Shown: positions 1 through 64,000 of the stretch, piece after piece
How positions within the stretch are numbered: the stretch's first letter is position 1
Layout: each line of letters begins with the position of its first letter
Origin: an uncultured Cytophagales bacterium
GTDB lineage: Bacteria; Bacteroidota; Bacteroidia; Cytophagales; Bernardetiaceae
Length of the DNA stretch: 64,000 nt
Assembly: GCA_963761725.1 (NCBI GenBank)
Contig: CAVXHP010000006.1
Span: 637,534-701,533 of the forward strand
Direction of reading: 5' to 3'
Made by a program: the position numbers and the translations under genes
Notes under the pieces: generated by a model
Databases searched by the model: none
The model's input: the letters and a program-made list of their open reading frames with translations, nothing else
What the model was told of the DNA's origin: nothing

Positions 1-1317
1 ATCAGTGGACAACTTCTCTCTACTTTAGATTCTATTACAAGAGCACAAAATCAAAATGGTTCGCATACCTATGAACTTCAATTTGAAGTAAAGAATGGAT
101 TAGCTTCAAGTAGCCAAAGTACAGAGCTTATTCTTCAACCCATGACAAAATATGATGTTCGTGATCCAAAAATTGCTTGGGAAGAAAACAAACGCAGAAG
201 AATAAATAAGTCTCAGATTATATCTGTTATTGCCGAAAAATTATTTTTTCAAAATCAAGAAAAACCTATCCAACATCGTACTAGTCGTCCTGTAATTGAT
301 TCAATTTTACAGGAGGAAATGCAGAATAAAGGTGTTGCATTGGATTATGATTTTGCAGTTTTTAATCACGCTCAAAAGAAATGGTATTTTGCAAGCCCTA
401 ATACAAGTAATGAGTTTTTAATTGAAACGAATTATTGTACAAAGCTGTTTCCGAATGATATGCGTAATCCAGACAATTTGTTGTGCGTCTATTTTCCTAC
501 CGAATCCAAGTATTTAATGGGGAAAATGGCAATGATATTATCGTCTTCTATTATTTTTATTGGTGTAATTATTTTGTGTTTTGGAGCTGCTATTTATACA
601 ATTATTCGTCAGAAAAAGGTATCTCAAGTAACCAATGATTTTATAAATAATATGACTCATGAGTTCAAAACTCCAATTGCTACTATTTCTCTTACTCGTG
701 AAATTTTGCAAGACCCTACTATTCAGCAGAGTCCAGAAAAAACAAATCGATATTTGGGAGTAATTGCAGATGAGAGCAAACGCCTTAGTGCACAGGTAGA
801 AAAAGTATTACAGGCAGCAAAATTGGATAGAAAAGATTTTAAATTAAATATAAAATCGTTAGATATTCATCAGATTATTGAAAAAGTAATTCGTAATAGT
901 GCTGTCCAAGTAGAGAATAGAGGAGGTAAAATTTTTACGGATTTGAAGGCGACCCAAACACTTTTCGAAGGCGATCAAGTGCATATTACTAGCATTGTTT
1001 CGAATCTTATAGATAATGCAAATAAATATTCGCCCGAAATACCACGCATAGAAATTCAAACCAAAAATACTTCAAATGGAATTTCAATCAAGTTTATTGA
1101 TGAAGGACAAGGAATTCCGAAGAAGGTAATGAACAAAATCTTTGATAAATTTTATAGAGTTCCCACAGGAAATGTCCACAATGTAAAAGGTTTCGGATTA
1201 GGACTCAGTTATGTAAAATCTATGGTGGAGGCACATCACGGAACAATAAGTGTAGAAAGTGAACTTGAAAAAGGTTCTGTCTTTACAATCAAATTACCTT
1301 TCAAACAACCTGTATAG
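1..1317 (+). CDS. Two-component sensor histidine kinase (HisKA + HATPase_c), 5' partial; reading frame is open from window position 1
   Basis: Frame 1 is open from nt 1 through the ATG at 142. TM segment (MAMILSSSIIFIGVIILCFGAAIYTII), H-box HEFKTPIATISL, N-box LIDNANKYS and G-box GFGLGLSYVKSMVEAHHG. Confidence 0.85.
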   Translation: MSGQLLSTLDSITRAQNQNGSHTYELQFEVKNGLASSSQSTELILQPMTKYDVRDPKIAWEENKRRRINKSQIISVIAEKLFFQNQEKPIQHRTSRPVIDSILQEEMQNKGVALDYDFAVFNHAQKKWYFASPNTSNEFLIETNYCTKLFPNDMRNPDNLLCVYFPTESKYLMGKMAMILSSSIIFIGVIILCFGAAIYTIIRQKKVSQVTNDFINNMTHEFKTPIATISLTREILQDPTIQQSPEKTNRYLGVIADESKRLSAQVEKVLQAAKLDRKDFKLNIKSLDIHQIIEKVIRNSAVQVENRGGKIFTDLKATQTLFEGDQVHITSIVSNLIDNANKYSPEIPRIEIQTKNTSNGISIKFIDEGQGIPKKVMNKIFDKFYRVPTGNVHNVKGFGLGLSYVKSMVEAHHGTISVESELEKGSVFTIKLPFKQPV

Positions 1318-1397
1318 AAATTGAGGAAAGGAGAAAAGGAGTTTAGAGAATGGGAAATATTTCATTGAAGTGTTTCCCATTTTTTATTTTTATCTTT

Positions 1398-3185
1398 TTA
1401 CCCAACTTTCAAACTCTTCAATAGAAAGTGTTTTAAGCGTTTTTGATTCTTCAAAAGTCCTCCTTTCTGAGCTATTTTTACGCCCCATTGTGTATCTTTC
1501 AAGCCTTCGATAGTGTGTGCATCAGGACTGATACAGAGCCAAACATTTTTTTGCATAGCGTAATTAATCCATTTCCAATCCAAATCCAGACGATACGGAT
1601 TTGCATTTATTTCTATGGCTACATTATATTCTGCACAGGCATCAATTATTTTTTGGTGGTCTATTGGATAGCCTTCTCTTCTCAAAAGTAGCCTTCCTGT
1701 TGGGTGTCCTAGTATTTTTGTGTATGGATTTTGAATAGCTTTGAGTAGTCTTTCCGTTGCTTTTTCCTCACTCATTCCCAAAACAGAATGCACAGAAGCA
1801 ATAACGACTTCAAAACCTTTTAATACATTCTCATTATAATCCAAACTTCCATCATTCAAAATATCGGATTCTATTCCTTTAAAGATACGAAAGGGAGCTA
1901 ATTTTTTATTAAGTTCTTCTATTTCTCTCCATTGCTGTTCTACTCGTTCTTTATTTAGTCCATTTGCATAAAAAGCAGATTGAGAATGGTCAGAAATTAC
2001 CAAATAAGAATGACCTAACTTTTGTGCAGCTAAAGCCATTTGCTCAATAGTATTCTGACCGTCGCTATACTTGGAATGGTTATGAATTGTTCCCTTTAAA
2101 TCTTCCAATTGCAAAAGGTCATTTTGATTATTTTCTTTTGCCCATTTCCATTCTTGTAAATCATTCTAAACCATTTCTCTGAAAAGCAGGAATAAAATTC
2201 GAACCTACTTTTTGATAAATTTCTTCTTCTGAATTTGCTTTTTGATAAGAAGCCGAAAGCAAGGAAGTTTCTAAATGATTCGGATTATTTGAGGAATAAT
2301 TAAGATGAGAAATGGAAGCCGATTCTCTCAAAAGTTTGCCATAAAAATTATATTTGTCGGTAAAATGAATTTGGATATTCAAATCAATTTCATCAAAATT
2401 TCCTTTCCATAAAAAAGGCGAATTTTCTTTTTTGTTTTTACTCTCACTTATTCCGTCCAAATTATTCAAAAACTCAACTACTTCTTTACTTGATTTATTT
2501 TCATGTAAAACAATTACAAAAGAAAGCGTATCAATAATCGGTTCGTGCCTTGCTACTTGTCCTGCAAGGCTTATTTTTTCTATTAGTTCTTTCTTATCTA
2601 TTTTTGGAAACTTTCTAAACTTTTGAGAATATAATCAGAATACTGAAAAGCAATATTGATACGCTGTTTTCCTTCCTGTTTTCCTAAAAATTCTATTTGA
2701 CTAGCTATATTTTCGGCTGTCTTTTTGCCGAACCCTTTTGTTTTTTCTAAAGAACCATCTTGGGTAGCTTCGTACAAATCCTGAACTGTTTCAATGTCTA
2801 GTTCTGTCCAAATAACACGAATTTTTTTTGCTCCCAAACCTTTAATATTCAACATTTCAAAAACTCCTACTGGCGTTTGTTCTGTAAGTTCGTTCAATTC
2901 TTTAAAACTTCCATTTTCTAAAAGTGAAGCTATTTTATCACTCATATTCTGACTAAAACCTAAAGCGATAAGTTCTTTTTGAGATAATTTTGCAGCTTCT
3001 TCGTTTAGATTTTCTAATCGTGTAGCTGTTCCAGTATAAGAACGTACTTTGAAAGGGTTTTCATTGTGAAGTTCTAGTAAAGAACCTGTTAGTTTGAAGG
3101 CTTGAGCAAGCTGTTTGTTAGTCATCTTTTGAAGTAGAAAGGGATAGAAAAGAGGTAGATTTATTTCTCTGGCAAAGATAAGCAA
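1398..3185 (-). pseudogene. polX: DNA polymerase X family (Pol beta-like N-terminal 8kDa/HhH domain + C-terminal PHP phosphoesterase), broken into at least 3 ORFs (2598-3185, 2161-2469, 1398-2114)
   Basis: N-terminal fragment has the PolX lyase/HhH signature (NPFKVRSY, GLGAKKI, GFGKKTAENI). C-terminal fragment has the PHP motif HNHSKYSDG...ISDHS. The three pieces total ~535 aa over ~1.79 kb, the size of an intact PolX. Frame changes and an uncovered 128-nt gap (2470-2597) separate the fragments. Confidence 0.65.
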
Positions 3186-3223
3186 AAACTACTATTCTTG
3201 TTTCCTTGTTTTGAAGCATTACA

Positions 3224-5146
3224 TCAAACTCTTAAACCCAAAATAGTCATATCATCTCGTTGAGCTTCTCCATCTTTGAAGGTTTCAAATTCTTCCAAAA
3301 GTTCTTGTTTTTGAGTAGCAAAAGGATGTTCTTTGATTTGCTCTAGTAGTTGAACTAATCTTTGAGTTCCATATTTTGTTCTTTTAATGTTGTTTTGGTC
3401 TGCAAATCCGTCTGTTGTGAGGTATAATGTATCACCAACTTTCAAGTGAATGGTATGTGTTACAAACTGTTGATTTTCCTGTTTTTGCTTTCCTCCTATA
3501 CTTCTTTTATTTCCTTTTATTTTCAAAAATTGACCTTCTTGAATGTAATAAAGTGGACGATGTGCTCCTGCAAAAGTTACCTGTTTTCCAAAATCTGTAT
3601 TTTCGATAGCACAAACTGCTACTTCCATGCCATCATCATTTTTTCCTTCATTTTGCTTTAGAGCGTGCTGAATTTCTAAGTGCAAAATTTCCAAAATCAT
3701 AGCAGGGTCATAGATTTTGCTCTGACCAATTATTTTATTCAAAAGCGTTTGTCCAATCATTGACATAAACGCACCTGGCACTCCATGTCCCGTACAATCT
3801 ACAACAGCAACAAAGGTTATCCGCTTTTTCCGATATACCCAGTAAAAATCTCCAGAAACTACTTTTTGAGGTTTGTAAATAACAAAACTATCTGAAAAAT
3901 ATTCGTTCAGTTCTGATTCGGTAGGCAAAACAGCATCCTGAATCTGACGAGCATAGCGAATAGAATCCATAATCTGAACTTGTGAACGTTCAATTTCTTT
4001 TGTCTTTACCTGACTTTCCTGCAAACTATTCTGTATTTTATTGAGCATCAAACCAAAGTCTTTCGAAAGCCAACCTATTTCATCGTTTGTACTAATCGGA
4101 CTAATAGAATAATTTTCTGAAAAATCATTTTTTATCACTTTATGAATAGATTTGGAAAGTTTACGAACAGGCAGGCTCAATTTCTTACTAATCAGATAGC
4201 TGACAAACATTCCCAAAATAAAACACAAAACAACAATAGCACCTAATGTATATTTTATTCGAAACGTAATTTCTTTCGCTTGTTGTTTGCCTTCTTCGTT
4301 CATCTCTGCTATGATATCAGCAATTTGATAGGCTTTTTGCTGCGTTTGGTGACGCATTCCTTGATGAACATTCAGTCCAATTTGTTTTTCATAATCTACC
4401 ATATCCAGAAACGCATATTGATACTTCCGAAGCAAGTCTAACATTTCTTCTTTACGTTTTTTATCTTTTACAGTTGAGCGAATATCTGCACGAAGCTCTT
4501 GAACGGAAAGAGAAAGCTTGTCAATATATGCTTCTTCTTTACGAATCATAAAATCTTTTTCGTGCCTTCTTACCATCAGTAATTTTTCTCTTTTGAAAGG
4601 CAAATCAGAGTTTTCTATCTCGTGAATAAACTTACGCATCTGTCCTACCTTCCCAAAATCTTTATGTCCTTTTCGCTCTACAATTTGCACAAGATGTTCA
4701 AAAAGTACTTCATATTCTCCTACGGCTTGCTGAAGTTTTAACAATTTTTTGTCAATAGTATCATTACGTAGTTCTTCTCTACTCTTGAGAGCTATTAAAC
4801 CCTTTTGAACATTATATAATTTCTTAATACGAGTGTTCAAATATTGGCTTTCTCCTGTTTTGTAGAAATCATTATTAATAGTTTCGTAGGTAAAAAAATC
4901 CTTTTCTAATCCGTTTAGCGTCTGAATATCAATATAGAGTTGTGTAAGAAGGTCTGTAATATTTACTATACGTTCTCGTTTTTCGTAAAACATAAAGATA
5001 GAACCTATGATAAGTGCCGTAAGAATTAAATAAACACTAAAATAAATTTGCAATTTATTTTTTATCCCTCTAAATTTTTTATTTGGCTGAACAGAAGTGG
5101 TAGAATTTTGAATCATTTTTGAAAAGTATAATTGTAAGCCAAGCAT
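3224..5146 (-). CDS. Membrane sensor protein with HAMP domain and C-terminal PP2C/SpoIIE-type Ser/Thr phosphatase (RsbU-like)
   Basis: N-terminal TM segment and periplasmic region. Second TM followed by a HAMP-like segment. C-terminal PP2C motifs GDFYWV, VDCTGHGVPGAFMSMIG, DGFADQ. Confidence 0.8.
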   Translation of the reverse strand: MLGLQLYFSKMIQNSTTSVQPNKKFRGIKNKLQIYFSVYLILTALIIGSIFMFYEKRERIVNITDLLTQLYIDIQTLNGLEKDFFTYETINNDFYKTGESQYLNTRIKKLYNVQKGLIALKSREELRNDTIDKKLLKLQQAVGEYEVLFEHLVQIVERKGHKDFGKVGQMRKFIHEIENSDLPFKREKLLMVRRHEKDFMIRKEEAYIDKLSLSVQELRADIRSTVKDKKRKEEMLDLLRKYQYAFLDMVDYEKQIGLNVHQGMRHQTQQKAYQIADIIAEMNEEGKQQAKEITFRIKYTLGAIVVLCFILGMFVSYLISKKLSLPVRKLSKSIHKVIKNDFSENYSISPISTNDEIGWLSKDFGLMLNKIQNSLQESQVKTKEIERSQVQIMDSIRYARQIQDAVLPTESELNEYFSDSFVIYKPQKVVSGDFYWVYRKKRITFVAVVDCTGHGVPGAFMSMIGQTLLNKIIGQSKIYDPAMILEILHLEIQHALKQNEGKNDDGMEVAVCAIENTDFGKQVTFAGAHRPLYYIQEGQFLKIKGNKRSIGGKQKQENQQFVTHTIHLKVGDTLYLTTDGFADQNNIKRTKYGTQRLVQLLEQIKEHPFATQKQELLEEFETFKDGEAQRDDMTILGLRV

Positions 5147-5978
5147 ATTCTATAAGCCTTAATTCTTAGTTACAAAATTACTAGAAAGCTACTTTAAAAG
5201 ACCACAAAACGTTTTGCTAAATAATTACACTTTTATAAATTTTGATAAAACATAGAGTTTAAAAATAAAAAATACTTCTTTAAAGTTAGATTAATAAAAG
5301 AATAAACATAACTTTTTATTTTAAAAAAGAGTCAAATTATTTTTATTTGAAGATTTTGTAAATTAATTGTTACAGCTAAAAACAAGTTTTTTCTATTAAT
5401 AAGTTGCTCAACAAGAGAAAGAAAATAGGAAATAAATAGGTTTTGATACATTTTTATTTCCTAAAGATAAAGTAGTAATTATGTTAGATGAAAAAGAAGT
5501 TGCTAAATTTTTGAAAGGAAAAATAGTACTAGAAAATAACAGCACTTTCTACTTCAATACTTACGTTTTTTAAATAAATAAGTGCGTTATCATTTTTGAT
5601 TTGTGAGATTGATAAATCACCTGAATTATTATTAGTTTTATTTTGGCAAAACGATAAGGAAATAAAACAGAAGTAAAGCAGAGTAATAAAACTAAATTTG
5701 TGTAGAAGTGAACTCATAACATTACTAACTAGTGATTGAATTGCAAAAAAAGCTAAATAATTCTTAAAACCTTTATGATAACTTTTATAAAAAACGGTGT
5801 AAAAACTAATTTATACCGTTCTTAGGTCATACTATTTGTGATATGCCAAATGAATGTATATTGGCAAGATTTTTTCCTTATAGTTTGTGATAGTTTTGTA
5901 CATTTAATTTTTGAGTCAAAAATTAGCCTTTTTACTCACTCTCATTATTTATCTTAATTTACCTTACGATAGAATTTT

Positions 5979-6818
5979 ATGAAAACTCGTTTTACTTCTA
6001 CTACTATTTTTTCAATTTTACTTTCTGCTTTCGGATTAGCTATTCTGATTTTGGGAAGTAGTTTTTTTCCTATTTCTTTGAAAGAAAATAAAGTATATTC
6101 CACTTCCTCTACTTTTCCTTCTACTTTTTTATTTCCTTCTCATTTGCTCAAAACCCAGCAAGACACAACAGGAATGGTTTTCGTAAAAGGAAGCGTTTTC
6201 AATATGGGTAGTACTGTCTTTGAAAATGAAATGCCCATTCATGAAGTGGAATTAGATGATTTTTATATTGGAAGATATGAAGTAACAGTAAAACAGTACC
6301 GAGAATTTTGTGAAGCAACAGGAAGAGATATGCCCAAAAAACCTATGTGGGGTTGGGATGATACGCATCCAATTGTTGGTATAACTTGGGACGATGCAAG
6401 TCAGTACGCAGAATGGGTAGGTAAAAGATTACCGACAGAAGCAGAATGGGAATATGCAGCACGAGGAGGTTTGAAAACTCAAAATTATATCTATGCAGGT
6501 GCAAATTATGCCGAAGTAGTAGGGTGGTTTGAAAAAAATTCAGTAGAAATGGTACAGCCTGTTGGTCTAAAAAGACCTAATGAATTAGGAATTTATGATA
6601 TGTCTGGAAATGTTTGGGAATGGTGTTCTGACCATTATGGACGATATAGACAATTGCGTGAAAAAAATCCTAAAGGTGTCCCGCAAGGACTGAATCGTTG
6701 CGTTAGAGGAGGTAGTTGGTTTGGAAATAAAGGAAATCTACGTACAGCAAATCGCTATTACAATCCTCAAGGTTTTGGTAGTAATTTGATTGGATTTAGA
6801 GTAGTAATGGATAAATAA
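5979..6818 (+). CDS. FGE-sulfatase / formylglycine-generating enzyme (SUMF1)-like domain protein with N-terminal signal/TM segment
   Basis: Motifs GRYEVTVKQYREF, WEYAARGG, YDMSGNVWEWCSD, RCVRGGSWF are typical of the FGE-sulfatase (DUF323) fold. Confidence 0.75.
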   Translation: MKTRFTSTTIFSILLSAFGLAILILGSSFFPISLKENKVYSTSSTFPSTFLFPSHLLKTQQDTTGMVFVKGSVFNMGSTVFENEMPIHEVELDDFYIGRYEVTVKQYREFCEATGRDMPKKPMWGWDDTHPIVGITWDDASQYAEWVGKRLPTEAEWEYAARGGLKTQNYIYAGANYAEVVGWFEKNSVEMVQPVGLKRPNELGIYDMSGNVWEWCSDHYGRYRQLREKNPKGVPQGLNRCVRGGSWFGNKGNLRTANRYYNPQGFGSNLIGFRVVMDK

Positions 6819-6820
6819 TC

Positions 6821-6925
6821 AGTTATCAGTTATTAGTTATTAGTTATTAGTTATTAGTTATTAGTTATTAGTTATTAGTTATCAGTTATTAGTTATTAGT
6901 TATCAGTTATTAGTTATTAGTTATA
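6821..6925. repeat. Heptamer tandem repeat (AGTTATY) x15, starting right after the stop of 5979..6818
   Basis: Direct reading: agttatc/agttatt units with no interruption over 105 nt. Confidence 0.9.
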
Positions 6926-6983
6926 GAGTGCGAAACTGCGTTTCTCTGATAATTATTGTAAATGAAAGTTTTTTAATAAAAAA

Positions 6984-7043
6984 AATTCGTAATTCGTAAT
7001 TCGTAATTCGTAATTCGTAATTCGTAATTCGTAATTCGTAATT
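6984..7043. repeat. Heptamer tandem repeat (AATTCGT) x8, between convergent gene ends
   Basis: aattcgt repeated 8 times then a partial unit. The same heptamer recurs at 47771-47795 and degenerate copies occur at 49041 and 54455-54532. Confidence 0.9.
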
Positions 7044-7060
7044 ATAATAAAATTAACTGA

Positions 7061-8386
7061 TTACTGTTCACTGATTACTGACTTAAGTTCCCAGTTTGCA
7101 GCATCTTGGTAGATTTCTCTGTTTGCTTCTTGAAATGCTTTTTGTGCTTCTGCGTAGTTTTCCATTCGTTTATAACATAACCCTAACAGAAAATAGTATT
7201 TCGAACGGTCTTCGTTTTCTAGTTTTGGAAACTGTTTGAATAGTTCTTTTAATACTACAATTCCCTCCTTATCTCTCACTGTTTTATAATTAGAAAGAGC
7301 TTTTAAAAAGTAGATTTCGTGTTTATTTTTTTCTAAAAACAAACACGAATCTGCCATTTTTATAGCTTCATTATACCGTTTTTCGTGTACATAAAGGCGT
7401 GTAAGATCAGCATAATAATTTGCATTTCTCTCCTTTGAATACTCTACTTTTCTTCTCAAAAAATTAATCACATCAGATTTGTCATCTTTTCGTCCTTCTA
7501 CTTGATTGATAAAAATTTGTGCAGGCGAATAATCTGGCTTTATAATAAGAGCAGTTTGGAGATAGCGAAGACTTCTATCAAAATCATATAGAAAAAAATA
7601 AACATAACCCAAATTATAATAATATTGAGGTGCCGTATTTTCTAACTCTGTTTTAAGTTTTTCATCCTTTATGCGTGCATAATACGTTTTCATTTCTTCT
7701 AAATCTTGCATACGAAAAGCACAACTGGTATAAATAAAAGCAGCTTTTTGAATGGGGTAAGCGTTTGAAGACGTTTTTTCTAAGATAGCTTTTGTGAGTT
7801 TTTGAGCCGTTTGATAGTCTGAATTTTGATACAAAATATTCGCTAAACAAAGAGCAATAGGAGGAGGAATATTATTTATATCTTCACTTTTGAGATAATC
7901 AGTTGCATAGCCTAGCGTTTTTTTATCAAATTTACTAACCTGATCAGAAAGAATAATTATACTTCCTAAAATTATACTTTTCTCTTCTTTATCAGAACTA
8001 GAAACATGTGATAATGCTGTTTCATAGTACGAAAATGCTTGTGGAATAGAATCCACTTTTTCATGCAAAATCCCTAATCTATAATTGGCTTCAAAATTAG
8101 TTTTGTCTACTTTAATGGCTTCTTTGTAGAGTTCAACAGCTTTTGGAATGTTTTTTAATTGTTCTAAATAAAAACCTGTATAATATAATAGTTCTGTATT
8201 TTCTGAATCTGCACTTAATTCTGTTCTCAAAAGATTTAATCCATCTTGAGGGTTTCCATTTTGAGCCATTTCTACAGCTTGTGTGTAAACTTTTGGTTGT
8301 GCTTGTAAAAAATTTACAGTAAAAAGTATAAAAAATAGAAAACTATTCAAAATAAAAAATCTAATAAATAACAAATTATTTCTCAT
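7061..8386 (-). CDS. TPR-repeat protein with N-terminal signal peptide
   Basis: Hydrophobic N-terminus. Recurring TPR-like A/Y/L patterns (ELYKEAIKVDKTNFEANYRLG, AFSYYETAL, AEAQKAFQEA). Confidence 0.7.
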   Translation of the reverse strand: MRNNLLFIRFFILNSFLFFILFTVNFLQAQPKVYTQAVEMAQNGNPQDGLNLLRTELSADSENTELLYYTGFYLEQLKNIPKAVELYKEAIKVDKTNFEANYRLGILHEKVDSIPQAFSYYETALSHVSSSDKEEKSIILGSIIILSDQVSKFDKKTLGYATDYLKSEDINNIPPPIALCLANILYQNSDYQTAQKLTKAILEKTSSNAYPIQKAAFIYTSCAFRMQDLEEMKTYYARIKDEKLKTELENTAPQYYYNLGYVYFFLYDFDRSLRYLQTALIIKPDYSPAQIFINQVEGRKDDKSDVINFLRRKVEYSKERNANYYADLTRLYVHEKRYNEAIKMADSCLFLEKNKHEIYFLKALSNYKTVRDKEGIVVLKELFKQFPKLENEDRSKYYFLLGLCYKRMENYAEAQKAFQEANREIYQDAANWELKSVISEQ

Positions 8387-8452
8387 ACTTTTTTAGCTGG
8401 TTCAATTAGTACAACCGTCGTTGAGGTCTGAACCATCAACAAGGATTTAGAT

Positions 8453-9064
8453 TTATTTAATTTCGAAATCTAACATTTTTTTCTCTCTTATAAAACCCTC
8501 TAATTTGTCTCCTATATTTACCTTTGCTACACCTGCTGGCGTTCCCGTAAAAATAATATCTCCTATTTTAAGAGTAAAGAATTTAGAAATATAAGCTATT
8601 ATTTCATCAAAATTCCAAATCATAAGGTTGTTATTTCCCTTCTGACGAACTTCTCCATTTACCTCCAAATGAAAATCAATAGAATTTATATCTCTAATCT
8701 CTGAAAGCTCTACCCATTCAGAAACAGGAGCAGAACCATTAAAACCCTTTGCAATATCCCAAGGAAGACCTTTTTCTTTTGCTTTGGACTGCAAATCTCT
8801 TGCTGTAAAATCTATTCCTAATCCTATTTTGTCGTAATAAGAAGATGCAAATTTTTCTTCAATATGCTTTCCTTCTTTACAGATTCTCAAAAGCAGTTCT
8901 ACTTCGTGGTGAATATCGCTGCTAAAATCTGGATGATAAAATGGGTCATTATTTTTAAGAATTGCAGTATCTGGTTTTAAAAATATGACAGGTTCGGTAG
9001 GTCTTTCGTTTTGAAGTTCGGCAATATGGTCTGCGTAATTCCTGCCAATGCAAAGTATTTTCAT
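8453..9064 (-). CDS. Fumarylacetoacetate hydrolase (FAH) family protein (2-keto-4-pentenoate hydratase/YcgM-like)
   Basis: MKILCIGRNYADH, PVIFLKP, ELLLRI, DFTARDLQ, GLPWDIAKGF are characteristic of the FAH-family C-terminal domain. Confidence 0.8.
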   Translation of the reverse strand: MKILCIGRNYADHIAELQNERPTEPVIFLKPDTAILKNNDPFYHPDFSSDIHHEVELLLRICKEGKHIEEKFASSYYDKIGLGIDFTARDLQSKAKEKGLPWDIAKGFNGSAPVSEWVELSEIRDINSIDFHLEVNGEVRQKGNNNLMIWNFDEIIAYISKFFTLKIGDIIFTGTPAGVAKVNIGDKLEGFIREKKMLDFEIK

Positions 9065-9150
9065 TTTTTTTAAAGAGTTTAAAGAATAGGGAATGGAGAA
9101 TAGTGGTTCTATATGATTTTGGTTGCAAACTTAATCTTATATTTTTTCAA

Positions 9151-9247
9151 GTCTGTACCGAAGGTCTGACTTGAATAAAATAAGTCTTTTCAAAGTAAAA
9201 CCACTTATTTTTGATAGGTCAGACTTTCAGTACAGACCTATCAAAAA
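9151..9247. promoter_or_regulatory. Inverted repeat (20-bp arms GTCTGTACCGAAGGTCTGAC / GTCAGACTTTCAGTACAGAC, 57-bp spacer) in the divergent promoter region between the FAH gene and the GCS2-CBS gene
   Basis: Arms are reverse complements with 2 mismatches. Each arm contains a mini-hairpin (accGAAggt / actTTCagt). Confidence 0.5.
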
Positions 9248-9448
9248 CACAAGTTGCAATCAGATTCATAAAGAACTTTTAATTTACACAAAAATACAAA
9301 ATCAAGTTTGTTTTCTTAAAACATAATTTGAAAAGTAGTGATTAGTTTTATAAAAATTTGGTAACAAACTAAAATAATAAATTAAAATTCGTATTTTGGA
9401 TTAATTTAGAATAGAATAATTTATACAAATACATATATATAAAATTTT

Positions 9449-11515
9449 ATGGGAGATTTAAATGTACGTATAGCAGATAATCAGCTTGACCTCAATGAAT
9501 TTACAAGGCATTTATTAAAAGATATTCAAGCTCTGGATATGATGCTCAAAAAAGATTGCTTTGATAATGAGCAGATGCATATTGGAGCAGAACAAGAAAT
9601 TTGTTTGGTCGACGATCATGGAAAACCCTCCGCTACCTGTTTGGAAGTTTTGGAAGCATTAAACAATGAAAAATTCACAACCGAATTAGCTCGTTTTAAT
9701 GTTGAATGTAACCTAGAACCTCAACCTTTTAAAGGAGATTGTTTTTCCAAATTGGAAGCCGAAACATTAGGATTATTGAAGCAATTGGAAGAAGTTACCA
9801 AAAAACATGATATTGATTATGTCTTGACAGGAATACTTCCCACCATTCGAAAATTTGACCTTACAACAGATAATATTACGCCTTTAGATAGGTATTATGC
9901 TCTCATGAATGCACTCAAAAAACTAAGAGGAAATGAATCCTATGAACTTAAAATTGAAGGAATTGATGAATTAAATACAACACAAGATACGGCACTTGTT
10001 GAGGCGTGCAACACCAGTTTTCAGGTTCATTTACAAATCAAGCCAGAGGAGTTTGTAGCCAAATATAATGTTGCTATGGCTATTTCTGCACCTATTTTGG
10101 CAGCAGCTTGTAATTCTCCGATGCTTTTTGGAAAGCGTCTTTGGAGTGAAACTCGGATTGCACTTTTCCGTCAATCGGTTGATACTCGTATTGCTTCGGA
10201 GCATTTGCGTGAACGTAGTCCTCGTGTAATGTTTGGTAATAAATGGCTTAAAGGTTCTATTTTAGATTTGTACCGTGAAGATATTATGCGTTTTAGAGTT
10301 TTGCTAACTACTGATATTGATGAAGATGCTTTAAAGATGGTGCAGGAAGACAAAACGCCTAAACTTCGTGCTTTAAATGTTCATAATTCGACGGTCTATC
10401 GTTGGAATCGTCCTTGTTATGGCATAAGCCCGAATGGAAAACCCCATTTGAGAATTGAAAATAGGATTTTACCAGCAGGTCCTACAGTTGTAGATGAGGT
10501 AGCAAATGCTGCTCTTTGGATTGGTGCCATGAATGCTTTTGAAGACACTTATCCAGATGTGAGTGAAATAATGGAGTTTGATGATGCTCGTGCTAATTTT
10601 ATGAACGTAGCTAGACATGGTTTGCGTGTTGATGTAAGGTGGGTAAATGGTAAAAAAATGAGCGTAAAGAATCTACTTTTGAAGGAAATAATTCCGATGG
10701 CAAGAAAAGGATTAGAAAAAGCAAAAGTCAGTCAGACGGATATTGATAAGTATATGGGAATTGTGGAAGCTCGTGTAAAATCCGAACAAACAGGCTCTTC
10801 TTGGATGTTACAATCCTATTCCAAACTCATCAAACAGACTACAAAAGAGGAAGTAATGACAGCCATTACCGTTGCCATTGCAGCCAAACAAAAAAGTAAT
10901 AAGCCGATTCATACATGGAAATTAGCAACCATTGAAGATATTTCAGATTGGCAACCGTCCGATTTATTAGTAGAGGAATTTATGGATACCGACCTTTTTA
11001 CTGTTACAGAGGACGATGTACCCGAATTTGCAGCCGATATTATGGACTGGCAAAAAATCCGTTATATTCCTGTGGAGTGTGGAAATGGTGTTTTGGGTGG
11101 TTTGGTTTCTTCTCGTATTTTGTTGCGTCATTTCAAATCAAATCCTAGTCAGTCAAATCAAAAAAATAATATAACAACAGTAAAAGATTTGATGATAAAA
11201 GATGTTTATACCGTTTCACCAGAAGCAAATATCCACGAAGCAATGGATTTGATGCGGAAATACAAAGTCGGTTGTTTGCCTGTGGTGGCAAATAATAATC
11301 TAGTTGGAATAATTACAGAAGCTAATTTTCTGAATATTACAGCTAGTCTTTTGAAACGAATTGCAGAGCGAAGAAGAAAACGTAAGGAAGACAATGAGAA
11401 AAGTGATAAAACTAAAGTTAGTTCCAAACCTCAAACCATAAAAGATAGAGAAATTAAGATTCAAGGAGTAGATTCTCTTCGAAATGTAATGGCTGATGGA
11501 GAAGAGGAGGAATAA
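9449..11515 (+). CDS. Glutamate--cysteine ligase family 2 (GCS2/YbdK-like carboxylate-amine ligase) domain fused to a C-terminal CBS pair and a Lys/Glu-rich tail
   Basis: N-terminal ~470 aa resembles GCS2 carboxylate-amine ligases (HIGAEQEICLVD, FQVHLQI). Two CBS modules (TVTEDDV...IRYIPV; VYTVSPEANIHEAMDLMRKYKVGCLPVVANNNLVGIITEANFL). Confidence 0.65.
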   Translation: MGDLNVRIADNQLDLNEFTRHLLKDIQALDMMLKKDCFDNEQMHIGAEQEICLVDDHGKPSATCLEVLEALNNEKFTTELARFNVECNLEPQPFKGDCFSKLEAETLGLLKQLEEVTKKHDIDYVLTGILPTIRKFDLTTDNITPLDRYYALMNALKKLRGNESYELKIEGIDELNTTQDTALVEACNTSFQVHLQIKPEEFVAKYNVAMAISAPILAAACNSPMLFGKRLWSETRIALFRQSVDTRIASEHLRERSPRVMFGNKWLKGSILDLYREDIMRFRVLLTTDIDEDALKMVQEDKTPKLRALNVHNSTVYRWNRPCYGISPNGKPHLRIENRILPAGPTVVDEVANAALWIGAMNAFEDTYPDVSEIMEFDDARANFMNVARHGLRVDVRWVNGKKMSVKNLLLKEIIPMARKGLEKAKVSQTDIDKYMGIVEARVKSEQTGSSWMLQSYSKLIKQTTKEEVMTAITVAIAAKQKSNKPIHTWKLATIEDISDWQPSDLLVEEFMDTDLFTVTEDDVPEFAADIMDWQKIRYIPVECGNGVLGGLVSSRILLRHFKSNPSQSNQKNNITTVKDLMIKDVYTVSPEANIHEAMDLMRKYKVGCLPVVANNNLVGIITEANFLNITASLLKRIAERRRKRKEDNEKSDKTKVSSKPQTIKDREIKIQGVDSLRNVMADGEEEE

Positions 11516-11593
11516 ATGGGAATTGATTTAAGTAGTTGTCTAGTACAATTTTGTTGTTTTTAATTTTATTTTGTTAATAGTGCTATTTTGACT

Positions 11594-12181
11594 TTATGAA
11601 TCTGCAAAATTTATAGTATATTTTTTTCCAAACTGTGCTAATATCTCTAAAACGGCTTTTTCAAGTGTTTTTACATTTGTCCAAGCTGCTATATCCAACC
11701 AGTAATGTTTAATATGTTTCCATAGCATTTCAATGTAATTTAAGTCTGAACAATAAGAAGGAAGGAATTGAATGAATACATTTTTTTCTTTCCATTTTTT
11801 TATTGCTTCGTCCACTTTATGATTTCTGTGAGAACTAGCTCTATCTAAAATCAATATTATTTTCTGTCCTTTTGCTCGTTTTTCAATAAAATCATCTATA
11901 CAAACGATAAATGTATCTGCGTCCATAGCTTGATAAAATTCATAAAATTCATAAAATTCACTTTCATTATTCGTACGCATAAATCCTAAAATATTAGCTC
12001 CTCTAGCTCGTTGAGCAGGTAAAAACACCTTTTTAAGTGCTTCAGTAGCTTTTTCTTGCCAACCATACATACTATTAGGATTGAGATGAAAACTACTTTC
12101 ATCACTAAACCAAACTTCAACTTCTCCTTGAGTTTCTTGATTGAGCCACCATGCAATTTCAGATTTAAAAAAATCGTGCAT
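11594..12181 (-). CDS. IS630-family transposase, DDE_3 catalytic part (OrfB)
   Basis: DDE_3 signature DESSFHLNP...ILDRASSH...FLPSYCSDLNYIEMLW, typical of the IS630/Tc1-mariner DD(34)E transposases. Confidence 0.8.
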   Translation of the reverse strand: MHDFFKSEIAWWLNQETQGEVEVWFSDESSFHLNPNSMYGWQEKATEALKKVFLPAQRARGANILGFMRTNNESEFYEFYEFYQAMDADTFIVCIDDFIEKRAKGQKIILILDRASSHRNHKVDEAIKKWKEKNVFIQFLPSYCSDLNYIEMLWKHIKHYWLDIAAWTNVKTLEKAVLEILAQFGKKYTINFADS

Positions 12182-12201
12182 CCATTCGTCTCGTTGAGAT
12201 T

Positions 12202-12636
12202 TTAATGATTTTTGTATTCGTCTCCAGCTCCAATTCTTTTTTTTAAAAAGCGTTTGAGGACAGAGGGATTGGTTTCAATTTGATGTTCTTCTTTCAATAA
12301 AACAACAGTTCTTTTTAAATTTTGAGGTGTATTTTTTACACACTCTAAAATAATATCTTCATTCTCAACAGATAAGCTACTTTGAGAATGAGCCATGTTT
12401 TTATCTAAAAGACCCAAACAACCCATTGATTCATACTTATCAAACCAACTTTTTATGCTATTTTCACTCACATCAAATTGTATGGAAAGCTCCTTAATAG
12501 TCAATCTATGTTTGGAGCTTAAATAAATAGAACTAAATCGTTTACGTTCTCTTTCTAAGAGTTTTATATCTGTACTAGATAAATAACGGCGAAGTTCTTG
12601 TTCTTGAAAAATACTTAGAGTAGCTATGAAACGCAT
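12202..12636 (-). CDS. IS630-family transposase, N-terminal HTH part (OrfA)
   Basis: Winged-helix/HTH-like N-terminal region. Ends at a T8A5 run (TTTTTTTTAAAAA, 12238-12250). Confidence 0.7.
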   Translation of the reverse strand: MRFIATLSIFQEQELRRYLSSTDIKLLERERKRFSSIYLSSKHRLTIKELSIQFDVSENSIKSWFDKYESMGCLGLLDKNMAHSQSSLSVENEDIILECVKNTPQNLKRTVVLLKEEHQIETNPSVLKRFLKKRIGAGDEYKNH

Positions 12637-12796
12637 GAAAAATATAAAATTGTGTTTATTGAACTAAAAAACTAAATTTAACAAAATTGTAGCACATAAC
12701 TACTTAATTAAGATAATCAGAAATTAATTTCTCTAAACATTTGACCCACAACTATAATTGTGGGTTTCTTTATTGACAAAATCGTATAGAATTTTT

Positions 12797-13363
12797 CTAC
12801 CTAAAAACTCCCACCAAACGATAATAATCCATCATTGTAATACGGAAAGTTTCTCGTTCTTTTCTAGTTTCTAAAATAGGAATTTCGTTAGGCATCATGT
12901 AAAACTCATGATTATCCAAAATTCCATTATAAAGTCGTGTCGCAAATTCATATTGTGTATCTACGTGTCCTGCCATATAAAAAAGTGTTCCTTGTGCTTT
13001 GGTTTCTGGATTTTTCCACCTGATTTTGAGCGTATCGTTTTTAGATTCGTCAAAATAATCTTCTATGTATTTATTTGGGTCTGTAATAATATAGGCTTTG
13101 TCTTTGTCCCATAAATAAACAATTGTCATATTCAAAATAGGAGAAATACTATCTTGATTGGCATCTTCATGGACATAAATTTCTCGTTTGAGTTTGGGTT
13201 CATCTTTTTTATCGTAATCCAAACTTCTCATGTTCTTAAAAAACAAAACCGAATTATAGGTAGTAGAATTTTCTGGTGTAGTGGCAGAAACTCGTTTTTC
13301 TTTATCTGGATTACAAGAGAAAAGTAAAATAGATAGAAACAAAGTAAAATAAATAAATTTCAT
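12797..13363 (-). CDS. Hypothetical lipoprotein
   Basis: Signal peptide with lipobox LLFSC. No recognisable domain. Confidence 0.5.
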   Translation of the reverse strand: MKFIYFTLFLSILLFSCNPDKEKRVSATTPENSTTYNSVLFFKNMRSLDYDKKDEPKLKREIYVHEDANQDSISPILNMTIVYLWDKDKAYIITDPNKYIEDYFDESKNDTLKIRWKNPETKAQGTLFYMAGHVDTQYEFATRLYNGILDNHEFYMMPNEIPILETRKERETFRITMMDYYRLVGVFR

Positions 13364-13836
13364 AGAAGTAGAATAAAGAATTTTAGATTTTCAAAAATCA
13401 ACTTTTTGTTATCAAAATGGTTTTATATAGTATTTTTGTAGCGTACACTTTAGTGTGCGAATGTATTTTGTAGCGAATGCTTTAGCTTTCGTGATTTTCA
13501 AAATAAGAAAAATTAAATTTGATATTAATTTCAAAAAAATTCTTCAAATAAAATCAAAATATTGACCTTTGTAAAAGAAGCAAATTAAATTAATAAAACG
13601 ATAGAAAATACTATTAAGAATTTTTCGTTTATGAAATAGCCAACCATTACAAAATCAAAATTAATTAGTTCAAATGGGGAAAAATAAATCTGTTATTTTT
13701 TTTAACTCTTTTCCTCAACAGTTTCTTTGATAATTATTTAGATTATCTTCCAAAAAAATACTATTCTAACTTATAAATTTATATACACTATATAGGGTTG
13801 TTTTTTACGCTCTTTTACCTAAAAAAATATCTTTTT

Positions 13837-14838
13837 ATGTCAAATACAAATTCTAATACAAAAGAACTTTTACACGAGCCATTACTTGCCGAAAATCCAA
13901 ATCGCTTTGTACTTTTTCCTATCAAACACGACGATATTTGGCAAATGTACAAACAAGCAGAAGCCAGTTTTTGGACGGCTGAAGAAATAGACCTTTCCAA
14001 TGATATGAAGGATTGGGAAGCCATGAGCGATAATGAACGTCATTTTGTAAAACATGTTCTTGCTTTCTTTGCAGCTTCTGATGGAATTGTGAATGAAAAT
14101 TTAGTTGTTAATTTTATGAAGGAAGTTCAGCTTCCAGAGGCTCGTTGTTTTTATGGTTTTCAGGTAATGATGGAAAATGTTCATGCCGAGACCTATTCTC
14201 TTCTTATCGATAGTTATATCAAAGGCACAAAAGAAAAAGACTATTTATTCAATGCACTTGACAATTTGGAATGTGTAGCCAAAAAGGGAGAATGGGCTTT
14301 GAAGTGGATTGAGAGCGATAATTTTGCTGAACGTTTGGTAGCTTTTGCTGCTGTGGAAGGCATTTTCTTTAGTGGCAGTTTCTGTTCTATTTTTTGGCTC
14401 AAAAAACGTGGCTTGATGCCAGGGCTTAGTTTTTCGAATGAGCTTATTTCAAGAGATGAAGGCTTGCATTGTGATTTTGCTTGTCTTTTGTATAATAACT
14501 ATATTGAGAACAAATTGCCAAAATCACGTATTATTGAAATCATTACAGATGCTGTAAGGATTGAGCAAGAATTTGTAACCGATGCTATCCCAGTAAGTTT
14601 GATTGGAATGAATTCTGATTTGATGAATCAATATATTGAGTTTGTAGCTGATAGATTATTAGGCGAACTTAATTGTGAAAAGCAGTATGGAAGTGCAAAT
14701 CCATTCCAGTTTATGGAAATGATTAGTTTGCAAGGAAAGACAAATTTCTTTGAGAAACGTGTTGCAGAGTATCAAAAAGCGGGTGTAATGAATGCAAATG
14801 ATGATTCTCCGAAGTTTTCTTTAGATGAGGATTTTTAA
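13837..14838 (+). CDS. nrdB: Ribonucleotide reductase class Ia small (beta/R2) subunit
   Basis: Ferritin-like di-iron ligand motifs ([44 protein letters not shown]). C-terminal acidic tail for R1 binding. The ATG at 13837 is preferred over the TTG at 13798. Confidence 0.9.
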
Positions 14839-14964
14839 GAATTGAAATTTGTTTGAGCGTTGAGGCTTGAACTAATCAATAGATTTTTATATAGGAAAGC
14901 CGAAATTCAATAGTTTTGAATTTCGGTTTTTTGTGTAATATATTTTAATTTAGTTCTTTTATTT

Positions 14965-15244
14965 CAATATGAGTGTCATTAATTCAATTTAAAATAGCTC
15001 TTCATTAGCTATAGAGTAGCATAACCTTTAGCTTCGGTGACTCGCTGCTCTTCGGGTGTAGAAAGGAATAGAAAATTAATTTTAAAAGCTACAGAGTAGC
15101 GTAACCTTGTTTTTAATTCTAATTTTCTCGCAAATCACAGAGTTTCGCTACTCTGTAGCTCTAATAAAGCTGTTCATAATGTTCTACCAAGGTTACGTTG
15201 CTCTGCAACTGAAAACCAAATACTTAAAAATGACACTCATATTG
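14965..15244. mobile_element. MITE-like element copy 1 (280 bp): 16-bp perfect TIRs CAATATGAGTGTCATT/AATGACACTCATATTG, TSD TTATTT
   Basis: Perfect TIRs. Flanking 6-bp direct duplication (14959-14964 and 15245-15250). Internal complementary modules AGCTACAGAGTAGCGTAACC / CGCTACTCTGTAGCT. Near-identical to copy 3. Confidence 0.8.
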
Positions 15245-15265
15245 TTATTTATAAACTCTTTTTTT

Positions 15266-16387
15266 ATGAAAAATCCTTCTGAAAACAAAGAAATAATTCC
15301 TATTATTGATGAGAATAAAAAGAAATTATCTAAGCTAGAAAATCTTTTTAATAATCGCATCAAACATATAAAAGATTTAAAAGAAACTATAAACTTGGCT
15401 CGTCAGCAAATTCAATGGTATCATCAAGAGTCGGTTGCCAAAATTTTTCCTATCAAAACAGAAATAGTAACCAAAGAAGTAGTATTAATAAAACTATTAG
15501 TAAAAGCCTTTGATGAAAATGTATTAAAAGAAAAAAAACAAATCAGAGATTTCAAAAAACTTTTGATTTTCTTTATTGAAGACTTGATTTTTGAAAAACA
15601 GCAAAAAGATTTAGACAAACTCTATGAGCGTTTTGCAGGAAAAACTATCGAAAAAATTAAGGAAGAAACTGAGCAAGAAGAAAGGCAAAAACTCATTCAG
15701 ATAATAGATACATTAGGACTCAAACTTACCGAAGAGGAAAGAGAAAAATTGCTATTAAAAGATTCAAATCTAGATTTTATAAATGAAATAAAAGCAAGGT
15801 TATATGAAGATAAAAGAGGAAAACCACACAAAAAAAGTAAGAAGAAACTAAGAAAAGAAGAGAAACAAAATCAAGAATTAGAAAACATCAGTGCAATAGT
15901 AAAACAGGTTTATAAAGAATTAATGAAAGCATTGCACCCTGACAAAGAACTGAACGAATCTAAGATAGTAGAAAAAACTACACTTGTTCAGCAAATTACG
16001 GAAGCCTATCGCAATGACGATTTATTTACCTTATTATCCATAAAATTTATTTGGCTTGATAATGCTGATACTACAAGTCTTGGTGATGATAAAATAGAAT
16101 ATTTTAATAAAATGCTTCTCAAACAAGTTCAGGAATTAGAAGAACAAAAGCGACAAATAGGCTTTAGTTTGAAAATACATCCTGTATTAATCAATTTTTT
16201 GGGTAAAGCAGAATTTGATAAGTTTTCAAAACGAATTATTGAACAAACTCAAAAGGAGGTTGAGAAAAAATTGCAAGATATAAATAGTCAGATAGAAAGA
16301 ATAGAAATTAAGGATAAAAAACACATAAAGAGATTTGTAAATGAGCAGTACAAACTTCTTATTGAAGATAAAACTGAAAATTATTAG
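15266..16387 (+). CDS. Hypothetical coiled-coil protein with a J-domain-like HPD segment (KELMKALHPDKELNE...ITEAYRNDD)
   Basis: The ORF-track start at 15107 lies inside the MITE; the first ATG outside it is 15266. Lys/Glu-rich predicted coiled coil. The HPD tripeptide sits in a DnaJ-like context. Confidence 0.45.
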   Translation: MKNPSENKEIIPIIDENKKKLSKLENLFNNRIKHIKDLKETINLARQQIQWYHQESVAKIFPIKTEIVTKEVVLIKLLVKAFDENVLKEKKQIRDFKKLLIFFIEDLIFEKQQKDLDKLYERFAGKTIEKIKEETEQEERQKLIQIIDTLGLKLTEEEREKLLLKDSNLDFINEIKARLYEDKRGKPHKKSKKKLRKEEKQNQELENISAIVKQVYKELMKALHPDKELNESKIVEKTTLVQQITEAYRNDDLFTLLSIKFIWLDNADTTSLGDDKIEYFNKMLLKQVQELEEQKRQIGFSLKIHPVLINFLGKAEFDKFSKRIIEQTQKEVEKKLQDINSQIERIEIKDKKHIKRFVNEQYKLLIEDKTENY

Positions 16388-16479
16388 TTTTTCTATTAAA
16401 AAACATTATATCAAAAAAAACAGAATTATTTTTTCTTGTCTTTCTGAATAACTATACTCATTTTTGTATGGATTAACGT

Positions 16480-16543
16480 AGCTGACACTTTCCAAGTGTC
16501 AGAATGTGATATGTATTTTATTGACACTTGGAAAGTGTCGGCT
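16480..16543. promoter_or_regulatory. Inverted repeat with internally palindromic 23-bp arms (AGCTGACACTTTCCAAGTGTCAG ... TTGACACTTGGAAAGTGTCGGCT) immediately upstream of the next gene
   Basis: Each arm is a 9-bp stem hairpin with a 3-nt loop (TCC vs GGA). Arms are reverse complements separated by an 18-nt AT-rich spacer. Confidence 0.45.
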
Positions 16544-16559
16544 ACTTTTGAATTATTTT

Positions 16560-18209
16560 ATGACAAAATTGAAGATGCGTCTTTTACGCTTTCGTGTGTG
16601 GTTTCAAAATCAATGGAAAAGCCGTTCTCAAAAGGAAAAATATACGGTCGGAATGGCTGGACTTTTGGGTGTTTTGCTAATTTTTGCAGTCGCTTTTGTG
16701 ATTTGGAATACGAATAGAGAAGCCTCTGTTTGGGAACTTGTGCCTAATGATGCCATTTTGGTTTTGGAAACTACGGAAGCACAGCGAATGAGAGAAAAAA
16801 TTGATTCCCTTCCCTTTTGGCAGCCTTTCAAAAATTTGCCTTATCTTCAATCCTATCACTCACGCAAAACGGTTTTGGATTCTGTTGGTAGAGATTCTTT
16901 AGATATTATGAATTATCTAAAAGGCAGGAAAATATATGTTTCATTGCATCAAACTTCACGTACAAGTGCTGATATTATGTTTTTTGTTCCGATGTCTTTG
17001 CAATCAAGGATTATAAATAGTCTATCCAAAAAATTACAAAAAGATATTCCTTTTACACATTCAGAGCGTCTCTACAATGAAATTACGGTTCACGAGCTAA
17101 AATATGAATATGAAAAGACCGATAAAGATGGAAATATAGAAGCTAGAAAAAACTCAAATCGCAAAAACGAAACGGAAAGCGTAATTTTTACTTATGTAAT
17201 CTACAAAAACTTTTTTATAGGAAGTTATACACCTTTTTTGGTAGAAGATGCTGTTCGTAAAATAGCAAATAATGAAGAGACGCCTTTTTTTAAAGAAAAT
17301 AAAGACCTTCTCAAACTCACAAAAATAGAAGATGACGATGCAAACCTATATGTTTCGGCTTCACAAATTCCAAAACTTTTTTCCCTTTTTACGGAGGAAG
17401 AAAACACAGCTCTACTTTCTAGTTTTGGTAATTGGGCAAAATCAGCTATGCTTGATGTTTCCTTGAAGGAACATTTACTTTTATTAAATGGCTATGTTTT
17501 GACGCAAGAAGAAGGAACAGAAAGAGATTATTTGTCTATTTTAGAAACTCAAAAATTGATTGATTTTATTGATTTACAGCAATTTATCCCTCAAGAAACC
17601 GCTCTTTTGTATAGAATTGGACTTTCAGAACCCGAAAAGTATTTTAATGAATTAGAAAAATATAGAAAAGAATATTTACCAAGACAGATTGAAGCAAAGG
17701 AAACTTTGATTGATAATTATAGCTTCTCACCTACTCGTTTTTTGGATAATCTAGGAAATGAAATTGCTGTTGCTGTCTTGGAAATGCCAGAAAACCGAAA
17801 AAACCCAGAAAAATTAGCCTTCCTAAAGATAAAATCAGAAGACGGACAAACCGAAAAATACGAACAAAAAGCAGTCGCCTTATTAAAACAACTTGCCGAA
17901 AATTCATTGGTACAAGTAAAAAGTGAAGATGGTAAAGAAAATGAAACCAAACCATTGACAGAAATCTATGAAGAACTTCCAATTACACGTATTGAAGTAG
18001 CAGATTTTCCCAAAAAGATGTTTGGAGAAGGTTTTAGTGGATTTTCGCAGTCTTATTACACTGTTTTGGAAAGTAAATATATTGTGATTGGAAGTAGTTT
18101 TCAGGCTATTCAAAAATTGATTGATGATTATAAAAATGAACGTGTTTGGGGAAAACTAGTCAGGCAAAGACAGTTTTTCGAACAAATCGGAACTCGTTCG
18201 AACAGTTAG
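16560..18209 (+). CDS. Hypothetical membrane-anchored protein (single N-terminal TM, large extracytoplasmic domain)
   Basis: The ORF-track start (GTG at 16506) lies within the palindrome, so the ATG at 16560 is preferred. TM YTVGMAGLLGVLLIFAVAFVIWN. No recognisable catalytic motifs. Confidence 0.45.
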   Translation: MTKLKMRLLRFRVWFQNQWKSRSQKEKYTVGMAGLLGVLLIFAVAFVIWNTNREASVWELVPNDAILVLETTEAQRMREKIDSLPFWQPFKNLPYLQSYHSRKTVLDSVGRDSLDIMNYLKGRKIYVSLHQTSRTSADIMFFVPMSLQSRIINSLSKKLQKDIPFTHSERLYNEITVHELKYEYEKTDKDGNIEARKNSNRKNETESVIFTYVIYKNFFIGSYTPFLVEDAVRKIANNEETPFFKENKDLLKLTKIEDDDANLYVSASQIPKLFSLFTEEENTALLSSFGNWAKSAMLDVSLKEHLLLLNGYVLTQEEGTERDYLSILETQKLIDFIDLQQFIPQETALLYRIGLSEPEKYFNELEKYRKEYLPRQIEAKETLIDNYSFSPTRFLDNLGNEIAVAVLEMPENRKNPEKLAFLKIKSEDGQTEKYEQKAVALLKQLAENSLVQVKSEDGKENETKPLTEIYEELPITRIEVADFPKKMFGEGFSGFSQSYYTVLESKYIVIGSSFQAIQKLIDDYKNERVWGKLVRQRQFFEQIGTRSNS

Positions 18210-18222
18210 TGTAATTGTAGAT

Positions 18223-19503
18223 TTGCCTCGCTCTTGGAATTGGCTTATGACAAATATTTCTCCAGAATGGCAAAAGACGTTTGAAGCCTATAAATACGAT
18301 CTTTTGAAAGTAGAGTTTTTGGCGTGGCAAGCAGAAGGAGAAGAAAAGCGTTTTGCTAGTTCGATTATTTTCCAACAACAAAAAACAGCTGAATTAGTAG
18401 CTCAAAGCAAGAAAGAAGAAGCCAAAACGATTTTTAAAAGTAGATTAGAAAGTCCTCCCTATTTGGTTAGAAATCATTTGGATAGAAGTCAGGAAGTGTT
18501 GGTTCAAGATGAAAAAGATATGTTGTATTTGGTTTCGAAGGAAGGAAAAATACTTTGGAATTATTATCTAAATGGAACAATGCGACCACAAGTTTATCAA
18601 ATTGATGCTTATAAAAATGGAAAATTGCAGTATTTGATTGCTACGCCTACAAAGGTTTATTTGATTGACCGTTTGGGAAGAGCAGTTTCTGGTTTTCCGA
18701 TTTGGTTTCCAGAAAACACATTTATTACGCATCTTTCAGTCATTGATTATGACAATTCAAAGAATTATAGAATTAGTGTAGCTACTAGTCAGGGCAATGT
18801 TTATTTATACGACAAAACGGGTCAGAGTTTACCAGGCTGGCAACCTCGTAAGGTTGGCATGGCTCTTTCTGCTCCTTTAGAACACGTTCGGGCAGGAAAT
18901 AGAGATGCCATGATTGCGATTGAACAAAACGGAATTGTCAATTTACTAAAACGAAATTCTCAAAGTTATTCCAATTTTCCACTCAATTTTAGTTCGGATA
19001 TTACCAATGATTTTCATGTAGATTATGGCAACACACTTTCCACAACAGAAGTAAGTATGCTGACCGAAGCTGGCGAACTAATTCGTTTTAATTTGGAGGG
19101 AAAAATAGTAGATAGAAAATTCTTTGAGAGAGGAGAACAAGGTGCAATTTTTACGCTTGCAGCCGACAAACAGCGTGAACAAAATTTTGTAATTGCACGA
19201 CAAGACAGCAAAAAACTAACGCTTTATTCGTCGGAAGAAGAACTCTTGTTTTCTAAAAATTATGACAATGAAGGAACAAAACTAATTCAATATTTCAATT
19301 TTGGAGCAAGTATAGAAGTCATTGCTGTTACAGATATGCACGCACAAAAAACCTATCTCTATTACACTAACGGAACAATGATAGGAGGAAAACCAATACA
19401 AAGTAACACAACGATTGCACTTTTTTATTCGGAACAAACGAGCCTTTTTACGCTTTACAGAACACTTGACAATGAATGTCAGAAACTGGTTTTTGGGAGG
19501 TAA
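18223..19503 (+). CDS. Hypothetical protein with beta-propeller-like (PQQ/WD-like) repeats; possibly the continuation of the preceding gene via a frameshift
   Basis: Track start is TTG, 13 nt after the stop of the previous ORF in another frame (alternative ATG at 18247). Recurrent beta-strand repeats (LYLVSKEGKILWNY, VYLIDRLGRAVSGFP, GNVYLYDKTGQSLPGW). Confidence 0.4.
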   Translation: MPRSWNWLMTNISPEWQKTFEAYKYDLLKVEFLAWQAEGEEKRFASSIIFQQQKTAELVAQSKKEEAKTIFKSRLESPPYLVRNHLDRSQEVLVQDEKDMLYLVSKEGKILWNYYLNGTMRPQVYQIDAYKNGKLQYLIATPTKVYLIDRLGRAVSGFPIWFPENTFITHLSVIDYDNSKNYRISVATSQGNVYLYDKTGQSLPGWQPRKVGMALSAPLEHVRAGNRDAMIAIEQNGIVNLLKRNSQSYSNFPLNFSSDITNDFHVDYGNTLSTTEVSMLTEAGELIRFNLEGKIVDRKFFERGEQGAIFTLAADKQREQNFVIARQDSKKLTLYSSEEELLFSKNYDNEGTKLIQYFNFGASIEVIAVTDMHAQKTYLYYTNGTMIGGKPIQSNTTIALFYSEQTSLFTLYRTLDNECQKLVFGR

Positions 19504-19521
19504 AATAACTATTCTATTTCT

Positions 19522-19544
19522 GTTCTTAGCATCACGCTAAGAAC
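19522..19544. terminator. Hairpin (9-bp stem GTTCTTAGC/GCTAAGAAC) between convergent genes
   Basis: Perfect stem-loop read directly. Lies between the 3' ends of 18223..19503(+) and 19661..23041(-). Confidence 0.45.
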
Positions 19545-19615
19545 CTATAAAACTAAAAGCTTCACGCTGTATTTATTATACGAAATACAAAGCGTGACGC
19601 TTAAATACATTTAGG

Positions 19616-19635
19616 TTCGTAGTGGACACTACGAA
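19616..19635. terminator. Hairpin (TTCGTAG-tggaca-CTACGAA) between convergent genes
   Basis: 7-bp stem with 6-nt loop, 25 nt from the stop of the minus-strand giant gene. Confidence 0.45.
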
Positions 19636-19660
19636 CAGGTGGGATAAAATCTTATAAATC

Positions 19661-22600
19661 CTAACCAATTTTACCTTTTATATATGATTCAAATTCTTCA
19701 AAATTTAGAACATTTTTATTGTTCTGATGCTCCCAAATACTTTTATTAATTTTGTATTTGTAAGTCTGATTTTCAAACTCTAATAGAATATTCTGATTTT
19801 CATTAATTGTTTTATCTAGGAAAAACTCTTCAGTTTCATAATATTTTTCACTTAGTAAAAATTTTATATCAAGTATAAATCTAGCTTTTTGCTTGAAATT
19901 TTCTGGTGTAGAGTCGGAAACATCAGGAAACACACATAGAACATATTCTTCTGTACAAATAACAGCATTTTTTGCTTGAGCCTTTGTCATTAATACATAA
20001 TCTCCTTTCCGACTTCTTGATTTTATTTCTAATCTAATTCCAATTTCCAATAATGAATTTAAAAGCAAAAAATCTTGTCCATTATCTTCAACTTTTGCAT
20101 TTGAACCTGTAATAGATTGAAATATATTTTCCACAGTCTTTCCTAAATTCCTATAAAATTTGGCATTTTGTATTTTTTCATCTTCTTTCTCTAAACTTTT
20201 CATTATAACTTCAATCAGTGGTTTTCTATCTTTATCATCTTGTTTCTTTATCACTTCAGTAATTTGTGATAATTCGTTCAAATATCCACTATAAATAATA
20301 TTGCCAGACTTTTCTTTTTCTTCAATAGTTAAAGTATTGTAAGCAATTCCTGCTCTTAATTTAAAAAACTTTGGAAAATAATCTTCTAATCTTTTATTAT
20401 TCCAAAAATCTGTTTTTTGCATTTGGCTTTTCTTAGAAATCCAATTATCCAACTTTCTAATATTTTGCTTTATATCTGGCTCTGTATTATCTCTAAGTTC
20501 CATAACAGTTTCATCAAGCTTTTTACATATATCACTAATATCTAAGGTTTTTTTCAATATTATATTAACTCCATGATGTCTCAATTTATTTTTGAAATCA
20601 AACTCTTTTCCAAAGTCTACTAATATCATTTTTAATTCACTAGGTATTTTTTGACTATTATAATTATTTTTATTCTCTTCCATGTTATAATTGTCTTTAT
20701 CAAAAACATCATTATAAATCTCATCATGATAAGAAAGTAAATTATTATTTTGGTTAGGAATGATTGCGTATTTATCAAGTAATTCCACATAATAGCATTC
20801 TATAAATTCAATTATTTCATTTATACAATAATCTATTTCAGAATCGCCTTCAATACTATAAGGTCTATGAAACAATCTTTCACTAAAATCATTTAAGTTT
20901 GAAATGCCTTCAAGATTATTAGAATTCTTAAAGTTAGATAGAATCTCGTCAATTAATACTTGATTTGCGAATGACCAATCAAAATCTAAAGCATTATCTA
21001 TTATAATTACTTCCTTATTTTTTTCTCTATACATTGTAAAAAAATAACTTGCAATCTTATGTAATTGAGTTTGCTTTTGTTCGTTTTCGCTACTTGAGTA
21101 AGAGTTTAATATAAGTATTGCGTTCAAGAACTGTTCTTTTTCATTTGAGGTAGTTATTTTCTTTCCATTTTCAATTGCTAAACGAATTGAATTAGAAAAC
21201 TGAACAAGAGTTCTTTTATTATCACTAATAAAAGCTTCTTTAAATTCTTCTTTTACTAATATTCTGTTGTAGTCATACTCTTTACCGAAATGCTCACTAC
21301 ATTCAATTAATTTCATTGGTATATTTTCATTCTTAAAAAGTGTATCTTTTTTCTTATAATCTCCATAGTAATTAGGGATTATACAAAAATAATTTTCTGG
21401 TTTTATCAATAAATCTAGCTTGTTACTTTCAATAAATCCTATAACCTTTATTAAAGCAGAACAAGCTGTAATTCTTTGATTATTAAACAAAAATGCTATT
21501 GTGTTTTCAAGTTTTAGGTTTTCTCCCTGTATGATATTTAGCAAATCTTCTATATCAAACTTAATTTCAGCATTCCAGTTCTTATATTCATTTTTATTAG
21601 GATGAATTATGTTTTGCCAAGTATAAGATTGAGACAAAATTGGAATTTTTTCACTAATAAATTCATTACATAATTCCCAAAAATGTTTATACTCTGCTTC
21701 TATTTCATAAATAGGAAAAAGAGTATTAATTGGTTTAATATTTTTATTTCCTTTTGATGGTTTTACAATTTCAGACTCAAGTATTGTTGTTCTTATTTTT
21801 CTCTGAATATCTCTAAACCATTCTTTATCAACATTTTTAGGAGTATTCGTTTTTGCTAATAATTCTATATTTTTCCAGTCCTTTTCTATACCATGAGACA
21901 GTATCGAAAGATAAAGTTCAACTCCCTGCTCATAAATTGATTTATTTAATTTGGCTTTTTTTATAGCAATATCATTTTCTTGTAAATCTTCATTTGATTG
22001 AATGATCAAACTATCTCTTGGTTCAGTAGGATTAAAAAGAGGACTATTAATTATGACAGGAAAATCAAACTTTATATCACTTATCAAGGGAAAAGAGAGA
22101 AATTGGGTGGAAATATTATCATCAATAAATTCTAAAGAAATTGTGCCATTTTCTTGTACTGAAATAGGAATAGCAACTTGAACTATATTGTTTTTTGATG
22201 ATGCTACTACTATTTTTACAGATTTTTCGTTTTCCAATATTTCTATTATATTAATTCCTTCTCTTAAATTGTCAGATTTCTTTTCATAAGAAGTGATCTG
22301 CCCGTCGTTATCTATTTCGATTGATTTTATTGAATCTACAAAAGCTAGTGTATAATAAACTGAATTTTGTAGATTATTTATTCCTTTTAATGCAATTCTA
22401 TGTGCTGATTCTTTACCATTGAATTTGTATTTAAATTTTGTGAAATACTTTCTTTCTTCAAATCCTATTATGTAATCTGACGAATTCAGATTTTCAATCA
22501 CATCTAATACCTCAAAGGAAGCATTTACTTTTTTTTCCATGTCAAAAAGATTATCAGCTTCTCTATCTAAGTTAATTTCTAATTTAGAATAGTTTTTTTT

Positions 22601-23041
22601 ATCATCAGCATAAATAGTTTCAAGTTCTATATTGTAGCTTAATAAGTATGTTGTCATAAATCCTGTTCCAAACTTCCCAGTTTTATTTAAATACTCTTCT
22701 ATTTCTTGTTCTGTTAATTCTTCACTTATTATAGCTTTTTTAAAAAAAGAAAATTTATCATCATCACTAAAATTTGGTGTTTTTGATGAATCTTTTGTTA
22801 GTAGACTTATCAAATCATTTTGGTTAAAAGGTTTACCGTTATGAGAAAATTCAATATACTCAGGTGTTAGCTTTATTTTTATATCGACACCCTTAGGAAA
22901 TGAACAGTCTTTAGCATTTTGAAGTAACTCCCATATCCAACGTTGTGAAGCATTTATATTTGGTTCTGCAAAATCAGCTAAAATATCTTTTGCTATTTTT
23001 CTTGGATAACCTTCTAACAATTTTTTATATATTGATGACAT
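19661..23041 (-). CDS. Large (1126 aa) protein with N-terminal sacsin/NOV-like GHKL ATPase (HATPase_c_3) domain; remainder uncharacterised
   Basis: Bergerat-fold motifs: N-box IWELLQNAKDC, G1 HNGKPF, G2 TGKFGTGFMTTYLLSYNIELETIY. Very Asn/Lys/Ile-rich, AT-rich coding sequence atypical of the surrounding genes. Confidence 0.6.
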   Translation of the reverse strand: MSSIYKKLLEGYPRKIAKDILADFAEPNINASQRWIWELLQNAKDCSFPKGVDIKIKLTPEYIEFSHNGKPFNQNDLISLLTKDSSKTPNFSDDDKFSFFKKAIISEELTEQEIEEYLNKTGKFGTGFMTTYLLSYNIELETIYADDKKNYSKLEINLDREADNLFDMEKKVNASFEVLDVIENLNSSDYIIGFEERKYFTKFKYKFNGKESAHRIALKGINNLQNSVYYTLAFVDSIKSIEIDNDGQITSYEKKSDNLREGINIIEILENEKSVKIVVASSKNNIVQVAIPISVQENGTISLEFIDDNISTQFLSFPLISDIKFDFPVIINSPLFNPTEPRDSLIIQSNEDLQENDIAIKKAKLNKSIYEQGVELYLSILSHGIEKDWKNIELLAKTNTPKNVDKEWFRDIQRKIRTTILESEIVKPSKGNKNIKPINTLFPIYEIEAEYKHFWELCNEFISEKIPILSQSYTWQNIIHPNKNEYKNWNAEIKFDIEDLLNIIQGENLKLENTIAFLFNNQRITACSALIKVIGFIESNKLDLLIKPENYFCIIPNYYGDYKKKDTLFKNENIPMKLIECSEHFGKEYDYNRILVKEEFKEAFISDNKRTLVQFSNSIRLAIENGKKITTSNEKEQFLNAILILNSYSSSENEQKQTQLHKIASYFFTMYREKNKEVIIIDNALDFDWSFANQVLIDEILSNFKNSNNLEGISNLNDFSERLFHRPYSIEGDSEIDYCINEIIEFIECYYVELLDKYAIIPNQNNNLLSYHDEIYNDVFDKDNYNMEENKNNYNSQKIPSELKMILVDFGKEFDFKNKLRHHGVNIILKKTLDISDICKKLDETVMELRDNTEPDIKQNIRKLDNWISKKSQMQKTDFWNNKRLEDYFPKFFKLRAGIAYNTLTIEEKEKSGNIIYSGYLNELSQITEVIKKQDDKDRKPLIEVIMKSLEKEDEKIQNAKFYRNLGKTVENIFQSITGSNAKVEDNGQDFLLLNSLLEIGIRLEIKSRSRKGDYVLMTKAQAKNAVICTEEYVLCVFPDVSDSTPENFKQKARFILDIKFLLSEKYYETEEFFLDKTINENQNILLEFENQTYKYKINKSIWEHQNNKNVLNFEEFESYIKGKIG

Positions 23042-23202
23042 TTGAATTTAGTTTTATAGATTACACAAAATTTTAACTACATAAAAATCTACCACCAATT
23101 CAAAAAAAAGAACCAATAGTGTTTACAATATACAAAAAATAAGTATTTACACAGAATAAAATTTGGTTGTAATTTATCTTTTGTAAAATATTACAATGTT
23201 GG

Positions 23203-24322
23203 TTAAATAATTACAAACTCTCTAAAATTATCTCTATGTATTAGTTTTTCTTCTGCGTTGTATTTTTCTATAAATGTTTTGGGTAAGTTTACTTTCTTTT
23301 TTGGATTCCATTTAAACTCATAACCATATAATTTTTGATTCGTACTTTCTACATAATCAATTTCTTGTTGTTGAGTTGTTCGCCAAAAATAAGGTTGTGA
23401 TAAAGTAAGCTTATATTTATTTTGTTTCATTCTTTCCGAAATCAAGAAATTTTCCCACAAAGCACCTACATCTGTACGCAAACTCAAATCAGTAAAATTT
23501 CCTATAATCATGTTTCTAATTCCATTATCATAAAAATAAATTTTCTTGCTCTTTTTTCAGTTCATTTCGCACGTTTTTACTATAACTTCCCAACCTAAAT
23601 ATAACATATCCCTTTTCCAAAATCTCAATATATCTCTGAATTGTATTTCTATCTACTCCAATAAGTTGGCTCAATTCATTATAATTGACCTCACTACCTA
23701 TCTGTAAGGCTAAAGCCTGAACCAATTTTTCTAATACTTCTGGTTTTCTTATTTCTGCATAAGAAAGAACATCTCTATACAAATAACTATTGACTAGATT
23801 TTTCAAAATCTCTCTTTCTTCTCCATCATTATTAATCACATCTGGATAAAAACCATATATCAGTCTATTTTCTAGCTGTTGTTGTGCCTGTAAATAGCCA
23901 ATATTATTTTGGTACTCTTCCCAACTAATCGGAAATAGTTCATATTCCCATTTTCTTCCTGTCAATGGTTCACTTAGTTCATTGAAAAGAATAAAAGACG
24001 ACGAACCACTAATCCATAATTGAACATCTTTAAATTGATCTATAATAATTTTAAGTGTCAGATCTATTCCTTTGATGCGTTGAGCTTCATCTATAAAAAC
24101 TATTTTTTTTCCTCCAATCAGATTCTTAATTTTTTCTGTATTAGGAGTATCAAGAATAGATCGAACAGTTGGGTCATCTCCATCAAAGAATTGATAATCC
24201 AAACCTTTTAGTTGTTCCAAAATAAAAGTTGTCTTTCCTACTTGGCGAGGTCCTACTATTATAATAGCCTTTCCCTTCCCTATCTTACTTATAACTTGTT
24301 TTTTTATCAGTCTTTCAATCAT
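23203..24322 (-). pseudogene. COG1373-type AAA+ ATPase (AAA_14 + DUF4143), split into two ORFs (23528-24322 and 23203-23511)
   Basis: N-terminal Walker A GPRQVGKTT. The 102-aa downstream ORF matches the DUF4143 C-terminal region (WENFLISE). Combined ~366 aa is the typical length. Confidence 0.65.
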
Positions 24323-24437
24323 ACTCTAAATATAACAAAAACAGAACATATTCACAAATTATTATACTTTTATGTGAACGTATTCATAGATTGTTATGAT
24401 TTTATAGGAATAGATTCACAAATTATTTATTTTCTTA

Positions 24438-25403
24438 TTAAATCTTAATCACTTTTACGGTAAATAAAACATCAATAATTGCTAAAAATAAAGTTGCATA
24501 TAAGAAGTAATAATATTTATTTGTCGTTGTGTCTATTTGTTTTACACCTCTTACTTCTCCTTGAATAGATTGAATGGCATTTATGAGTCGCTGAACATCA
24601 TTTTGAGTTTCTCCAATTTCGTAATATTTTCCTCCTGTTTGGCTTGCTAAATCTTGTAAGTCAGACGGATTTAGTTTTGTAATAATCGTTTCTCCATTTC
24701 TATCGTCTTTCTTAAAACCACTACCAGATGGTATTTTTCCACCTTGTTCTGTCCCGATTCCTAATGCAAAGAGTTTGATTCCCAAATCTTCAATTTCATC
24801 TATTGCATCGCCTGTTTCTTCTCCAAAATCTTCTCCATCACTTATCATAATAATGATTTTCGAATTCGTTTTGGTATCTTTATCACTTTCAAATTTTTCT
24901 AAAGCCATTTGTAAAGGAGGTGCAAAATCAGTTCCTCCACTGGGTACAAGTCCAGTATTCAGAGATTCTAATATTAATCGCAATGCACTTTGGTCACTTG
25001 TAAGAGGACATTGAAGAAATGCTTCCGATGAAAAAATGATAATTCCTTGCCTGTCAGAAGAAAAAGCTGTCGTAATTGCTTTAAGTTCGTGCTTGATACG
25101 CTCCATTCTGGAAGGCTGAATATCTATTGCATCCATTGAGCGAGATAAATCTACCAAATAAAAAATATCTTTTCCTATACTTTTTACTTCTTGCTTCGTT
25201 TCTCCAAAAGAAGGACCAAGAAGAGCCAAAATGAGCAAAATAAAATAGCTGCTTCGAAGCACAAATTTAAGCCAGACATATTTTGAAGAAGTGCGTAAGT
25301 ATTTTGCTTTTTTGTGTGTTCTGAAAATATACAAACCATATAAAAGTAAAAACACACAAATAAATACAGTTTCAAGAATGCCTAAGTCGTTGTTCCAAAT
25401 CAT
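24438..25403 (-). CDS. von Willebrand factor type A (vWA) domain protein, BatA-like, N-terminal TM
   Basis: vWA MIDAS motif DLSRSMDAIDIQPSRMERIK, ISDGEDFG. The track start (25445) is the ATG inside the MITE TIR; the start at 25403 (MIWNND...) is preferred. Confidence 0.7.
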   Translation of the reverse strand: MIWNNDLGILETVFICVFLLLYGLYIFRTHKKAKYLRTSSKYVWLKFVLRSSYFILLILALLGPSFGETKQEVKSIGKDIFYLVDLSRSMDAIDIQPSRMERIKHELKAITTAFSSDRQGIIIFSSEAFLQCPLTSDQSALRLILESLNTGLVPSGGTDFAPPLQMALEKFESDKDTKTNSKIIIMISDGEDFGEETGDAIDEIEDLGIKLFALGIGTEQGGKIPSGSGFKKDDRNGETIITKLNPSDLQDLASQTGGKYYEIGETQNDVQRLINAIQSIQGEVRGVKQIDTTTNKYYYFLYATLFLAIIDVLFTVKVIKI

Positions 25404-25430
25404 AGTACAATTAAAATCTATTTGAAATAT

Positions 25431-25671
25431 CAATATGAGTGTCATTTTGAGTCATTGACTTTTAGTTGCAGCCGCAACGTAACCTTGGTAGAAGCTCAAA
25501 AGCGTATTTCAATAGAGCTACAGAGTAGCGAAACTTGCAATTGGGCAATTAAGAATAAAGTTACGCTACGTTGTAGCTTTTCAAATCAATTTTATTTTTG
25601 TTCTACCAAGGTAAAGCTACTCTGTAGCTAATAAATGCCTATTTTGATTTCTGCCAATGACACTCATATTG
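25431..25671. mobile_element. MITE-like element copy 2 (241 bp, inverted orientation relative to copy 1), TSD AAATAT
   Basis: Same perfect 16-bp TIRs. Flanking direct repeat AAATAT (25425-25430 / 25672-25677). Internal AGCTACAGAGTAGCG and GGTTACG..GCAACT modules. Confidence 0.8.
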
Positions 25672-25929
25672 AAATATATCAGAATTAAAATAAAGTATTT
25701 TTAGTAAAATAATTAAGTGAAAGTAAGCAAAAACTATCGTTTATGGGAATTTTTTAGTTTAATTTATTAAAAATACTTTTCAAAATTGAAAATCCTAAAA
25801 TCTTTTTGTATCTTTTAGTTTATTTATTCTGTGTCGCTCGTAGGGATACAAGCAACGGTAGAGCAAGTTTTTGTTCTAACAAATTATCTTTTTTTAAAAT
25901 AAAACGGTTGTCTGACAATTTTTGTGGAA

Positions 25930-26001
25930 GTCGTTGGTGAGACACCAACAACGGAAAAAAAGAGTCATAAATACCTCGCCATTGTCGGTGTCTCACCGAC
26001 G
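25930..26001. repeat. REP-like palindromic pair (GTCGTTGGTGAGACACCAACAACGG and CGCCATTGTCGGTGTCTCACCGACG)
   Basis: Two hairpins with stems GTTGGTG/CACCAAC and GTCGGTG/CACCGAC. Related copies at 53301-53332 and in the element at 40735-40918. Confidence 0.55.
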
Positions 26002-26019
26002 ATTTTACCATCACCACTT

Positions 26020-28194
26020 ATGAATATTAAACATCTAAAAATTAGTCAAAAATTAGCCATTCTGTTTTCGGGACTTTTTGTGATGCTTTTACTTCACTAT
26101 TTTTTAGTTTTTAGGCTTGATGCAATTATTTTAGATGATGGAACAAAATTAGATATTGCACAACGCAATGGAATGTCTATTCAACAAGCCATTTTTTACC
26201 TTCGAAATGTAATAGATGGTAATCAACAAACCGACCTCAATGACCTTAGCAACCGAGTAGGTTTGGTTAATTCTAATTTGGATATTCTTCAAAATGGAGG
26301 TATTTATAAACTTCGTTTTGATGAAAAAATTCAAGTAGAACCTGTTTCAGAAGAGATTAGTAATCAGTTACTTTCCTTCCAACGCCTCTGGAAAGAATTT
26401 GACAAACGATTTACAAAAATAAGAACAACTAGCCAGTTACATCACGATAGTACACTTGTCTATTACATAAAAGAAAATACAACTGGTTCTATCAATCCAC
26501 TTCCAGTAGAAGAAGATTTATTTTCATTAGGAAACTTGGGTTTGGGCAATTTAGATGGAGATTTAGACGACTTAGGAAGTTTGGGAGATTTATCACTTTC
26601 CTTTGATGATAATACAACAAATACAGTTCTTTCTAGTACCTATAGAAAGATGGAATATCGGTTTGATAATGTTTTGAATGGAAGTATTGCACCCGATGTA
26701 AATTTTATTATTCGAAATGCTGAAAAACTGATTTTACTCAACAAAAATTTAGAAAACTCACTTTCTACTCGCTTGTATTACGACCAAGTTCGTTTACGTT
26801 ATTGGATGGTTGCACTTTTTTTGATTAATGCTATTGTTATTGGTGTAGGATATTGGTTCGTCGTAAAGACTTCTTTGCACCCACTTTTGAAAATTCGTCA
26901 GCTTATTAATCGTCTTGCAGCAGGAGATATTTCTCGTACACTTTCAGCTCGTTCTCACGATGAAGTAGGCAATTTGATTCAAGATTTAAGTCGTTTTTCT
27001 CAAGGATTAGAGCAGATTACAGATTTTGCAACACAGGTAGGAAAGGGAAATTTTGATGAAGAATTTGAGGTCAGAAGTAAAAAAGACAAACTAGGATTTG
27101 CACTTTTAGAGATGAGAAATGACTTAAAACAAAACTCTGAAGAAGACAAACGTAGGAATTGGTCTAATGAGGGAACAGCCAAATTTTCAGATATTTTGCG
27201 TCAGCATGCACAAGATATGCAAGCTCTTTCTTATCAACTTATTTCTAATTTAGTACATTATTTAGGAGCCAATCAAGGTGGAATTTATAGTTTGGAGAAA
27301 GAAGGAGAAGATGATACAAAGTCAAATTTAGTTTTAAAGGCTGCTTATGCCTACAACAAACAAAAGTTTATACAACAATCTATTCCTATACAGCAAGGTC
27401 TTTTAGGGCAGGCGGTTATGGAAAAGGGACATTTGTATTTTAATCAAATTTCGTCTGATTATATTCGTCTTACTTCTGGTCTGGGAGAAGCAACGCCAAG
27501 TTATTTGCTAATTGTTCCCTTGATTTCGAATAATGAAGTACATGGTGTAATTGAAATTGCTTCTTTTAAGCCGATTGAAGAATATCAACTTGCTTTTGTA
27601 ATTAAATTGTCTGAGAGTATTGCTGCTACGCTTTCCAATGTGAGAAGTAATGAGCGTACCAAATTACTCTTAGAAGAATCTCAAATGTATGCCGAACAAA
27701 TGGGAGCACAAGAAGAAGAAATGCGTCAGAGTATGGAAGAACTGACTACTACACAAGAAGAATTAGAACGCATTCAGAGAGATTTGAAAGAGCGATTGAC
27801 AAATTATGAATCCGTTGTGAATAGTACAAAAAGTATGATTTTGGCTCTTGATGGAGAATATAATATTAAGGTCTTAAATCGTTCGTATTCTATTATGTTA
27901 CGAAGGTTAAAAGGAACAGAAGTTCCGAATGGCTCAAATATTTTAGAGATTCTGACACAAGAACAACTAGAATATTGGAAACCTTATTACGAACGTGCCT
28001 TGGGTGGCGAATCCTTTACGATGGTTTCAAACGTTAAAAATTCGGAGTTTGAAGACGTCTATTACGAATTGGAATTCTTCCCTCTTATTACCACTAATGG
28101 CGTTATTACAGGTTTTGCCATCGTAAATAGAGATGTAACATCACTTAATCCTATTCGTTTTACAGAATATGAGGATATTATTCCGATTGAGTAA
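26020..28194 (+). CDS. Signal-transduction protein: TM, periplasmic PilJ/NarX-like sensing domain, HAMP, GAF, coiled coil, C-terminal PAS; no kinase or other enzymatic output domain
   Basis: HAMP (LINRLAAGDISRTLSARSHDEVGNLIQDLSRFSQGL). GAF (GLLGQAVMEKGHLYF...LIVPLISNNEVHGVIEIASF). C-terminal PAS-like region. The track start at 25924 lies in a REP-like hairpin, so the ATG at 26020 is preferred. Confidence 0.6.
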   Translation: MNIKHLKISQKLAILFSGLFVMLLLHYFLVFRLDAIILDDGTKLDIAQRNGMSIQQAIFYLRNVIDGNQQTDLNDLSNRVGLVNSNLDILQNGGIYKLRFDEKIQVEPVSEEISNQLLSFQRLWKEFDKRFTKIRTTSQLHHDSTLVYYIKENTTGSINPLPVEEDLFSLGNLGLGNLDGDLDDLGSLGDLSLSFDDNTTNTVLSSTYRKMEYRFDNVLNGSIAPDVNFIIRNAEKLILLNKNLENSLSTRLYYDQVRLRYWMVALFLINAIVIGVGYWFVVKTSLHPLLKIRQLINRLAAGDISRTLSARSHDEVGNLIQDLSRFSQGLEQITDFATQVGKGNFDEEFEVRSKKDKLGFALLEMRNDLKQNSEEDKRRNWSNEGTAKFSDILRQHAQDMQALSYQLISNLVHYLGANQGGIYSLEKEGEDDTKSNLVLKAAYAYNKQKFIQQSIPIQQGLLGQAVMEKGHLYFNQISSDYIRLTSGLGEATPSYLLIVPLISNNEVHGVIEIASFKPIEEYQLAFVIKLSESIAATLSNVRSNERTKLLLEESQMYAEQMGAQEEEMRQSMEELTTTQEELERIQRDLKERLTNYESVVNSTKSMILALDGEYNIKVLNRSYSIMLRRLKGTEVPNGSNILEILTQEQLEYWKPYYERALGGESFTMVSNVKNSEFEDVYYELEFFPLITTNGVITGFAIVNRDVTSLNPIRFTEYEDIIPIE

Positions 28195-28249
28195 AAATAG
28201 GAATTGTACAACTACTGACTGCACAAGTAGAAAATAGAGTTTCATAATC

Positions 28250-30325
28250 CTACTTCAAAACCCTAACTTCAATTCTTCGATTTAGTTCTCGTCCTTCCTT
28301 TTCGTCATCATTACTGGCTATTGGTCTCTCTTGTCCATATCCATTTGCTTTCAGTCTTGACTTTTCTACTCCTTTATCTACCAGAAAATCAATAATACTT
28401 TGGGCTCGCTCTTTTGATAAAATGAGATTTGTAGAAGCATTTCCACTATTATCTGTGTGTCCAATTATTTCCAAAGAAAGAGATTCATTTTCATTCAAAA
28501 AAATTGCTAATTCTTCTAAATTTTGATGCGATTCTGTTTTTAAAATAGCATTTCCTTTTTCAAAATAAATATTTTTCAGCGTAATACTCTCGTTTTTACT
28601 TACACTCAAATCATCAATTAGTTTTTGTAATAATTTTATGTTTTCTGATTGATTTTCATCTTCATAAACATTTTCCTCTTCTACATACAAATACGCATTA
28701 ATTACATAATTCCTAGAATTTTTTTGTGCTAATATATAAGGGTTTAATGAAATTTGGTCTTGATAAGCTAATCTATCTTTATGACGAATTTCTATGTTAT
28801 AAAATGTAATTTCCTGAACCGATTTATCTAGGTTGTAAAAATTATTTGAGTTAGAATCATCCTTAGCTTTGTCTTTCAAATAAATCGGAACATTGATTTT
28901 ATAATTTCCATCTTCATCTGTTTTGGTTTGAAAAGTAGTGCTGTCTATTTTATAATTTATACTTTTGAAAATAATGTTAGCATTCTGAACTGCTTTTTTC
29001 TCTAGTGTTCGTTCTCTAAATTGTCCTTTTACTTCTATCGAATCAAAAAAGAAAACTTCATAAATATCGTCCCCTCCTTGTCCATTTATACGGTTAGAAA
29101 CAAAATAACCTAATTGATTATTTTTATTATTAGAATAATCAATACTAAAATAGAGTTCATCGGCAACGCTATTAATTGGATAGGGAAGTAATAATGGATT
29201 TGTCCATTCGTTGGAAGTGGTATCAAATTCTGCCTTAAAAATATCAAATCCACCTGTCGTATTTTCTCTATTCGAACTAAAATAAAGCGTATTGTCTTTA
29301 TCCAAAAAAGGAGTTATTTCACCTGATTTTGAATTTATTTTTTCTAACAAAATAGGGTTTTCAAAATCATTTTTTATATCTTCTCTTCTTGATACAAAAA
29401 GTTCGTAGTTTCCTTTTGATTTATAATCAGAAGCAAAAATGAGTGTTTTTTTGTCGTTTGACAGACAGGCATATTCTTGAATTCCTTTTTCTTCGCTCAA
29501 TGTTTGTGAAAATAACTGTGGTTCTTGCCAAACTCCTTTTTCTCTTTTTAGAGTTTTTAAGTCTCCATTCTGGGAGATAAGAAATGTTTTATCACTACTT
29601 GTAAACTCATACTTCAAAATCTGTAAGACACTAAATTGAGAATCCAGAGACTCAGATTTGTTCCATTGCTCAATTTCTTCTATTGTTCCATCTTTTTGTA
29701 TTTGTGCATTGTAAAGCGTAAATATTTGTGTATCATAAACATCAGTAATTTTATCTTTAAAAGTAAGGCGATTACTACTATAAATTAGATTATCAGAAAA
29801 CGTAATCTTGCTTACTCCAAACTCATCAAAGGGAGAATTAACGTGAATTCCCATATTTCTGACAATATAATTCTCTGGTCTTTGATAGATTTCTAAGGCC
29901 GTTTTGAGATGAGAAAGAAGTATATCATAACTTTCTATTTTATTTTTTGAATTTTGATTAGCATAGAGTTTCAGCATCTCAAGTGCATTTCCGAAATCTT
30001 CATTTAGAAAATAGGCTTCTGCCAACCAATAAAAATAATGTGTATTTTCTTTGAGATGATTTGTATTGACAGCCTTCAATTCATTCAAAGCCTGTTCTTG
30101 TAAATGCAAGTGAAGTTTGCAGATAGCAGAATAATATTTTGCGTCTTGATGAAGATTATTTTCCTTTTTTATTTCTTCAAAATAATAAAGTGCATTTCTA
30201 TACTTTCCATTTTTGAGGTCTTCCTTTCCATTCAAAAAATACTCCTTTTCATTATAACCTATTTGTGAAAAACAAAGAGGAATATTTACAGCTATCAATA
30301 AAATTATAACTATTGTTTTTTTCAT
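28250..30325 (-). CDS. OmpA-family outer-membrane protein with TPR repeats and TolB-like beta-propeller region
   Basis: C-terminal OmpA domain (NIYFEKGNAILK...IIGHTDNSGNASTNLILSKERAQSI...RRIEVRV). Signal peptide MKKTIVIILLIAVNIPLCFSQ. The start at 30325 is preferred over 30394. Confidence 0.75.
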   Translation of the reverse strand: MKKTIVIILLIAVNIPLCFSQIGYNEKEYFLNGKEDLKNGKYRNALYYFEEIKKENNLHQDAKYYSAICKLHLHLQEQALNELKAVNTNHLKENTHYFYWLAEAYFLNEDFGNALEMLKLYANQNSKNKIESYDILLSHLKTALEIYQRPENYIVRNMGIHVNSPFDEFGVSKITFSDNLIYSSNRLTFKDKITDVYDTQIFTLYNAQIQKDGTIEEIEQWNKSESLDSQFSVLQILKYEFTSSDKTFLISQNGDLKTLKREKGVWQEPQLFSQTLSEEKGIQEYACLSNDKKTLIFASDYKSKGNYELFVSRREDIKNDFENPILLEKINSKSGEITPFLDKDNTLYFSSNRENTTGGFDIFKAEFDTTSNEWTNPLLLPYPINSVADELYFSIDYSNNKNNQLGYFVSNRINGQGGDDIYEVFFFDSIEVKGQFRERTLEKKAVQNANIIFKSINYKIDSTTFQTKTDEDGNYKINVPIYLKDKAKDDSNSNNFYNLDKSVQEITFYNIEIRHKDRLAYQDQISLNPYILAQKNSRNYVINAYLYVEEENVYEDENQSENIKLLQKLIDDLSVSKNESITLKNIYFEKGNAILKTESHQNLEELAIFLNENESLSLEIIGHTDNSGNASTNLILSKERAQSIIDFLVDKGVEKSRLKANGYGQERPIASNDDEKEGRELNRRIEVRVLK

Positions 30326-30441
30326 ATATTTCTCTAAGTCACTCAAAGACATTTTTTTCATAATTCTACAAAAATAACTAAAAAGGCTTTGCATCGGAAA
30401 TGATACAAAGCCTTTTTATGAGAAACGATTCTTTAAACTAT

Positions 30442-30645
30442 TTATTTTTCCTCTTCTTTTTGTCTTGCCATTTGCTGGTAATATTCTTTAGACAAACCTA
30501 CTTTTGCTAGATGTGCTTTTGCTTTTTTCACTTTCTCGGGAAAAAGAGATATTCCTTTAAGTTTATCTAACTCTGGATTATAAGTAACTTTTGCGTTCTT
30601 TATAGAATCACAGAACTCTTTTATTTCTTGTTCTCTAGTTTTCAT
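30442..30645 (-). CDS. Small hypothetical protein (67 aa), paralog of 30649..30831
   Basis: Same conserved core as the preceding small ORF, separated from it by 3 nt. Confidence 0.45.
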   Translation of the reverse strand: MKTREQEIKEFCDSIKNAKVTYNPELDKLKGISLFPEKVKKAKAHLAKVGLSKEYYQQMARQKEEEK

Positions 30646-30648
30646 AAT

Positions 30649-30831
30649 TTATGTCTTTTCATTTTTCTTCCTAGTAATTTCTTTAGGTAAACCATATTTT
30701 TTAATAAATTGGTTTGCCATTTCTAGTTTTTCAGGAAACAAAACCACGTTTTGTAATTTTTCTAATTCCTTATCAAAAGCTACAATAGGAGTTTTTGATT
30801 TATTTAGTTCTTGTATCTTGTCTGATTTCAT
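30649..30831 (-). CDS. Small hypothetical protein (60 aa), paralog of 30442..30645
   Basis: Shares the pattern D/PELxKLxxxxLFPEKxxxAxxxxxKxGLxKE with the downstream 67-aa ORF. Confidence 0.45.
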   Translation of the reverse strand: MKSDKIQELNKSKTPIVAFDKELEKLQNVVLFPEKLEMANQFIKKYGLPKEITRKKNEKT

Positions 30832-30835
30832 TATT

Positions 30836-31282
30836 TTATTTTTTTGTAATTAAAAATGCAGCATACTCTTTTCCTATTACGAAATTTTCCCATTCTTCGT
30901 TGTCAGTTTGAAAACCGAGTACTTCAAAATCTTTCGTAATTTCCTCCAAATTATTAGATATACCCATTCTGTAAAGTCTAGTTCTAGCCTTTGTACTTCC
31001 TGTTGCAAATATAGTAGCATTCGGATATTTTTTAATAAATGAATAAATCGTAGAGGCTACAGTAGCTAAAACTTTTTGACTATCCCCATTATTTGTAACA
31101 TTTATATCATCTATCGTTTTAGTTTTTTCGTCATAATCTCCAAAACCTAGATTGTAAATTCCTTCTGCATCTGTTTCAGTATATTCTACCATTTTACGAA
31201 TTTTCCCTTTTACGCCTTCACTTACAAATTCAAAGTGCTTACGTAAAGGTTCTGACTTATACAGATATTTTGGTTGATTCAT
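30836..31282 (-). CDS. Conserved hypothetical protein (148 aa); first gene of a compact 3-gene operon
   Basis: No recognisable catalytic motif. Contains ATIFATGSTKARTRLYRMGIS. 4-nt gap to the next ORF. Confidence 0.5.
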   Translation of the reverse strand: MNQPKYLYKSEPLRKHFEFVSEGVKGKIRKMVEYTETDAEGIYNLGFGDYDEKTKTIDDINVTNNGDSQKVLATVASTIYSFIKKYPNATIFATGSTKARTRLYRMGISNNLEEITKDFEVLGFQTDNEEWENFVIGKEYAAFLITKK

Positions 31283-31432
31283 ATTTTTTTAATTACTTCT
31301 TACCCAACAACTCATCTATTTTTTTCTCTAATAAAGATAGCTTTTCTCTTAGTTCTTGATAAAAATAAAGTTCTAAAATTAGTATATTTATGCTTCACTA
31401 AGTTAGCTTAATTTTACTAATTCCTCAAAATT

Positions 31433-31735
31433 ATGAATATAGAAACATTTTTAAATAATTATGCAGCAAAAATTATAGGTTTTTCTATGATTGTTTGTAA
31501 TTCATTATTTTTATTGCAAAATATAAAACTGTTTTATGAATATCATTTTACAAATATATTATTCTGTCTAATGATTCCTAATACAGTTTTATTTATTTCT
31601 GCTATCCTATTTTCTATAGGAATTGGTATAGGAATCTTAGTTTTTAAAGACAAAATAAATTATTTAAAATGGTCTTTGATTGATTTAGGAATTATAGTTT
31701 TAGTTTTTTTAATCGAAAATTTACTTGTAATGTAA
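31433..31735 (+). CDS. Small hypothetical membrane protein (3 predicted TM helices)
   Basis: Hydrophobicity pattern only. Confidence 0.35.
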   Translation: MNIETFLNNYAAKIIGFSMIVCNSLFLLQNIKLFYEYHFTNILFCLMIPNTVLFISAILFSIGIGIGILVFKDKINYLKWSLIDLGIIVLVFLIENLLVM

Positions 31736-31867
31736 TTATAAAAATACCTTCCAAAAAGCCGTCAAAACAAGCATTCCCAACGAAAAAGGAAGTAAATATT
31801 TTTCCAAACCTAAAACTCTTATTTTCGTTTTATTCAAAAGTCAAGATTATTCTGTAACTTTATAAAA

Positions 31868-32119
31868 ATGAAAAATAGTATAGCTATGAATATTCAATTA
31901 GATGTAAATGATGATTTAGTTTCTAAATTAGGAAAAGAAGCTATCACAAACAAAATAAAAAAATGGTTGGAGTGGGAAGAACTGCGTATGTTGGCTACTT
32001 CTATTAATGAAGGAATTAAAGATGCTGGTTTAGATGCAAATGAAATTTCTCAAACTGCTCGCTCTCAAGCGTGGGAAGAATACAAAAAGAATAATTTACC
32101 TTTCCTATCTAATCTTTAA
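31868..32119 (+). CDS. Small hypothetical protein (83 aa)
   Basis: ORF only; no motif recognised. Confidence 0.3.
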   Translation: MKNSIAMNIQLDVNDDLVSKLGKEAITNKIKKWLEWEELRMLATSINEGIKDAGLDANEISQTARSQAWEEYKKNNLPFLSNL

Positions 32120-32582
32120 TTTACTTTGAAACATTTTGTAACTGATGCTAATGTTCTTTTTAGTGGAAAAATTAGTGTAAACGAATAAATAGTACGACTT
32201 TTTGTTTATATACAATTTTAGCTCCCGAGTAGCTCACTTTGTTAGAACATTCAGCGAAGCAAATATGAAGAAATGATATTTATCAAAAACAGAATTGGTA
32301 ACCTAAAAGTTTATGAGATTATACACTTCGTTTAATCAAAAAGTTTGCAGCTTGTTGTTCTAAATCTTATCAATCTCTAATCAAAGCTATTATAAAGGTT
32401 AATTTATGCTACAAGGTGTAGATGAACCAAAGATACGTCCTTATTTAGCTTTATGCGATTAACTAGAAATTGAGTGAACATACATCAAGATGAAAAATTA
32501 TCTATTCATTTGATACAAGAAGGTTTTGATAAAGTAATTTCTTTGACAAACTTTTTGAGCGAAATATAAGCTCGTCATCTGG

Positions 32583-32660
32583 TGCAAGGTTTTACCTTGT
32601 ACCTACTATTTCAGCAAGCATATGCTTGAGAAATTATAAGCACAAGATAGAATCTTGCGC
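32583..32660. repeat. REP-like palindromic element (CAAGGTTTTACCTTG; GCAAGCATATGCTTG; CAAGATAGAATCTTG), family shared with 36727-36807
   Basis: Three adjacent perfect or near-perfect palindromes. About 45 nt is near-identical, in inverted orientation, to 36727-36773. Confidence 0.55.
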
Positions 32661-32675
32661 TAGAGATAAAATAAT

Positions 32676-33791
32676 TTAACACAAAAACACCTTCCAAAAA
32701 GCCGTCAAAACAAGCATTGCAAGCGAAAAAGGCAACAAGTATTTCCAACACATGCTCATCAGTTGGTCGACTCTTAATCTTGGAAAACTCCATCGAATCC
32801 ACATCTGAATCAGCATAAAAATAATAGTTTTGCTCATTAGCCAAAAGAAAGACCACAGATAACTAGAAAAATGATTTAATTCTCCACTTGTATAAGTAGC
32901 TAATTCAAAACTACCTATGTTTGGAAAAGGTGTATTCCAACCTCCAAAAAACAAAATACTGGTCAGAAGTCCTATCAAAAGCATCATTCCATATTCTGCA
33001 AGCATCAAAAAAGCCCAACGCATTCCTGAATACTCCGTTTGAAAACCTGCTACGAGTTCCGATTCTGCTTCGGGAATATCAAAAGGCGTTCGGTTAGCTT
33101 GTGCAAGTCCTGAAATAAAGAAAATCAAGAAGACAATAAAGAAAAAAGGCATCGAAATAATATTCCAAGACAAAATTCCTCCAATATTCTGCGTTTCGAT
33201 GTTTAAAAATGAAAGTCCAAATAAATACGTCGTTTGTTCTGCAAAAATTCCTTGTGCTTTGCTTATCTCCTGCAAATCCAGAGAACCATTCCAAACCACG
33301 ACACACAAAATAGAAAGTCCTAGAGGCAATTCATACGAAACCATTTGAGCCAAAGAACGAACAGCACCGTACAAAGAAAACTTATTGGAAGAAGCCCAGC
33401 CAGCCATCAAAATCCCGATAACATCTAAGGCTACAATTCCGAGCCAAATCAGAATACCTAAAGGCATCTTGGTTTCTGTATTTGCAGAAAAAGGAATAAT
33501 CGCAAACCCAGCAAAAACAGCCATAAAAACCAAAACAGGAGCAAATTTGAACAAAAAGGTATTAGAAGAGGAGGGAATAATGTCTTCTTTGAATAATAGT
33601 TTTACAACATCAGCAAAGGTTTGTAAAAGTCCATATTTTCCTGTCTCGGTAGGACCAATACGATCTTGAATGAAAGCCGAAATTTTTCGTTCTACATAAA
33701 CACCAACAAGTGTATTAAATAAAATCAAAGAAAGTGTAAGAAATATTAGGAGAATAATAGGCATACTATTATATTTGGTAGTAAAATTCAC
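32676..33791 (-). CDS. nuoH: NADH-quinone oxidoreductase subunit H / ND1-family membrane subunit, apparently solitary
   Basis: VERKISAFIQDRIGP...GLLQTFADVVKLLFKEDIIP matches the NuoH/ND1 signature. ~8 TM helices. Start probably at M10 (33764). Confidence 0.7.
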   Translation of the reverse strand: MNFTTKYNSMPIILLIFLTLSLILFNTLVGVYVERKISAFIQDRIGPTETGKYGLLQTFADVVKLLFKEDIIPSSSNTFLFKFAPVLVFMAVFAGFAIIPFSANTETKMPLGILIWLGIVALDVIGILMAGWASSNKFSLYGAVRSLAQMVSYELPLGLSILCVVVWNGSLDLQEISKAQGIFAEQTTYLFGLSFLNIETQNIGGILSWNIISMPFFFIVFLIFFISGLAQANRTPFDIPEAESELVAGFQTEYSGMRWAFLMLAEYGMMLLIGLLTSILFFGGWNTPFPNIGSFELATYTSGELNHFSSYLWSFFWLMSKTIIFMLIQMWIRWSFPRLRVDQLMSMCWKYLLPFSLAMLVLTAFWKVFLC

Positions 33792-34017
33792 AAATTGAAT
33801 TAATGTACTAATTTCTAAGTCAGAATGATTTTTTTCAAAATTTTATACCAAAAAACAGCATTTTTTCAAAATTTTGTTTTTAATTCTTCGCTTTTTAAAA
33901 AAATGCTACTATATTAGTGATTCAATTAGAAAAATATCAATTGTAAACTAACATTTAAAATTGTTTATTTGCTATAATTACAAAATTACACACAAACCTC
34001 AACAAAACTCTTATTTT

Positions 34018-35139
34018 ATGAACAAAAAACATTACAAGAAATACCATTTATTTGCTATCGCCTTCGTTTTCTGTTTTCTTTTCTTTAGCAACTCCTTCTT
34101 TGCAAACGCACAAGTAGATACAGGTGATGTAATTGCACCAGACGAGGAAGAAGAATTTAGTATGGACAATTTCGAAGAAGCAGATGATACAGTCATTAAG
34201 CAATACTGCAATAACAAAATCAACAATCTAAATCCAACGACGCTTATCGGACTTAGCTATGATTTTATGTTTGGGGCAGAACTTGAATCTACAAATCCAG
34301 AAGATAGTGATAGTACCTTCATGTACAATTCTCCGATTAACCTAAATCACGGTATTCGATTAGATGCAAATATTCCTTTGATATTGAAGAGCAATATCAT
34401 TTTGAATGCTACTTTTTCGTATTGGGAAAGTCGTTATGATTTTGATAATATTGATAGTAGAGACCCTTTGGCTATTGCCTTAAGCAATAACCCACTTCGT
34501 ACAACTACTTTAGGAATCTTGGCATTCAAACCACTTGATGAAAAACATTTTCTTATCTTTCAAGCTGCCACTTCGCTCAATGGAAATTATAGTTTTGGAA
34601 CGTTTGATGCTGGAGAGGTTGAGCCTGATTTTGGTAAAATGAAATATACAGCCTCTATACTTTATGGTTGGAAGAAAAGTGATAACCAAAATATAGCAGT
34701 AGGACTTACTCGTACCTATCGTGGTGGTCGTCTTCTGCATATTCCTATTTTCCTCTGGAACAAAACCTTTAATAATAAGTGGGGAATGGAATTATTGTTG
34801 CCTGCTCGTGGTGCTTTGCGTTATAATTTTACGGCTAAATCTTCTCTTAATTTTGGATATGAGTTGGAAGGACAAAGTTACCTTTTACAAAACTCACCAG
34901 GTAGAGAAACATTTGCTACCAACAACTATGAGCTTTTAAAATCTGAAATTCGTGCTCGCATAGAACTCAATAAAGCCATTACTAGTTTTATTCGTCTGAA
35001 TCTTCAAGCTGGTGTAGCTCCTGCATATCGTTTTGGTTTGGATAGTGAAGCAACTGGAAGTAGTGATAATGAAGTATCGATAGGAAGTTTGGGTTTACCA
35101 ATGTATTTCCGTATTGGTCTTAATTTTGTAAGTCCTTAA
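34018..35139 (+). CDS. Hypothetical outer-membrane beta-barrel protein with signal peptide
   Basis: Signal peptide MNKKHYKKYHLFAIAFVFCFLFFSNSFFANA. Alternating amphipathic beta-strand pattern through to the C-terminus. Confidence 0.45.
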   Translation: MNKKHYKKYHLFAIAFVFCFLFFSNSFFANAQVDTGDVIAPDEEEEFSMDNFEEADDTVIKQYCNNKINNLNPTTLIGLSYDFMFGAELESTNPEDSDSTFMYNSPINLNHGIRLDANIPLILKSNIILNATFSYWESRYDFDNIDSRDPLAIALSNNPLRTTTLGILAFKPLDEKHFLIFQAATSLNGNYSFGTFDAGEVEPDFGKMKYTASILYGWKKSDNQNIAVGLTRTYRGGRLLHIPIFLWNKTFNNKWGMELLLPARGALRYNFTAKSSLNFGYELEGQSYLLQNSPGRETFATNNYELLKSEIRARIELNKAITSFIRLNLQAGVAPAYRFGLDSEATGSSDNEVSIGSLGLPMYFRIGLNFVSP

Positions 35140-35325
35140 TTATTAGATAATTAGAATAAAAATAATTCATCAAGAAACGATGATTTACATAAAGGGCATA
35201 GTTTTTGGATTTTAGATATATAAATAACAAAACTATTACTTCAACTACAAAAGCAATCTAAGTTTTTTGGATTGCTAGTTTAATAAAAACCTATTCAAAC
35301 AACACTTTAATTTTAAAACTTCATT

Positions 35326-35841
35326 ATGAAAAAATTTCAAACTTTATTTATAGCTCTTTTTGCTTCTTTATTTGTTTTGACTAGCTGGACAGCAGCCGAA
35401 TATTACTCTCCTACACAAGATAGTCCTGGTGATATTTTGTTAGGTGATTGGAGACCAAGTAACGGACGTTCTGTAATTCGTATCTCAAAAGGAGAAACTA
35501 GCAAAGGTCAAGACCCTAATAAATACTACGGTCGTATTGTTTGGGTAATAGAAAAAAACAATCCTGATGGAACTCCTCGTGTAGATGTTAATAATCCTGA
35601 TGCTTCCAAACAATCTGAAAAAATATTAGGAATGACTAATATGAGAGGATTAGAATTTGTAGGTGATGAGAAGAATTTAGTTTGGGAAAATGGAAATATC
35701 TATGACCCAAATAACGGTTCTGATTATAGCTTTGAAATGACTATGGATAAGAAAAACACAAATATTGTAGATGGTCGTGGTTATATCGGTGTTTCTATGT
35801 TTGGTCGTACTGATACGTGGAAGCGTATGGTTAAAAAATAG
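35326..35841 (+). CDS. DUF2147 domain protein (secreted)
   Basis: Signal peptide. GDWRPSNGRSVIRI...GRIVW...DPNNGSDYSFEMTMD is typical of DUF2147. Confidence 0.65.
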   Translation: MKKFQTLFIALFASLFVLTSWTAAEYYSPTQDSPGDILLGDWRPSNGRSVIRISKGETSKGQDPNKYYGRIVWVIEKNNPDGTPRVDVNNPDASKQSEKILGMTNMRGLEFVGDEKNLVWENGNIYDPNNGSDYSFEMTMDKKNTNIVDGRGYIGVSMFGRTDTWKRMVKK

Positions 35842-35859
35842 TAACTAACTGTTTGATTA

Positions 35860-35881
35860 CGCACACTAAAGTGTACGCTAC
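35860..35881. repeat. 22-bp palindromic element CGCACACTAAAGTGTACGCTAC (reverse complement of the copy at 13437-13458)
   Basis: Exact 22/22 match to the reverse complement of GTAGCGTACACTTTAGTGTGCG at 13437-13458. Confidence 0.6.
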
Positions 35882-35955
35882 ATAAATGCAAAAACTCTTT
35901 CTATTGACTTAGGAAGAGTTTTTTTTGTGTTCACAAAGTAAATCAAAAAAATAAG

Positions 35956-36693
35956 TCAAAACATTAGTTTTTTCAGGTTTTCCATATATCCTCTACTTAC
36001 TCGCACTACTTCATTATTCTCCATTACTACATCATAACTACTCGTGTATTTATTGACTTCTTTTATAAAATTGATGTTTATTATCGCAGAGCGATGAACA
36101 CGTACAAAAAATTCTGGATTTAGTTTTTGTTCTAATATTCCGATTCCAAAATTGCTTACAAAAATACCATCGTTAGTTATGAGTTTTGCATAATCTCCGT
36201 AGGCTTCAATTCTGATAATTTCTCTGGTAGAAATATTGATTAGTTTCTTATTATGCTGTACCAAAATCCGTTTTGGATATGTATTTTGTTCTAACATCAA
36301 ATTTTCAGTAAGTGGCTGAAGAGCTTTTTGTGGTTCTGAAAAATTGAGCTTTTTCATGGCAGCTTCAAAACGCTTTAAGGTATAAGGTTTCAATAAATAA
36401 TCAATAGCATTTACCTCAAAGGCTTGCATAGCATATTCATCATAAGCCGTAGAAAAAATAATCTTTGGTAGTTCTTCTAAGTGTTGCAATACTTCAAAAC
36501 CAGTAAGTCCAGGCATTTGAATGTCCAAAAAAATTAAATCTGGCTTAAATTCATTAATCACTTTTACAGCATCGACACCATTATTTGCTTCTGCTACTAC
36601 AAAGAAATTTTTATATTTTTCTAAATATTGATTTATCAATTTTCTTCCTGCAGCTTCGTCGTCTATGAGTGCTACTTTTTTTAGTTCTTTCAT
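35956..36693 (-). CDS. LytTR-family response regulator (REC + LytTR DNA-binding domain)
   Basis: REC: VALIDDEAAGRKL...DLIFLDIQMPGLTGFEV. C-terminal LytTR region (ISTREIIRIEAYGDYAKL). Confidence 0.85.
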   Translation of the reverse strand: MKELKKVALIDDEAAGRKLINQYLEKYKNFFVVAEANNGVDAVKVINEFKPDLIFLDIQMPGLTGFEVLQHLEELPKIIFSTAYDEYAMQAFEVNAIDYLLKPYTLKRFEAAMKKLNFSEPQKALQPLTENLMLEQNTYPKRILVQHNKKLINISTREIIRIEAYGDYAKLITNDGIFVSNFGIGILEQKLNPEFFVRVHRSAIININFIKEVNKYTSSYDVVMENNEVVRVSRGYMENLKKLMF

Positions 36694-36726
36694 TTTTTTA
36701 TAAAATCATTTTCCTTCGCAAGATTC

Positions 36727-36807
36727 TATCTTGTGCTTGTAAATTCGCAAGCATATGCTTGCAGAAAAAGAGTGTCCAAGCAATATGCTTGAACAAGAGA
36801 TACATAT
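36727..36807. repeat. REP-like palindromic element between the LytS-like kinase and LytTR regulator genes (GCAAGATTCTATCTTG; GCAAGCATATGCTTGC; CAAGCAATATGCTTG)
   Basis: Perfect 16-bp palindrome GCAAGCATATGCTTGC plus two flanking palindromes. Same family as 32583-32660. Confidence 0.55.
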
Positions 36808-37883
36808 TACAATTCAAATTCAATGATTAATCCTGTTGGATAATTATCATTTACCTTCAAAACAGAATTATACATTTTTTCCAGTCTTAATTTTGTATTT
36901 GCAAGTCCTACTCCTTTTTCCAAAATAGAATCTCTTTCTTCTGTGTCTATTCCTGCTCCTGTATCACTTATTTTGAAGTGTAATTTTTTGTTTTGTTTAT
37001 AAATTTCAATCGTAATTTTTCCACCTTCTATAAGAGGAGAAATTCCATGTTTAACTGCATTTTCTACCAACGGCTGTAAAATCATAGGAGGAATTTTAGA
37101 GTTTAAAATACTTGAATCTACATTTATTTCTACCTCCAAACGTTCTCCGAAACGAGCTTTTTCTAGCTCCAAATAACTTTTTACGAAATCTAATTCTTCT
37201 TTTAATTTTACAAAATCTTGTCTTGATGCTTTGAGTTGATATCTAAAAAGGTCAGAAAGTTCGGCTATTAATTGTCTTGTTTCTTCTTGTTCTGGTGGAA
37301 TGGCTGCATTGATTGTATTAAAGGCATTGTACAAAAAATGAGGATTTAATTGTGCTTTGAGTGCTGAGAGTTCACTTTGCAATGCTGCTTCTTTCAAAAC
37401 TGCTTCTTCTTTAAGCTGTTTTTGAGTTTGAGAATAATAATGATAAGCGTGAAAAATTCCGAATTGTAGGATATAGAAAAGAGCAGGAATATAAATATCC
37501 CAAACTTGTCCATTTCCTTGTAGATGATAAAATCCTATATAATCGCAAATTTGATAATAAAGAAAACGAAAAGTAAAAGCAAAAATAGGTAATGCAATGA
37601 CGTGAACAGATAAGCGAAGCCAAAGAGGATAGTTTTTTAAACCTCTAAAAATAAGCCACCAAATAGGAATAGTAAGAATGAGTTTGATACCATAATTAAG
37701 CAAACCACTATCAAAAAAATCCATTAAGTCAAAAAGATCTTTTAAATCTTGTCGTTCTACTGGACGATTGAGCCACAAAGTAATGTAATAACTATAACCA
37801 GAAGCTATATAAAAGATGAATACAAAAAGTAGCTCATCAATTCTAATTCCTGCTATTTTTTTTGAACGTATTTTTTGTAGCAT
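36807..37883 (-). CDS. LytS/YehU-type sensor histidine kinase (His_kinase PF06580 + HATPase_c), multi-TM N-terminus
   Basis: LNPHFLYNAFNTINAAI signature of LytS-type kinases. HATPase motifs LVENAVKHG, DTGAGI. Confidence 0.85.
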   Translation of the reverse strand: MLQKIRSKKIAGIRIDELLFVFIFYIASGYSYYITLWLNRPVERQDLKDLFDLMDFFDSGLLNYGIKLILTIPIWWLIFRGLKNYPLWLRLSVHVIALPIFAFTFRFLYYQICDYIGFYHLQGNGQVWDIYIPALFYILQFGIFHAYHYYSQTQKQLKEEAVLKEAALQSELSALKAQLNPHFLYNAFNTINAAIPPEQEETRQLIAELSDLFRYQLKASRQDFVKLKEELDFVKSYLELEKARFGERLEVEINVDSSILNSKIPPMILQPLVENAVKHGISPLIEGGKITIEIYKQNKKLHFKISDTGAGIDTEERDSILEKGVGLANTKLRLEKMYNSVLKVNDNYPTGLIIEFEL

Positions 37884-38259
37884 TTTTTAATTTTTTAGGG
37901 TAGGGAAAAGACACATCTTTTGCTCTATATGTACTTTCAAAATTGCACAACATGTTTAGGAAAAGGCGTACCTTTTCCCTACAAAATGCAAATTATTACG
38001 TTTTATTTCTATCAAAACTAATCTTTACACAATCAGAAAATAAATAAAATCCGATAAGGTGCAATATAGTCCGATGAGCTGCAAATCTATTTCAGTCTGT
38101 TCATTCAACGGCTTATTTTACCACTTATCAGAAAGGAAGTGCAACAGAATTTTTTAAAGTAGATATTTGTTGTATAGATTTTCAATTGGTCTAACCAAAA
38201 ACCTATTTGACAAATACCTTTAATCCGAACAAATTAATTACTCAATAAACTCTTTCACT

Positions 38260-40688
38260 ATGAAACTTCTTTTTTCTACTTTCGCACTTTTTATTTTTAC
38301 TTCATTTGCTCCTCTTTTTCCTCTTATTGCTCAAAATTATTCTATTATAGGAATTGCAGAGTCTGAAACAGAAGAGCCTATTTCTTTTGCTGCTGTCGGC
38401 TTAATGAATGCTTCTGATTCTTCTCTTGCAAAAGCTACCGTTGCTGACGAAGAAGGAAAATTTCGTTTAGTAGGAATTCAAAAAGGGAATTATTTCCTAA
38501 CTATTTCAAGTGTTGGATATGATAAATATACTCAAAAAATTACTGTTTCTGCTACTTCAAATCAAACTATTGATTTGGAAAAAATACTTGTAAAATCAAA
38601 TAATGTCTTAGATGCCGTTGAAATAAAAGCTCAAAAACCAATGGTAGAAGTTTTTGCAGACAAAACCGTTTTTAATGTAGAGGGAACAATCGCAGCAACA
38701 GGTTCATCAGCCTTAGATGTAATGAGAAAAGCACCAGGTGTAATGTTAGATAACAATGATAATTTAATGGTAGAAGGAAAGACAGGCGTACAGATTTTTA
38801 TAGATGGAAAACGCTCCATTTTGCAAGGTGAAGCACTTACCAATTATCTCAACACATTACAGTCTTCCGATATTGAAAGCATTGAAATTATTACTCAACC
38901 TTCTTCCAAATACGATGCAGCAGGAAGTGCAGGAATTTTGAATATCAAATTAAAGAAAAACAAGAATTTTGGCACAAATGGAAGTATAGGAGTTGGCTAT
39001 TCAGTTTGGGATAATAATAGAATGAATGGTTCGCTTTCACTCAACAATCGCACAAAAAAGACAAATACTTTTTTGAGTTATAGTAATAGTTTTGGTAAAA
39101 CGGGAAGTTTTATCAATTTATACAGACAACAAAACGAATCTAATTTTTGATGCTAGAACTGATAATGTAAGAGAACAAAATAGCCATAATTTTAGAGCAG
39201 GAACGGATATTTTTGCCAGCAAAAAAAGTACATTCGGAATTTTGATTGATGCTAATTTGAGTGACAATTATGCAGAAACAGACTCTAGAACGCCAATTAT
39301 TAATCAAACTACTAACGAAACGCTACAAGTTTTGAAAGCAGATAATACAGACGACTCTAATTTTTATAATCTTTTGGGAAACCTCAATTATCGTTATGAA
39401 GATACATTGGGACGTTCGTTTAATGTGGATTTTGATTATGGAAAATACAATTCGGATAGACAAAATTACCAGCCTAATCTGTATTTCAATGGAAATGAAG
39501 CTCAAGTTTTGAGTAGTGTAATTTATGAAATGATTACGCCTACTACGATTGATATTCTGACAGGACAAGCAGATTACGAACAAAATTTTTTGAAAGGAAA
39601 ATTAGCTGTGGGAGTAAAAGCATCGCAAGTAAAGACAGATAATAGCTTTTGAATTTTATGATGTTTTGGATGGGAATTCTGTTTTCAATGAAGACAAAAG
39701 CAATCAGTTTTTTTATACTGAAAACATCAATGCAGCGTACTTTAATTACAACAGAAAGTGGAAAAAAATGAATGTTCAGGTAGGTTTGCGTGTAGAAAAC
39801 ACAGTTTCTGATGGAAGACTAGAAAGTACACAGGTAGAAAACAACGAGCGAGTAAAACGAAATTACACAAACCTTTTTCCTTCTGGCGGACTTACTTACA
39901 ATCTAAATCGTCAGAATTCTTTTGCTCTTACATACAGTCGTAGAATTGAGCGACCAAATTATCAAAACCTAAACCCTTTTGAAATGCAGATAGATGAGCT
40001 TAGTATAAGAAAAGGAAATGCCTTTTTGCAGCCTCAATATGTAGATAATATAAAATTTTCGCATACCTATAAATACACGCTCAATACTTCGATTAGTTAT
40101 AGTCATGTTCAAGACTTTTTTGCACAAGTTACGCAAGCACAAGACGAGCGAAGAAGTGTTCTGCAAACTCAAAATGTAGCTAGTCAAGAAGTATATAGTT
40201 TTTCGTTGAGTTATCCTTTTGAGATTACCAAGTGGTGGAATGTTTATGCAAGTATGAATGCGTATCATAGTGTTTATGAAGGAACAACAGAGGCATTTTT
40301 GTCAGTTTCACAAAGTACAGTTACAGGTTATGGACAGAATACATTTTCGCTTCCCAAAGAGTTTAAGTTTGAAGTTTCGGGTTGGGTAAGTTCGCCTTCC
40401 GTTTGGGGTGGAACGTATCTAACAAAAACTTTGGGTTCTCTTAATTTAGCGTTACAGAAGAAGTTTTTAGATGATAAGTTATCACTTCGTTTGTCTCTGA
40501 ATGATGTTTTGTTTACCTCTCCTTGGCGTGGCGATACAGAGTTTGATAATGTAATTATTCGTGGAAATGGTGGTTGGGAAAGCCGTCAGTTTAGAATAAA
40601 TTTGAGTTATAATTTTGGTAGCAAACAAGTAAAGTCAGCTAGGAAACGCAAGACAGCAGCAGAAGATGAGAGTGGAAGGATTGAATAA
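38260..40688 (+). pseudogene. TonB-dependent outer-membrane receptor (carboxypeptidase-regulatory-like N-domain + plug + beta-barrel), split into 3 ORFs (38260-39150, 39092-39652, 39666-40688)
   Basis: N-terminal CarbopepD_reg-like beta-sandwich (IGIAESETEEPISFAAVGL). Plug region (DAVEIKAQKPMVEV...DVMRKAPGV). Beta-barrel-rich C-terminus. Overlapping ORFs in different frames; total ~820 aa. Confidence 0.65.
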
Positions 40689-40734
40689 GAACTTGATGTA
40701 AAATTTTGAAAACTAAAAACTCCTTATTTCCCGA

Positions 40735-40918
40735 GCCGTTGTTGGTCTTTAACTTCGGCTTGCCGTTGTGATTACCAACAACAGACATACACGAACAATT
40801 TATGAACTCACCACCAAAACTAAAAAGTTAAATGCGAAAAAAGTGTTTATCTTAGCTTACACATGTTTGAGTTGTTGGTCATCGTAACGGCAAGCCGAAA
40901 CTAAAGACCAACAACGGC
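40735..40918. repeat. ~184-bp element bounded by ~47-bp imperfect inverted repeats (GCCGTTGTTGGTCTTTAACTTCGGCTTGCCGTTGTGATTACCAACAAC ... GTTGTTGGTCATCGTAACGGCAAGCCGAAACTAAAGACCAACAACGGC)
   Basis: Long arms are reverse complements with a few mismatches. Shares the CCGTTGTTGGT/ACCAACAACGG core with the hairpins at 25930 and 53301. Confidence 0.6.
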
Positions 40919-41065
40919 ATTGTAGCATTTAAACCTAATAAAAAAACTCTTTATTCCTTCCATAAAAAAGAAATAAAGAGTTTAAAATTAAATTTACAAA
41001 AAAAGCAATTGGCATTTAATCTTCATTCATCATATGAATCATTTACCAATAAGTTCAAAAAAATA

Positions 41066-42571
41066 TTACATCGCAATAGCAAAAAATCCTCTTCTACCTG
41101 TTGGATGAAAACCTTCAATCAAAACGCCTCCTGTTTTTCCTTCTAAAAGTCGGATTACATCAGCAGAGTTATCTACTTTTTCTTTGTCTATATGCGTAAT
41201 AATAAATCCTTCAGGAACTTGTGCCTCCTTAAACTTTCCTTTCTCAATACTTGCTATCTTTACACCTGTTGTTCCTATTTTGGTAGCATCTTCTGGAGAA
41301 ATATTCTGGATATCAATTCCTAAAGTCTGAATTTTCATTACTTTCCCAGCTTCATTGGTAACAAGTTCGGTAGTTCCCAAACGATTTTTGAGTTCTACAT
41401 TGGTGTTTCGTTCTTTTCCATTTCTAAGATAAACTACCGCCACCTTATCACCTGGACGTTTTCTTGCAATACGCTCTTGAAGCTGTGCCGAAGTGTTTAC
41501 TTGAACGCCATCTATTTCAATGATTACATCACCTGTTTCTAGACCTGCTTCTATGGCTCCACTTTTTTCGGTTACACCTGCTACATAAATTCCACGTACA
41601 ACAGACAAATTCATTTCCTTGGATAATTCTGCTGTTACATCTCTGATTTGAACTCCCAAAAGACCACGCTGGACAATTCCATGTTCTCTCAAATCGGTTA
41701 CTACTTTTTTCACAATTCCAATCGGAACAGCAAATGAATATCCTGCAAAAGAACCTGTTGTGGAAGCAATAGCTGTATTTATTCCTACTAATTCTCCATT
41801 TACATTTACCAACGCACCACCACTGTTACCAGGATTTACGGCTGCATCAGTTTGTATAAATGCTTCTACTCCCAAACCATCTCTACGACGCAAAATATTT
41901 ATATTTCTAGCCTTTGCACTCACAATTCCTGCCGTTACGGTAGAAGTAAGGTCAAACGGATTTCCGACAGCAAGTACCCACTCACCTACTTGTAAATCAT
42001 CTGAATTTCCAAAAGGAACGGGTTTTAATTCTTCATCAGCATCAATTTTCAGAAGTGCCAAATCTGTACTTGGATCTGTTCCGATAAGCTCTGCCGTATA
42101 ACTTTTTTGATTATTCATTACTACATCAATACGAGTAGCATTTTCCACAACGTGATTATTAGTTACGATATAACCATCTTGCTGAATAATAACTCCCGAA
42201 CCCGAACCCATTCTAACCTCTCCATTATTCTGATTTCTATCTGGCATTTGTCCACCAAAAAAATCTTTAAAAAGATCTTCCATAGATTGTTGCTGACGAT
42301 TACTCATAGCCGAAGGATTTCCAAAGGTCTGAATATGAACAACGGCTGGTGTTGCTCGTTTGGCAGCTTCTACAAAATTCAAATTTTGAGGAGAAAGGTT
42401 TGGACTTGCAGGGTCTGGATTTCCAAAACCTGTTTGTAAAAAAGGTTGATTGACTTGTAAAGCTCCGTTTTGATAAACTGGTGCAAAAAAGTTTAGATAA
42501 ATACCCAAAGCAACTGTTGCACCCACAACACCAGAAAATAAGGCGATAAAAAATAATCCTATTCGTTTCAT
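41066..42571 (-). CDS. htrA: Periplasmic serine endoprotease DegP/HtrA family (trypsin-like domain + 2 PDZ)
   Basis: Catalytic triad context TNNHVV (His), D, GNSGGAL (Ser). Two PDZ-like regions. N-terminal signal/TM. Confidence 0.85.
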   Translation of the reverse strand: MKRIGLFFIALFSGVVGATVALGIYLNFFAPVYQNGALQVNQPFLQTGFGNPDPASPNLSPQNLNFVEAAKRATPAVVHIQTFGNPSAMSNRQQQSMEDLFKDFFGGQMPDRNQNNGEVRMGSGSGVIIQQDGYIVTNNHVVENATRIDVVMNNQKSYTAELIGTDPSTDLALLKIDADEELKPVPFGNSDDLQVGEWVLAVGNPFDLTSTVTAGIVSAKARNINILRRRDGLGVEAFIQTDAAVNPGNSGGALVNVNGELVGINTAIASTTGSFAGYSFAVPIGIVKKVVTDLREHGIVQRGLLGVQIRDVTAELSKEMNLSVVRGIYVAGVTEKSGAIEAGLETGDVIIEIDGVQVNTSAQLQERIARKRPGDKVAVVYLRNGKERNTNVELKNRLGTTELVTNEAGKVMKIQTLGIDIQNISPEDATKIGTTGVKIASIEKGKFKEAQVPEGFIITHIDKEKVDNSADVIRLLEGKTGGVLIEGFHPTGRRGFFAIAM

Positions 42572-42931
42572 AAATTGATTGATTGTAATTTAATTACTGA
42601 TTTTATAATTTTTATAACTATTGATAGAAGACGGTATATTCTTTCGCTTCTAAACTACTTTATACAAATTTAGTTCTGAATTTTAATTTTTGATATACGT
42701 AATCTACTATCTTATACTCATTCCAACTGCCAAAGTCGTACTAATTTTACTCCTTGTACTATGGATTAACAATTTCTAAGAAAAATAAGAAAAAATAGTA
42801 CAAAATTAAGATTTTAGAATGTCGTTTTGTCAGTTTTGATTCAAAAATTAGTACATCAAATTCAACAAAAAAACCCTATTCATTTTCATAAAAAATAGGG
42901 ATTTTACTGTTCTAAAACATAGTATAAAAAA

Positions 42932-43084
42932 CTAGCTATTTACAGAACTCTGAACCGTCTTTGTAGTCTGTTTTGCATACGTCGGACAGGTTTTGAAAGA
43001 AGTACAAGAACTAGCCGTAATTATTAAAAGACAACCAATAATTGCCGATGCTCTGCGAAAGTTTTTGATTGAAATATTTTTCAT
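42932..43084 (-). CDS. Putative small secreted/lipoprotein-like peptide (50 aa; MKNISIKNFRRASAIIGCLLIITASSCTSFK...)
   Basis: Own translation of the minus strand in the 930-bp ORF-poor region. Signal-like hydrophobic stretch followed by Cys. Below the 60-aa track threshold. Confidence 0.25.
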   Translation of the reverse strand: MKNISIKNFRRASAIIGCLLIITASSCTSFKTCPTYAKQTTKTVQSSVNS

Positions 43085-43502
43085 AGAAGTAGGATTTGAA
43101 GTATAAAATATCTTTTTTTTGGAGAAATATGAATAGTAGGAATGTAATACTAGAATGAAAACTACTACTGCAAAAGTACAAAATCTAGATCAATTTAGTA
43201 GCACCTATATCAGTACCTAGATTAGCACCTAATTATGTTTAAAGAACGTAATTTTGTGTCAATTGGTATAAAATTAATGCTATATACAAATCAAAGCAAA
43301 TAACTTGCCTTTTTATTGTGTAGCGTGCAACAAATCTACTACTTTACAAATAGTTATAAACTTGTTTTTTCGTTGAGTATTTCAGATTACTTACCGAGCG
43401 TTTTGATTAGATAGCTTCTTTATGGATATAAGTTTGAAAAGTATAAAAAAAAGGTACAACAAAAATCCTATCATTCTATACGCCTATTTAATATTTTGAA
43501 TT

Positions 43503-46500
43503 ATGAAATCCCTATCTTCTAAATTCTTGTCTTCAACCCATTCAATTATTCTACCAAAGCAAATATCTTTATTTTTTGAAGGTATTTTTTCATTATCCTT
43601 TTTTGCTCTTTCTTTTATAGGTTATTTAGCCATTCTGTTAGTTTTCTTTTTTGGAAATACTGTTTCTTTATTTGCTCAAAAAACTAATTCTATACAACTA
43701 CAAGAACAGCAAAATCAACAAACACAGGCAATAATGGGATTGCGTTTTAAGGGGTTTGATTCTGATGATGGATTAGCACAAAATAATGTTACGGCAATTT
43801 TGCAAGATACTCGTGGCTTTGTTTGGATAGGAACAGGTGACGGACTAAGTAAATATGATGGGTATGAATTCAAGAATTATACACACATAGTAGAAGATTC
43901 TTCTTCACTTTCGGCTGGAATGGTAACTGCTCTGCATCAAGATGCACAAGGCATTCTTTGGGTAGGAACTACAAACGGAATCAATAAATATGACTTTACA
44001 AAAGACCGTTTTATACAATATAGACTTAAAGAAAGCAGAATTTCTAATCTAAATACTCGTACAGTAAGAAGTATTTTCCAAGATAGCAATGAAACATTAT
44101 GGATAGGAACAGAAAATGGAATCAAAATCTATGATAAGCTAAATAATAGTATCGAATATTCGCAAGAATATAATGGTCTTTTAGAAGTTCCTGTTTTGGC
44201 TTTGTATGAAGATAATGATAGTACATTTTGGGTAGGAACTGAAAATGGACTTTATAAATTAGATAGACAACGTAGAGCTTTTGTTCCTGTTTTTGTAGAT
44301 GGAACACAACTTACACAGTTTCCTGTCTATACTTTTTTTGAGGACAGACAACAAAATCTTTGGGTAGGAACGCAAGAAGGTGCCTTCAAATTAGATAGAA
44401 AACGAAAAAAAGCAAAAAAATATTCTTCTACCAGTTTCCCAACTACACTTAGTAATGATATTGTCAAGACCATTTCGCAAGACAAAAAGGGAGATATTTG
44501 GATAGGAACCTATGGAGGAGGAATTAATCGTTTGATTACTACCACTGGACAAGTTGCAACTATTCGCCAAAATGAAGCCGAGCAGTATTCCTTAAGTGAT
44601 GATATTGTACAAACTATATATCATGATAGAAGCGGAATTCTTTGGATAGGAACGTATGACGGACTTAATAAATACGATGAGGAAAAAGAAGTTTTTTATA
44701 ATTATCCTATTCCATTACAATACGTAGCTCGTAATCTCCAAAAAGAAGTTTGGGCTGTAGAAGAAGATTATTTAGGAAACACATGGATAGGTACAGAAGA
44801 AGGGCTGTATGTTTATATGCCAAAACCTGAATCTACACAATGGGAACTTACCAAAATCGGAGACAAACTTGGACTCAAGAACAAACATATAGTGAGCCTT
44901 TTAGAAGACAAAAAAGGAACTCTATGGATAGGAACATTACAAGATGGTCTCTACAAGTATAATCTCAAATCATTAGGCGTTGGAGGAAATTCTACTACTG
45001 AAGCTATCCCCTTTGACCTTACCAATCTGGCAAACAAAAAAGCAGAGATAAATCTACAACTTGCTGATAATAGCATCTGGACAATGATGCAAGATACTTA
45101 TAATGATATATGGATAGGTACAAATAATGGACTTTATACCATAAAAGATAAGACCGAAAAAGTCAATAAATATACAGAAAGAGATGGTTCGGGGTTGAGT
45201 GATAATTCTATTTGGGCATTATTACAAGACCGATATGGGGTAGTATGGGTAGGAACAAGCAATGGACTAAACCGTTTTAGAAAACAAAGTCGTGATTTTA
45301 TTACCTATAATCAAGCAAATAATGATTCTGGTGGATTAAGTAATGGCTATATCGTTACTCTTTTTGAAGATGAAACGGGTGTACTTTGGGCAGGAACGCA
45401 TGGAGGAGGTCTTAATCGTTTCCATAAAGAAGCTGATAATTTTACACACTATACCGAAAAAGATGGATTACCTGATGGTGTAATTTATGCCATAGAGCAA
45501 GATAATAGCCGTCATTTATGGATTAGTACCAACAGAGGTTTATCAAGATTTAATATTGATACGCAGGTTTTTAATAATTATGATGTAAATGATGGACTTC
45601 CAAGTAATCGTTTTAATCACAATGCTGTTGAGAAAACTAAAAATGGAGAACTTATATTTGGTACAGTTTACGGAATTACGGTTTTTCATCCAGATAGTAT
45701 AAAGGATAATAATTATATTCCACCTGTTTATCTTACTAATTTGAAAGTATTGGGTAGAGATATTCGTGCAGGCGATGGAACAGGAATATTGACTAGAAAT
45801 ATTGCTCAAACAGATATGATTACGCTTCCTCATGGACAGAATAGTTTTGCTGTAGATTTTGTAGCTCTAAATTACCGCCTTCCCAAAAAGACAGTTTATA
45901 TGTATAAGCTAGAAGGTTTTGATAACGAATGGCATTATACAACGTATAGAAATCATACGGCTTCTTATACTAATTTACCAGAAGGTAGAGAATATATTTT
46001 GAGAGTAAAAGCTGCAAATAGTGATGGCTATTGGAATGAGAGTGGTGCGACATTACGCATTTATATCAATCCTCCTTATTGGGAAGCAATTTGGTTCAGA
46101 ATTGCATTAGCTATGCTTTTGATTGGTGCTGGAGCTTCATTTTGGTTTTGGAGAAATGGCGAAATGCAGAAACAAAAAAACCGCCTTTCGATGGAAGTTC
46201 ATCAACGCACAAATGAATTAGAAGAAGAAAAAGAAAAATTACAGACTGCTTATAATGAAATATCAAACCAAAGTCGTCAGATTTTGGATATGAATGCAGT
46301 CTTGAAACAAAAGCAGACCGAAGTCATGATACAGCGTGATGACCTTTCAAAACAAAGAAATGAAATTGAGAATTCGTATCAAAATGTACGTGTTCTTTCT
46401 GATATTGGTCAGCAAGTAACAGCTACCTTAGATTTTGACCAAATGGTAGGCGTTCTTTATCAGCACGTTAATAGTTTAATGAATGCTCCTGGTTTTGGAA

Positions 46501-47681
46501 TCGGTGTTTTGAACGAAAAAACAAGTTTGATAGAATTTAGAGGTTATTCTGTTGAAGGACAACCACTTAATTATGATTTTAACGCAGCAAGAGATAAGAC
46601 ATTACTTTCTGCTTGGGCAATCCGAAATCAGAAAGAAGTAAAGATAGGAGATTTGCAAAGCGAATATGCAAAATATGTAGCTGGAGAAGTAGTAGCAGTA
46701 GGAACTACAATTCCAAAATCGCTTATTTATTTACCTTTAGCTATCAAAAATCGTCCTGTTGGTGTTCTGACTGTACAATCTTTGGAAAAGGGTGCGTACT
46801 CTGACCGTCATTTGACATTACTAAAAGGTCTTGCTTCTTACGTTTCGATTGCACTAGATAATATTCAAAATTATTCAGAATTAGGACAAGCCAAGAATAC
46901 AATTCAGGAAAGTAGTGTTCGTATTATGGACAGTCTGCGTTATGCTCAAACCATTCAGCAAGCCATTTTGCCTACCGATGATATGCTTCAAAGTAGTTTT
47001 GATGATTCTTTCATGATTTTCAGACCAAAAGATGTAGTTTCTGGAGATTTTTATTGGCTCAGAGAAATAGAAGGACGTACTTTTATTGCTGCTGTTGATT
47101 GTACAGGACACGGAGTTCCAGGAGCTTTTATGTCTATGATTGGAAGTAGATTGCTCAATGAAATTATTAATGAAGCAAATATACTTGAACCTGCCAAAAT
47201 TTTAGATGAATTACATATTCGTTTGAAAAATGCACTAAAGCAAGAAGAATCAAGAAATGACGACGGTATGGATGTTTCTTTGTGTAGAATTGATGCACTA
47301 GAAGAAGATACATTAGAACGAGAAATTGTTTTTGCAGGAGCAAAACGTCATGCAGTTTGGGTAAGTAGAGGAGAATCTCATATTTTGAAAGGAGATAAAA
47401 AGTCTATTGGAGGTTGGAGAAAGAGTAAAAAACGTCCGTTTATACAACTTCAAATGACTGCAAAAAAAGGAGATGCTCTTTATTTATTTACAGATGGGAT
47501 AACAGACCAGAATAATATCGCAGGTGCAAAATACGGCTCAAAACGTTTGCATCAATTATTAAATCAAAGTTCAGATTTTGATATGGGTGAGCAAAAAACT
47601 ATTTTGGAAGAAGATTTAGACCGCCATCAGGGAAATCAAAAGCAAAGAGATGATATTACTCTTATTGGAATCAGACTGTAA
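43503..47681 (+). CDS. Large sensor protein: two-component-regulator beta-propeller repeats + Y_Y_Y domain, TM, coiled coil, GAF, C-terminal PP2C/SpoIIE Ser/Thr phosphatase
   Basis: Multiple Reg_prop repeats (W.GT..GL..YD). Y_Y_Y-like region (YMYKLEGFDNEWHYT...YILRVKAANSDGYWNE). TM after it. GAF. PP2C motifs GDFYWL, VDCTGHGVPGAFMSMIG, DGITDQ. Confidence 0.75.
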   Translation: MKSLSSKFLSSTHSIILPKQISLFFEGIFSLSFFALSFIGYLAILLVFFFGNTVSLFAQKTNSIQLQEQQNQQTQAIMGLRFKGFDSDDGLAQNNVTAILQDTRGFVWIGTGDGLSKYDGYEFKNYTHIVEDSSSLSAGMVTALHQDAQGILWVGTTNGINKYDFTKDRFIQYRLKESRISNLNTRTVRSIFQDSNETLWIGTENGIKIYDKLNNSIEYSQEYNGLLEVPVLALYEDNDSTFWVGTENGLYKLDRQRRAFVPVFVDGTQLTQFPVYTFFEDRQQNLWVGTQEGAFKLDRKRKKAKKYSSTSFPTTLSNDIVKTISQDKKGDIWIGTYGGGINRLITTTGQVATIRQNEAEQYSLSDDIVQTIYHDRSGILWIGTYDGLNKYDEEKEVFYNYPIPLQYVARNLQKEVWAVEEDYLGNTWIGTEEGLYVYMPKPESTQWELTKIGDKLGLKNKHIVSLLEDKKGTLWIGTLQDGLYKYNLKSLGVGGNSTTEAIPFDLTNLANKKAEINLQLADNSIWTMMQDTYNDIWIGTNNGLYTIKDKTEKVNKYTERDGSGLSDNSIWALLQDRYGVVWVGTSNGLNRFRKQSRDFITYNQANNDSGGLSNGYIVTLFEDETGVLWAGTHGGGLNRFHKEADNFTHYTEKDGLPDGVIYAIEQDNSRHLWISTNRGLSRFNIDTQVFNNYDVNDGLPSNRFNHNAVEKTKNGELIFGTVYGITVFHPDSIKDNNYIPPVYLTNLKVLGRDIRAGDGTGILTRNIAQTDMITLPHGQNSFAVDFVALNYRLPKKTVYMYKLEGFDNEWHYTTYRNHTASYTNLPEGREYILRVKAANSDGYWNESGATLRIYINPPYWEAIWFRIALAMLLIGAGASFWFWRNGEMQKQKNRLSMEVHQRTNELEEEKEKLQTAYNEISNQSRQILDMNAVLKQKQTEVMIQRDDLSKQRNEIENSYQNVRVLSDIGQQVTATLDFDQMVGVLYQHVNSLMNAPGFGIGVLNEKTSLIEFRGYSVEGQPLNYDFNAARDKTLLSAWAIRNQKEVKIGDLQSEYAKYVAGEVVAVGTTIPKSLIYLPLAIKNRPVGVLTVQSLEKGAYSDRHLTLLKGLASYVSIALDNIQNYSELGQAKNTIQESSVRIMDSLRYAQTIQQAILPTDDMLQSSFDDSFMIFRPKDVVSGDFYWLREIEGRTFIAAVDCTGHGVPGAFMSMIGSRLLNEIINEANILEPAKILDELHIRLKNALKQEESRNDDGMDVSLCRIDALEEDTLEREIVFAGAKRHAVWVSRGESHILKGDKKSIGGWRKSKKRPFIQLQMTAKKGDALYLFTDGITDQNNIAGAKYGSKRLHQLLNQSSDFDMGEQKTILEEDLDRHQGNQKQRDDITLIGIRL

Positions 47682-47683
47682 TT

Positions 47684-47739
47684 GGAGAATGAGAGTTGGA
47701 GAATGGGAATTGGAGAATGGATAATGGAGAATGGAGAAT
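47684..47739. repeat. Heptamer tandem repeat (GGAGAAT) x8 immediately after the stop codon
   Basis: ggagaat gagagtt ggagaat gggaatt ggagaat ggataat ggagaat ggagaat. Confidence 0.85.
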
Positions 47740-47770
47740 TATCATAACTAGAATTTTTATAACAAGAAAA

Positions 47771-47795
47771 AATTCGTAATTCGTAATTCGTAATT
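47771..47795. repeat. Heptamer tandem repeat (AATTCGT) x3 abutting the stop of the GNAT gene
   Basis: Same heptamer as 6984-7043. Confidence 0.85.
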
Positions 47796-48280
47796 TAAAC
47801 CTTATAAATCATTTTGTAGTGTTTTATTCCACTTTCATCAAAAATATCTCCATCTTTTTTGAATCCACAACGCTCATATAACGAAACAGCAGTTAATTGG
47901 GCATGTAAATAAATCATCTCTACAGTCTTGAATTCTTCTTTTTTCTGAATTTGTTCTAAAATAAACTCTACCATCTTTTGTCCTGTTTTTTTTCCTCTGT
48001 CTTCTTCCAAGACAGCAAAACGCTCCAATTTTATTCTCTTAGGAGAATTATCTTTATGCTTTTGTGTTATTCTAAAACGAGCCGTTCCGACAGCTTTTCC
48101 GTTGCCATACTTCTCTTCATCAATTGCTAAAATATGAGTAGCTATTTTGTCTAACCCATCCAAATCATCTTCTTCTGGGACATCTTGTCCTTCTATAAAA
48201 ACAATCCTGCGAATAGAAAAAGCACGCTCTAGTTTTTCTGAGTTTTCTGATGGGGTGCCTTCGAAAATCTGAATATTCAT
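47795..48280 (-). CDS. GNAT-family N-acetyltransferase
   Basis: Acetyl-CoA binding motif RFAVLEEDRGKKTGQKMV and the C-terminal YERCGF. Confidence 0.7.
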   Translation of the reverse strand: MNIQIFEGTPSENSEKLERAFSIRRIVFIEGQDVPEEDDLDGLDKIATHILAIDEEKYGNGKAVGTARFRITQKHKDNSPKRIKLERFAVLEEDRGKKTGQKMVEFILEQIQKKEEFKTVEMIYLHAQLTAVSLYERCGFKKDGDIFDESGIKHYKMIYKV

Positions 48281-48408
48281 AATAAATTGAGAAAAAATAA
48301 GTAAAAAAGATACTTTTTAAAATTAGGTTCTGTAATTTTGCAGCCACAAAAATAATTTATTTAATTTACAAAGGACAACGTTTTACTAAAAAATATCTTC
48401 AAATCATT

Positions 48409-48688
48409 CAATATGAGTGTCATTAATTCAATTCAAAATAGCTCTTCATTAGCTACAGAGTAGCATAACCTTTAGCTTCGGTGACTCGCTGCTCTTCGGG
48501 TGTAGAAAGGAATAAAAAATTAATTTTAAAAGCTACAGAGTAGCGTAACCTTGTTTTTAATTTTAATTTTCTCGCAAATCACAGAGTTTCGCTACTCTGT
48601 AGCTCTAATAAAGCTGTTTGTAACGTTCTACCAAGGTTACGTTGCTCTGCAACTGAAAATCAAATACTTAAAAATGACACTCATATTG
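48409..48688. mobile_element. MITE-like element copy 3 (280 bp), TSD AATCATT
   Basis: Perfect TIRs. 7-bp flanking duplication (48402-48408 / 48689-48695). Differs from copy 1 by a few SNPs. Confidence 0.8.
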
Positions 48689-48747
48689 AATCATTAATGA
48701 CTTAATTAAAAGATTTAATAGACAAGTTATATTTTAAGTTAATTTTA

Positions 48748-48999
48748 CAATATGAGTGTCATTGGCGAAAATCGAAACAAGTATTTGTTAGCTACAGAGT
48801 AGCGTAACCTTTGTAGAAAAAGAATAAGAATTGATTTGAAAAGCTACAGCGTAGCGTAACCTTATTTTTAATTCTAATTTCATGAAAGTTGCAAGGTTTC
48901 GCTACGCTGTAGCTCTAATGAAGGTTATTATTTACTGTTCTACCAAGGTTACGTTGCGATGCAACTAAAACTCAATACTTAGAAATGACACTCATATTG
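48748..48999. mobile_element. MITE-like element copy 4 (252 bp), TSD ATTTTA, 59 bp downstream of copy 3
   Basis: Perfect TIRs. Flanking ATTTTA (48742-48747 / 49000-49005). Internal hairpin carries a compensatory pair change (CAGCGTAGCG/CGCTACGCTG vs CAGAGTAGCG/CGCTACTCTG in copy 1). Confidence 0.8.
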
Positions 49000-49086
49000 A
49001 TTTTAATTCGTAGTTTTTAATTGACTTCGTCGCTTTGACAGGTCGTAATTCGTAATTATTTAATTCATTCATAAATTCATAAAATT

Positions 49087-49554
49087 ATGATTCAACGTAT
49101 TCAAAGTATTTTTTTATTAATGGTTTCTATTTTTATGGGACTTACTGTTTTTCTTCCTATCTGGGGAAAATCAGACGGAACAAATAAAATTGAGATGAAC
49201 TCTATCGAAATGGTACAGACTTTAGCAGGTGATGTAGTAATGGAGCAAACAACCGTTTATCTTGCCATTATTGCAGCTCTAACGGCTATTCTTTCTTTTG
49301 GAAATATTTTTAATTATAAAAATCGTCGTTTTCAAATGAAAATTTCACTTTTTTGTACTCTTCTTATCGCTATTTTTATTGGAGCCTCTACTCTCCTAAC
49401 ATTCTATGCACAAGACAATTTTTCTCCTCAAGTAGGCGGAGTATTTGGTACGGGTTATTTTCTGCCTGTAGCAGCAGTTTTATTTAATTGGCTTTCTATT
49501 CGTTTTATTAAAAAGGACGAAGATATGGTTCGTAGTGCAGACCGTTTGAGATAG
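49087..49554 (+). CDS. DUF4293-like small membrane protein
   Basis: N-terminus MIQRIQSIFLLM and four predicted TM helices are typical of the Bacteroidota DUF4293 family. Confidence 0.55.
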   Translation: MIQRIQSIFLLMVSIFMGLTVFLPIWGKSDGTNKIEMNSIEMVQTLAGDVVMEQTTVYLAIIAALTAILSFGNIFNYKNRRFQMKISLFCTLLIAIFIGASTLLTFYAQDNFSPQVGGVFGTGYFLPVAAVLFNWLSIRFIKKDEDMVRSADRLR

Positions 49555-49646
49555 ATTTTGCACACAGTTTTAATCAAAAAAGCCATTTCTATTTATGTAG
49601 AGATGGCTTTTTTGATGTAGTATAACTTATGATTTGTAACCAAAAA

Positions 49647-50834
49647 TTAATTCATAGTATTATCTGGTGCGTCTATTTTATCTCCCTTATTGACATTAAA
49701 TAAAAGAGAAAAACGAATGGTATCAGCAAGGGGATGTTGTTGTTGATTTGGAATAAGATACGCAAAATCAAACCCGAAAACTTGATAACGCAAGCCCAAA
49801 CCTACCGTAAAATAACGACGATTTCCTTTGTCTTGGTTTTCGTGGAAATATCCACCACGAAGTGCAATCAAATCAGCATACCAATATTCTGCACCCACCG
49901 CAAAAATCATTTCCTGTACTTCTTCACTAAAACCATTAGGAGCATCTCCGAAAGATTGAAAAATAGAAGACAATACAGGAGCGTTAGCACCGTTAGTAGC
50001 TGTATTTTCAGGAGTAGGAACTAATAATTTGCTCATATCAAAAGCAAGTGTCAGTTTATTAAATTCATCAAACTGACCATTAAAAGCCGTTCCGATACGC
50101 AAGTTAGCTGGCAAATAATCTTGTTGAGCAGCATCATTATAAGTAACTGGAGCACCCACATTTGAAATATTTACTCCCAATGCCCAATCTCCTTCAAAAC
50201 TAGTAAAGTTGAGTTTACTCTTATAGAACATCGATACATCTACTGCACCTGTATTGGCTGCTTTTACATTATTTACAGGACCATTATTGGTTACATTTCC
50301 TGCCAAATTGGAGTGAATATAACGAAACGTACCTGCAATACTCAATTTTTCGGAAAGCTGTTGTGCAAAGGTAACATCAATAGCTGCTTCACGAGGATTA
50401 AAATTTTGCAAAGGTTCGCCTCTAGCATCTGTAAATTGAAGACTTCCCATATCAAAATAACGGAAAGAAACCCCTATCGTCTGTGTTTTGGAAATTCGTT
50501 TTACACCACTAACATAACCCAGCCACATATCATTTACTAATCTCTGTAACCACGGAGAATACGCAACTCCAAACGACCAATCATTTTCTATAAAAGCTAA
50601 TTTTGATGGATTCCAATGCACTGAATTTGCATCAGGAGAAGTGGCTGCACCCAAATCTCCCATACCAGCGGCACGAGAATCAGGTCCCACTAATAAAATA
50701 GGAACAGCAGTTGTGATTACTCTGCGTCCAGTAGAATCCAAACCAATTTGAGCTGAAACTGTATTAAAATTTGAGTAGAAAAAACTTACTATTAAGCAAC
50801 CTAAGACGGCTGCAAGAACTTTACGTATCTGCAT
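49647..50834 (-). CDS. PorV/LptO-like outer-membrane beta-barrel (T9SS-associated, FadL-like family)
   Basis: Signal peptide. N-terminal motif VPILLVGPDSRAAGMGDLGAATSPDANSVHWNPSKLAF resembles the PorV/PorQ family signature. Beta-barrel-like remainder. Confidence 0.5.
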   Translation of the reverse strand: MQIRKVLAAVLGCLIVSFFYSNFNTVSAQIGLDSTGRRVITTAVPILLVGPDSRAAGMGDLGAATSPDANSVHWNPSKLAFIENDWSFGVAYSPWLQRLVNDMWLGYVSGVKRISKTQTIGVSFRYFDMGSLQFTDARGEPLQNFNPREAAIDVTFAQQLSEKLSIAGTFRYIHSNLAGNVTNNGPVNNVKAANTGAVDVSMFYKSKLNFTSFEGDWALGVNISNVGAPVTYNDAAQQDYLPANLRIGTAFNGQFDEFNKLTLAFDMSKLLVPTPENTATNGANAPVLSSIFQSFGDAPNGFSEEVQEMIFAVGAEYWYADLIALRGGYFHENQDKGNRRYFTVGLGLRYQVFGFDFAYLIPNQQQHPLADTIRFSLLFNVNKGDKIDAPDNTMN

Positions 50835-51202
50835 ACAATTATTTAATTTTTAGAAATATAAAATTTCGAATATAATTTACTAATATAATTTAGTTAAGAG
50901 CTGAAGGGATTAAGCCTCGTTATATCTTTTTTTATTTGAAAATAATACTTTTAAAACTACTCTACAATCAGAGTATTATTTTTGGATAGACGTGTTGAGA
51001 CAAAAGATAAGTAAAGTTTTTATTCATAGGCTAATCAGCACGCAAACTAGGGGAATTACCAAAGGGTTTGGCAAAAATGGATATTTAAGGACTACTACAA
51101 AAATATAAAAAAAAATTATTAAATGAGACTAAACGAAATTAAATCTATTCAAAACTCAACCAAAATATTGTTCTTTTTCAAACAATTGATTCATTATATG
51201 AT

Positions 51203-52250
51203 TTATTTATTAATAAATTGTTTTATTAGAAGAATAATTTTTTGAACCTGTTTTACATAAAAAGGCAGTTTGTTGTAATCTAAAACAAAAAATAATTTTT
51301 CTTCACTTCCAAAACTAGTATTAAAACGAGCTATTTCTTTTTCTTGTGCCGATTCAAAATCTAAGATTTTAGATACATTACCAATTGGTTCCTTTTCTTG
51401 ATTACTTTTTTCTTGAATAAACTTATCTAAAAACCACCTTCTGCTTTCATTTTTTTGACTATTTTCTTTTGTAGCTGCATTAAATAGATAAATCCATTTT
51501 GTACTAGAGTAATTTTGATTATTCTTTTGATAAAAGGACTCACTTTTTATCAACATAATTCCACTCACAATTTTGCCTTTGCTATTTTGAATATAAACCA
51601 ATTTAGTCAAATCTTTTTCTATCAATATTTTGAAAAGAATTTTCAAAGTTTGCTTCGCCTGACTTGATACTCCATTTTTCAAAAAAACACTTTCTTCAAA
51701 AAAACCATATAATAAATCAATATTATTACCTTCTATAATTTTGAAATTTTGTTTTTTAGCTCTATTGATTTTGTTTTTAGTATTCTGTTTATAATTTTGA
51801 CGAATTTTAGAATACTTATGCTGCAAAGAAAGATGATGTGTTTTGTATTTTTTTAAAACTTTACTATCAAATACTTCTTCAAAAATCTCATTGTACTCTT
51901 CGTAATTTGTAGTATTGAATGGATAATTTGAAACTAAATCAAAATTTCTTTTGAAGTAAAATTAAAAAAGCTTTGAATTCTAAATTAGACAATTTTTGAG
52001 TAGAAAAAATTCCCAATTGTTGTGCAAAAAGAGGTATGTTGCAAGAAATAAAATTCCGTATTTTTTCTTAACAGGCAAGGGGAAGTACAGCTACATAATT
52101 TTGATTCTTATCTTCTAAAATAAATGCTTCCCAAGCAGGAGAAACACAATCCAAATACCACGAAAAGGCATAAATTATATTTTCTTTTGAAGAAGAAATA
52201 CAATTATCCCATTTTTTTTTGTTTATTTGATGATGTTTGAAATACTTCAA
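51203..52250 (-). pseudogene. FemAB/BioF2-like GNAT acetyltransferase (PF13480-like), apparently disrupted (fragments 52068-52250 and 51203-51826)
   Basis: N-terminal fragment (KKKWDNCISSSKENIIYAFSWYLDCVSPAWEAFIL) resembles the start of PF13480 proteins. Combined span ~349 codons matches family length. Uncovered segment between fragments. Confidence 0.4.
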
Positions 52251-52256
52251 ATGGGA

Positions 52257-52425
52257 TATTAGGAATTAGAGATTAGGAATTAGGAAAATACAGTTTTGAA
52301 TTACAGAGGTATTAGAGGAACTGCAGAGTTAGCAGGGAAATTAGGGATTAGGAATTAGGAAAATACAAATATAGTTTTGAACCACAGAGGTAAGAGAGTT
52401 AAGAGAGGAACTGCAAAGTCAGCAT
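52257..52425. repeat. ~80-bp tandem direct repeat x2 (ATTAGGAATTAGGAAAATACA..GTTTTGAA..ACAGAGGTA..GAGGAACTGCA.AGT.AGCA)
   Basis: Two adjacent units with ~80% identity read directly. Followed at 52476-52496 by (AACTGAT)3, the reverse complement of the CAGTTAT heptamer at 6821-6925. Confidence 0.7.
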
Positions 52426-52473
52426 AGCAATAAATTTTATACTTCTAACTTTATTCAACTGGTTACATTACTG

Positions 52474-53367
52474 CTAACTGATAACTGATAACTGAAAAGC
52501 CATTTCTTGCTGAATTTGCTGTGCTGCTTTGGCTGCCATTTCTGCAAAATCTCTGTCTTTGCTGGCATAGATAATCTGACGAGAAGAGTTTATCAGAAGT
52601 CCACATTCTTTTGTAAGTCCTGCTTTTGATACTTCTGCTAAATTTCCTCCTTGAGCTCCAACTCCTGGAACCAACAAAAAATGATTGGGTATTATTTTGC
52701 GAATATTCTCTATGTATTCTGCCTTTGTTGCACCCACAACATACATTAGATTTTCTTCTGTCCCCCATTCTTTACTTTTTTCTAAAACTTCTTCATATAC
52801 TTTTTTTCCATTTTTGAGTTCTAACATTTCAAAATCTTCTGCACCCGAATTTGAAGTAAGAGCTAACAGAATTGTCCATTTATTTTTTATTTCTAAAAAA
52901 GGTTTTACAGAGTCTTCTCCCATATAAGGTGCAACTGTAATGGCATCACAATTCAAGTTTTCAAGAAATGCTTTTGCATATTGAGTAGAAGTATTTCCAA
53001 TATCACCTCGTTTTGCATCAGCAATAATAAAGACATTGTGAGGTAAGTATTCAATTGTTTTTTGCAGACTTTCCCACCCTTTTGTTCCTAGAGCTTCGTA
53101 AAAAGCAGTGTTTAGTTTGTAAGAAACAGCATATTTTTCTGTCGCATCAATAATGCGTTTATTAAACTCAAAAATAGGGTCTTTTGCATTTAATAAATGA
53201 AACGGAATTTTTTTAATATCACTATCCAAACCTACACAAAGGTAAGATTCTTTAGCTTTTATTTGAGAGATGAGTTTAGTGCGATTCACTTTTAATATAT
53301 GTTGTGTCGTTGGTGGAGACACCAACAACGGCGAAGAGAAATGAGTTTTGAAACCAATTTTATACAA
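52474..53367 (-). CDS. pyrF: Orotidine 5'-phosphate decarboxylase (type 2)
   Basis: [35 protein letters not shown] motifs. The N-terminal ~25 codons of the track ORF are encoded by a REP-like hairpin, so the true start is probably further 3'. The C-terminal codons overlap the heptamer repeat. Confidence 0.85.
53301..53332. repeat. REP-like hairpin GTTGTGTCGTTGGTGGAGACACCAACAACGGC
   Basis: Near-identical to 25930-25954, and shares the CCGTTGTTGGT/ACCAACAACGG core with the 40735-40918 element. Confidence 0.55.
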
Positions 53368-53444
53368 AAATAGTATTTTTAAAACTATTTTTTAGTTGAA
53401 AGCTAAAGCATTCGGTACATTTTCTTACGCTAAAGTGTAAGCTA

Positions 53445-54449
53445 CTAATATTGCTGTAATGTATTCTCCAATTCTGCTTGTATTTGTTTGGCTAATGGAT
53501 TTGGACTAAGCACACGAACCGACGAACCATATCCCAAAATCATCATTTTGAGTTCGTAATTTACAATCAAATGCAAACGAATTCTATATTCATTATCATC
53601 TTCTACCAAAACTTCCTGTGTGTGATGAAGAGGTTGAGATTTGATATACTTTCCTTGAAAAACATCAAAGCTCAAAACTACATCTTCTGGTTTTTGATTC
53701 AGAGCCGAAACACCAATACAGTAATGATAAAATTCTTCTGGATTGAATTTGGCTTGTTCGGGAGTAATGAAAAGGGACTCATCTGATGGTTCTATGTCCA
53801 TTATTCTATCCAAACCAAAGGTTCTGACTTCATTGTATTTTCTTACCCACCCAATTAAATACCACATATTACGGTATTCTTTTAATAGATAAGGATGAAT
53901 ATTGTAAGGTTTTGTATGTGGTTCATTGTGTTTTTGATAGAATATTTTGATTACATTTTGCTCTGAAATATGATAAATCAAATCCTTTAACTGGTGCGTT
54001 CCTTTTCCTTTATAGATCGATTGTTCGACTTGAATAATTCGCTGTACATTTTTTTGGATTTCCGAACTTTTAGCAATTTCCATTCCGTCCAAAACTTTAT
54101 CTACTGCACCAGAAAACTCATTGAAAATAGGTAATTCTCTAAATTCTCCCAAAAGAGATTCTACAAAAGCCATAGCAAGCTGCTCATCATCAGAAAGATT
54201 GACAGACAAAAATTTGTACTTTGCATCTGAATACGAATAGCCTTTCATTTTTTTATTGTAATCAATCGGTGCATCAAATTCATCACGCATAGCAGCCAAA
54301 TCTTTTTCGATGGTAGAAGCTGAAGAAACACCAAAACGCTCTCTACACGCCTCCAACAATTCATCTTTAGTAGGAAAAGGTTTGAATTTGCTGCGTAACA
54401 TTTGATCGATGAGCAAATAGCGAAAAAAAGCGAGTTTGGTAGCTGCCAT
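53445..54449 (-). CDS. WYL-domain transcriptional regulator (N-terminal HTH + WYL domain + C-terminal WCX-like region)
   Basis: N-terminal HTH pattern FFRYLLIDQMLRS...FPTKDELLEACRERFG. Signature WYL motif in NMWYLIGWVRKYNEVRTFGLDRI. Confidence 0.75.
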   Translation of the reverse strand: MAATKLAFFRYLLIDQMLRSKFKPFPTKDELLEACRERFGVSSASTIEKDLAAMRDEFDAPIDYNKKMKGYSYSDAKYKFLSVNLSDDEQLAMAFVESLLGEFRELPIFNEFSGAVDKVLDGMEIAKSSEIQKNVQRIIQVEQSIYKGKGTHQLKDLIYHISEQNVIKIFYQKHNEPHTKPYNIHPYLLKEYRNMWYLIGWVRKYNEVRTFGLDRIMDIEPSDESLFITPEQAKFNPEEFYHYCIGVSALNQKPEDVVLSFDVFQGKYIKSQPLHHTQEVLVEDDNEYRIRLHLIVNYELKMMILGYGSSVRVLSPNPLAKQIQAELENTLQQY

Positions 54450-54454
54450 AAATG

Positions 54455-54532
54455 AATTACGAATTATGAATTATAAAATAATCAGCGTAGCTAATTAAAA
54501 ATTACGGATTACGAAATAATAAGTGTAGCTAA
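54455..54532. promoter_or_regulatory. Two ~35-40 bp direct repeats (AATTACGAATTATGAATTATAAAATAATCAGCGTAGCTAA / AATTACGGATTACGAAATAATAAGTGTAGCTAA) immediately upstream of the WYL regulator gene
   Basis: Direct repeats read from the sequence. They contain TTACGAATT, the reverse complement of the AATTCGT heptamer. Confidence 0.5.
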
Positions 54533-54698
54533 ACGATAGTTTGGTAAAGACAATTAAAGATTATTATTTTCTTTGACTATGAAAGGCAAAACAACTTTTA
54601 TGTCAAATCATATTTCTAACAAAAAACGCATTTTAAAATGGCTTTGCCAAAAAAATAATGAGTTTTTTATTATTTGAAAGATAATGTATGCCTTATCT

Positions 54699-55784
54699 CT
54701 ACAAACTACTTTCTCGTATTTCAATCAATGCTTTTTCCAAATTAGCTACATTTGGAAGCTCTGGCAATGTAGAATTTTGATAAGCTATTTCTAAAAGTTC
54801 AATTTTTTGGTCTGCTTTTTTTAGTAGTTCTTCATACGTAAAAAAACCACTTCTTATTTGTAGTAATTCTTCTCTATTAGGTCTTTTGACAATTACTTCC
54901 TGCTTTTCCAAAATCTCAATTGCCATATCTAAAAGACGAAAAGTGTGCATCATATTTTTGGCATCGTAATTTTTGCCATGTTCAAGTGTGTTTTCATAGC
55001 GTGCCTCATTTCTATTGCTTACCCATTCCCAATACTGTTTGTATTTCTTGCAATGTGCAGCGTAACCTTCTTTATTGAAATATAGATAGGCTACTGCTTT
55101 TTCACCTTTTGGAATATTGCTCAAACTGACTTCATTTGATTCTGTATTTTTCAAAATTCCTTTATAATAAAAATCAACTTCACCTTTTTGATGAAAAAGC
55201 AAATACATATTTTTGACATGATTGACAGCCGAAAGTCCACAATTTTCTTGTTTGTAATTAGTTGATTTTAGCCATTTTTTTAATGAAATACTTGTATTTT
55301 TGTCTTGCTGATTATCCAAAATATAACAAAAATCCAAAACTGTTTTTCGTTTTTCTGGCATTGGATTAAAAATTTTCTTGTTTAATCCTTTTGCTTTTCT
55401 GATTTGTGAAAGTGCATAACCTGCAAAGGTATCTTTACATAATTTGGATAAAATATCTTCTGACTTTATCAAATCCAAAATTGGATTTTTGTAGATAATA
55501 TCTTCTTTTGAAGTATATAAAATCTCAATTATAGACGGATTATTTTTGGCTAATAGCTCTATAAAACGTTTTATTTCATAAAAAACAACATCATTTTTCT
55601 CATCGCTTACTTGTGGAACATATTCCAAACCATAAAACTGTTCTTTAGGTAGAATAAAAATTCCTTTTATATCTGTGTCCGAAGTAGGTAAATCTGTTCC
55701 GTAGGCTTTGCTTCCTGCAAGCGTTTCTAGGAGGATGAGATTTTCTTTTTTTAGGGTTTCTATGTTTATCATAAATTGTAGCAA
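54699..55784 (-). CDS. Pol-beta-superfamily nucleotidyltransferase domain protein (361 aa) with uncharacterised helical C-terminal region
   Basis: Canonical NTase motif hG[GS]x9-13Dh[DE]h in LAGSKAYGTDLPTSDTDIKGIF. No other motif recognised. Confidence 0.6.
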   Translation of the reverse strand: MLQFMINIETLKKENLILLETLAGSKAYGTDLPTSDTDIKGIFILPKEQFYGLEYVPQVSDEKNDVVFYEIKRFIELLAKNNPSIIEILYTSKEDIIYKNPILDLIKSEDILSKLCKDTFAGYALSQIRKAKGLNKKIFNPMPEKRKTVLDFCYILDNQQDKNTSISLKKWLKSTNYKQENCGLSAVNHVKNMYLLFHQKGEVDFYYKGILKNTESNEVSLSNIPKGEKAVAYLYFNKEGYAAHCKKYKQYWEWVSNRNEARYENTLEHGKNYDAKNMMHTFRLLDMAIEILEKQEVIVKRPNREELLQIRSGFFTYEELLKKADQKIELLEIAYQNSTLPELPNVANLEKALIEIRESSL

Positions 55785-56089
55785 TATTTTTTAAAATTAT
55801 CATTTCAAGAGAACAGAAAAATCATACAATAAAAGCAAATAAGTGTAAATTTAAGTTCAATTTTATATTTTCTAGCTTTTTCTATTGCTCTTTTTTTTAG
55901 ATTTGGTTTTGCCATAGTTTTCGACGACTATTTTGGGTAGTCGAAGTACAAGGTATAATAGAAGTGCTAGATTGAGTATTTAGAATTTCATTGTATATTT
56001 GTGTTTCTAATTTTCACTACTTTGGTAAATCCTGAAAATATCATACAGGAAACTAAACTAGGATACAAACGCATAACGAAGACTATAAT

Positions 56090-57271
56090 ATGAGATTGAT
56101 AAAATTTACCATTCTTTTTATCCTGATAACTCAGACCTTGCTTGCTCAAAAACCAATAACCAATGAGTCTTCAGCCATCGATAAAAAAGCATTGGAACTC
56201 CCTGACTCATTGACAAAAAACACAGATCTTATTGCAAATTATATTACTTCCAACTTTGCAACTGATGAAGACAAATCACGAGCAATATTTATTTGGGTTA
56301 CATCAAATATTGAATATGACATTGAAAATATGTTTGCAATGAATTTTTACGAAAAAAAAGAAGAAAAAATAGCAAAACCTCTTAAAACAAGAAAAGGAAT
56401 CTGCGAAAATTATGCTTTATTATTTACAGATATCTGTATTAAATCAGGTATTAAATCTTTTGTAGTTGAAGGTTATACAAAGCAAAATGGTTTTACTGAC
56501 TATATTCCTCATGCTTGGAGTGCAGCACTAATTGACAGTTCATGGGTTCTCTTTGATCCAACTTGGGGTTCAGGTTATGTAGATGGTGGAAAGTTTTTTA
56601 GAAAAATAAATAATGAATACTATAAAGCTAATCCAACAACACTCATCAAATCTCACATCCCTTTCGATTACTTATGGCAATTTGTGAATTATCCAATAAC
56701 AAACCAAGAATTTTACGAAGGAAAGATACAACAAGACAAAACTAAGCAGTTTTTCAACTTCAAAGACACATTGCAAGTTTATGAGAAACAGAATCATATT
56801 GACCAGTTAATTTCTACAGCATATCGTGTAGAAAAAAACGGAGTAAAAAACTCAATGATTTTTGATCAACTTCAACATTTGAAATTAGAAATAGAAAATG
56901 ACAGACAAAGAAAAACTGTAAATCTATACAATTCAGCAATTGTTGAATATAATAATGCAATTAATGGTTTAAATGAATTTATAAATTACAGAAACAAAAA
57001 ACTCACGCCAAGTAAAACTGATCCTGAAATACAGAGCATGATTGATATTATAGACAGTAAAATAGAAGAAGCAAAAGGTAAATTAGACCGAATTGCAAAT
57101 CCTGATGTAAACACAGCTAATATGATTCAGCAATTAACTAAATCAATAAATGATGTTTCAAAACAAGTGGAAGAGCAACAAGATTGGCTAACACTATATT
57201 TTAGTAAAGGTAAATTAGGACGGAAATCTATGTTTTATAAAGTAAGTTGGTTTGGTGTTCCTTTAAATTAA
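56090..57271 (+). CDS. Secreted transglutaminase-like cysteine-protease-fold domain protein with C-terminal coiled coil
   Basis: Signal peptide. Cys-His-Asp triad context GICENYALLF (Cys), IPHAWSAAL (His), VLFDPTWG (Asp). Confidence 0.65.
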   Translation: MRLIKFTILFILITQTLLAQKPITNESSAIDKKALELPDSLTKNTDLIANYITSNFATDEDKSRAIFIWVTSNIEYDIENMFAMNFYEKKEEKIAKPLKTRKGICENYALLFTDICIKSGIKSFVVEGYTKQNGFTDYIPHAWSAALIDSSWVLFDPTWGSGYVDGGKFFRKINNEYYKANPTTLIKSHIPFDYLWQFVNYPITNQEFYEGKIQQDKTKQFFNFKDTLQVYEKQNHIDQLISTAYRVEKNGVKNSMIFDQLQHLKLEIENDRQRKTVNLYNSAIVEYNNAINGLNEFINYRNKKLTPSKTDPEIQSMIDIIDSKIEEAKGKLDRIANPDVNTANMIQQLTKSINDVSKQVEEQQDWLTLYFSKGKLGRKSMFYKVSWFGVPLN

Positions 57272-57379
57272 AAGTTGTTTATCCCCTGCTTCTAATCTTA
57301 ATAGGCTTTTTTTATACCTTTCACTCATTTCCAAATGAGTAAGTAATCTATATTCAACACCTTGTCCTGTATTTACTAG

Positions 57380-57593
57380 TATAACGTGAACTCGGTATTA
57401 TGATTTAGTTCATTTGTGTATTTCCCCATTATCAACGTCTATTTTTTCAAAATAGACGATTGCTAAGGGAGTTTTGTGTTTTTTTACCTTAGCAATCGTC
57501 TGTTATCGCAGATAACAAGACGTTGATAATGGTGAAAAAATACAAAACGGTTACTAATAAGAACTATTTTAATACCGAGTTCACGTTAGTATA
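57380..57593. repeat. Nested palindromic element (214 bp): outer 20-bp IR TATAACGTGAACTCGGTATT / AATACCGAGTTCACGTTAGTATA enclosing perfect 14-bp IR pairs (CCATTATCAACGTC/GACGTTGATAATGG; GACGATTGCTAAGG/CCTTAGCAATCGTC) and the central palindrome TTATCGCAGATAA
   Basis: All arms read directly and verified as reverse complements. Confidence 0.65.
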
Positions 57594-57721
57594 TACACTA
57601 AAAAAACTCAACCAAAAACTTCAAGCAGAAATTAAGGAGGTTACAACTCTGACAGTTAGAAACTGTCAGCTATGTGACACAATGAAGGCATCACTTTTGC
57701 GTTTTGCTAACAAAATGTATC

Positions 57722-57777
57722 ACAGACTTCCCAGTCTGTGCAAAAATATAGTATTTCTAACAGACTAGGAAGTCTGT
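57722..57777. promoter_or_regulatory. Inverted repeat with internally palindromic arms (ACAGACTTCCCAGTCTGT ... ACAGACTAGGAAGTCTGT), 24 nt upstream of the C1 peptidase start
   Basis: Each arm is a 7-bp stem hairpin with a 4-nt loop (TCCC / AGGA). 20-nt AT-rich spacer. Same architecture as 16480-16543 and 9151-9247. Confidence 0.45.
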
Positions 57778-57800
57778 TTTACTTATAAATTCTATCTCAA

Positions 57801-59240
57801 ATGAAAATTCCATTGTATAAATATAATTCAAAATACGCTTTTTTGTGTGTTTTCCTGTTTTGTTTTACTCTTAATTCTGCTTTTCTTTTTGCTCAACAAA
57901 GACCAACACTTGATAATCGGGGAAAAGGATTGAACTTAGAAGCAGAAATGGAAACAACCAAAGATATTCCCTTAAAATCTCAACAAACTCAAGAGAGTTA
58001 TAGAGGTTTGCCTTCTGCCGTTTCTTTAAAGCAATACTGCCCAACACCAGGCGATCAGGGAACATATGGAACGTGTGTAGGTTGGACGACAGCCTACGCT
58101 GCACGTACTATCTTAGAGGCTCGTCAGTTAGATTTACGCTCACAAGAAGAAATTGATGAACTTATCTTTTCACCTGGTTTTATTTACAAATTAGTAAAAG
58201 AAGAACAAGATAATGATTGTACCTATGGTGCAATTATGACCGATGCACTCAAAAAAATGCAGGTTCATGGAGTAGCAAAGCGAGCCAGTTTTCCAGAGCA
58301 ATGTGTCGATTATGTACCAGAAAAAATCTATAAAGAAGCCGAAAATTATAAATTAAAAGATTATGTTCGTTTATGGAACTTCAATTTTACGCAAGAAGAG
58401 CAAATTTTGGCACTCAAAAAAAGCCTAACAGAAGGAAATCCTGTGGTAATTGGGATGGAAGCACCGCCTTCTATTTACGATGCAAAAGAATTTTGGCGAC
58501 CTACTGAAAAGGCAGGAAATGGCTGGGGAGGACACGCAATTTGCGTTATTGGTTTTGATGACAAAAAAGGTAAAAAAGGTTCTTTCGAAATAATGAATAG
58601 TTGGGGAACAGGCTGGGCAAATGGTGGTTTTACGTGGATAGAGTATGACACCTTTACTGATTTTGTTCGTTTTGCGTATGAACTTGTACCGTATTACAAA
58701 CCCAAAAAAGAACGTCCTTTACTTGCTGGAAGTTTGCGTTTTGAGCTTGCCAATGGAAACAAAATTGACTTAGAAAAGAATGGAATAGCTTCTTATAAGA
58801 CGTCTCAAATTTTCAATGGAGGAACTAATTTTCGTCTTTATCTTTCCAATTTTGAGCCTGCTTATGTTTATGCTTTTGCAACTGATAAAACCAAAAATAT
58901 ACAAGTTGTATTTCCTCACAAAGCCTATATAAGTCCGTTTTTGCCCTATCATAATGGGGAAATTGCATTTCCAGATGAAAAGCATTATCTCACAATGGAT
59001 AACGTAGCAGGAACAGATTATTTTTGCGTTATTTACTCTCGTTATCCTTTAGAAATTAATGAAATTTATAAGGAACTTGGAGAACGAAGAGGAGATTTGA
59101 GAGTGGGCTTGGAAGAGATTTTGGGAAATAAACTTATCAGAACTAATGAAATACTATATTCTGCTAATGAAGTGAAGTTTTCTACAAGTTCAATAAAGGG
59201 AACAGTTGCCTTTTTTGTGGTAGAATTAGAACATAAATAG
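57801..59240 (+). CDS. Secreted papain-like (C1 family) cysteine peptidase with C-terminal extension
   Basis: Signal peptide. Catalytic Cys context QGTYGTCVGWTTAYA, His in GGHAICVIGFDD, Asn/Trp in NSWGTGWANGG. Confidence 0.8.
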   Translation: MKIPLYKYNSKYAFLCVFLFCFTLNSAFLFAQQRPTLDNRGKGLNLEAEMETTKDIPLKSQQTQESYRGLPSAVSLKQYCPTPGDQGTYGTCVGWTTAYAARTILEARQLDLRSQEEIDELIFSPGFIYKLVKEEQDNDCTYGAIMTDALKKMQVHGVAKRASFPEQCVDYVPEKIYKEAENYKLKDYVRLWNFNFTQEEQILALKKSLTEGNPVVIGMEAPPSIYDAKEFWRPTEKAGNGWGGHAICVIGFDDKKGKKGSFEIMNSWGTGWANGGFTWIEYDTFTDFVRFAYELVPYYKPKKERPLLAGSLRFELANGNKIDLEKNGIASYKTSQIFNGGTNFRLYLSNFEPAYVYAFATDKTKNIQVVFPHKAYISPFLPYHNGEIAFPDEKHYLTMDNVAGTDYFCVIYSRYPLEINEIYKELGERRGDLRVGLEEILGNKLIRTNEILYSANEVKFSTSSIKGTVAFFVVELEHK

Positions 59241-59436
59241 AATATTTTTTAAAGAATGATTAAACAAATTTATATACTTTATGTTAAGAAAATAGAAGTA
59301 ATACTATTCTTCTGAACCTTCTGATTTTAGACTTTTATCTCTCATTTGCCAATTACCTATCCATTACTATTTTTTTGAATTGATAGAAATTTGTAGCATA
59401 AAAAACTACTTTTTAACCTTTTATTTTTACGACTTT

Positions 59437-59898
59437 ATGCAACAACTTATTTACGAAGATTATGATAAGCCAAATGATGCTTATTATAAGTTATATGTAG
59501 ATACTACTGACAACTATTTTTACATTGATATTGGAGGCGATACGAGTCTAGAATTTGACACAAAGACTCATCTTAGATTTTTGGAAGAAGTTGAGAAATA
59601 CCAGTACAGCAACTTTGTGTTTAATCTTACAAATCAAAAGTCATCTACTGTAAAAGGACGTATCTGGTTTGTGTCTTATGTTATGAAAAAAGGGTATAGA
59701 ATACTTAGAGGCAAAAAAATGAGAGGTGCAGTACTAAGCTCGTCCAATTCCTTACAAAGAGCTGTTATTTCTATCTTGATGAGTTCTGCAACTCGTGTTG
59801 TTCCTAATGCTTATATGAAGTCATTCGATTCTAAGTCATTGGAAGAAGCCATAAATTGGATAAAAGCAGGCAAAGAAGAAACGTTACTAGCAAGCTAA
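59437..59898 (+). CDS. Hypothetical protein
   Basis: ORF only. The ATG at 59437 is preferred over the TTG at 59380. Confidence 0.35.
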   Translation: MQQLIYEDYDKPNDAYYKLYVDTTDNYFYIDIGGDTSLEFDTKTHLRFLEEVEKYQYSNFVFNLTNQKSSTVKGRIWFVSYVMKKGYRILRGKKMRGAVLSSSNSLQRAVISILMSSATRVVPNAYMKSFDSKSLEEAINWIKAGKEETLLAS

Positions 59899-60221
59899 AA
59901 TCAGCTACTTTATTTTATCTATTTTGATGAAAAATGTTTTTTAAACTCCCACTTTTATACATTAACTTTATCTGCGAAAAGGAGAAAAGCAAATGTCATC
60001 TATTGAGTTTTATAGATTCAATAAGAGAATATCTGATAATATGACATTTTGAGTGATAACAAATGTTTGTCTATCATTTTTCTGTCGTTTTTTGTCATTT
60101 CTCTGTTTTAATTATTTTTGAAAGAAAAACAAAAAAAACAGAGATACTACATCATTCGCTAAATTACACTACCTAAAAAAGTAGTCTATTTTCCTATAAA
60201 ATTATAGTACCAATTACTATT

Positions 60222-61358
60222 TTATTCATTCAAAGGAATTACTTTTCCAGGTCTTTGCCTATCAACTACTCCTTCTTCTACCAGCATTTGTTGTATCTGT
60301 TCGGCTTTCTTTTTACTCCAATAATTTCCATACAAGATTTTGAATGTAAAATCAGGACCATAATGGTCTACCTCTATATAAGCTTCTCTGTAACCAGCTT
60401 CTATAAGTCCTGCACAAAACTCTTGAGCTCCTTCTTGTTCTGGAAAATCTGTTAGATGAATTACCCAACGCCTTTTATCAATTCTATGTCCTTTATGGTC
60501 GTACATAAAATCATTTTTAGGGTCAAAGGGTTGATAAGGTGGATAAAAAGTTGCAATTTCTAGTACTTTATTGTCTTTCTTGAAAGGCATAAACCAATCG
60601 TATTGAACCACAGAAAATGCTTGTATGTCTTCATCAACAGGTTTTACATAGATATAATAGGGATTTCCGTCTTCTTCTTTTTCCATTCTTGCAAGCTCTC
60701 CATTTACAGTTGGTGTATAAACTGTAATGAGAATATTCAAACGGCGGTCATCTTCTGGAGATTCTACAAAACTTTCAGGGGTTTTGGGAAGAGCTGTCAG
60801 TACATCCATTTTTCCATCAAAATTGAAATCACCAAATGATTCTATTCCTGGTAAAATACTATTGAAAGCATAAGCAACTACTTTGTCTGGATTTGTAATA
60901 TCAAATAAATTATAACACTTAAAACGACATCCTTTTGTCATACATTCTTCGCTAAGTGTATAAAAACAAAGGTATTTCCTTCCCAAGAAGTCAAATTCAT
61001 AGACATCTAAAAAAATACTTAAATATTGAACCAACGAACGCTCAATACTACAATAAAATTTGAAATGTTGCCCATTTATATAAACGCCTGTTGGAGCAGG
61101 ATTAATAATTGGATGAAATTGTGGACCATTGAGAACATAAAGAGAAAGAGGAATACTTGACCCTTGATAATCCGTAAAACTAGTATCACTCTTTTCTCTA
61201 GGAAGAGACGGAGTAGGTTGCATCGTAATGGTAATAGGCTCTTGACTAAGCTGTCCTATTTGATAATCTTGTGCCGAAGCAGAATGTACAAATAAAATAA
61301 AGGAACCAATAAATAAAACAAATGCGATTATATTTTTCATAAACTTCGCTTTTTTCAT
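60222..61358 (-). CDS. Secreted hypothetical protein with conserved Cys motif and SPOR-like C-terminal domain (paralog A)
   Basis: Signal peptide. Shared block with the next gene (YLSIFLDVYEFDFLGRKYLCFYTLSEECMTKGCRFKCYNLFDITNP). C-terminus (AGYREAYIEVDHYGPDFTFKILYGNYWSKKKAEQIQQML) resembles SPOR peptidoglycan-binding repeats. Confidence 0.5.
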   Translation of the reverse strand: MKKAKFMKNIIAFVLFIGSFILFVHSASAQDYQIGQLSQEPITITMQPTPSLPREKSDTSFTDYQGSSIPLSLYVLNGPQFHPIINPAPTGVYINGQHFKFYCSIERSLVQYLSIFLDVYEFDFLGRKYLCFYTLSEECMTKGCRFKCYNLFDITNPDKVVAYAFNSILPGIESFGDFNFDGKMDVLTALPKTPESFVESPEDDRRLNILITVYTPTVNGELARMEKEEDGNPYYIYVKPVDEDIQAFSVVQYDWFMPFKKDNKVLEIATFYPPYQPFDPKNDFMYDHKGHRIDKRRWVIHLTDFPEQEGAQEFCAGLIEAGYREAYIEVDHYGPDFTFKILYGNYWSKKKAEQIQQMLVEEGVVDRQRPGKVIPLNE

Positions 61359-61513
61359 GTGTAGTATACTAAGCAGATTTTTATAGTATGATTATTATAA
61401 CAATTTTAAGGAGGCTTTTTTTAGTATTATCTTTAAAACGCTAAGTTAGCTGATTATGGTATAGAAAATAAAAGTTAAATAGTAGATTTAGAAATCTGTA
61501 TTTAAAACGTATT

Positions 61514-62629
61514 TTAGAACTCCACTTTCATATTTATCACTTTTCCATTTACTCCTGCTTTTTTCAAATCTAGCTGTAGTTTTTGTATTTTTTCTCTATT
61601 TTGATAATTGCCTGCCAAAACTAAAAAATGCAAATCTCTATTGTATTGGTCTATATAAACAAAAACATCTTCCAAACCTCCTTGCATCAAGTATTCGCAA
61701 TAATCCAAAGCTCCCTCTATTTCATCAAATTCTGCTACTTGCACAGCCCAAAGATTTTGAGCTACTCGGTAGCCTTTTGCATCATACAAAAAGGGTTCTT
61801 TAGGGTCAAAGGAAATATAAGGAGCAAAATAAGGGGTAATAGGAGCAATTTTTCCAGATTGGTCTTTTAATGGAATAAACCAATCATTTTGTACAATCTC
61901 AAAGCCTGAAAACTCTTCGTCTGTTGCTTTTACAAATAAATAATAACTGTTTCCTTCACGTTTTAAATCAACTGCTTTTCCTTCCTTATCAAATGAAAAA
62001 ACAGTAACAAGTCCATAAAGCAATCTATCTTCTGTTGGAATTTTGTCTTCTGCAATATTAGGAGGAAGTTGTGTAGCTACACGTATAAAATCCATTACGC
62101 CATCACTATTGTAGTCTCCAAATGTAAAGGTTTCGCCATAAACACTTGCAAAAGAATTAGCAGTTACATTTTTTGGGTCTGTAACGTCAAACAAATTATA
62201 ACAACGGTACAAACAACCTTTATGCAAACAATCTTCTCTAAAACTAAAAAAACAAAGGTATTTTCTTCCCAAATACTCAAATTCATAAATATCTAAAAAG
62301 TTGGAAATATTTTTCTTACTTCCTCTTTCAGAATCACAATAAAAATTATACTCTTTTCCATTTATTAAAAGTCCTGTTGGATTTGGATTCAAGATATGAT
62401 GATACTGAGGTCCATTGACAAAATAAACCGAAAAGTCTCCAAACAGACCCGAATAAACTGTCAGTGTAGTATCTCCTTTCTCATCAAAACCTGAAGGCAA
62501 AGGGTGTGATTTTACTTCTACCTGCTCCTGCACAAGCATAGGGAAGGTGTAAATAGCTTGTGCCTTACTAAGTTGAGTAGAAATTAGAAGAAAGAAAAAA
62601 GAAATGAATAATAAAGTATATTTTTTCAT
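61514..62629 (-). CDS. Secreted hypothetical protein, tandem paralog of 60222..61358 (paralog B)
   Basis: Same architecture and conserved Cys block (FLDIYEFEYLGRKYLCFFSFREDCLHKGCLYRCYNLFDVTDP). Confidence 0.5.
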   Translation of the reverse strand: MKKYTLLFISFFFLLISTQLSKAQAIYTFPMLVQEQVEVKSHPLPSGFDEKGDTTLTVYSGLFGDFSVYFVNGPQYHHILNPNPTGLLINGKEYNFYCDSERGSKKNISNFLDIYEFEYLGRKYLCFFSFREDCLHKGCLYRCYNLFDVTDPKNVTANSFASVYGETFTFGDYNSDGVMDFIRVATQLPPNIAEDKIPTEDRLLYGLVTVFSFDKEGKAVDLKREGNSYYLFVKATDEEFSGFEIVQNDWFIPLKDQSGKIAPITPYFAPYISFDPKEPFLYDAKGYRVAQNLWAVQVAEFDEIEGALDYCEYLMQGGLEDVFVYIDQYNRDLHFLVLAGNYQNREKIQKLQLDLKKAGVNGKVINMKVEF

Positions 62630-63022
62630 AGTATATTAAAGGACATTTTTAGAATTATCAAACAGATAGTAAATAGTTTGAAATAAGAAAGTTTAAAAAA
62701 TGGAATTAGAAATAGTGTTTTGTATTCTCTAATCAAAATTATATATCCAAAATACGAACCAAAAATTTTATTTGCATTTTTTCAATCTTATTTGAGCTTC
62801 AATTTAGCCAAAAATATAAAAAAACAGAAAACCTATCTCTTCAAAATTATTTCTTCAAGACTTTATTATAAATAAATTCGGTAGTGTTAAAGATGTAATG
62901 CTGCAATTCTAAAAATCTGTGTTTTATTCGTTCAATCTGTGTTATCTGTGTTCTATTTTTTATTTACAGCATTACTTGTTATAGACTACCATAAATTCTA
63001 TTTACTTATTTACTATCTATAC

Positions 63023-63556
63023 TTACTCTTTGTTTTGTCTCTGACTTTTATAAAATGTAGTCAATTCTTTTACACGCTGGTCAAACGTTATTTTTTCTGC
63101 ATCAAACTCTTCTAAAACTACTTTTGAAAAAAATTCTTTGATATTTTCGGTGTGATTTGTTCTTCTTCCATTAGTAAGATTGATAAAAACTAATTTCATC
63201 CAAAGAAGTGATTTTAATTGTGTTTCATCTTTGTTGAGCATTCGGCATTCGATCATCAAATTAGAATCGTCATAGAATACGCTTGCCGTTCGAATTACAA
63301 TTTCTTCTCCATACACAGCAGAACGCAAATAAGCTAGTTCTTGCTTTTGTACTACCCAGCCTTTTTTTTCTTCATTGATGAAATCTACCAATTTCCAGCC
63401 ATAATCGTAGGTAACTTGATTATCTCTTCCATCAAGAAAATAATCTAAATAGCGTCCGTTATTGAGGTGTCCGTAAGGGTCACAATCTTGGAAGCGAACA
63501 AGGAATTCAGTTTTTGATAACGGATTTATTTTGTGGGTAGGTTGAGGGAGTTGCAT
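63023..63556 (-). CDS. Hot-dog fold acyl-CoA thioesterase (YbgC/4HBT-like)
   Basis: VRFQDCDPYGHLNNGRYLDYF matches the 4HBT thioesterase active-site region. Confidence 0.7.
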   Translation of the reverse strand: MQLPQPTHKINPLSKTEFLVRFQDCDPYGHLNNGRYLDYFLDGRDNQVTYDYGWKLVDFINEEKKGWVVQKQELAYLRSAVYGEEIVIRTASVFYDDSNLMIECRMLNKDETQLKSLLWMKLVFINLTNGRRTNHTENIKEFFSKVVLEEFDAEKITFDQRVKELTTFYKSQRQNKE

Positions 63557-63875
63557 AACTAATAAAATGAATGATTTGAATAATTTATAAGTTTACAAAA
63601 CTACCTAATTTTGATTGAATTTTTGTGTTTACGATTCTAAAATTAAAATTCTTTATTTATTTTACTACACTACCCAAATCTTATAAAGCACACTAAAATC
63701 TATAGACGATTAAAATCATGTTTAATTTTACTCAATTACTTAAAAAGAAGTAAACCCTACAAATAAAGTTAAATTTTAAATAAAAAAATTAGTGGATTAA
63801 TTTGTATAATAAAACTTGATAAGCTAACTTTGTAGATACTATTTTTTTACAATTTAATTCAAAAACAAAGTTATT

Positions 63876-64000
63876 ATGAAAGTATCTCAATTCTTAGGTT
63901 TTGCTAAAAAGCCTTTTTCTATATCGTTCAAATTAGCAATGGTATTGTTTATTTTGGCAGCTACCTTTACATCTTGTGATAGTGATAAAGAAGATCCTAT
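63876..64000 (+). CDS. Putative lipoprotein, 3' partial (runs off window end)
   Basis: ATG at 63876. Lipoprotein-like signal (MVLFILAATFTSC). Open to the end of the window. Confidence 0.35.
   Translation, partial: MKVSQFLGFAKKPFSISFKLAMVLFILAATFTSCDSDKEDP

Follow-up and report, generated by a model that had tools for sequence, protein, structure and literature searches.

Genes in a stretch of marine Bernardetia DNA (Bacteroidota; formerly Flexibacter) are bordered by tandem repeats of seven nucleotides. The question raised by this locus is why such arrays lie so close to stop codons, and whether their position calls for a function. The initial annotation had linked them to the 3' ends of convergent genes and had offered protein-binding arrays, replication/transcription collision buffers and unconventional terminators as possible roles. 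The window analyzed here (the whole stretch of DNA, 64,000 nt) encodes proteins with 83-86% identity to those of B. litoralis DSM 6794, and its Pfam content includes DUF4293 and Reg_prop/Y_Y_Y. On both counts a cyanobacterial origin, suggested by the STRR-like look of the repeats, was rejected. The comparison set comprised six related genomes, in which arrays persist at the same stop codons.

Heptamer arrays in the window

All arrays named earlier are present, at coordinates that were exact or off by 1-3 nt, and the gene calls beside them (FGE-sulfatase, TPR, Reg_prop/Y_Y_Y/GAF/SpoIIE, GNAT and OMP decarboxylase) proved correct. The window contains the following features:

6820..6924, + strand: (YAGTTAT)15, made up of 4 CAGTTAT and 11 TAGTTAT units, 94% matches
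6925..6983, no strand: unique 59-nt core between both arrays, GAGTGCGAAACTGCGTTTCTCTGA...GTTTTTTAATAAAAAAA
6984..7043, + strand: (AATTCGT)8.6, perfect array
7053..7081, - strand: degenerate (CAGTAAT) run of about 4 units, straddling the TPR stop codon (7061-7063)
47680..47740, + strand: degenerate GGAGAAT / AATTGGAGAATGAG array of about 8 units, 77% matches, 14% indels
47771..47795, - strand: (AATTCGT)3.6, which reads (AATTACG)3.6 along the GNAT gene, perfect array
48995..49060, - strand: AATTACG-type units in the divergent GNAT/DUF4293 gap
49023..49043: 21-nt element, with further copies in the relatives L127 (10478-10498) and L004 (11007-11027), each absent at the relatives' orthologous sites
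52258..52361, + strand: two (AATTAGG)3-4 blocks (52258-52286 and 52339-52361) between pyrF and the next gene
52467..52495, - strand: (CAGTTAT)3 plus CAGTAAT, overlapping the pyrF 3' end (stop 52474-52476)
54452..54532, - strand: AATTCGT/AATTCAT units, up to 2-3 nt before the start codon of the WYL gene (ATG 54447-54449, - strand)

In the convergent gap between the FGE-sulfatase and TPR genes, the first base of the (YAGTTAT)15 array lies 1 nt past the FGE-sulfatase stop codon (6816-6818). Read along the upstream gene, this array shows the TAACTGA family in complementary form (TCAGTTA), and a CTT pattern recurs in its units 10-15. The 59-nt core has been kept at the same site in four Bernardetia genomes. 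It has no match in Rfam, against which the window gave no hit at gathering score and noise alone at permissive thresholds. The second array reads (AATTACG)n in the sense of the TPR gene, followed by AATTTTTTTT. The degenerate run beyond it is inverted relative to the 6820-6924 array and encodes the final TPR residues ..KSVISEQ* (translation read by hand). In the other convergent gap, both arrays begin within a stop codon, that of the propeller-GAF-PP2C gene (47679-47681) and that of the GNAT gene (47795-47797), where the units are followed by AATTTTTTC.

The remaining arrays are placed more variously. The units in the divergent gap lie 27-90 nt 5' of the DUF4293 start codon and are split by the 21-nt insert. 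The two AATTAGG blocks sit in a segment that is about 80 nt long and duplicated in part, and the relatives carry 2-4 CCTAATT units at this site. At the pyrF 3' end, where the tandem-repeat call is (ACTGATA)3.7 at 52470-52495, the third CAGTTAT-type unit has mutated to CAGTTAG and thereby provides the pyrF stop. At the array before the WYL gene the window also has a tandem duplication with a period of 38 nt, and TAATTCGTAATTNATNT-ATG is kept at this gene in three genomes.

The predominance of period 7 that had been claimed was borne out. Six exact arrays of this period lie in the window against 0.0 in shuffled sequences, and periods 8-12 give 0-1. In 229 kb of Bernardetia DNA there were 32 period-7 arrays and at most 8 of any other period, and 870 kb from other phyla yielded 313 period-7 arrays in 90 motif classes. 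Generic slippage had been expected to leave arrays equally common inside genes and with random periods. Neither was found: the period is specifically 7 and gene interiors are avoided, most arrays being non-coding and rare in genes except at their very ends. AATTCGT occurs in more than 120 genome stretches, mostly of Nostocales and Bacteroidota. In a set of 92 AATTCGT arrays drawn from many genomes, 40 are at most 5 nt from a stop codon where 12.4 are expected (3.2-fold); across phyla, 32 of these 92 occupy convergent gaps, 53 co-directional ones and 7 divergent ones. Six independent stop-codon sites in Bernardetia likewise carry adjoining arrays, and a second class of arrays is found 1-9 nt before start codons.

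The further claim that every array starts no more than 3 nt from a stop codon applies to five of them, namely those after the FGE, PP2C and GNAT genes and those straddling the TPR and pyrF stops. It does not apply to the array at 6984-7043 (17 nt from the TPR stop), the blocks at 52258-52361 (112-187 nt from the pyrF stop), the units at 49040-49060 (in a divergent 5'/5' gap) or the array at 54452, which adjoins a start codon instead. Similarly, the statement that random slippage does not predict the placement is correct in that stop adjacency is far above uniform, but the size and variability of the arrays are explained by slippage. For the placement itself slippage is insufficient, and an extra ingredient is needed, either tolerance or function.

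Orthologous sites in related genomes

All five species examined have an array of some kind at the FGE stop codon (the three B. litoralis assemblies come from one strain and are identical at this site). The copy number is 15 in the window, 12.7 in MNP-M8, 4.7 in another relative and 1.6 in B. litoralis. In L129 the unit itself has switched, from CAGTTAT to TTGGGAG, and the site holds (TTGGGAG)9. One stop codon thus carries between 1.6 and 15 copies in five species, in one of them of another unit, so position and period outlast the sequence. The site of the 6984..7043 array has 6.7 copies in L128, about 2 in MNP-M8 and 1.7 in B. litoralis. The GNAT stop is followed by 3.6 copies of AATTACG in the window and, in relatives, by (AATTGTG)4.6, by (AATTGTT)2, by 2+2 units split by a 21-nt insert or by none. 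The stop of a 1090-aa gene is accompanied by AATTCAC in L004 and L128 and by AATTCGT in L129. The pyrF 3' end holds 2-3.6 units in relatives, where the encoded protein ends in ..QLSVTK* or ..QLSVTS* instead of the ..FQLSVIS* of the window. At every orthologous Bernardetia site examined, the low-copy species already possess colinear flanks and a short seed.

It was thereby shown that each array belongs to the boundary of one particular gene and that its position is persistent across Bernardetia species. It was also shown that the copy number ranges from about 0-2 to 15, that the unit can be replaced through a whole array, and that arrays can reach into the final, dispensable codons of a gene, which is the case in pyrF and TPR. 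A comparison of copy number between strains had been suggested as a check for hypervariability; between species, copy number varies strongly at the same stop codons. The description of the repeats as unrelated sequences was overstated: a few drifting families (AATTNNN, CAGTWAT and TTGGAG-like) swap at orthologous sites. Since whole-array unit changes at a single site are hard to reconcile with sequence-specific binding, the proposed role as arrays for a sequence-specific protein appears unlikely. A need for the arrays is not supported either, as B. litoralis is almost devoid of units at the FGE and GNAT sites (1.6 and 0 copies).

The comparison also removes the tie to convergent transcription. 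Only 2 of the about 10-11 convergent gaps in the window hold arrays; at least four array-free ones contain strong hairpins, three of which are canonical A-run/hairpin/T-run terminators. In L127, L130 and L131, two extra genes lie between GNAT and PP2C. The heptamer run is retained at the GNAT stop in all three (with just 2 copies in L130) and clearly retained at the PP2C stop in L131 alone. The 40-55 nt or so of the 47680..47740 array that lie nearest PP2C have their counterpart in L131, in degenerate repeats that follow the PP2C stop in a co-directional gap. Because the relatives' arrays trail the same genes in co-directional gaps, the convergence seen in the window is incidental, and a general device for convergent gaps is not supported.

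Probable slippage and tolerance, and the alternatives

The arrays are probably slippage-driven heptanucleotide simple-sequence repeats that are tolerated at gene boundaries, and no dedicated function is required. Short seeds beside a stop or start codon would grow and shrink by replication strand slippage, including multi-unit steps (which may have produced the repeated CTT pattern in units 10-15 at 6820-6924), and a mutated unit would spread along its array by slippage as well. Arrays would persist only in places where additional AT-rich sequence without structure does no harm: in the untranslated stretch past a stop, in a dispensable C-terminal tail or in the leader ahead of a start codon. 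The sharp borders would then mark the onset of purifying selection and not any targeting. Two arrays in one convergent gap would be a by-product of each gene bearing its own, and the pairing of GNAT with PP2C may also reflect the deletion of the two intervening genes. Heptamer arrays may themselves mediate deletions. Against slippage alone, the exact location of the seeds at stop codons is left unaccounted for, and the 3.2-fold enrichment fits tolerance and function equally. Moreover, distant phyla share the same small number of units (TAACTGA, AATTCGT), although units drift fast within Bernardetia.

The orientation of the units bears on a possible function. The CAGTWAT family has one gene-relative orientation at three independent stop sites in Bernardetia (FGE, TPR and pyrF), and this orientation is reversed before a start codon in L131 (11543-11576). 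In the published TAACTGA sets, 12 of 14 show the start-codon type of orientation, opposite to that of the stop sites in the window (MacGregor 2015, PMC4679880). Replication-strand bias cannot explain the pattern, because both members of a convergent pair conform to it, and this hints at a possible effect at the level of the transcript. A rule by which the arrays after stops would take the stop-free orientation, failed, since TAGTTAT, AATTGTG and AATTGTT contain stop codons.

It is conceivable, though rather unlikely, that the arrays act as functional cis-elements, recognised on the transcript or as single-stranded DNA by a protein that takes up one unit every 7 nt; a cold-shock/S1-type OB-fold protein or Rho would be a candidate. 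Behind stops they would serve mRNA 3'-end formation or stability and before starts the tuning of translation initiation. Such elements would fit the significant stop-codon adjacency across phyla and in Bernardetia, the further arrays 1-9 nt before start codons, the consistent CAGTWAT orientation and the finding that a stop keeps an array even when its unit changes, as if a period-7 array as such, and not its sequence, were preserved. Both array-bearing convergent gaps also lack the canonical hairpin terminators of other gaps. CspB, as cited in PMC4679880, binds heptamer repeats with one protein per unit, and in Xanthomonas G-rich heptamers coincide with the starts or ends of transcripts more often than controls do (PMC4692102). 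On the other side, the unit sequence varies at orthologous sites, and B. litoralis is down to 0-2 copies with a small hairpin at GNAT as the sole compensating feature. Only about 10% of the gene 3' ends in the window bear arrays, and cyanobacterial AATTCGT arrays after stops mostly run in the stop-containing orientation, opposite to Bernardetia (29 vs 13). Quite unlikely is a broader version in which period-7 arrays at stop and start codons form a functional module shared by Bacteroidota, Nostocales, Beggiatoaceae and Xanthomonas. There, the transcript would be read by a single-strand-binding protein that gauges 7-nt steps; period, position and gene-relative orientation would count and the exact unit would not. 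The module would set the fate of the mRNA 3' end after stops and Shine-Dalgarno-independent initiation before starts, and its arrays would also be in-phase landing pads for 21-nt mobile mini-elements. A structural role was considered as well. The arrays had been described as not being hairpins, which is accurate for each array alone. However, the FGE CAGTTAT array and the post-TPR CAGTAAT units form an inverted pair, and on + strand RNA (UAGUUAU)n can pair with (AAUUCGU)n via G.U pairs. The paired arrays of a convergent gap could make a long imperfect hairpin, acting as an unconventional bidirectional terminator or as a transcription/replication collision buffer, which we regard as very improbable. 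The + strand RNA of 6816-7064 does reach a folding energy of -52.1 kcal/mol, compared with -32.9 in shuffles (z = -5.4), with inverted CAGTTA units in the outer stem and (UAGUUAU)n with (AAUUCGU)n in the inner stems, and the B. litoralis gap holds a 15-bp inverted repeat, AATCAGTTATCAGTG/CACTGGTAACTGATT. Yet the - strand fold is weak (z = -2.0), the + strand of the second convergent gap folds no better than shuffles (z = -0.48), and matches at 6 or more of 7 positions are expected by chance in 10.6% of AT-rich heptamer pairs. Furthermore, the arms are grossly unequal in relatives (12.7 vs 2 copies), co-directional gaps carry the same arrays, and the hairpin has no trailing U-tract. Hairpin termination by the arrays was rejected: the scan found no terminator-like site within 6819-7060, and the G+C stem-loop followed by a U-tract of a Rho-independent (intrinsic) terminator is absent. 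The arrays were also considered as 3'-UTR filler that separates a stop from its terminator. In the 60 nt past stop-adjacent arrays, folding energies resemble those of ordinary post-stop sequence (-8.7 vs -9.0 kcal/mol), and terminators are not enriched relative to the sequence after other stops, a result that leans neither way on the filler.

A different origin, by which mobile DNA or horizontal transfer and not local slippage alone has seeded or spread the arrays, is improbable. Heptamer blocks, or small elements living in them, would insert at gene ends, and identical units in distant phyla would be explained. The 21-nt element ACCTGCCAAAGCAGCGAAGCT is exactly 3 units long and has inserted after AATTACG at three loci in three Bernardetia genomes, being missing from the relatives' orthologous sites; identical copies occur in three AT-rich metagenome contigs, found by a 15-mer scan that returns mostly chance matches. 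Nostoc AATTCGT arrays are also broken, by a 35-40-nt element. Arrays start abruptly a few nt past stops, without degenerate units upstream. The Dolichospermum contig L070 contains nine AATTCGT blocks of 4-7 units, most of exactly 4, and five of its 4-unit blocks, each followed by AATT, lie within one long ORF; L070 comes from a 4x-coverage sediment assembly, however, and may be artefactual. Horizontal spread of TAACTGA has been argued before (MacGregor 2015, PMC4679880). The low-copy Bernardetia species point the other way: they already have the seed and colinear flanks, so the arrays have grown in place. Target duplications and terminal inverted repeats are lacking, and the 21-nt element is a passenger in the arrays and not their source. 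Nor are the unique cores dispersed repeats or MITEs, as BLAST of all array-bearing gaps against the 229 kb of Bernardetia DNA gave orthologous matches only. Finally, the arrays could be contingency loci, where changes in unit number shift the 3'-end frame and switch between alternative C-terminal tails. A 7-nt unit shifts the frame every time, the C-termini of PyrF and the TPR protein are coded by repeat units, pyrF tails differ among relatives and one added unit alters the pyrF tail. Such arrays can indeed code for and frame-shift the final residues of ordinary proteins, which matters for annotation. Contingency is nevertheless extremely unlikely: the effect is confined to the last 5-7 residues, most arrays lie wholly past the stop codon, and the genes (pyrF, FGE-sulfatase, TPR, GNAT and the PP2C regulator) are housekeeping or regulatory and do not encode surface antigens. 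A phase-variation SSR would occupy a promoter spacer or early coding region of a surface or host-interaction gene and turn it on or off as units change; the present arrays are found behind stops, within the final 5-7 codons or in leaders, and show no sign of on/off switching.

Relation to known repeat systems

The arrays are heptanucleotide bacterial 'long SSRs', akin to the cyanobacterial STRR repeats. They consist of 7-nt head-to-tail units beyond chance, as TRF and the counts of exact runs show, are mostly non-coding with few in divergent gaps, and vary in copy number at the same site among related genomes. The STRR, reportedly described by Mazel and co-workers in 1990, are said to be tandem 7-nt units with several families per genome, mostly intergenic, strain-variable and of unknown function; the units of STRR1-3 are reportedly CCCCAGT, TTGGTCA and CAACAGT. 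The tandem 7-nt type is shared, and AATTCGT arrays are abundant in Nostocales. The host here is Bernardetia, a member of the Bacteroidota, and the units differ from the STRR1-3 consensus, so that the arrays are not STRR in the strict sense of Calothrix and Nostoc. The small dispersed repeats of Nostoc, which Elhai and colleagues reportedly treated in 2008, are said to be 21-27 nt long, with near-identical dispersed copies, orthologous presence/absence and no target duplication. The likeness concerns the 21-nt insert alone, whose size, dispersed near-identical copies and presence/absence agree with very small, SDR-like mobile elements. Phylum and sequence differ from these Nostoc repeats, and only 3 genomic and a few metagenomic copies were seen here.

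Among prokaryotic long SSRs heptamers are the commonest, and polymerase slippage has been named as their cause (Mrazek 2007, summarised in PMC4679880). No other intergenic tandem repeat is as abundant across 7006 genomes, and their function is given as unknown (Mori et al. 2019, PMC6344855). These long-SSR surveys (Mrazek, Guo and Shah 2007; Mori et al. 2019, PMC6344855) agree with the present data in heptamers as the top class and in a proposed slippage origin, and give no functional clue. They are statistical and provide no site-by-site history of orthologous unit changes like that seen here.

The CAGTTAT/TAGTTAT arrays are members of the TAACTGA family, which is already published, with 14 sets reported in F. 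litoralis DSM 6794 (MacGregor 2015, PMC4679880). The genus is the same, and CAGTTAT is a rotation of TCAGTTA. Tandem units of this type occur at 6820-6924 (4 of 15 exact, the majority being the one-base variant TAGTTAT), at 52467-52495 (three CAGTTAT-type) and in degenerate form at 7053-7081. The published sets are mostly forward and 1-43 nt upstream of starts, a position absent from the window and seen in the relative L131 (11543-11576, forward, 3 nt before a start). The window arrays fall in the paper's minority class, reverse and after or across stops. The FGE locus is absent from the published sets because B. litoralis has 1.6 copies there. Other heptamers were found to fill the same intergenic regions in other Bacteroidetes (PMC4679880).

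Proximity to stop codons and length variation between species have been published for other heptamers (Rehm 2015, PMC4692102). The Xanthomonas/Nostoc units GGGAATC / GGGGAYT share the period of 7, are about 90% intergenic, are biased to 0-50 nt from or overlap with the stop of the upstream ORF, and are scarce between divergent genes; no function was found for these G-rich heptamers (Rehm et al. 2015, PMC4692102). They can form G-quadruplexes and prefer 4 copies, whereas the Bernardetia units are AT-rich, do not form that structure and occur in up to 15 copies. For heptamers in general there is no accepted explanation of either the preference for 7 or the stop-codon hugging. The Bernardetia set adds a clean orthologous series, with which models based on period or position or on pure tolerance stay compatible. 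AATTCGT is a second heptamer family common to several phyla, now extended across many. The window arrays thus extend a repeat class already described in cyanobacteria, Xanthomonas, Beggiatoaceae and, within this very genus, Bernardetia litoralis (MacGregor 2015, PMC4679880; Rehm 2015, PMC4692102).

Period-7 arrays in the window and across phyla

The window has a G+C content of 31%, and its proteins share 83-86% identity with counterparts from isolates of Bernardetia (formerly Flexibacter), B. litoralis DSM 6794 among them. A cyanobacterial host is thereby ruled out, despite the STRR-like look of the repeats. Period-7 arrays were found by TRF where the initial annotation had placed them:

6821-6924: (AGTTATT)14.9, 94% matches
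6984-7043: (AATTCGT)8.6, perfect
7056-7081: degenerate ACTGATT units
47680-47740: degenerate TGGAGAA/14-mer array
47771-47795: (AATTCGT)3.6, perfect
49043-49057, 52258-52286, 52339-52361, 52470-52495, 54452-54474: shorter period-7 runs

The window contains six exact period-7 runs where shuffled sequence gives 0.0; at periods 8-12 the count is 0-1. No Rfam family matched in the array regions. The flanking genes encode, as annotated, the FGE-sulfatase, the TPR protein, the Reg_prop/Y_Y_Y/GAF/SpoIIE regulator (PP2C), the GNAT acetyltransferase and the OMP decarboxylase (pyrF).

All arrays had been said to begin at stop codons, which is correct for five of them: the arrays after FGE, PP2C and GNAT touch a stop codon, and the TPR and pyrF arrays straddle one. 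Units of the CAGTWAT family encode the final residues of both pyrF (..QLSVIS*) and TPR (..KSVISEQ*), and the pyrF tail differs from that of its relatives through one additional unit. The other arrays are placed differently. The array at 6984-7043 lies 17 nt away from the TPR stop, and over 100 nt separate those at 52258-52361 from the stop of pyrF. The array at 49040-49060 is between divergently transcribed genes, and that at 54452-54474 ends 2-3 nt away from a start codon, that of a WYL-domain gene.

Downstream of pyrF lies a gene (51203-52250, minus strand) that spans 357-380 aa in relatives. The window has it as separate ORFs of 60, 32 and 207 aa, and the related stretch L130 shows a split version too. 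Either pseudogenization or frameshifts in the assembly probably account for this. Between the RlaP-like and WYL-domain genes, the gap (54530-54670) shares ~94% identity with L130 across 177 nt, more than the neighboring proteins do (~80%), and is largely conserved in ABR2-2B. It had no Rfam match and likely represents a promoter/operator or a small RNA.

Beyond the genus, (AATTCGT)4 was searched in one genome per species and matched at least 120 stretches. The matches listed are mostly from Nostocales, with further hosts in Pontibacter, Saprospiraceae, Flavobacterium, Fluviicola, Pyrinomonadaceae, Ignavibacteria, Chloroflexota, Planctomycetota and a Vibrio. TRF of 870 kb of these matches yielded 313 period-7 arrays in 90 unit classes; the next period was 21, with 25 arrays. 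Placement was scored for 92 AATTCGT arrays among the matches listed, for which a simple long-ORF rule gave an ORF on either side. Stop codons lay within 5 nt of 40 of the 92 (12.4 expected under uniform placement) and start codons within 5 nt of nine (6.9 expected), in 32 convergent, 53 co-directional and 7 divergent gaps. The core intuition of a stop-codon placement is thus upheld as non-random and general, although it is already published for other heptamers.

A contig of Dolichospermum sp. ST_sed8 (L070, JAKOGY010000182.1) carries nine AATTCGT blocks of 4-7 units, most of exactly 4, at 398-6617. Five of the 4-unit blocks, each with AATT directly after it (mostly AATTATTAGA-like), lie within a single long ORF (417-4424, minus strand). 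Either mini-elements were inserted here or the 4x-coverage sediment assembly produced an artefact.

Orthologous sites in related Bernardetia genomes

The loci were compared in six assemblies of relatives: B. litoralis, MNP-M8 and ABR2-2B, together with three genomes derived from metagenomes. At the FGE stop, same-site arrays ranged from 1.6 to 15 units (L128-L131 are stretches of related genomes):

FGE stop, copy number: window 15; MNP-M8 12.7; L128 4.7; B. litoralis 1.6
GNAT stop: window (AATTACG)3.6; L131 (AATTGTG)4.6; L130 (AATTGTT)2; ABR2-2B AATTACG units 2+2 with an insert between; B. litoralis none

In L129, from the most distant genome, the FGE stop carries another heptamer, (TTGGGAG)9, directly 3' of its TAG. 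A 59-nt unique core then follows the FGE-stop array in four of five genomes. At the stop of a 1090-aa gene, two genomes have AATTCAC and a third has AATTCGT. Position and period are kept while copy number and unit sequence are replaced, which is the life cycle of a microsatellite.

A 15-nt inverted repeat (AATCAGTTATCAGTG / CACTGGTAACTGATT) flanks the low-copy FGE|TPR gap of B. litoralis (L001 10862-10992), which also holds a nested 9-10-bp inverted repeat (ATTTCTCTGA / TCTAGAGAAAT); the gap's fold z-score is only -2.1.

The interpretation of the arrays as features of convergent genes is not supported, since they persist without convergence in relatives and occupy only 2 of ~10 convergent gaps of the window. 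In ABR2-2B (L127), L130 and L131, GNAT and PP2C are separated by two genes and are therefore not convergent neighbors. All three keep the run at the GNAT stop, with just 2 copies in L130; that of PP2C is clearly kept in L131 only. The association with convergence is incidental. Compared with L131 10487-11697, the window (47682-47794) is missing ~1.1 kb that is present in three relatives and comprises two genes, one of 142 aa and one for DUF6272. The convergent GNAT|PP2C gap appears to result from a deletion of this stretch. On the left, the deletion has its edge within the initial codons of the lost gene (ATGATAATTC); on the right, it has its edge inside the (ATTCTCC)n array. The ATTCT common to both edges suggests a microhomology deletion that may have been mediated by the array.

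Directly after an AATTACG unit, and in phase with it, a 21-nt sequence with the length of exactly three units (ACCTGCCAAAGCAGCGAAGCT) is found at three different loci in three Bernardetia genomes:

Window 49023-49043, minus strand: five mismatches to the 21-nt sequence
ABR2-2B (L127) 10478-10498: GNAT stop
MNP-M8 (L004) 11007-11027, minus strand: FGE|TPR gap

The insert is absent at the orthologous sites of the other compared genomes, and identical copies occur in AT-rich metagenome contigs (L151, L201, L224). Very small mobile repeats were reportedly described in Nostoc by Elhai in 2008, and the insert behaves like these. It looks like such a repeat landing in heptamer arrays, of which it is a passenger and not the source.

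Origin and candidate roles of the arrays

The arrays expand in place, change their unit, are taken up into dispensable C-terminal codons, occur independently of convergence and are nearly absent from one healthy species. A slippage-driven origin fits best: short seeds at gene boundaries would grow into arrays by slippage, the presumed engine, and the arrays would persist only where extra AT-rich sequence does no harm. Their sharp borders would then be caused by purifying selection.

A functional reading is kept alive by the 3.2-fold enrichment of AATTCGT arrays at stop codons (among the matches listed), the recurrence of identical units across distant phyla and the FGE stop, where five of five species retain one array or another. 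CAGTWAT also keeps a consistent gene-relative orientation at three independent stops, both genes of a convergent pair included, and is reversed 5' of start codons. Moreover, the two array-bearing gaps have no canonical terminator, and unconventional terminators had been among the roles offered. On the plus strand of the FGE|TPR gap the RNA does fold strongly (-52.1 kcal/mol, z = -5.4), because of inverted CAGTTA units and (UAGUUAU)n/(AAUUCGU)n pairing. Against a terminator stand the poor fold of the minus strand (z = -2.0), the unremarkable plus strand of the GNAT|PP2C gap (z = -0.48), the unequal arm lengths in relatives and the chance complementarity, at six or more of seven positions, of 10.6% of AT-rich heptamer pairs. 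Stop-adjacent arrays are followed by no terminator-like excess relative to sequence 3' of other stop codons. At least four array-free convergent gaps of the window fold into strong hairpins, and three of these four or more gaps have the canonical layout of a bidirectional terminator (A-run, G+C-containing hairpin, T-run):

1318-1397
35842-35955
49555-49646

Ordinary intrinsic terminators are thus used by this organism. As for protein-binding arrays, the change of unit at an unchanged site argues against sequence-specific recognition but not against recognition of the period. Against a collision buffer stands the occurrence of the same arrays in co-directional gaps.

Relation to known heptamer repeats

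TAACTGA direct repeats occur in Beggiatoaceae, 15 cyanobacteria and 5 Bacteroidetes (MacGregor 2015, PMC4679880); CAGTTAT of the window, once rotated to TCAGTTA, is complementary to TAACTGA. F. litoralis DSM 6794 contains 14 sets, 12 of them forward and 1-43 nt 5' of start codons and one close to the purC end (PMC4679880). One array family is already published for this genus, and the window set adds to the class. Heptanucleotides are the commonest long SSR in prokaryotes, for which polymerase slippage was proposed (Mrazek et al. 2007, as summarized in PMC4679880). Among intergenic repeats of 7006 genomes, tandem heptamers were most abundant, with "no clear clue" to function (Mori et al., PMC6344855). 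The G-rich heptamers of Xanthomonas and Nostoc are strongly biased toward adjoining or crossing stop codons, are depleted in divergent gaps and differ in length and sequence among species; their function was not found (Rehm et al., PMC4692102).

The arrays are a real, non-random feature of this known, still unexplained class. The series of orthologous sites, together with the AATTCGT family shared across phyla, constrains the question of why 7-nt repeats accumulate at bacterial gene ends. In Nostoc spp. (stretches L021, L042, L054 and L060), a related 35-40-nt G+C-rich element (GACGCT..CGCTAAC..) interrupts the AATTCGT array after AAT, and the array then resumes. This interruption is analogous to the 21-nt insert of Bernardetia.

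Follow-up and report, generated by a model that had tools for sequence, protein, structure and literature searches.

A MITE-like element family with a four-hairpin interior in a Bernardetia-like bacterium, and its candidate parent insertion sequence

Prokaryotic type II MITEs such as MITEAba12 are small, non-coding, AT-rich and intergenic elements that are flanked by target-site duplications (TSDs), occur as diverged copies, fold into a rod and are related to an insertion sequence (IS) through their terminal inverted repeats (TIRs) only, these being identical to the repeats of a co-resident IS (PMC10969869). Among insertion sequences, the YREK motif and 5'-CA ends define the IS4 family proper, and in IS701 elements the TSD measures 4 bp and YREK is mostly missing (De Palmenaer et al. 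2008, PMC2266710). The Emigrant MITE of Arabidopsis has, in addition to its TIRs, conserved repeated motifs in subterminal position, to which the transposase of its partner Lemi1 binds cooperatively (PMC1636448). MITEs that lie just upstream of genes and are co-transcribed with them are known from Neisseria (Correia) and from Porphyromonas gingivalis (BrickBuilt; PMC4596501), and BrickBuilt is in addition a modular MITE of the Bacteroidota.

The elements described here lie in a 64-kb window (the whole stretch of DNA that was analysed, 64,000 nucleotides) from a Bernardetia-like member of the Cytophagales, whose closest named relatives are Bernardetia species, its DUF4293 protein being 81% identical to that of Bernardetia sp. 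OM2101. Four copies of 241-280 bp, c1 to c4, share all the traits of type II MITEs listed above, and differ from them in a TIR sequence, a parent IS and a Bernardetiaceae host that do not appear in the literature searched, as well as in an interior composed of four hairpin-plus-tail modules conserved as strongly as the TIRs. The resemblance to Emigrant is confined to the conserved motifs, since Emigrant is a eukaryotic, pogo/Tc1-like element with a TA target, whereas here the parent IS lacks the modules and their binding is putative only. None of the features proper to Correia (26-bp TIRs, a TA duplication, proven promoters, an IHF site and RNase III cleavage) is present, with no promoter evident, and the IS5-type TIRs (GAGACC...) and tandem 23-nt repeats of BrickBuilt are likewise absent. 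It is considered very probable that c1 to c4 are non-coding MITEs that depend for their movement on the DDE transposase of an IS4-superfamily IS of about 1.46 kb, supplied in trans. As a kind of element they are ordinary, although their four-hairpin interior is unusually well conserved; they leave the current understanding of transposons unchanged and add a previously undescribed MITE family, paired with a likely parent IS, in the little-studied Bernardetiaceae.

Window copies and their four-module interior

Each copy is bounded by an inward-facing pair of TIRs, CAATATGAGTGTCATT / AATGACACTCATATTG, perfect at 16 of 16 positions in all four, and these pairs account for eight exact 16-mers in the window, starting at 14965, 15229, 25431, 25656, 48409, 48673, 48748 and 48984. 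With up to three mismatches allowed, nine matches are found against 1.09 expected, a number reached in none of 100 shuffles. The four pairs had been reported in a preliminary description made from the letters of the window, and all have been recovered exactly, together with the TSDs it had proposed, which differ from copy to copy (6, 6, 7 and 6 bp for c1 to c4; Table 1). A duplication of at least 6 bp occurs at random junction pairs in the window with a frequency of 0.0012, which is the chance for each element, and MITE TSDs overall measure 6-8 bp. The copies c1 and c3 had been called near-identical and c2 and c4 diverged, which agrees with an identity of 97.1% over 280 bp for the first pair against 77-83% for the remaining pairs. 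In orientation, c2 is inverted relative to the other three, its 81% identity to c4 being seen in reverse orientation only, and the plus strand of c2 has been taken as the canonical orientation.

None of the copies has coding capacity, the only open reading frames (ORFs) that touch them being extensions of neighbouring genes. The N-terminal extensions that had been called spurious were traced to ORFs 24438..25445 and 15107..16387, which start inside elements. Both the repeats and these extensions are thus explained by the elements, which should be masked in annotation.

Table 1. Positions in the window of the four copies, their duplications and modules, and a conserved block beside c3 and c4.
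Feature	Position	Strand	Remarks
c1, MITE copy, 280 bp	14965..15244	- (canonical orientation on minus)	TIRs 14965-14980 and 15229-15244
c1 TSD TTATTT, left and right halves	14959..14964, 15245..15250	.	
c1 M1	15181..15210	-	GTTGC-AGA-GCAAC hairpin and GTAACCTTGGTAGAAC
c1 M2 (AGCTACAGAGTAGCGAAAC..)	15139..15160	-	pairs with M3, ~21-bp stem
c1 M3 (AGCTACAGAGTAGCGTAACCTT)	15087..15108	+	
c1 M4 (AGCTATAGAGTAGCATAACCTT)	15007..15028	+	one G-T in stem
28-nt insert TAGCTTCGGTGACTCGCTGCTCTTCGGG	15029..15056	+	separates c1 M4 from TGTAGAA extension
c2, MITE copy, 241 bp	25431..25671	+ (canonical)	TIRs 25431-25446 and 25656-25671
c2 TSD AAATAT, left and right halves	25425..25430, 25672..25677	.	
c2 modules	M1 25464-25493, M2 25516-25537, M3 25557-25578, M4 25600-25629		
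c3, MITE copy, 280 bp	48409..48688	-	97.1% identical to c1
c3 TSD AATCATT, left and right halves	48402..48408, 48689..48695	.	
c3 modules	M4 48451-48472, M3 48531-48552, M2 48583-48604, M1 48632-48654		
c4, MITE copy, 252 bp	48748..48999	-	
c4 TSD ATTTTA, left and right halves	48742..48747, 49000..49005	.	
c4 modules	M4 48790-48811, M3 48842-48863, M2 48893-48914, M1 48944-48966		
Context block GTTCTGTAATTTTGCAGCCACAAAAATAATTTATTT, 36 bp, outside element	48327..48362	.	conserved in three species, upstream of c3/c4 relative to DUF4293

The internal complementary modules noticed at the outset have proved to be a single module of 22-30 nt that each element contains four times, twice forward (M1 and M2) and twice reverse (M3 and M4), each time with its own 5-bp hairpin. 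This hairpin, the loop of which has 3-4 nt, is followed by GTAACCTT, to which the outer modules, M1 and M4, add (G/T)GTAGAAC. Every copy has the same canonical layout (TIR, about 19 nt, M1, spacer, M2, central loop, M3, spacer, M4, about 26 nt, TIR), and the element as a whole is a long imperfect palindrome. The 28-nt insert in M4 occurs only in c1 and c3, and a related insert lies inside M1 of copies in two other contigs (L112 and L113). A likeness between the TIR core GAGTGTC and the GAGTAGC of the module, seen by eye at 5 of 7 positions, was judged indistinguishable from chance.

Across six lineages that are 73-86% identical overall, the major-allele frequency is 0.91-0.98 in the TIRs and modules against 0.56-0.76 in the spacers. 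The module stem is found in three versions (GCTAC/GTAGC, GTTGC/GCAAC and GCAAC/GTTGC), and in 25 distinct modules 98.4% of the stem cells are paired, with changes on both sides in three of the five pairs, which reflect only about three independent events. In quasi-palindromes, compensatory changes can arise through templated repair without selection. Because of this self-correction and of the small number of events, the stem changes are suggestive of selection for the hairpin and not decisive. The earlier proposal that the hairpin is maintained is supported for the four local 5-bp hairpins, and loses the compensatory A:T to C:G change of c4 that had been cited for it: this change sits in the loops of M2 and M3 and, as it is also found in a copy from a metagenome contig (L124), is an inherited subfamily marker, to be counted once.

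The predicted fold is a rod closed by the paired TIRs, in which the tails of M1 and M4 pair with each other and M2 and M3 form a stem of 21 bp; M1 and M4 also form local hairpins. Single copies fold better than shuffles on either strand (z = -7), and the fold energy is similar for the two strands (-83.5 vs -85.8 kcal/mol). The consensus RNA fold is simply the palindrome, with a negligible covariation term of -0.36 kcal/mol.

The candidate parent insertion sequence and related families

The autonomous parent envisaged in the preliminary description has a candidate in an IS of 1459-1474 bp, which has the TIRs of the MITE and encodes a DDE transposase of 452-457 aa. In one contig (L114, 2916-4374) both TIRs are identical to those of the MITE at 16 of 16 positions and the transposase has 452 aa; Bernardetia sp. 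OM2101 has two 1474-bp elements (L045 and L087) with the same repeats at one mismatch, each encoding a 457-aa protein, and further 1474-bp copies occur in L123-L125. A genome scan with the bare TIR 16-mer returned, among the matches listed, mostly chance singles, in addition to the Bernardetia IS and three other MITE families. The transposase has 1062 homologues at E <= 1e-10, and in those whose contigs were read the termini are conserved; one of 50% identity (L117) is still flanked by CAACATGAGTGACATT, the TIR having been kept.

The transposase matches Pfam DDE_5 (7e-17) and DDE_Tnp_1 (7e-8), its translation contains a complete Y-(2)-R-(3)-E-(6)-K motif, YRLRFQIEFDFRDAK, and the IS has 5'-CA ends. 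These traits, as well as the length of about 1.46 kb, are those of the IS4 family (PMC2266710), and the preference for AT-rich targets resembles that of the IS4 subgroup ISPepr1. The TSD, mostly 6 bp (range 5-9), is nonetheless shorter than the 7-13 bp of the IS4 subgroups, and the best profile matches are of IS701 type (NCBIfam IS701_3 and Pfam DDE_5). Assignment to the IS701 family was rejected, since the TSDs are 6-9 bp and not 4, YREK is complete and the match to IS701_3, the best in NCBIfam, reaches 83.9 bits, below the cut-off of 170. Annotated cyanobacterial relatives of about 35% identity are labelled 'IS4-like ISAsp3 family', and a search of the PDB by sequence with the transposase gave no match. 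On these features the parent element is likely an IS4-like insertion sequence from the same bacterial group.

The duplications of the two kinds of element agree in their modal length, the three IS copies in long contigs of the metagenome assembly ERZ25039505 having TSDs of 6, 6 and 9 bp. In the complete genome of Bernardetia sp. OM2101, one IS (L045) has a TSD of only 5 bp and the other (L087) none, and several IS copies in short-read assemblies have none either. Only the terminal 17-18 bp are shared between IS and MITE, and none of the four modules occurs in the autonomous IS, so that module conservation is not explained by descent from it. In L124, 24 bp separate an IS (1416-2889) from a four-module MITE (2914-3155, 242 bp, TSD ATTGAA), and each of them is flanked by a 6-bp TSD of its own. 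This contig and L120 come from the same assembly, ERZ25039505; L120 represents a close strain with 97.7% identity to the window, in which c1 occupies the same site and is fixed. No transposase gene was detected by tblastn in the 64-kb window, and we infer from the metagenome assembly of the 97.7% strain that the IS is present in the exact host genome.

Copies outside the window, on which the preliminary description had made its transposon reading depend, have been found in other genomes and metagenomes, the L124 MITE among them. Others are present, in part as decayed or truncated copies, in a Flexibacter sp. MAG as well as metagenome contigs (L070/L110, L108/L111, L112, L113 and L091/L109), and a metagenome scan with a composite pattern gave six loci and four distinct copies. 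A family profile run with nhmmer over the collected DNA recovered no further copies, and a plasmid collection contained no DNA match to the element. Three other MITE families, of 114, 143 and 170 bp, have the same TIRs and unrelated interiors (L037, L066, L073 and L092). They were found in a Cytophagales MAG that shares a protein cluster of at least 90% with the host, in the Flexibacter MAG and in a Bernardetiaceae MAG, with a 6-bp TSD in four of five copies; the fifth is a 143-bp copy (L032) whose partner repeat is degenerate. In one instance (L112, 6697-6950) the four-module core lies between different terminal repeats, TTAAAACCGTA(CACG)TACAATTTT, with a possible 7-bp imperfect duplication, TTCTGCC/TTCTACC, which indicates that the core can exist without these TIRs.

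The comparison extends to orthologous spacers. In two relatives in which synteny is kept (L121 and L122), 198 and 180 bp separate the GNAT and DUF4293 genes, whose spacer is 806 bp long in the window; c3, c4 and their TSDs make up 545 bp of the excess and are absent from both orthologous spacers, in which the insertion points are too diverged to be aligned to the base. A precise empty site for c1 was sought in a relative 85% identical to the window (L106), which is without c1, and was rejected because that relative also lacks the adjacent 373-aa gene. The reading of the elements as MITE-like, with TIRs and TSDs, is fully supported, and it is further backed by an IS with identical TIRs and equal TSD length, by copies elsewhere and by spacers without c3 and c4.

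That the family is new, as had been claimed, is plausible. Rfam 15 gave no match in the window, c1 giving only sub-threshold matches to eukaryotic miRNA and snoRNA families that were taken as noise, and the TIR sequence was found in no paper, the elements of the prokaryotic MITE review and of the BrickBuilt paper being different ones; the comparison covered Rfam, the literature and the plasmid collection. A preprint census has counted more than 80,000 unique Bacteroidota MITEs, and bulk catalogues may for that reason already contain the family without naming it.

In the mechanism proposed, the IS4-superfamily DDE transposase would recognise the shared 16-18 bp termini, CAATATGAGTGTCATT(T), and, acting in trans, would insert the MITE at AT-rich sites through cuts staggered by 6-9 bp, in most cases by 6, the repair of which would yield the flanking duplication. 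We infer that it is the transposase of the candidate IS that moves the MITEs. For the conserved modules, the most likely role would be one in cis, in the propagation of the element itself, whether as subterminal sites bound by the transposase or by a host factor, or as a structure that draws the two ends towards each other, and the Emigrant/Lemi1 pair provides a precedent for conserved subterminal motifs that are bound by a transposase (PMC1636448). Effects on neighbouring genes would be side effects of landing in AT-rich 5' regions. The family may serve as a test case for whether MITEs need internal motifs besides their TIRs, and for the effect on expression of a rod of about 250 nt in a Bacteroidota 5' UTR.

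Neighbouring genes and rival readings

In the window, 21-398 nt separate the copies from a start codon, with 21 nt between c1 and the start at 15266, as had been reported, 27 nt between c2 and the ATG of the vWA gene at 25403, for which 28 bp had been given, and 87 nt between c4 and the start at 49087. The statement that all copies sit in promoter regions is true for the three loci, which are too few to test, and such a placement is expected from targeting to AT-rich 6-mers. In the GNAT-DUF4293 spacer, the conserved block of Table 1 contains back-to-back -7-like boxes, TAATTTTG on the plus strand at 48333, directed towards DUF4293, and TATTTTTG on the minus strand at 48354, directed towards GNAT. 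Because both copies lie downstream of this promoter-like block, c3 and c4 are probably transcribed within the DUF4293 5' UTR, which would be lengthened by about 545 nt of rod-forming sequence, a placement drawn from the motif and its conservation.

From the outward-reading ATG of the TIR, an open frame runs on in phase into the gene downstream of c1 (15230-15268, 12 codons) and into that downstream of c2 (25403-25445, minus strand, 14 codons), and if used, this ATG could give N-terminally extended proteins at these two copies. In the parent IS the bases of this ATG overlap the transposase stop codon, and its presence in the TIR is regarded as incidental.

The preliminary description had suggested that the element may act as a mobile promoter, a 5' leader or a structured RNA. 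In its fullest form, this amounts to a cis-regulatory device that is primarily useful to the host, the modules being kept for their function in RNA and transposition serving as delivery, a reading that is considered improbable. It draws on the nearness of the window copies to start codons and on the fact that all four present the same end to the nearest downstream gene, but orientation is mixed among the Flexibacter copies, with one as in the window (L108), two opposite (L112 and L110) and one between convergent 3' ends (L113), the resulting bias of five versus two is not significant, and the neighbours are functionally unrelated (a J-like protein, vWA and GNAT/DUF4293). The probable transcription of c3 and c4 would fit a leader, yet it would start from the native DUF4293 promoter block upstream of both copies. 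No exact Bacteroidota -7 box (TAnnTTTG) is found in c1, c3 or c4 and one is found in c2; sigma-70-like sites occur at chance level (2 vs 1.9 and 4 vs 3.6 expected), and the -7 motif, only 1.5-fold enriched in the intergenic DNA of this AT-rich window, is a weak predictor. Modules as conserved as the TIRs, compensatory stem changes and folding well beyond shuffles would agree with a function in RNA, but the strands fold equally, as those of any palindrome do, the covariation term of the consensus fold is minimal, templated repair could produce the compensatory changes without selection, and no Rfam family is matched. Promoters are indeed known from Correia and BrickBuilt MITEs (PMC10969869, PMC4596501), and none is evident in the present copies. 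It is equally doubtful that the four-hairpin core M1-M4 is the real unit of selection, a portable DNA or RNA module captured by different transposon ends and placed in 5' UTRs to control its neighbours in an orientation-dependent manner. Capture is suggested by the single core found between unrelated terminal repeats (L112), and orientation-dependent control by the U run that follows the 21-bp M2:M3 stem in one direction only; this TTTT occurs in the canonical direction, which is the one not used towards genes in the window.

A REP/REPIN-like interior, made of inverted doublets spread by a RAYT-type (Y1/HUH) transposase and merely lying between IS-type repeats, is very unlikely: the modules are short palindromes containing GTAGC, the inverted doublets M2/M3 and M1/M4 form long hairpins and the core has once been found with other terminal repeats, but in the window and about 1 Mb of other DNA every module belongs to a full element, with no solitary module and no free doublet, and the TSDs and perfect TIRs present here are lacking in REPINs. 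Practically no credence is given to the idea that the four copies are immobile, as local segmental duplications or chance inverted repeats. The separation of c3 and c4 by only 59 bp could be taken in its favour, but flanks and TSDs differ for each copy, the copies are 77-97% identical and lie in both orientations, family members occur in other genomes and metagenomes, and c3 and c4 are absent from orthologous spacers; distinct TSDs, copies elsewhere and the shorter spacers refute it. Movement in trans by the transposase of the IS4-superfamily IS is thus the preferred reading.

Other features in and around the window

The gene downstream of c1 (15266-16387) encodes a coiled-coil protein of 373 aa that has an HPD motif like that of J domains (YKELMKALHPDK) and is without a Pfam match; it is present in L120 and absent from L106, at the same place as c1. 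Close by, a single 980-aa gene of L106 corresponds to two ORFs in the window (16506-18209 and 18223-19503) and in L120, neither half of which has a Pfam match.

A second palindromic repeat family is represented by inverted arms of about 47 bp, CCGTTGTTGGTC...//...GACCAACAACGG, at 40733-40779 and 40871-40917, about 90 bp apart. Short hairpins of the form GTCGTTGGTG-loop-CACCAACAACGG occur at 25930-25954 and 53307-53332, and the MITE of L108 has a similar hairpin next to it; with at most one mismatch, CACCAACAACGG has four matches against 0.04 expected. The motif TCGCTCGTAGGGATACAAGCAACGG recurs in both orientations in the intergenic DNA of related genomes (25834-25858 in the window, about 2155-2185 in L070 and about 17110-17200 in L106). 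Intergenic tandem arrays of heptamers have also been observed, namely AGTTATT x15 (6821-6924), AATTCGT x8.6 (6984-7043) and AATTCGT x3.6 (47771-47795).

Follow-up and report, generated by a model that had tools for sequence, protein, structure and literature searches.

Paired hairpins that recur close to start codons in an uncultured Cytophagales bacterium are ordinary dispersed genomic repeats and not regulator binding sites. We consider it very probable that they are GTAG-tagged REP/REPIN-like doublets of several families, and that the copy at 16478-16545 (locus 2) is transcribed in the 5' leader of the gene that starts at 16560. The observations behind this reading are multi-copy dispersal, compensatory changes within the hairpins, a fixed size, no target duplication, gain and loss of units, and presence/absence of copies. 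The window, that is, the whole 64,000-nt stretch of DNA analysed here, has a G+C content of 31% and encodes proteins that group with those of the genus Bernardetia (previously Flexibacter), and its Bernardetia-like Cytophagales lineage carries several coexisting REP families.

In the mechanism that we propose, the basic unit of ~25 nt consists of an unpaired GTAG and a 7-9-bp hairpin, and two such units are joined head to head with the tags outside (HH dimer/REPIN). By analogy with known systems, a RAYT-type HUH/Y1 transposase may recognise the GTAG tag plus hairpin as single-stranded DNA, and may spread and maintain the units. The locus-2 copy, lying between a -33/-7 promoter-like block and the start codon, would be transcribed in the leader, where its RNA could fold either as two hairpins or as one 24-bp hairpin ending 14 nt before the ATG.

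Anatomy and predicted fold of the focal doublet

Locus 2 spans 68 bp and contains the unit GTAG + a 7-9-bp stem + a TCC loop twice, in inverted orientation, with the GTAG tags on the outer sides and a spacer of 18-20 nt between the arms. Its parts and the adjoining start codon are as follows:

16478-16502, plus strand: REP unit A, with GTAG at 16478-16481, a 9-bp stem CTGACACTT/AAGTGTCAG and the loop TCC
16503-16520, no strand assigned: AT-rich spacer, AATGTGATATGTATTTTA
16521-16545, minus strand: inverted REP unit B, reading GTAG-CC-GACACTT-TCC-AAGTGTC on the minus strand, with CTAC at 16542-16545 on the plus strand
16560-16562, plus strand: ATG of the downstream gene, 14 nt past the CTAC tag, in agreement with public gene calls

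Read on the plus strand, unit B is TT-GACACTT-GGA-AAGTGTC-GG-CTAC, the reverse complement of unit A. The inverted repeat that the two units make up is 24 nt long, has 1 mismatch and extends on the outer side through GTAGC/GCTAC. The stems measure 9 and 7 bp (the second also 9 if two G-T pairs are counted) and enclose 3-nt loops. Within its mostly heterodimeric family this copy is unusually symmetric, being nearly a homodimer, and can therefore fold into one 24-bp hairpin; this single hairpin is the predicted RNA fold (-43.3 kcal/mol, z = -10.3), and the corresponding DNA fold is predicted at -25.1 kcal/mol. The window gave 0 Rfam matches at gathering thresholds, the hits around the focal element being sub-threshold generic hairpins (<=34 bits vs >=70 required), and it contains no tRNA or tmRNA.

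Other loci in the window

We counted 4 strict paired palindromes in the window, where 100 dinucleotide shuffles gave 0.04 on average and never more than 1, and the locus-2 arm pattern with <=3 mismatches allowed gave 3 window matches vs 0.18 expected. The recurrent paired-hairpin design that the initial annotation had described at three loci is thus real, and it extends to two further loci, 25930-26003 and 37900-37982. All window copies lie between ORFs, and those outside locus 2 are the following:

9149-9239, no strand assigned: locus 1, a ~91-nt element in the FAH leader, with arms 9149-9172 and 9216-9239 and loops GAA/TTC
13438-13491, plus strand: tandem pair of GTAG-tagged units, GTAGCGTACACTTTAGTGTGCG and GTAGCGAATGCTTTAGCTTTCG, with tags at 13438 and 13470
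25930-26003, no strand assigned: doublet of a fourth family, GTCGTTGGTG-AGA-CACCAACAACGG and ATTGTCGGTG-TCT-CACCGACGAT
35860-35881, minus strand: GTAG-tagged unit identical in sequence to one of the 13438-13491 pair
37900-37982, no strand assigned: doublet of two GTAG-GGAAAAG units placed head to head (GTAG at 37900, CTAC at 37979-37982)
53424-53445, minus strand: single GTAG-tagged unit, GTAG-CTTACAC-TTTA-GCGTAAG
57649-57673, minus strand: single degenerate unit of the locus-2 superfamily, ATAG-CTGACAGTT-TCT-AACTGTCAG
57717-57782, no strand assigned: locus 3, doublet of a second REP family, GTAT-CACAGACT-TCCC-AGTCTGTG, an 18-nt spacer and AACAGACT-AGGA-AGTCTGTT-TTAC

Perfect stems had been claimed for every arm, which fails for locus 1, where each arm is an interrupted 5+3-bp hairpin. 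Locus 3 is built like locus 2, with 8-bp stems in its arms at 57721-57740 and 57759-57778, and its loops, TCCC/AGGA, are complementary at 3/4 positions. The two arms of locus 1 differ at four positions that fall into two pairs, compensatory inside each arm, and the element is missing from all three orthologous FAH upstream regions compared (L127-L129). The locus-3 doublet, of which an orthologous copy is present in L086, ends 18 nt 5' of the ATG at 57801. In the same L086, the orthologue of the degenerate unit at 57649-57673 shows a compensatory C-G to G-C swap, giving GACACTT/AAGTGTC. Unrelated MITE-like repeats also occur in the window.

The arms of the fourth-family doublet read GTTGGTG-AGA-CACCAAC and GTCGGTG-TCT-CACCGAC, and this doublet ends 16 nt 5' of the ATG at 26020. 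In B. litoralis and MNP-M8 this position is taken by another palindrome, itself a doublet, of ACCC-TAA-GGGT units. The doublet at 37900-37982 likewise stands 16 nt from an ATG, that of a minus-strand gene (37883). At 53424-53445 the first G of the tag doubles as the third base of the TAG that ends the gene at 53445-54449. At locus 2 and at 37900-37982 both arms carry the GTAG tag, as do the singletons at 13438, 13470, 35860 and 53424, and the tags of locus 3 are GTAT/GTAA. At loci 1 and 4 no clear tag was seen, which makes their REP membership weaker.

Copy number and organisation of the repeat families

We scanned the GTDB collection, with one genome per species, for the arm pattern GTAGCNNACACTTNNNAAGTGT, which matches unit A of locus 2 exactly. 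The scan returned at least 81 stretches, at least 66 of them in five Bernardetia-lineage genomes (counted by record titles). As lower bounds, the stretches per genome numbered ~22 in MFD03250.bin.2.105, ~20 in Flexibacter sp. CG_4_10, ~11 in ERR2094166_bin.133, 7 in CTOTU7301 and 5 in OM2101. Among the matches listed, ~15 fell in other taxa, every one a singleton; B. litoralis carries a match too, beyond the matches listed.

The scanned stretches contain 103 strict units of the locus-2 family, with stems of 8-9 bp. Their outer stem pairs are TG/CA (51), CG/CG (28), AA/TT (5), AG/CT (3) and others; at the inner variable pair, 80 units have C-G and 21-23 have G-C. This inner pair is complementary in 103/103 units, a result not built into the scan, since the search pattern permitted non-complementary inner pairs. 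In the direction from the tag, 60 units have the loop TCC, 19 TTC and 12 TCT (91/103 together). The family is organised as 29 head-to-head doublets and 43 singletons, the doublets having the modal length of 63-69 bp in 18/30 cases and spacers that resemble the focal one (AAATAyAgTAtTT...). Flanking direct repeats indicative of a target-site duplication were seen for 1/30 doublets at 2 nt and for 0/30 at >=3 nt. An invertible promoter switch was rejected, the spacer being only ~20 nt and the element multi-copy.

The other families were counted in a 722-kb sample of lineage sequence that is biased toward the neighbourhoods of the locus-2 family. In this sample we found 9 copies of ACAGACT-N4-AGTCTGT units (the locus-3 family, tag GTAT), 7-11 copies of the GTCGTTGGTG...CACCAACAACGG family, single copies of which lie at 53307-53332 and in L054, L056, L119 and L126, and 9 copies of a GTAG-GGAAAAGG-CTTG-CCTTTTCC-CTAC family. 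Copies of the locus-1 element (~100 nt), whole or as an arm, were present in L064, L046 and L111.

Conserved structure

In an alignment of 20 doublets, 97.6% of the cells of the local hairpins were paired and 18 were compensatory, a value reached by 0/500 shuffles; the structural constraint that had been proposed from the window is borne out for the single hairpins. Pairing between the arms, by contrast, was present in 87.5% of cells, with 0 compensatory changes and a score under that of the shuffles, and the C/G stem position was mismatched between the arms in 13-14/20 doublets. From these uncompensated mismatches it follows that the locus-2 family consists mostly of heterodimers, a composition on record for many REP families. 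A single long hairpin or cruciform was accordingly rejected as the conserved structure of the family, although the focal copy can form it. We also rejected a loop-loop ("kissing") interaction, for which the complementary loops had seemed to speak: since the loop has a set orientation with respect to the tag, any two inverted units will show complementary loops.

Orthologous loci and turnover

B. litoralis DSM 6794 and the MAG ERR2094166 (L131) have the locus-2 doublet at the corresponding position, and each of the three stem substitutions among these orthologues leads to a G-T (G-U) pair on the sense strand. Only one unit, GTAG-CTGACACT-AA-AGTGTCAG...GCTAC, is left of locus 2 in MNP-M8 and ABR2-2B, and in OM2101 and L130 the doublet is missing from the orthologous leader. 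Elsewhere, L053 is distinguished from L112 by a clean indel of a single REP unit. Among the compared species we found no clean empty site for a whole doublet, and many copies occupy orthologous positions in several species, so that the units may not have moved recently.

These data bear on whether the doublets could be cut-and-paste MITEs with terminal inverted repeats, moved by a DDE transposase. Their small size (63-69 bp), inverted-repeat bounds of ~24 nt and multi-copy state would suit such elements, and the window holds unrelated repeats of MITE-like appearance. However, no doublet in 30 has a target-site duplication of >=3 nt, lone units occur at 43 places and are gained or lost as units, and every arm is itself a tagged, REP-like hairpin. 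We therefore regard MITEs as a very improbable explanation.

Position relative to genes

Position statistics were obtained for the 24 doublets that lie far enough from the ends of their stretch, with gene boundaries set by a simple ORF rule that was identical for controls; some sampled loci are mutually orthologous, and 20/22 loci remain after dropping near-identical gene starts. In 16/24 doublets an ORF-opening ATG lies <=30 nt from the outer tag, vs 20% for random intergenic placement (p=1e-6), and the distance from CTAC to the ATG is usually 13-15 nt. Doublets of three other families lie 17-28 nt from start codons. The placement next to gene starts noted in the initial annotation is borne out. 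A stop codon was <=10 nt from 29% of doublets vs 12% of controls. Singletons were enriched only after stop codons (28% vs 9%), and the majority of sampled copies adjoin ORF ends. Upstream of the tag, 7/20 independent loci have a TTTG-ending box resembling the Bacteroidota -7 element whose end is 5-12 nt away, and in most loci such a box lies <=36 nt from the tag. Among the non-Watson-Crick stem pairs, read on the presumed sense strand, 15 were G-U and 7 A-C, a bias that is not significant (p=0.07).

The candidate promoter and the 5' leader of the 16560 gene

Upstream of locus 2 lies one further feature:

16436-16466, plus strand: candidate Bacteroidota-type promoter, TTG-N20-CATTTTTG, ending 11 nt 5' of the GTAG tag

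This block is kept in five syntenic genomes (the window, L042, L131, L130 and L045) and persists even in both doublet-less genomes, OM2101 and L130. On the strength of this conservation and of the Bacteroidota -33/-7 consensus, we take the block to be a putative promoter. Because the conserved box ends 11 nt before GTAG, the locus-2 doublet probably makes up most of the 5' leader, if this candidate promoter is used, and "RNA leader element", one of the roles first suggested for the repeats, is a fair description of the location of 16478-16545. A sigma-70-type promoter scan, which does not cover Bacteroidota promoters, returned no sites around the focal element. In the window, arm B also sits between a TTG and a TACTTTTG box 19 nt apart; as B. 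litoralis and L131 have lost the TTG or the final G of this junction, TTG-N19-TACTTTTG (16521-16550), we rejected it as the main promoter.

The placement of arm B within that junction, together with arms that form 17-18-bp palindromes, could recall operators, each arm binding a dimeric regulator, with two dimers per promoter and paralogues differing by locus, which was the regulator family favoured as an alternative at the outset. The evidence is nevertheless set against it on several counts. The arms are dispersed repeats with dozens of copies at unrelated genes, some directly 3' of stop codons; the units bear an asymmetric GTAG tag and an oriented loop; and their stems covary by compensation, which is not expected from base-specific protein contact. 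Moreover, the junction motif is not retained in B. litoralis and L131, the doublet is missing from some orthologous leaders, and the flanking genes that were scanned against Pfam lack a DNA-binding regulator domain. We consider operators an extremely improbable account of the repeats. For the leader structure of locus 2 itself, an effect on mRNA stability or processing is the most likely consequence that we infer, and action as a protein operator is unlikely.

The hairpin of locus 2 might also be an intrinsic terminator or attenuator before the 16560 gene, formed by a hairpin and then a T-run. A consensus scan flags 16521-16541 plus CTACTTTTGA as terminator-like (1 site vs 0.1 expected), the 24-bp hairpin abuts TTTTG, and B. 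litoralis and L131 retain the T-rich tail. In the family, however, the gene-side flank is mostly A-rich with no T-run (agaata, ataaaa, ataata, ctaaaa and the like), and the stems are AT-rich, with just 3 G-C pairs. The gene would also be silenced by a strong terminator at this point, 14 nt from the ATG and past the sole conserved promoter-like block, and we judge termination or attenuation quite improbable.

It is possible, if on balance unlikely, that the doublets are domesticated 5'-leader RNA modules of repeat origin, with one or two hairpins ~14 nt 5' of the start kept by selection; the roles envisaged are mRNA 5'-end protection, an RNase III site, or an unstructured start region in an organism that lacks Shine-Dalgarno sequences. 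The clustering of doublets of the focal and other families at short distances from start codons, the TTTG-ending box near the tag, the very stable predicted fold, the excess of G-U over A-C mismatches and the exclusively G-U substitutions among the locus-2 orthologues all point in this direction. Set against them are the mixed orientation of the arm types relative to the gene, the dispensability of the doublet at the orthologous leader in OM2101 and L130, and the lack of significance of the G-U bias; short leaders by themselves would also place tolerated insertions near the ATG. A selected leader function is compatible with a repeat origin.

A broader form of this proposal, which we hold to be distinctly unlikely, is that REP doublets serve as a standard 5'-leader module in Bernardetia-type Bacteroidota lacking Shine-Dalgarno-led initiation, with several unrelated palindrome families sharing the slot, as at 25930-26003. 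Recruited in this way, the doublets would reach from about the transcription start to ~14 nt ahead of the start codon and might govern the stability of the mRNA 5' end or shield the initiation region. Alternatively, promoter open complexes, with their single-stranded DNA, could be the target of insertion.

Search for a transposase

The preferred reading as REP/REPIN-like doublets would involve a RAYT-type transposase, whose gene in a REPIN-RAYT system belongs to the same genome and usually has REPs on its flanks. Using tblastn with approximate E. coli RAYT and IS608 TnpA queries, together with HUH...Y motif scans, we detected no Y1/RAYT (PF01797) or IS200-like gene in 722 kb of lineage sequence, a small sample of each genome. 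In L065, the one place where two doublets lie near enough to each other to flank a gene, they enclose an 82-aa ORF that has an rpsB-like gene on one side and a tsf-like gene on the other. A search for literature on Bernardetia or Flexibacter litoralis repeats yielded nothing relevant.

Comparison with known repeats

Among small inverted-repeat elements of leaders, the Neisseria Correia elements are 100-150 bp long, duplicate a TA target and have arms that are not tagged hairpins; they are often co-transcribed in 5' leaders and fold into hairpins cleavable by RNase III. The Bernardetia doublets resemble them as small inverted-repeat elements that probably lie in leaders and, unlike them, lack target duplication.

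The closest likeness is to the GTAG REPs, such as Pseudomonas GTAG-1 and Stenotrophomonas SMAG, which share with the present units the unpaired 5' GTAG, the 7-9-bp stem and the 3-nt loop. GTAG REPs and their HH dimers carry the unpaired tetranucleotide, GT[AG]G, at one end of the unit and have stems of 6-13 bp and loops of 2-4 nt, with partners 20-100 bp apart (Di Nocera et al. 2013, PMC3733652). The partners fold separately or as one large stem-loop, and subfamilies are distinguished by complementary stem changes (PMC3733652). Common to both sets are such complementary-change subfamilies, G-T pairs in the stems, outside tags and a semi-conserved spacer (PMC3733652), and also the prevalence of heterodimers, a tag that can supply a TAG stop, and multiple families per genome. 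The stems of the Bernardetia lineage are AT-rich, unlike those of the surveyed GTAG REPs. Classical REPs occur mainly 3' of genes, at variable distance to the next gene (PMC3733652), whereas the Bernardetia doublets cluster <=30 nt 5' of start codons, a difference that leaves room for a host function. Classical REPs exceed 100 copies; the present repeats number tens per genome as a lower bound.

REPINs and their associated RAYT (Bertels and Rainey 2011; Nunvar 2010, PMC2817692; Ton-Hoang 2012, PMC3333891) offer a second comparison, the shared trait being an inverted doublet of narrow size. As here, a REPIN doublet can fold into one long hairpin, shows no target-site duplication and is accompanied by singletons that resemble doublet remnants. 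Unlike in REPINs, arm-to-arm pairing in the Bernardetia doublets is unconserved and usually interrupted, and no RAYT gene was present in the 722 kb sampled. For annotation, these findings suggest masking such hairpin pairs as REP-type repeats in genomes of Bernardetia and related Cytophagales, and not taking them for regulator motifs or riboswitch-like leaders. The unusual point is the preference of the doublets for positions 15-30 nt before start codons; if this bias is functional or reflects targeted insertion, it would be a case of repeats shaping 5' leaders in non-Shine-Dalgarno bacteria.

"Double-foot" REPs have been linked to TnpA_REP subclass 2.4 of Cyanobacteria and Bacteroidetes (Quentin et al. 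2018, PMC6006769). The GTAG-GGAAAAGG-CTTG-CCTTTTCC-CTAC units, seen as the right unit of 37900-37982 and in L053 and L114, fit the definition of this form exactly by having GTAG at one end and CTAC at the opposite one, and the single-unit version of locus 2 in MNP-M8 and ABR2-2B resembles the central deletion of a doublet proposed for it, whereas the focal element at 16478-16545 is a full doublet. In the 2013 survey, GTAG repeats were reported from Proteobacteria, Cyanobacteria, Chloroflexi and the PVC group, and Bacteroidetes were represented by CGTC repeats only (PMC3733652); the present families extend the range of GTAG-tagged REPs, double-foot forms included, to a Bacteroidota lineage.

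Gene starts in related sequences

The REP doublet at 25930-26003 in the window, which ends 16 nt before the ATG at 26020, has a different palindrome in its place in two relatives:

L042 19363-19396 (B. litoralis), replacement palindrome orthologous to window 25930-26003
L043 18859-18891 (MNP-M8), replacement palindrome orthologous to window 25930-26003

In both, the palindrome (AGACCCTAAGGGTTTT..AAAACCCTTAGGGTCT) is a doublet of ACCC-TAA-GGGT units that lies 20-27 nt 5' of the ATG of the same gene, and this family comprises 10 units within the sampled sequence. We also compared the window from 9065 with L002 1-995, which belongs to another strain of this metagenome, and found 98.6% identity through the FAH gene. 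L002 departs from the window 6 nt upstream of the FAH ATG, where it enters a gene pair encoding DUF433 and PIN-domain proteins, and this divergence indicates a rearrangement breakpoint at the gene start.

Other repeats in the window

A repeat of ~282 nt is present in four window copies:

14958-15252, ~282-nt repeat
25425-25677, ~282-nt repeat, reverse
48402-48696, ~282-nt repeat
48741-49007, ~282-nt repeat

This repeat looks like a MITE because AATATGAGTGTCATT forms its terminal inverted repeat and its interior holds AGCTACAGAGTAGCG...CGCTACTCTGTAGCT repeats. The syntenic stretch L130 has another copy, 5' of its 16560-gene orthologue, and a further one was found in L114. Further inverted and direct repeats were also detected:

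31740-31801 / 32683-32744, 62-nt direct repeat, 87% identical
32578-32659 / 36717-36798, 82-nt inverted repeat, 80% complementary, ~4 kb between the arms
40735-40918, inverted repeat, 48-nt arms (90% complementary), 88-nt spacer
57382-57590, nested inverted repeat of ~209 nt, just upstream of the REP doublet at 57717-57782

The arms of the 40735-40918 repeat include GCCGTTGTTGGTC, which is related to the family of the 25930-26003 doublet, while those of the 57382-57590 repeat contain CGTC...GACG hairpins (57436-57458 and 57497-57522); copies of the former occur in L092 and L058, and of the latter in L105 and L076. The 82-nt inverted repeat and the nearby 62-nt direct repeat may jointly form the borders of a composite element. 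Tandem arrays were found at four intergenic sites. (TTATYAG)n and (ATTCGTA)n have a 7-nt unit and a third type has a 14-nt unit; the ATTCGTA array occurs at two window loci:

6797-6936, tandem array
6978-7047, tandem array
47680-47795, tandem array
52467-52498, tandem array

Split gene calls, and REP units at a gene end or possibly inside genes

Two window ORFs in different frames (16560-18209 and 18223-19503) jointly match what every relative encodes as a single protein (975-1004 aa). The split reflects a frameshift or else a misassembly of the source MAG. The sampled stretch L001 differs from the window at ~0.15% of positions; GCS2-CBS, one ORF in the window (9449-11515), is called as two genes in L001.

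REP units of the type that precedes the 16560 gene were seen in two species (L062 1033-1056 and L077 5941-5964) with flanks resembling coding sequence. No ORF boundary was found within 400 nt of these units, which may represent an intragenic REP. At 53442-53447 in the window (TAGTAG), a REP unit on the minus strand has its GTAG tag overlapping the TAG that terminates the gene at 53445-54449, resembling the GTAG REPs described as supplying stop codons.

Follow-up and report, generated by a model that had tools for sequence, protein, structure and literature searches.

Tiamat is described as a single-gene system whose protein carries a PD-(D/E)xK domain (bioRxiv 10.1101/2024.10.26.620412), with a mechanism given as unknown (PMC12926258). 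The anti-phage activity of the family is credited to Millman et al. 2022 (bioRxiv 10.1101/2024.10.26.620412; PMC12926258), the name Tiamat being absent from the text of the Millman preprint, and plant genes are also picked up by the Tiamat HMMs (PMC12409356). DUF3883, an annotation carried by many proteins of this kind, is a PD-(D/E)xK/REase domain (PMC3424549; PMC3710099).

Among eukaryotic proteins, NO VEIN and sacsin share with the TmtA protein reported here the head that NCBIfam terms 'sacsin N-terminal ATP-binding-like', and NO VEIN also shares the NOV_C-type tail. In contrast, sacsin terminates in DnaJ and HEPN domains instead of NOV_C (PMC3710099). Its ATPase unit is present in three copies. 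A Bergerat ATPase and transducer with a coupled endonuclease, in one polypeptide or operon, is likewise the arrangement of MutL and of the prokaryotic MORC-like ATPases of R-M-type systems. The mechanism proposed below for TmtA takes the ATP-driven dimerisation of such GHKL ATPase-nuclease machines as its model. However, the sequence relation of TmtA to MutL and the MORC-like ATPases is limited to the GHKL fold, sensing of mismatches or methylation has no support in TmtA, and the metal site of MutL is DQHA(X)2E(X)4E whereas that predicted for TmtA is PD-(D/E)xK. To our knowledge, an antiviral role is established for neither NO VEIN nor sacsin. Also, a comparison with other PD-(D/E)xK enzymes, the Hjc/RecU Holliday-junction resolvases and type II REases, gives only 9-18% identity to the TmtA nuclease, which differs from them in being fused to a 940-aa ATPase; the likeness to junction resolvases is one of fold only.

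Family assignment and domain architecture

The window is the whole stretch of 64,000 nucleotides analysed here, from an uncultured Cytophagales bacterium (GCA_963761725.1 CAVXHP010000006.1:637534-701533). The gene of interest and the regions of its product are as follows:

19661..23041, minus strand: tmtA, intact, ATG start, 1126 aa, Tiamat-family by profile (end coordinate includes the stop codon)
22412..22954, minus strand: sacsin-type GHKL (Bergerat) ATPase domain, residues ~30-210, from NCBIfam, Foldseek and conservation
22007..22411, minus strand: beta-rich middle/transducer domain with R342, residues ~211-345, from AF2 and fold alignments
20216..22006, minus strand: long, mainly helical central region of ~600 aa without family assignment, residues ~346-942, from AF2
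19664..20215, minus strand: predicted divergent NOV_C/DUF3883-type PD-(D/E)xK nuclease domain, residues 943-1126
20015..20035, minus strand: RLEIKSR, the predicted ExK catalytic strand (E1005, K1007)

The 1126-aa ORF recognised in a sequence-only reading of the window is borne out, its translation containing ELLQNAKD at residues 38-45, HNGKPF at 67-72, GKFGTGFMTTYLL at 122-134 and the stretch RLEIKSRSRKGDYVLM...EEYVLCVFPD. The AT-rich island proposed in the same reading is real, but modest: tmtA has a GC of 0.256, the ORFs averaging 0.325 (sd 0.030), its GC3 of 0.166 is the lowest among 45 ORFs, and the N+K+I fraction of the protein is 0.319 against 0.227 (sd 0.042).

This protein had been taken for an uncharacterised candidate; instead, the PADLOC TmtA profile PDLC03967 matches it with an E of 1.9e-134 (448 bits) and from end to end, residues 16-1125 being aligned with profile positions 20-1060 of 1063. 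Membership in Tiamat is defined here through this PADLOC profile. It is highly probable that the ORF is TmtA, the sole component of Tiamat, from a sub-clade with a C-terminal nuclease too divergent for Pfam. TmtA here adds a member to a known system and does not represent a new kind of system, and the defence role formerly suggested for it is supported. The likeness to Tiamat covers the sacsin-like GHKL ATPase, the long middle region, the C-terminal PD-(D/E)xK domain, the single-gene organisation and the variable and defence-related contexts. The differences reside in the tail of the sub-clade (P0001-P0007, 53-100% identity), with a NOV_C variant overlooked by Pfam, an E-x-K at the place of the Q-x-K or D-x-K of most close relatives, and an additional tail of ~90 aa. 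Identity to the PF13020-bearing relatives is only ~33%. The search retrieved 902 homologs, many of them annotated as DUF3883 or sacsin-like; plasmids gave only 7, all distant, and a phage collection none. Neither the family profile nor the N-terminal 250 aa retrieved a relative from the PDB by sequence.

The sacsin-like GHKL N-terminus, already noticed from the sequence, is confirmed by the NCBIfam model NF047352 (P_loop_sacsin, 1.4e-15) and by Foldseek, where the best matches of the first ~350-500 residues, comprising head and middle domain, are the N and M domains of TRAP1/Hsp90 (E 6e-6, prob 1.0); the fold alignments also include the SMCHD1 ATPase module. The Bergerat motifs correspond to E38/N42/D45 (I), H67-N68-G69 (II), G122/G125/G127 (III) and T201 (IV). 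A comparison of 74 homologs shows E38, N42, D45, G122, G125, G127, T201 and R342 to be invariant or nearly so. In canonical GHKL proteins, the Asp of motif II (DxGxG) contacts adenine. In TmtA it is replaced by His67, a His being found in 74/74 family members, and because of this replacement, binding and hydrolysis of ATP by TmtA are only assumed; as far as we know, sacsin also lacks this Asp. In the middle domain, where AF2 pLDDT is around 90, R342 (invariant in 74/74 sequences) would be a putative gamma-phosphate sensor. The helical central region, with pLDDT mostly 85-95, has no Pfam match and is conserved along the TmtA profile.

The statement that no domain is recognisable past the N-terminus stands for Pfam alone, which yields 0 matches up to E <= 10 for the whole protein and for both terminal pieces, and does not stand for NCBIfam, PADLOC, profile-profile and fold comparison. 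NOV_C (PF13020) itself matches neither the protein nor its C-terminus at E <= 10, nor P0002 and P0005 of the sub-clade, and it does match 26 of 37 relatives of the domain at E <= 1. Moreover, an hhalign comparison with PF13020-type tails reaches 91% probability (E 8.8e-7) when 37 sequences are used, whereas with only 7 it is weak (9.9%). The predicted site, E971, D990, E1005-x-K1007 and Q1022, forms a complete E-D-ExK-Q set, with D990, E1005, K1007 and Q1022 invariant across the 37 diverse sequences. Residues 950-1126 came out poorly in the first AF2 model of the full length, because MAFFT misaligned the sub-clade tail; a second model, built after a dedicated profile search, is confident. A search of the C-terminal profile against the PDB matched only designed repeat proteins, which we regard as spurious. 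The C-terminal domain is thus predicted, from profiles and modelled fold, to be a PD-(D/E)xK nuclease of the NOV_C/DUF3883 type. This agrees with the suspicion that the stretch around RLEIKSRSRKGDYVLM and YVLCVF conceals a nuclease effector, RLEIKS being part of the ExK strand. The HEPN effector proposed as an option was not found: no HEPN domain (Rx4-6H) appears among the Pfam or PADLOC matches, and the C-terminal fold is PD-(D/E)xK. The sub-clade's nuclease module of 185 aa is common to ~129 clusters at 50% identity, with a strict E-D-ExK-Q site, and a GHKL head is present in 60/62 long proteins having this nuclease tail. Its C-terminal extension of ~90 aa consists of a helix and a beta-hairpin.

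The variable slot and the adjacent DUF4143 gene

The surroundings of tmtA comprise the following features:

16506..19503, plus strand: ortholog of a 980-aa Bernardetia protein of unknown function, conserved flank, from tblastn
19504..19660, no strand: convergent intergenic region marking where the insert ends on the right; three hairpins, at 19522-19544, 19590-19602 and 19615-19636
23079..23120, minus strand: left edge of the strain-specific insert, with the conserved junction motif ACTATTnGTTCT(6-8)GAATTGrTGGT
23203..24322, minus strand: PDC-S01 candidate defence gene (AAA_14 ATPase and DUF4143 PD-(D/E)xK), split by a 1-nt insertion
24438..25445, minus strand: batB-like VWA gene, conserved flank (Pfam VWA_2 7e-18)

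A comparison with Bernardetia sp. MNP-M8 shows homology ending at 23079 and picking up again at 19502, and tmtA is the sole gene of the 3.6-kb strain-specific interval 19503-23078. Across Bernardetia genomes, the slot is limited by the batB-like VWA gene, here 94% identical to its MNP-M8 ortholog (NCBIfam BatB-like 4e-43, under the family cut-off), and by the conserved 980-aa gene, whose orthologs also border the slot in loci L085 and L087. In this window a 1-nt insertion near 18198-18211 divides the latter into 567 and 426 aa, and residues 1-547 and 548-980 of the MNP-M8 protein match in two frames by tblastn. Between these limits the cargo is tmtA here; B. litoralis carries a type II R-M system with SoFic, and further strains carry different genes. 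The tmtA gene is absent at this locus in four other Bernardetia genomes, which carry R-M, SoFic or other cargo, and its cluster has one member. In agreement with the horizontal acquisition suggested from composition, tmtA is strain-specific cargo of a variable slot, a small defence hotspot.

L084 and L085 carry the junction motif as well, again where the slot ends. Marked by this conserved motif of ~28 nt and, in B. litoralis, by a gene whose 3' end is duplicated, the slot could be a site-specific cargo-exchange hotspot that operates with no integrase nearby. Separately, the sub-clade could be a mechanistically distinct Tiamat variant. We consider these two readings, taken together, unlikely. 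Neither an Rfam nor a tRNA scan gave a match in the window, so a tRNA-linked integration site is absent there. The right-hand intergenic region is likely a terminator region, with a terminator-like site at 19602-19590. A sigma-70 promoter scan performed no better than on shuffles, and such a scan is uninformative for Bacteroidota. Palindromic repeats flanking the locus (14.96-15.24 kb and 25.43-25.67 kb) were considered as island limits and discarded, as two further copies are present at 48.4-49.0 kb and the breaks in synteny do not coincide with the repeats.

The gene next to tmtA on the same strand, seen earlier as a DUF4143 ATPase split by a frameshift, is indeed an AAA_14 and DUF4143 protein (Pfam 1.1e-29 for AAA_14; 1.5e-17 and 9.3e-14 for DUF4143) in two fragments, 23528..24322 and 23203..23511. 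PADLOC PDLC04789 matches these at 1e-107 and 8e-40, covering positions 1-265 and 273-373 of the 375 of the PDC-S01 profile. The frameshift comes from one inserted nucleotide at an A-run (23548-23560, CTGAAAAAAG versus CT-AAAAAAG in the MNP-M8 ortholog), and removal of one base restores a 372-aa ORF. PDC-S01 was identified as a candidate through 'guilt by embedding' (PMC12988326); the neighbour resembles it in profile and in its ATPase and PD-(D/E)xK content (PMC12988326; PMC3424549), and differs from it in being frameshifted. The gene is a separate single-gene candidate system, independent of tmtA, and may be inactivated in this genome, provided that the insertion is a real mutation and not an assembly error.

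Alternative readings of the locus

The sequence-only reading joined the two genes in one conflict module. They adjoin on the same strand, 160 nt apart, and both encode ATPase and PD-(D/E)xK proteins with PADLOC matches. However, tblastn with the repaired DUF4143 protein detects a match (E < 1) within +/-10 kb at 0/82 loci of TmtA relatives, the closest homolog outside the lineage (65%) has no DUF4143 neighbour, and in MNP-M8 an intact 372-aa DUF4143 ortholog occupies the corresponding position with tmtA missing, conserved synteny ending between the two genes, at 23079. Slot loci L085 and L087 lack both genes, only the DUF4143 gene is broken here, and Tiamat (bioRxiv 10.1101/2024.10.26.620412) and PDC-S01 (PMC12988326) are each described as single-gene. 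The two-gene module is largely refuted, and we leave it hardly any probability. Neighbourhoods are heterogeneous among 77 TmtA relatives, rich in integrases, R-M, AbiL, PARIS-like AriA, MADS and HEC genes, and the 65% homolog stands alone in a different context. An assignment of a GHKL and AlbA_2 pair to Dazbog was discarded, given that Dazbog carries DUF262. As judged from these genomic contexts, tmtA is independent, with no conserved partner, and its single-gene function is putative.

A housekeeping chaperone or DNA-repair factor of Hsp90/MutL type could also be imagined for TmtA, considering the Hsp90/TRAP1 fold matches of its first ~350-500 residues, the plant genes matched by the Tiamat HMMs and the eukaryotic relatives sacsin and NO VEIN, not known as antiviral. 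Nonetheless, the replacement of tmtA by other cargo in four Bernardetia genomes, its single-member cluster and atypical composition, a nuclease tail with a complete predicted catalytic site and relatives among defence and mobile-element genes make this very improbable. The frameshifts in both neighbour genes, each by a 1-nt insertion, hint at possible decay of the locus or at indel errors in the assembly, and related contigs have names in the style of long-read assemblers, as inferred from the record names. That tmtA itself is an inactive remnant in a degrading islet, or that the surrounding frameshifts are long-read assembly errors, is nevertheless improbable: the gene is uninterrupted over 3.4 kb with every family-invariant residue kept, and the split of the 980-aa gene is common to an independent metagenome contig differing at 20 positions.

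Proposed mechanism and significance

For tmtA as an intact Tiamat gene, we infer by analogy a nuclease gated by a GHKL clamp. ATP binding would lead to N-terminal dimerisation or clamping, as in MutL, Hsp90, MORC and GyrB, and this change would be relayed via the middle and helical regions to license the C-terminal nuclease to cut DNA on a phage-derived cue. Such a cue could be, for instance, DNA that is foreign or modified, a particular DNA structure or a protein of the phage; as a result, phage DNA would be destroyed or the infection would be abortive. If the sub-clade were a distinct Tiamat variant, which we consider unlikely, the helix and beta-hairpin of the additional tail might have a target-recognition or autoinhibitory function under control of the clamp.

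Finally, the sub-clade offers residue-level predictions, namely E38/N42 in the ATPase, R342, and D990/E1005/K1007/Q1022 in the nuclease, and that Pfam misses this nuclease bears on annotation. The value lies in annotation and experiment design for a catalogued system without a published mechanism (PMC12926258). Moreover, the locus provides a natural case in which tmtA, R-M with SoFic and other cargo interchange in one chromosomal slot.

Family identity and composition of the giant gene

19661..23041, minus strand: tmtA, intact ORF of 1126 aa with an ATG start

The giant ORF, with the motifs quoted in the sequence-only reading, is present and uninterrupted. In a window of 31% GC, tmtA shows a GC content of 0.256 versus an ORF mean of 0.325 ± 0.030, the lowest GC3 among 45 ORFs (0.166) and an N+K+I share of 0.319 versus 0.227 ± 0.042 for ORFs, so the atypical composition claimed for it holds, although the deviation is only moderate. 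A 160-nt spacer in front of tmtA and three hairpins in the convergent spacer behind it suggest that the gene is transcribed on its own.

A Pfam scan of TmtA gave zero matches. NCBIfam places a 'sacsin N-terminal ATP-binding-like' domain at residues 33-88 (1.4e-15), and the TmtA profile of PADLOC is matched end-to-end (E 1.9e-134; residues 16-1125 versus profile positions 20-1060 of 1063). The earlier remark that no domain is recognisable in the ~950 aa behind the ATPase N-terminus holds for Pfam but not for PADLOC. The giant gene is very probably a Tiamat-family defence gene. A search of 5.8 billion proteins yielded 902 relatives, including one identical protein and a small sub-clade (P0002-P0007) at 53-65% identity; many relatives at ~33% identity bear PF13020 (DUF3883, that is, NOV_C) and are named 'DUF3883 domain-containing' or 'sacsin N-terminal ATP-binding-like'. 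Tiamat consists of TmtA alone, and PADLOC regularly detects it in Flavobacterium and Pseudomonas islands. The system is credited to Millman et al. 2022, being classed as mechanistically uncharacterised (PMC12926258) and listed with single-gene systems having PD-(D/E)xK structure (bioRxiv 10.1101/2024.10.26.620412). Plant genes are matched by Tiamat HMMs too (PMC12409356), in agreement with the NO VEIN relationship.

Predicted enzymatic ends of TmtA

An AlphaFold2 model of TmtA built on 74 homologs is confident over residues 1-900 (mean pLDDT 80). Foldseek against the PDB ranks the N and M domains of TRAP1/Hsp90 at the top (E 6e-6, probability 1.0); ATPase modules from SMCHD1 and from a topoisomerase come next. 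As modelled, the N-terminal part is a GHKL head with a transducer-like middle domain. Across the 74 aligned sequences, E38, N42 and D45 (motif I), G122, G125 and G127 (motif III), T201 (motif IV) and R342 of the middle domain are invariant or nearly so, and motif II carries an invariant His in place of the adenine-contacting Asp (H67-N68-G69). To our knowledge, this Asp is likewise absent from motif II of sacsin. Because of the replacement by His, ATP turnover by TmtA would be plausible rather than proven.

The last ~180 residues of the sub-clade were misaligned by MAFFT, and the first model was poor in that part. When a profile built from seven sub-clade tails was run against 1.84 billion representative proteins, 129 relatives came up at E ≤ 1e-3; of the 62 with at least 800 aa, 60 have a GHKL head. 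In a 37-sequence tail alignment, G967, D990, E1005, K1007 and Q1022 are invariant, E971 being nearly so. The corresponding profile matches the PF13020-bearing tails (91% probability, E 8.8e-7), with D990 on their Y-D and E1005-x-K1007 on their Q/D/E-x-K, and NOV_C is matched by 26 of the 37 members at permissive thresholds (best 2.5e-7). The stretch RLEIKS...YVLCVF, where a nuclease effector had been guessed, thus comprises two strands of a restriction-endonuclease-fold domain, the catalytic one with ExK and the final one of the core; the HEPN effector also suggested was searched for in TmtA and none was found. DUF3883 was placed in the PD-(D/E)xK/REase superfamily in 2012-2013 (PMC3424549; PMC3710099). 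Comparisons named for the C-terminal domain include the fusellovirus nuclease D212, and the sub-clade bears an additional ~90-aa tail (helix, beta-hairpin, helix).

What the analysis shows of TmtA is its architecture, the conservation of catalytic residues at both enzymatic ends, its single-gene status and its accessory, mobile context. The GHKL ATPases MutL, Hsp90, MORC and GyrB are models for ATP-driven N-terminal dimerisation. By analogy, ATP would drive N-terminal dimerisation of TmtA, the signal would pass via the middle and helical regions, and its relay would let the PD-(D/E)xK domain cut DNA once a phage cue is met, an outline that we offer as a tentative possibility.

Flanking genes and rival readings

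23528..24322 and 23203..23511, minus strand: AAA_14 + DUF4143 gene, split into two ORFs, directly upstream of tmtA
24438-25445, minus strand: VWA gene, listed ORF of 335 aa
16506-19503, plus strand: conserved 980-aa Bernardetia gene, split into 567 + 426 aa near 18198-18211
11594-12636, minus strand: IS630-type transposase, two ORFs (HTH_23, 12202-12636; DDE_3, 11594-12181)
14965-15244, 25431-25671, 48409-48688 and 48748-48999: four copies of a palindromic MITE-like repeat, 250-310 nt

The ORFs of the split gene match AAA_14 and DUF4143 in Pfam (1.1e-29, 1.5e-17, 9.3e-14) and PDC-S01 in PADLOC (1e-107 and 8e-40), the latter an abundant single-gene candidate with an ATPase fused to PD-(D/E)xK (PMC12988326; PMC3424549). 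The split is due to a single additional base in an A-run, CTGAAAAAAG (23548-23560) versus CT-AAAAAAG in the intact 372-aa ortholog of Bernardetia strain MNP-M8, and a one-base deletion recovers the 372-aa ORF. The proposal that this gene and the giant form a two-gene module predicted their co-occurrence; however, when the ±10 kb surrounding 82 TmtA-relative loci were searched by tblastn with the repaired protein, the best E was 2.4, and the 65% TmtA homolog stands alone amid unrelated genes. The DUF4143 gene is therefore no partner of TmtA, and such a module is scarcely credible.

A housekeeping chaperone or repair role for tmtA is likewise very improbable. That both neighbours of tmtA are frameshifted speaks to some degree for a decaying or artefact-ridden locus, but the split of the 980-aa gene, a 1-nt insertion (TCGAACAG versus TCGACAG), recurs in L001, a metagenome contig of independent origin that is 99.81% identical (20/13,455 positions differ), and we consider this reading unlikely. 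Neither Pfam nor PADLOC matches the 980-aa protein.

The VWA ORF exceeds its 321-aa orthologs by 14 codons, and its 5' end overlaps an arm of the MITE-like repeat; its true start is probably an internal one. This repeat has inverted termini AATGACACTCATATTG and internal AGCTACAGAGTAGCG hairpins. Two copies bracket a 10.4-kb segment with tmtA; as segment borders they were rejected, the element being dispersed and the synteny breakpoints lying elsewhere. The two-ORF form of the transposase is probably the frameshifted layout common in its family.

Among the two nearest genes on each side of 31 TmtA-relative loci (117 ORFs), neighbours are heterogeneous, with many integrases, AAA_21/AAA_15 ATPases, Uma2, ResIII, methylases and GmrSD, and abundant PADLOC families AbiLi, AriA, MADS, HEC-01 and PDC-S17. 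Distant sacsin-like GHKL proteins of about 860-1030 aa occur at eight loci (L043, L044, L045, L048, L057, L061, L077 and L081), and these appear not to align to the TmtA C-terminal nuclease region. Directly downstream of each, tightly linked, lies a gene for a Schlafen AlbA_2 fusion whose effector part varies: CAP12/Pycsar-type TIR (around 1e-39), TIR_2, a weakly matching HEPN, or nothing assignable. The pairing resembles a two-gene system in which the effector is provided in trans; its assignment to Dazbog was rejected.

A variable slot in Bernardetia

23091-23120, minus strand: conserved ~28-nt junction motif, ACTATTnGTTCT(6-8)GAATTGrTGGT, left edge of the variable part; also at 11203-11230 of L084 and 11002-11030 of L085 (Bernardetia slot loci)

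The cluster members of the flanking proteins place the window in Bernardetia (Cytophagales), and the corresponding loci of five complete genomes of this genus were compared. Nucleotide homology to MNP-M8 covers 25416-23079 (VWA and DUF4143, 92%) and 19502-16556 (980-aa gene, 87%); between these blocks tmtA stands alone in the window (3.6 kb), and MNP-M8 has three different genes, one weakly DDE-transposase-like and none of them matched by PADLOC. In B. litoralis DSM 6794 (L085, CP003345.1, 11061-15986), the slot is occupied by SoFic (2e-114), two C5 methylases and a type II REase, whose two ORFs of 237 and 251 aa match PDLC03402 at positions 12-256 and 303-527; the DUF4143 gene is absent. Strain Wsw4-3y2 has one 260-aa gene, and the region is rearranged in two further strains. 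Given these differing contents, the interval from the VWA gene to the 980-aa gene is a small variable defence slot with tmtA as one interchangeable cargo, which agrees with its atypical composition.

The junction motif comes after the DUF4143 gene in two genomes; B. litoralis has it straight after the VWA gene. It may serve as a site of recombination or belong to a terminator or promoter common to these loci. Also in B. litoralis, a 94-aa ORF beside SoFic repeats the last 86 codons of the 980-aa gene at 94% identity, a duplication that suggests insertion into the 3' end of that gene. The contig L001 (ENA ERZ25039505 contig_18638), with an identical tmtA, stops inside the motif (window 23114), and strain heterogeneity breaking the assembly there would fit.

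Tiamat is already named, catalogued and found by standard tools; what is added here is that its NOV_C domain has a variant which Pfam misses, together with predictions for single residues and an account of the slot.
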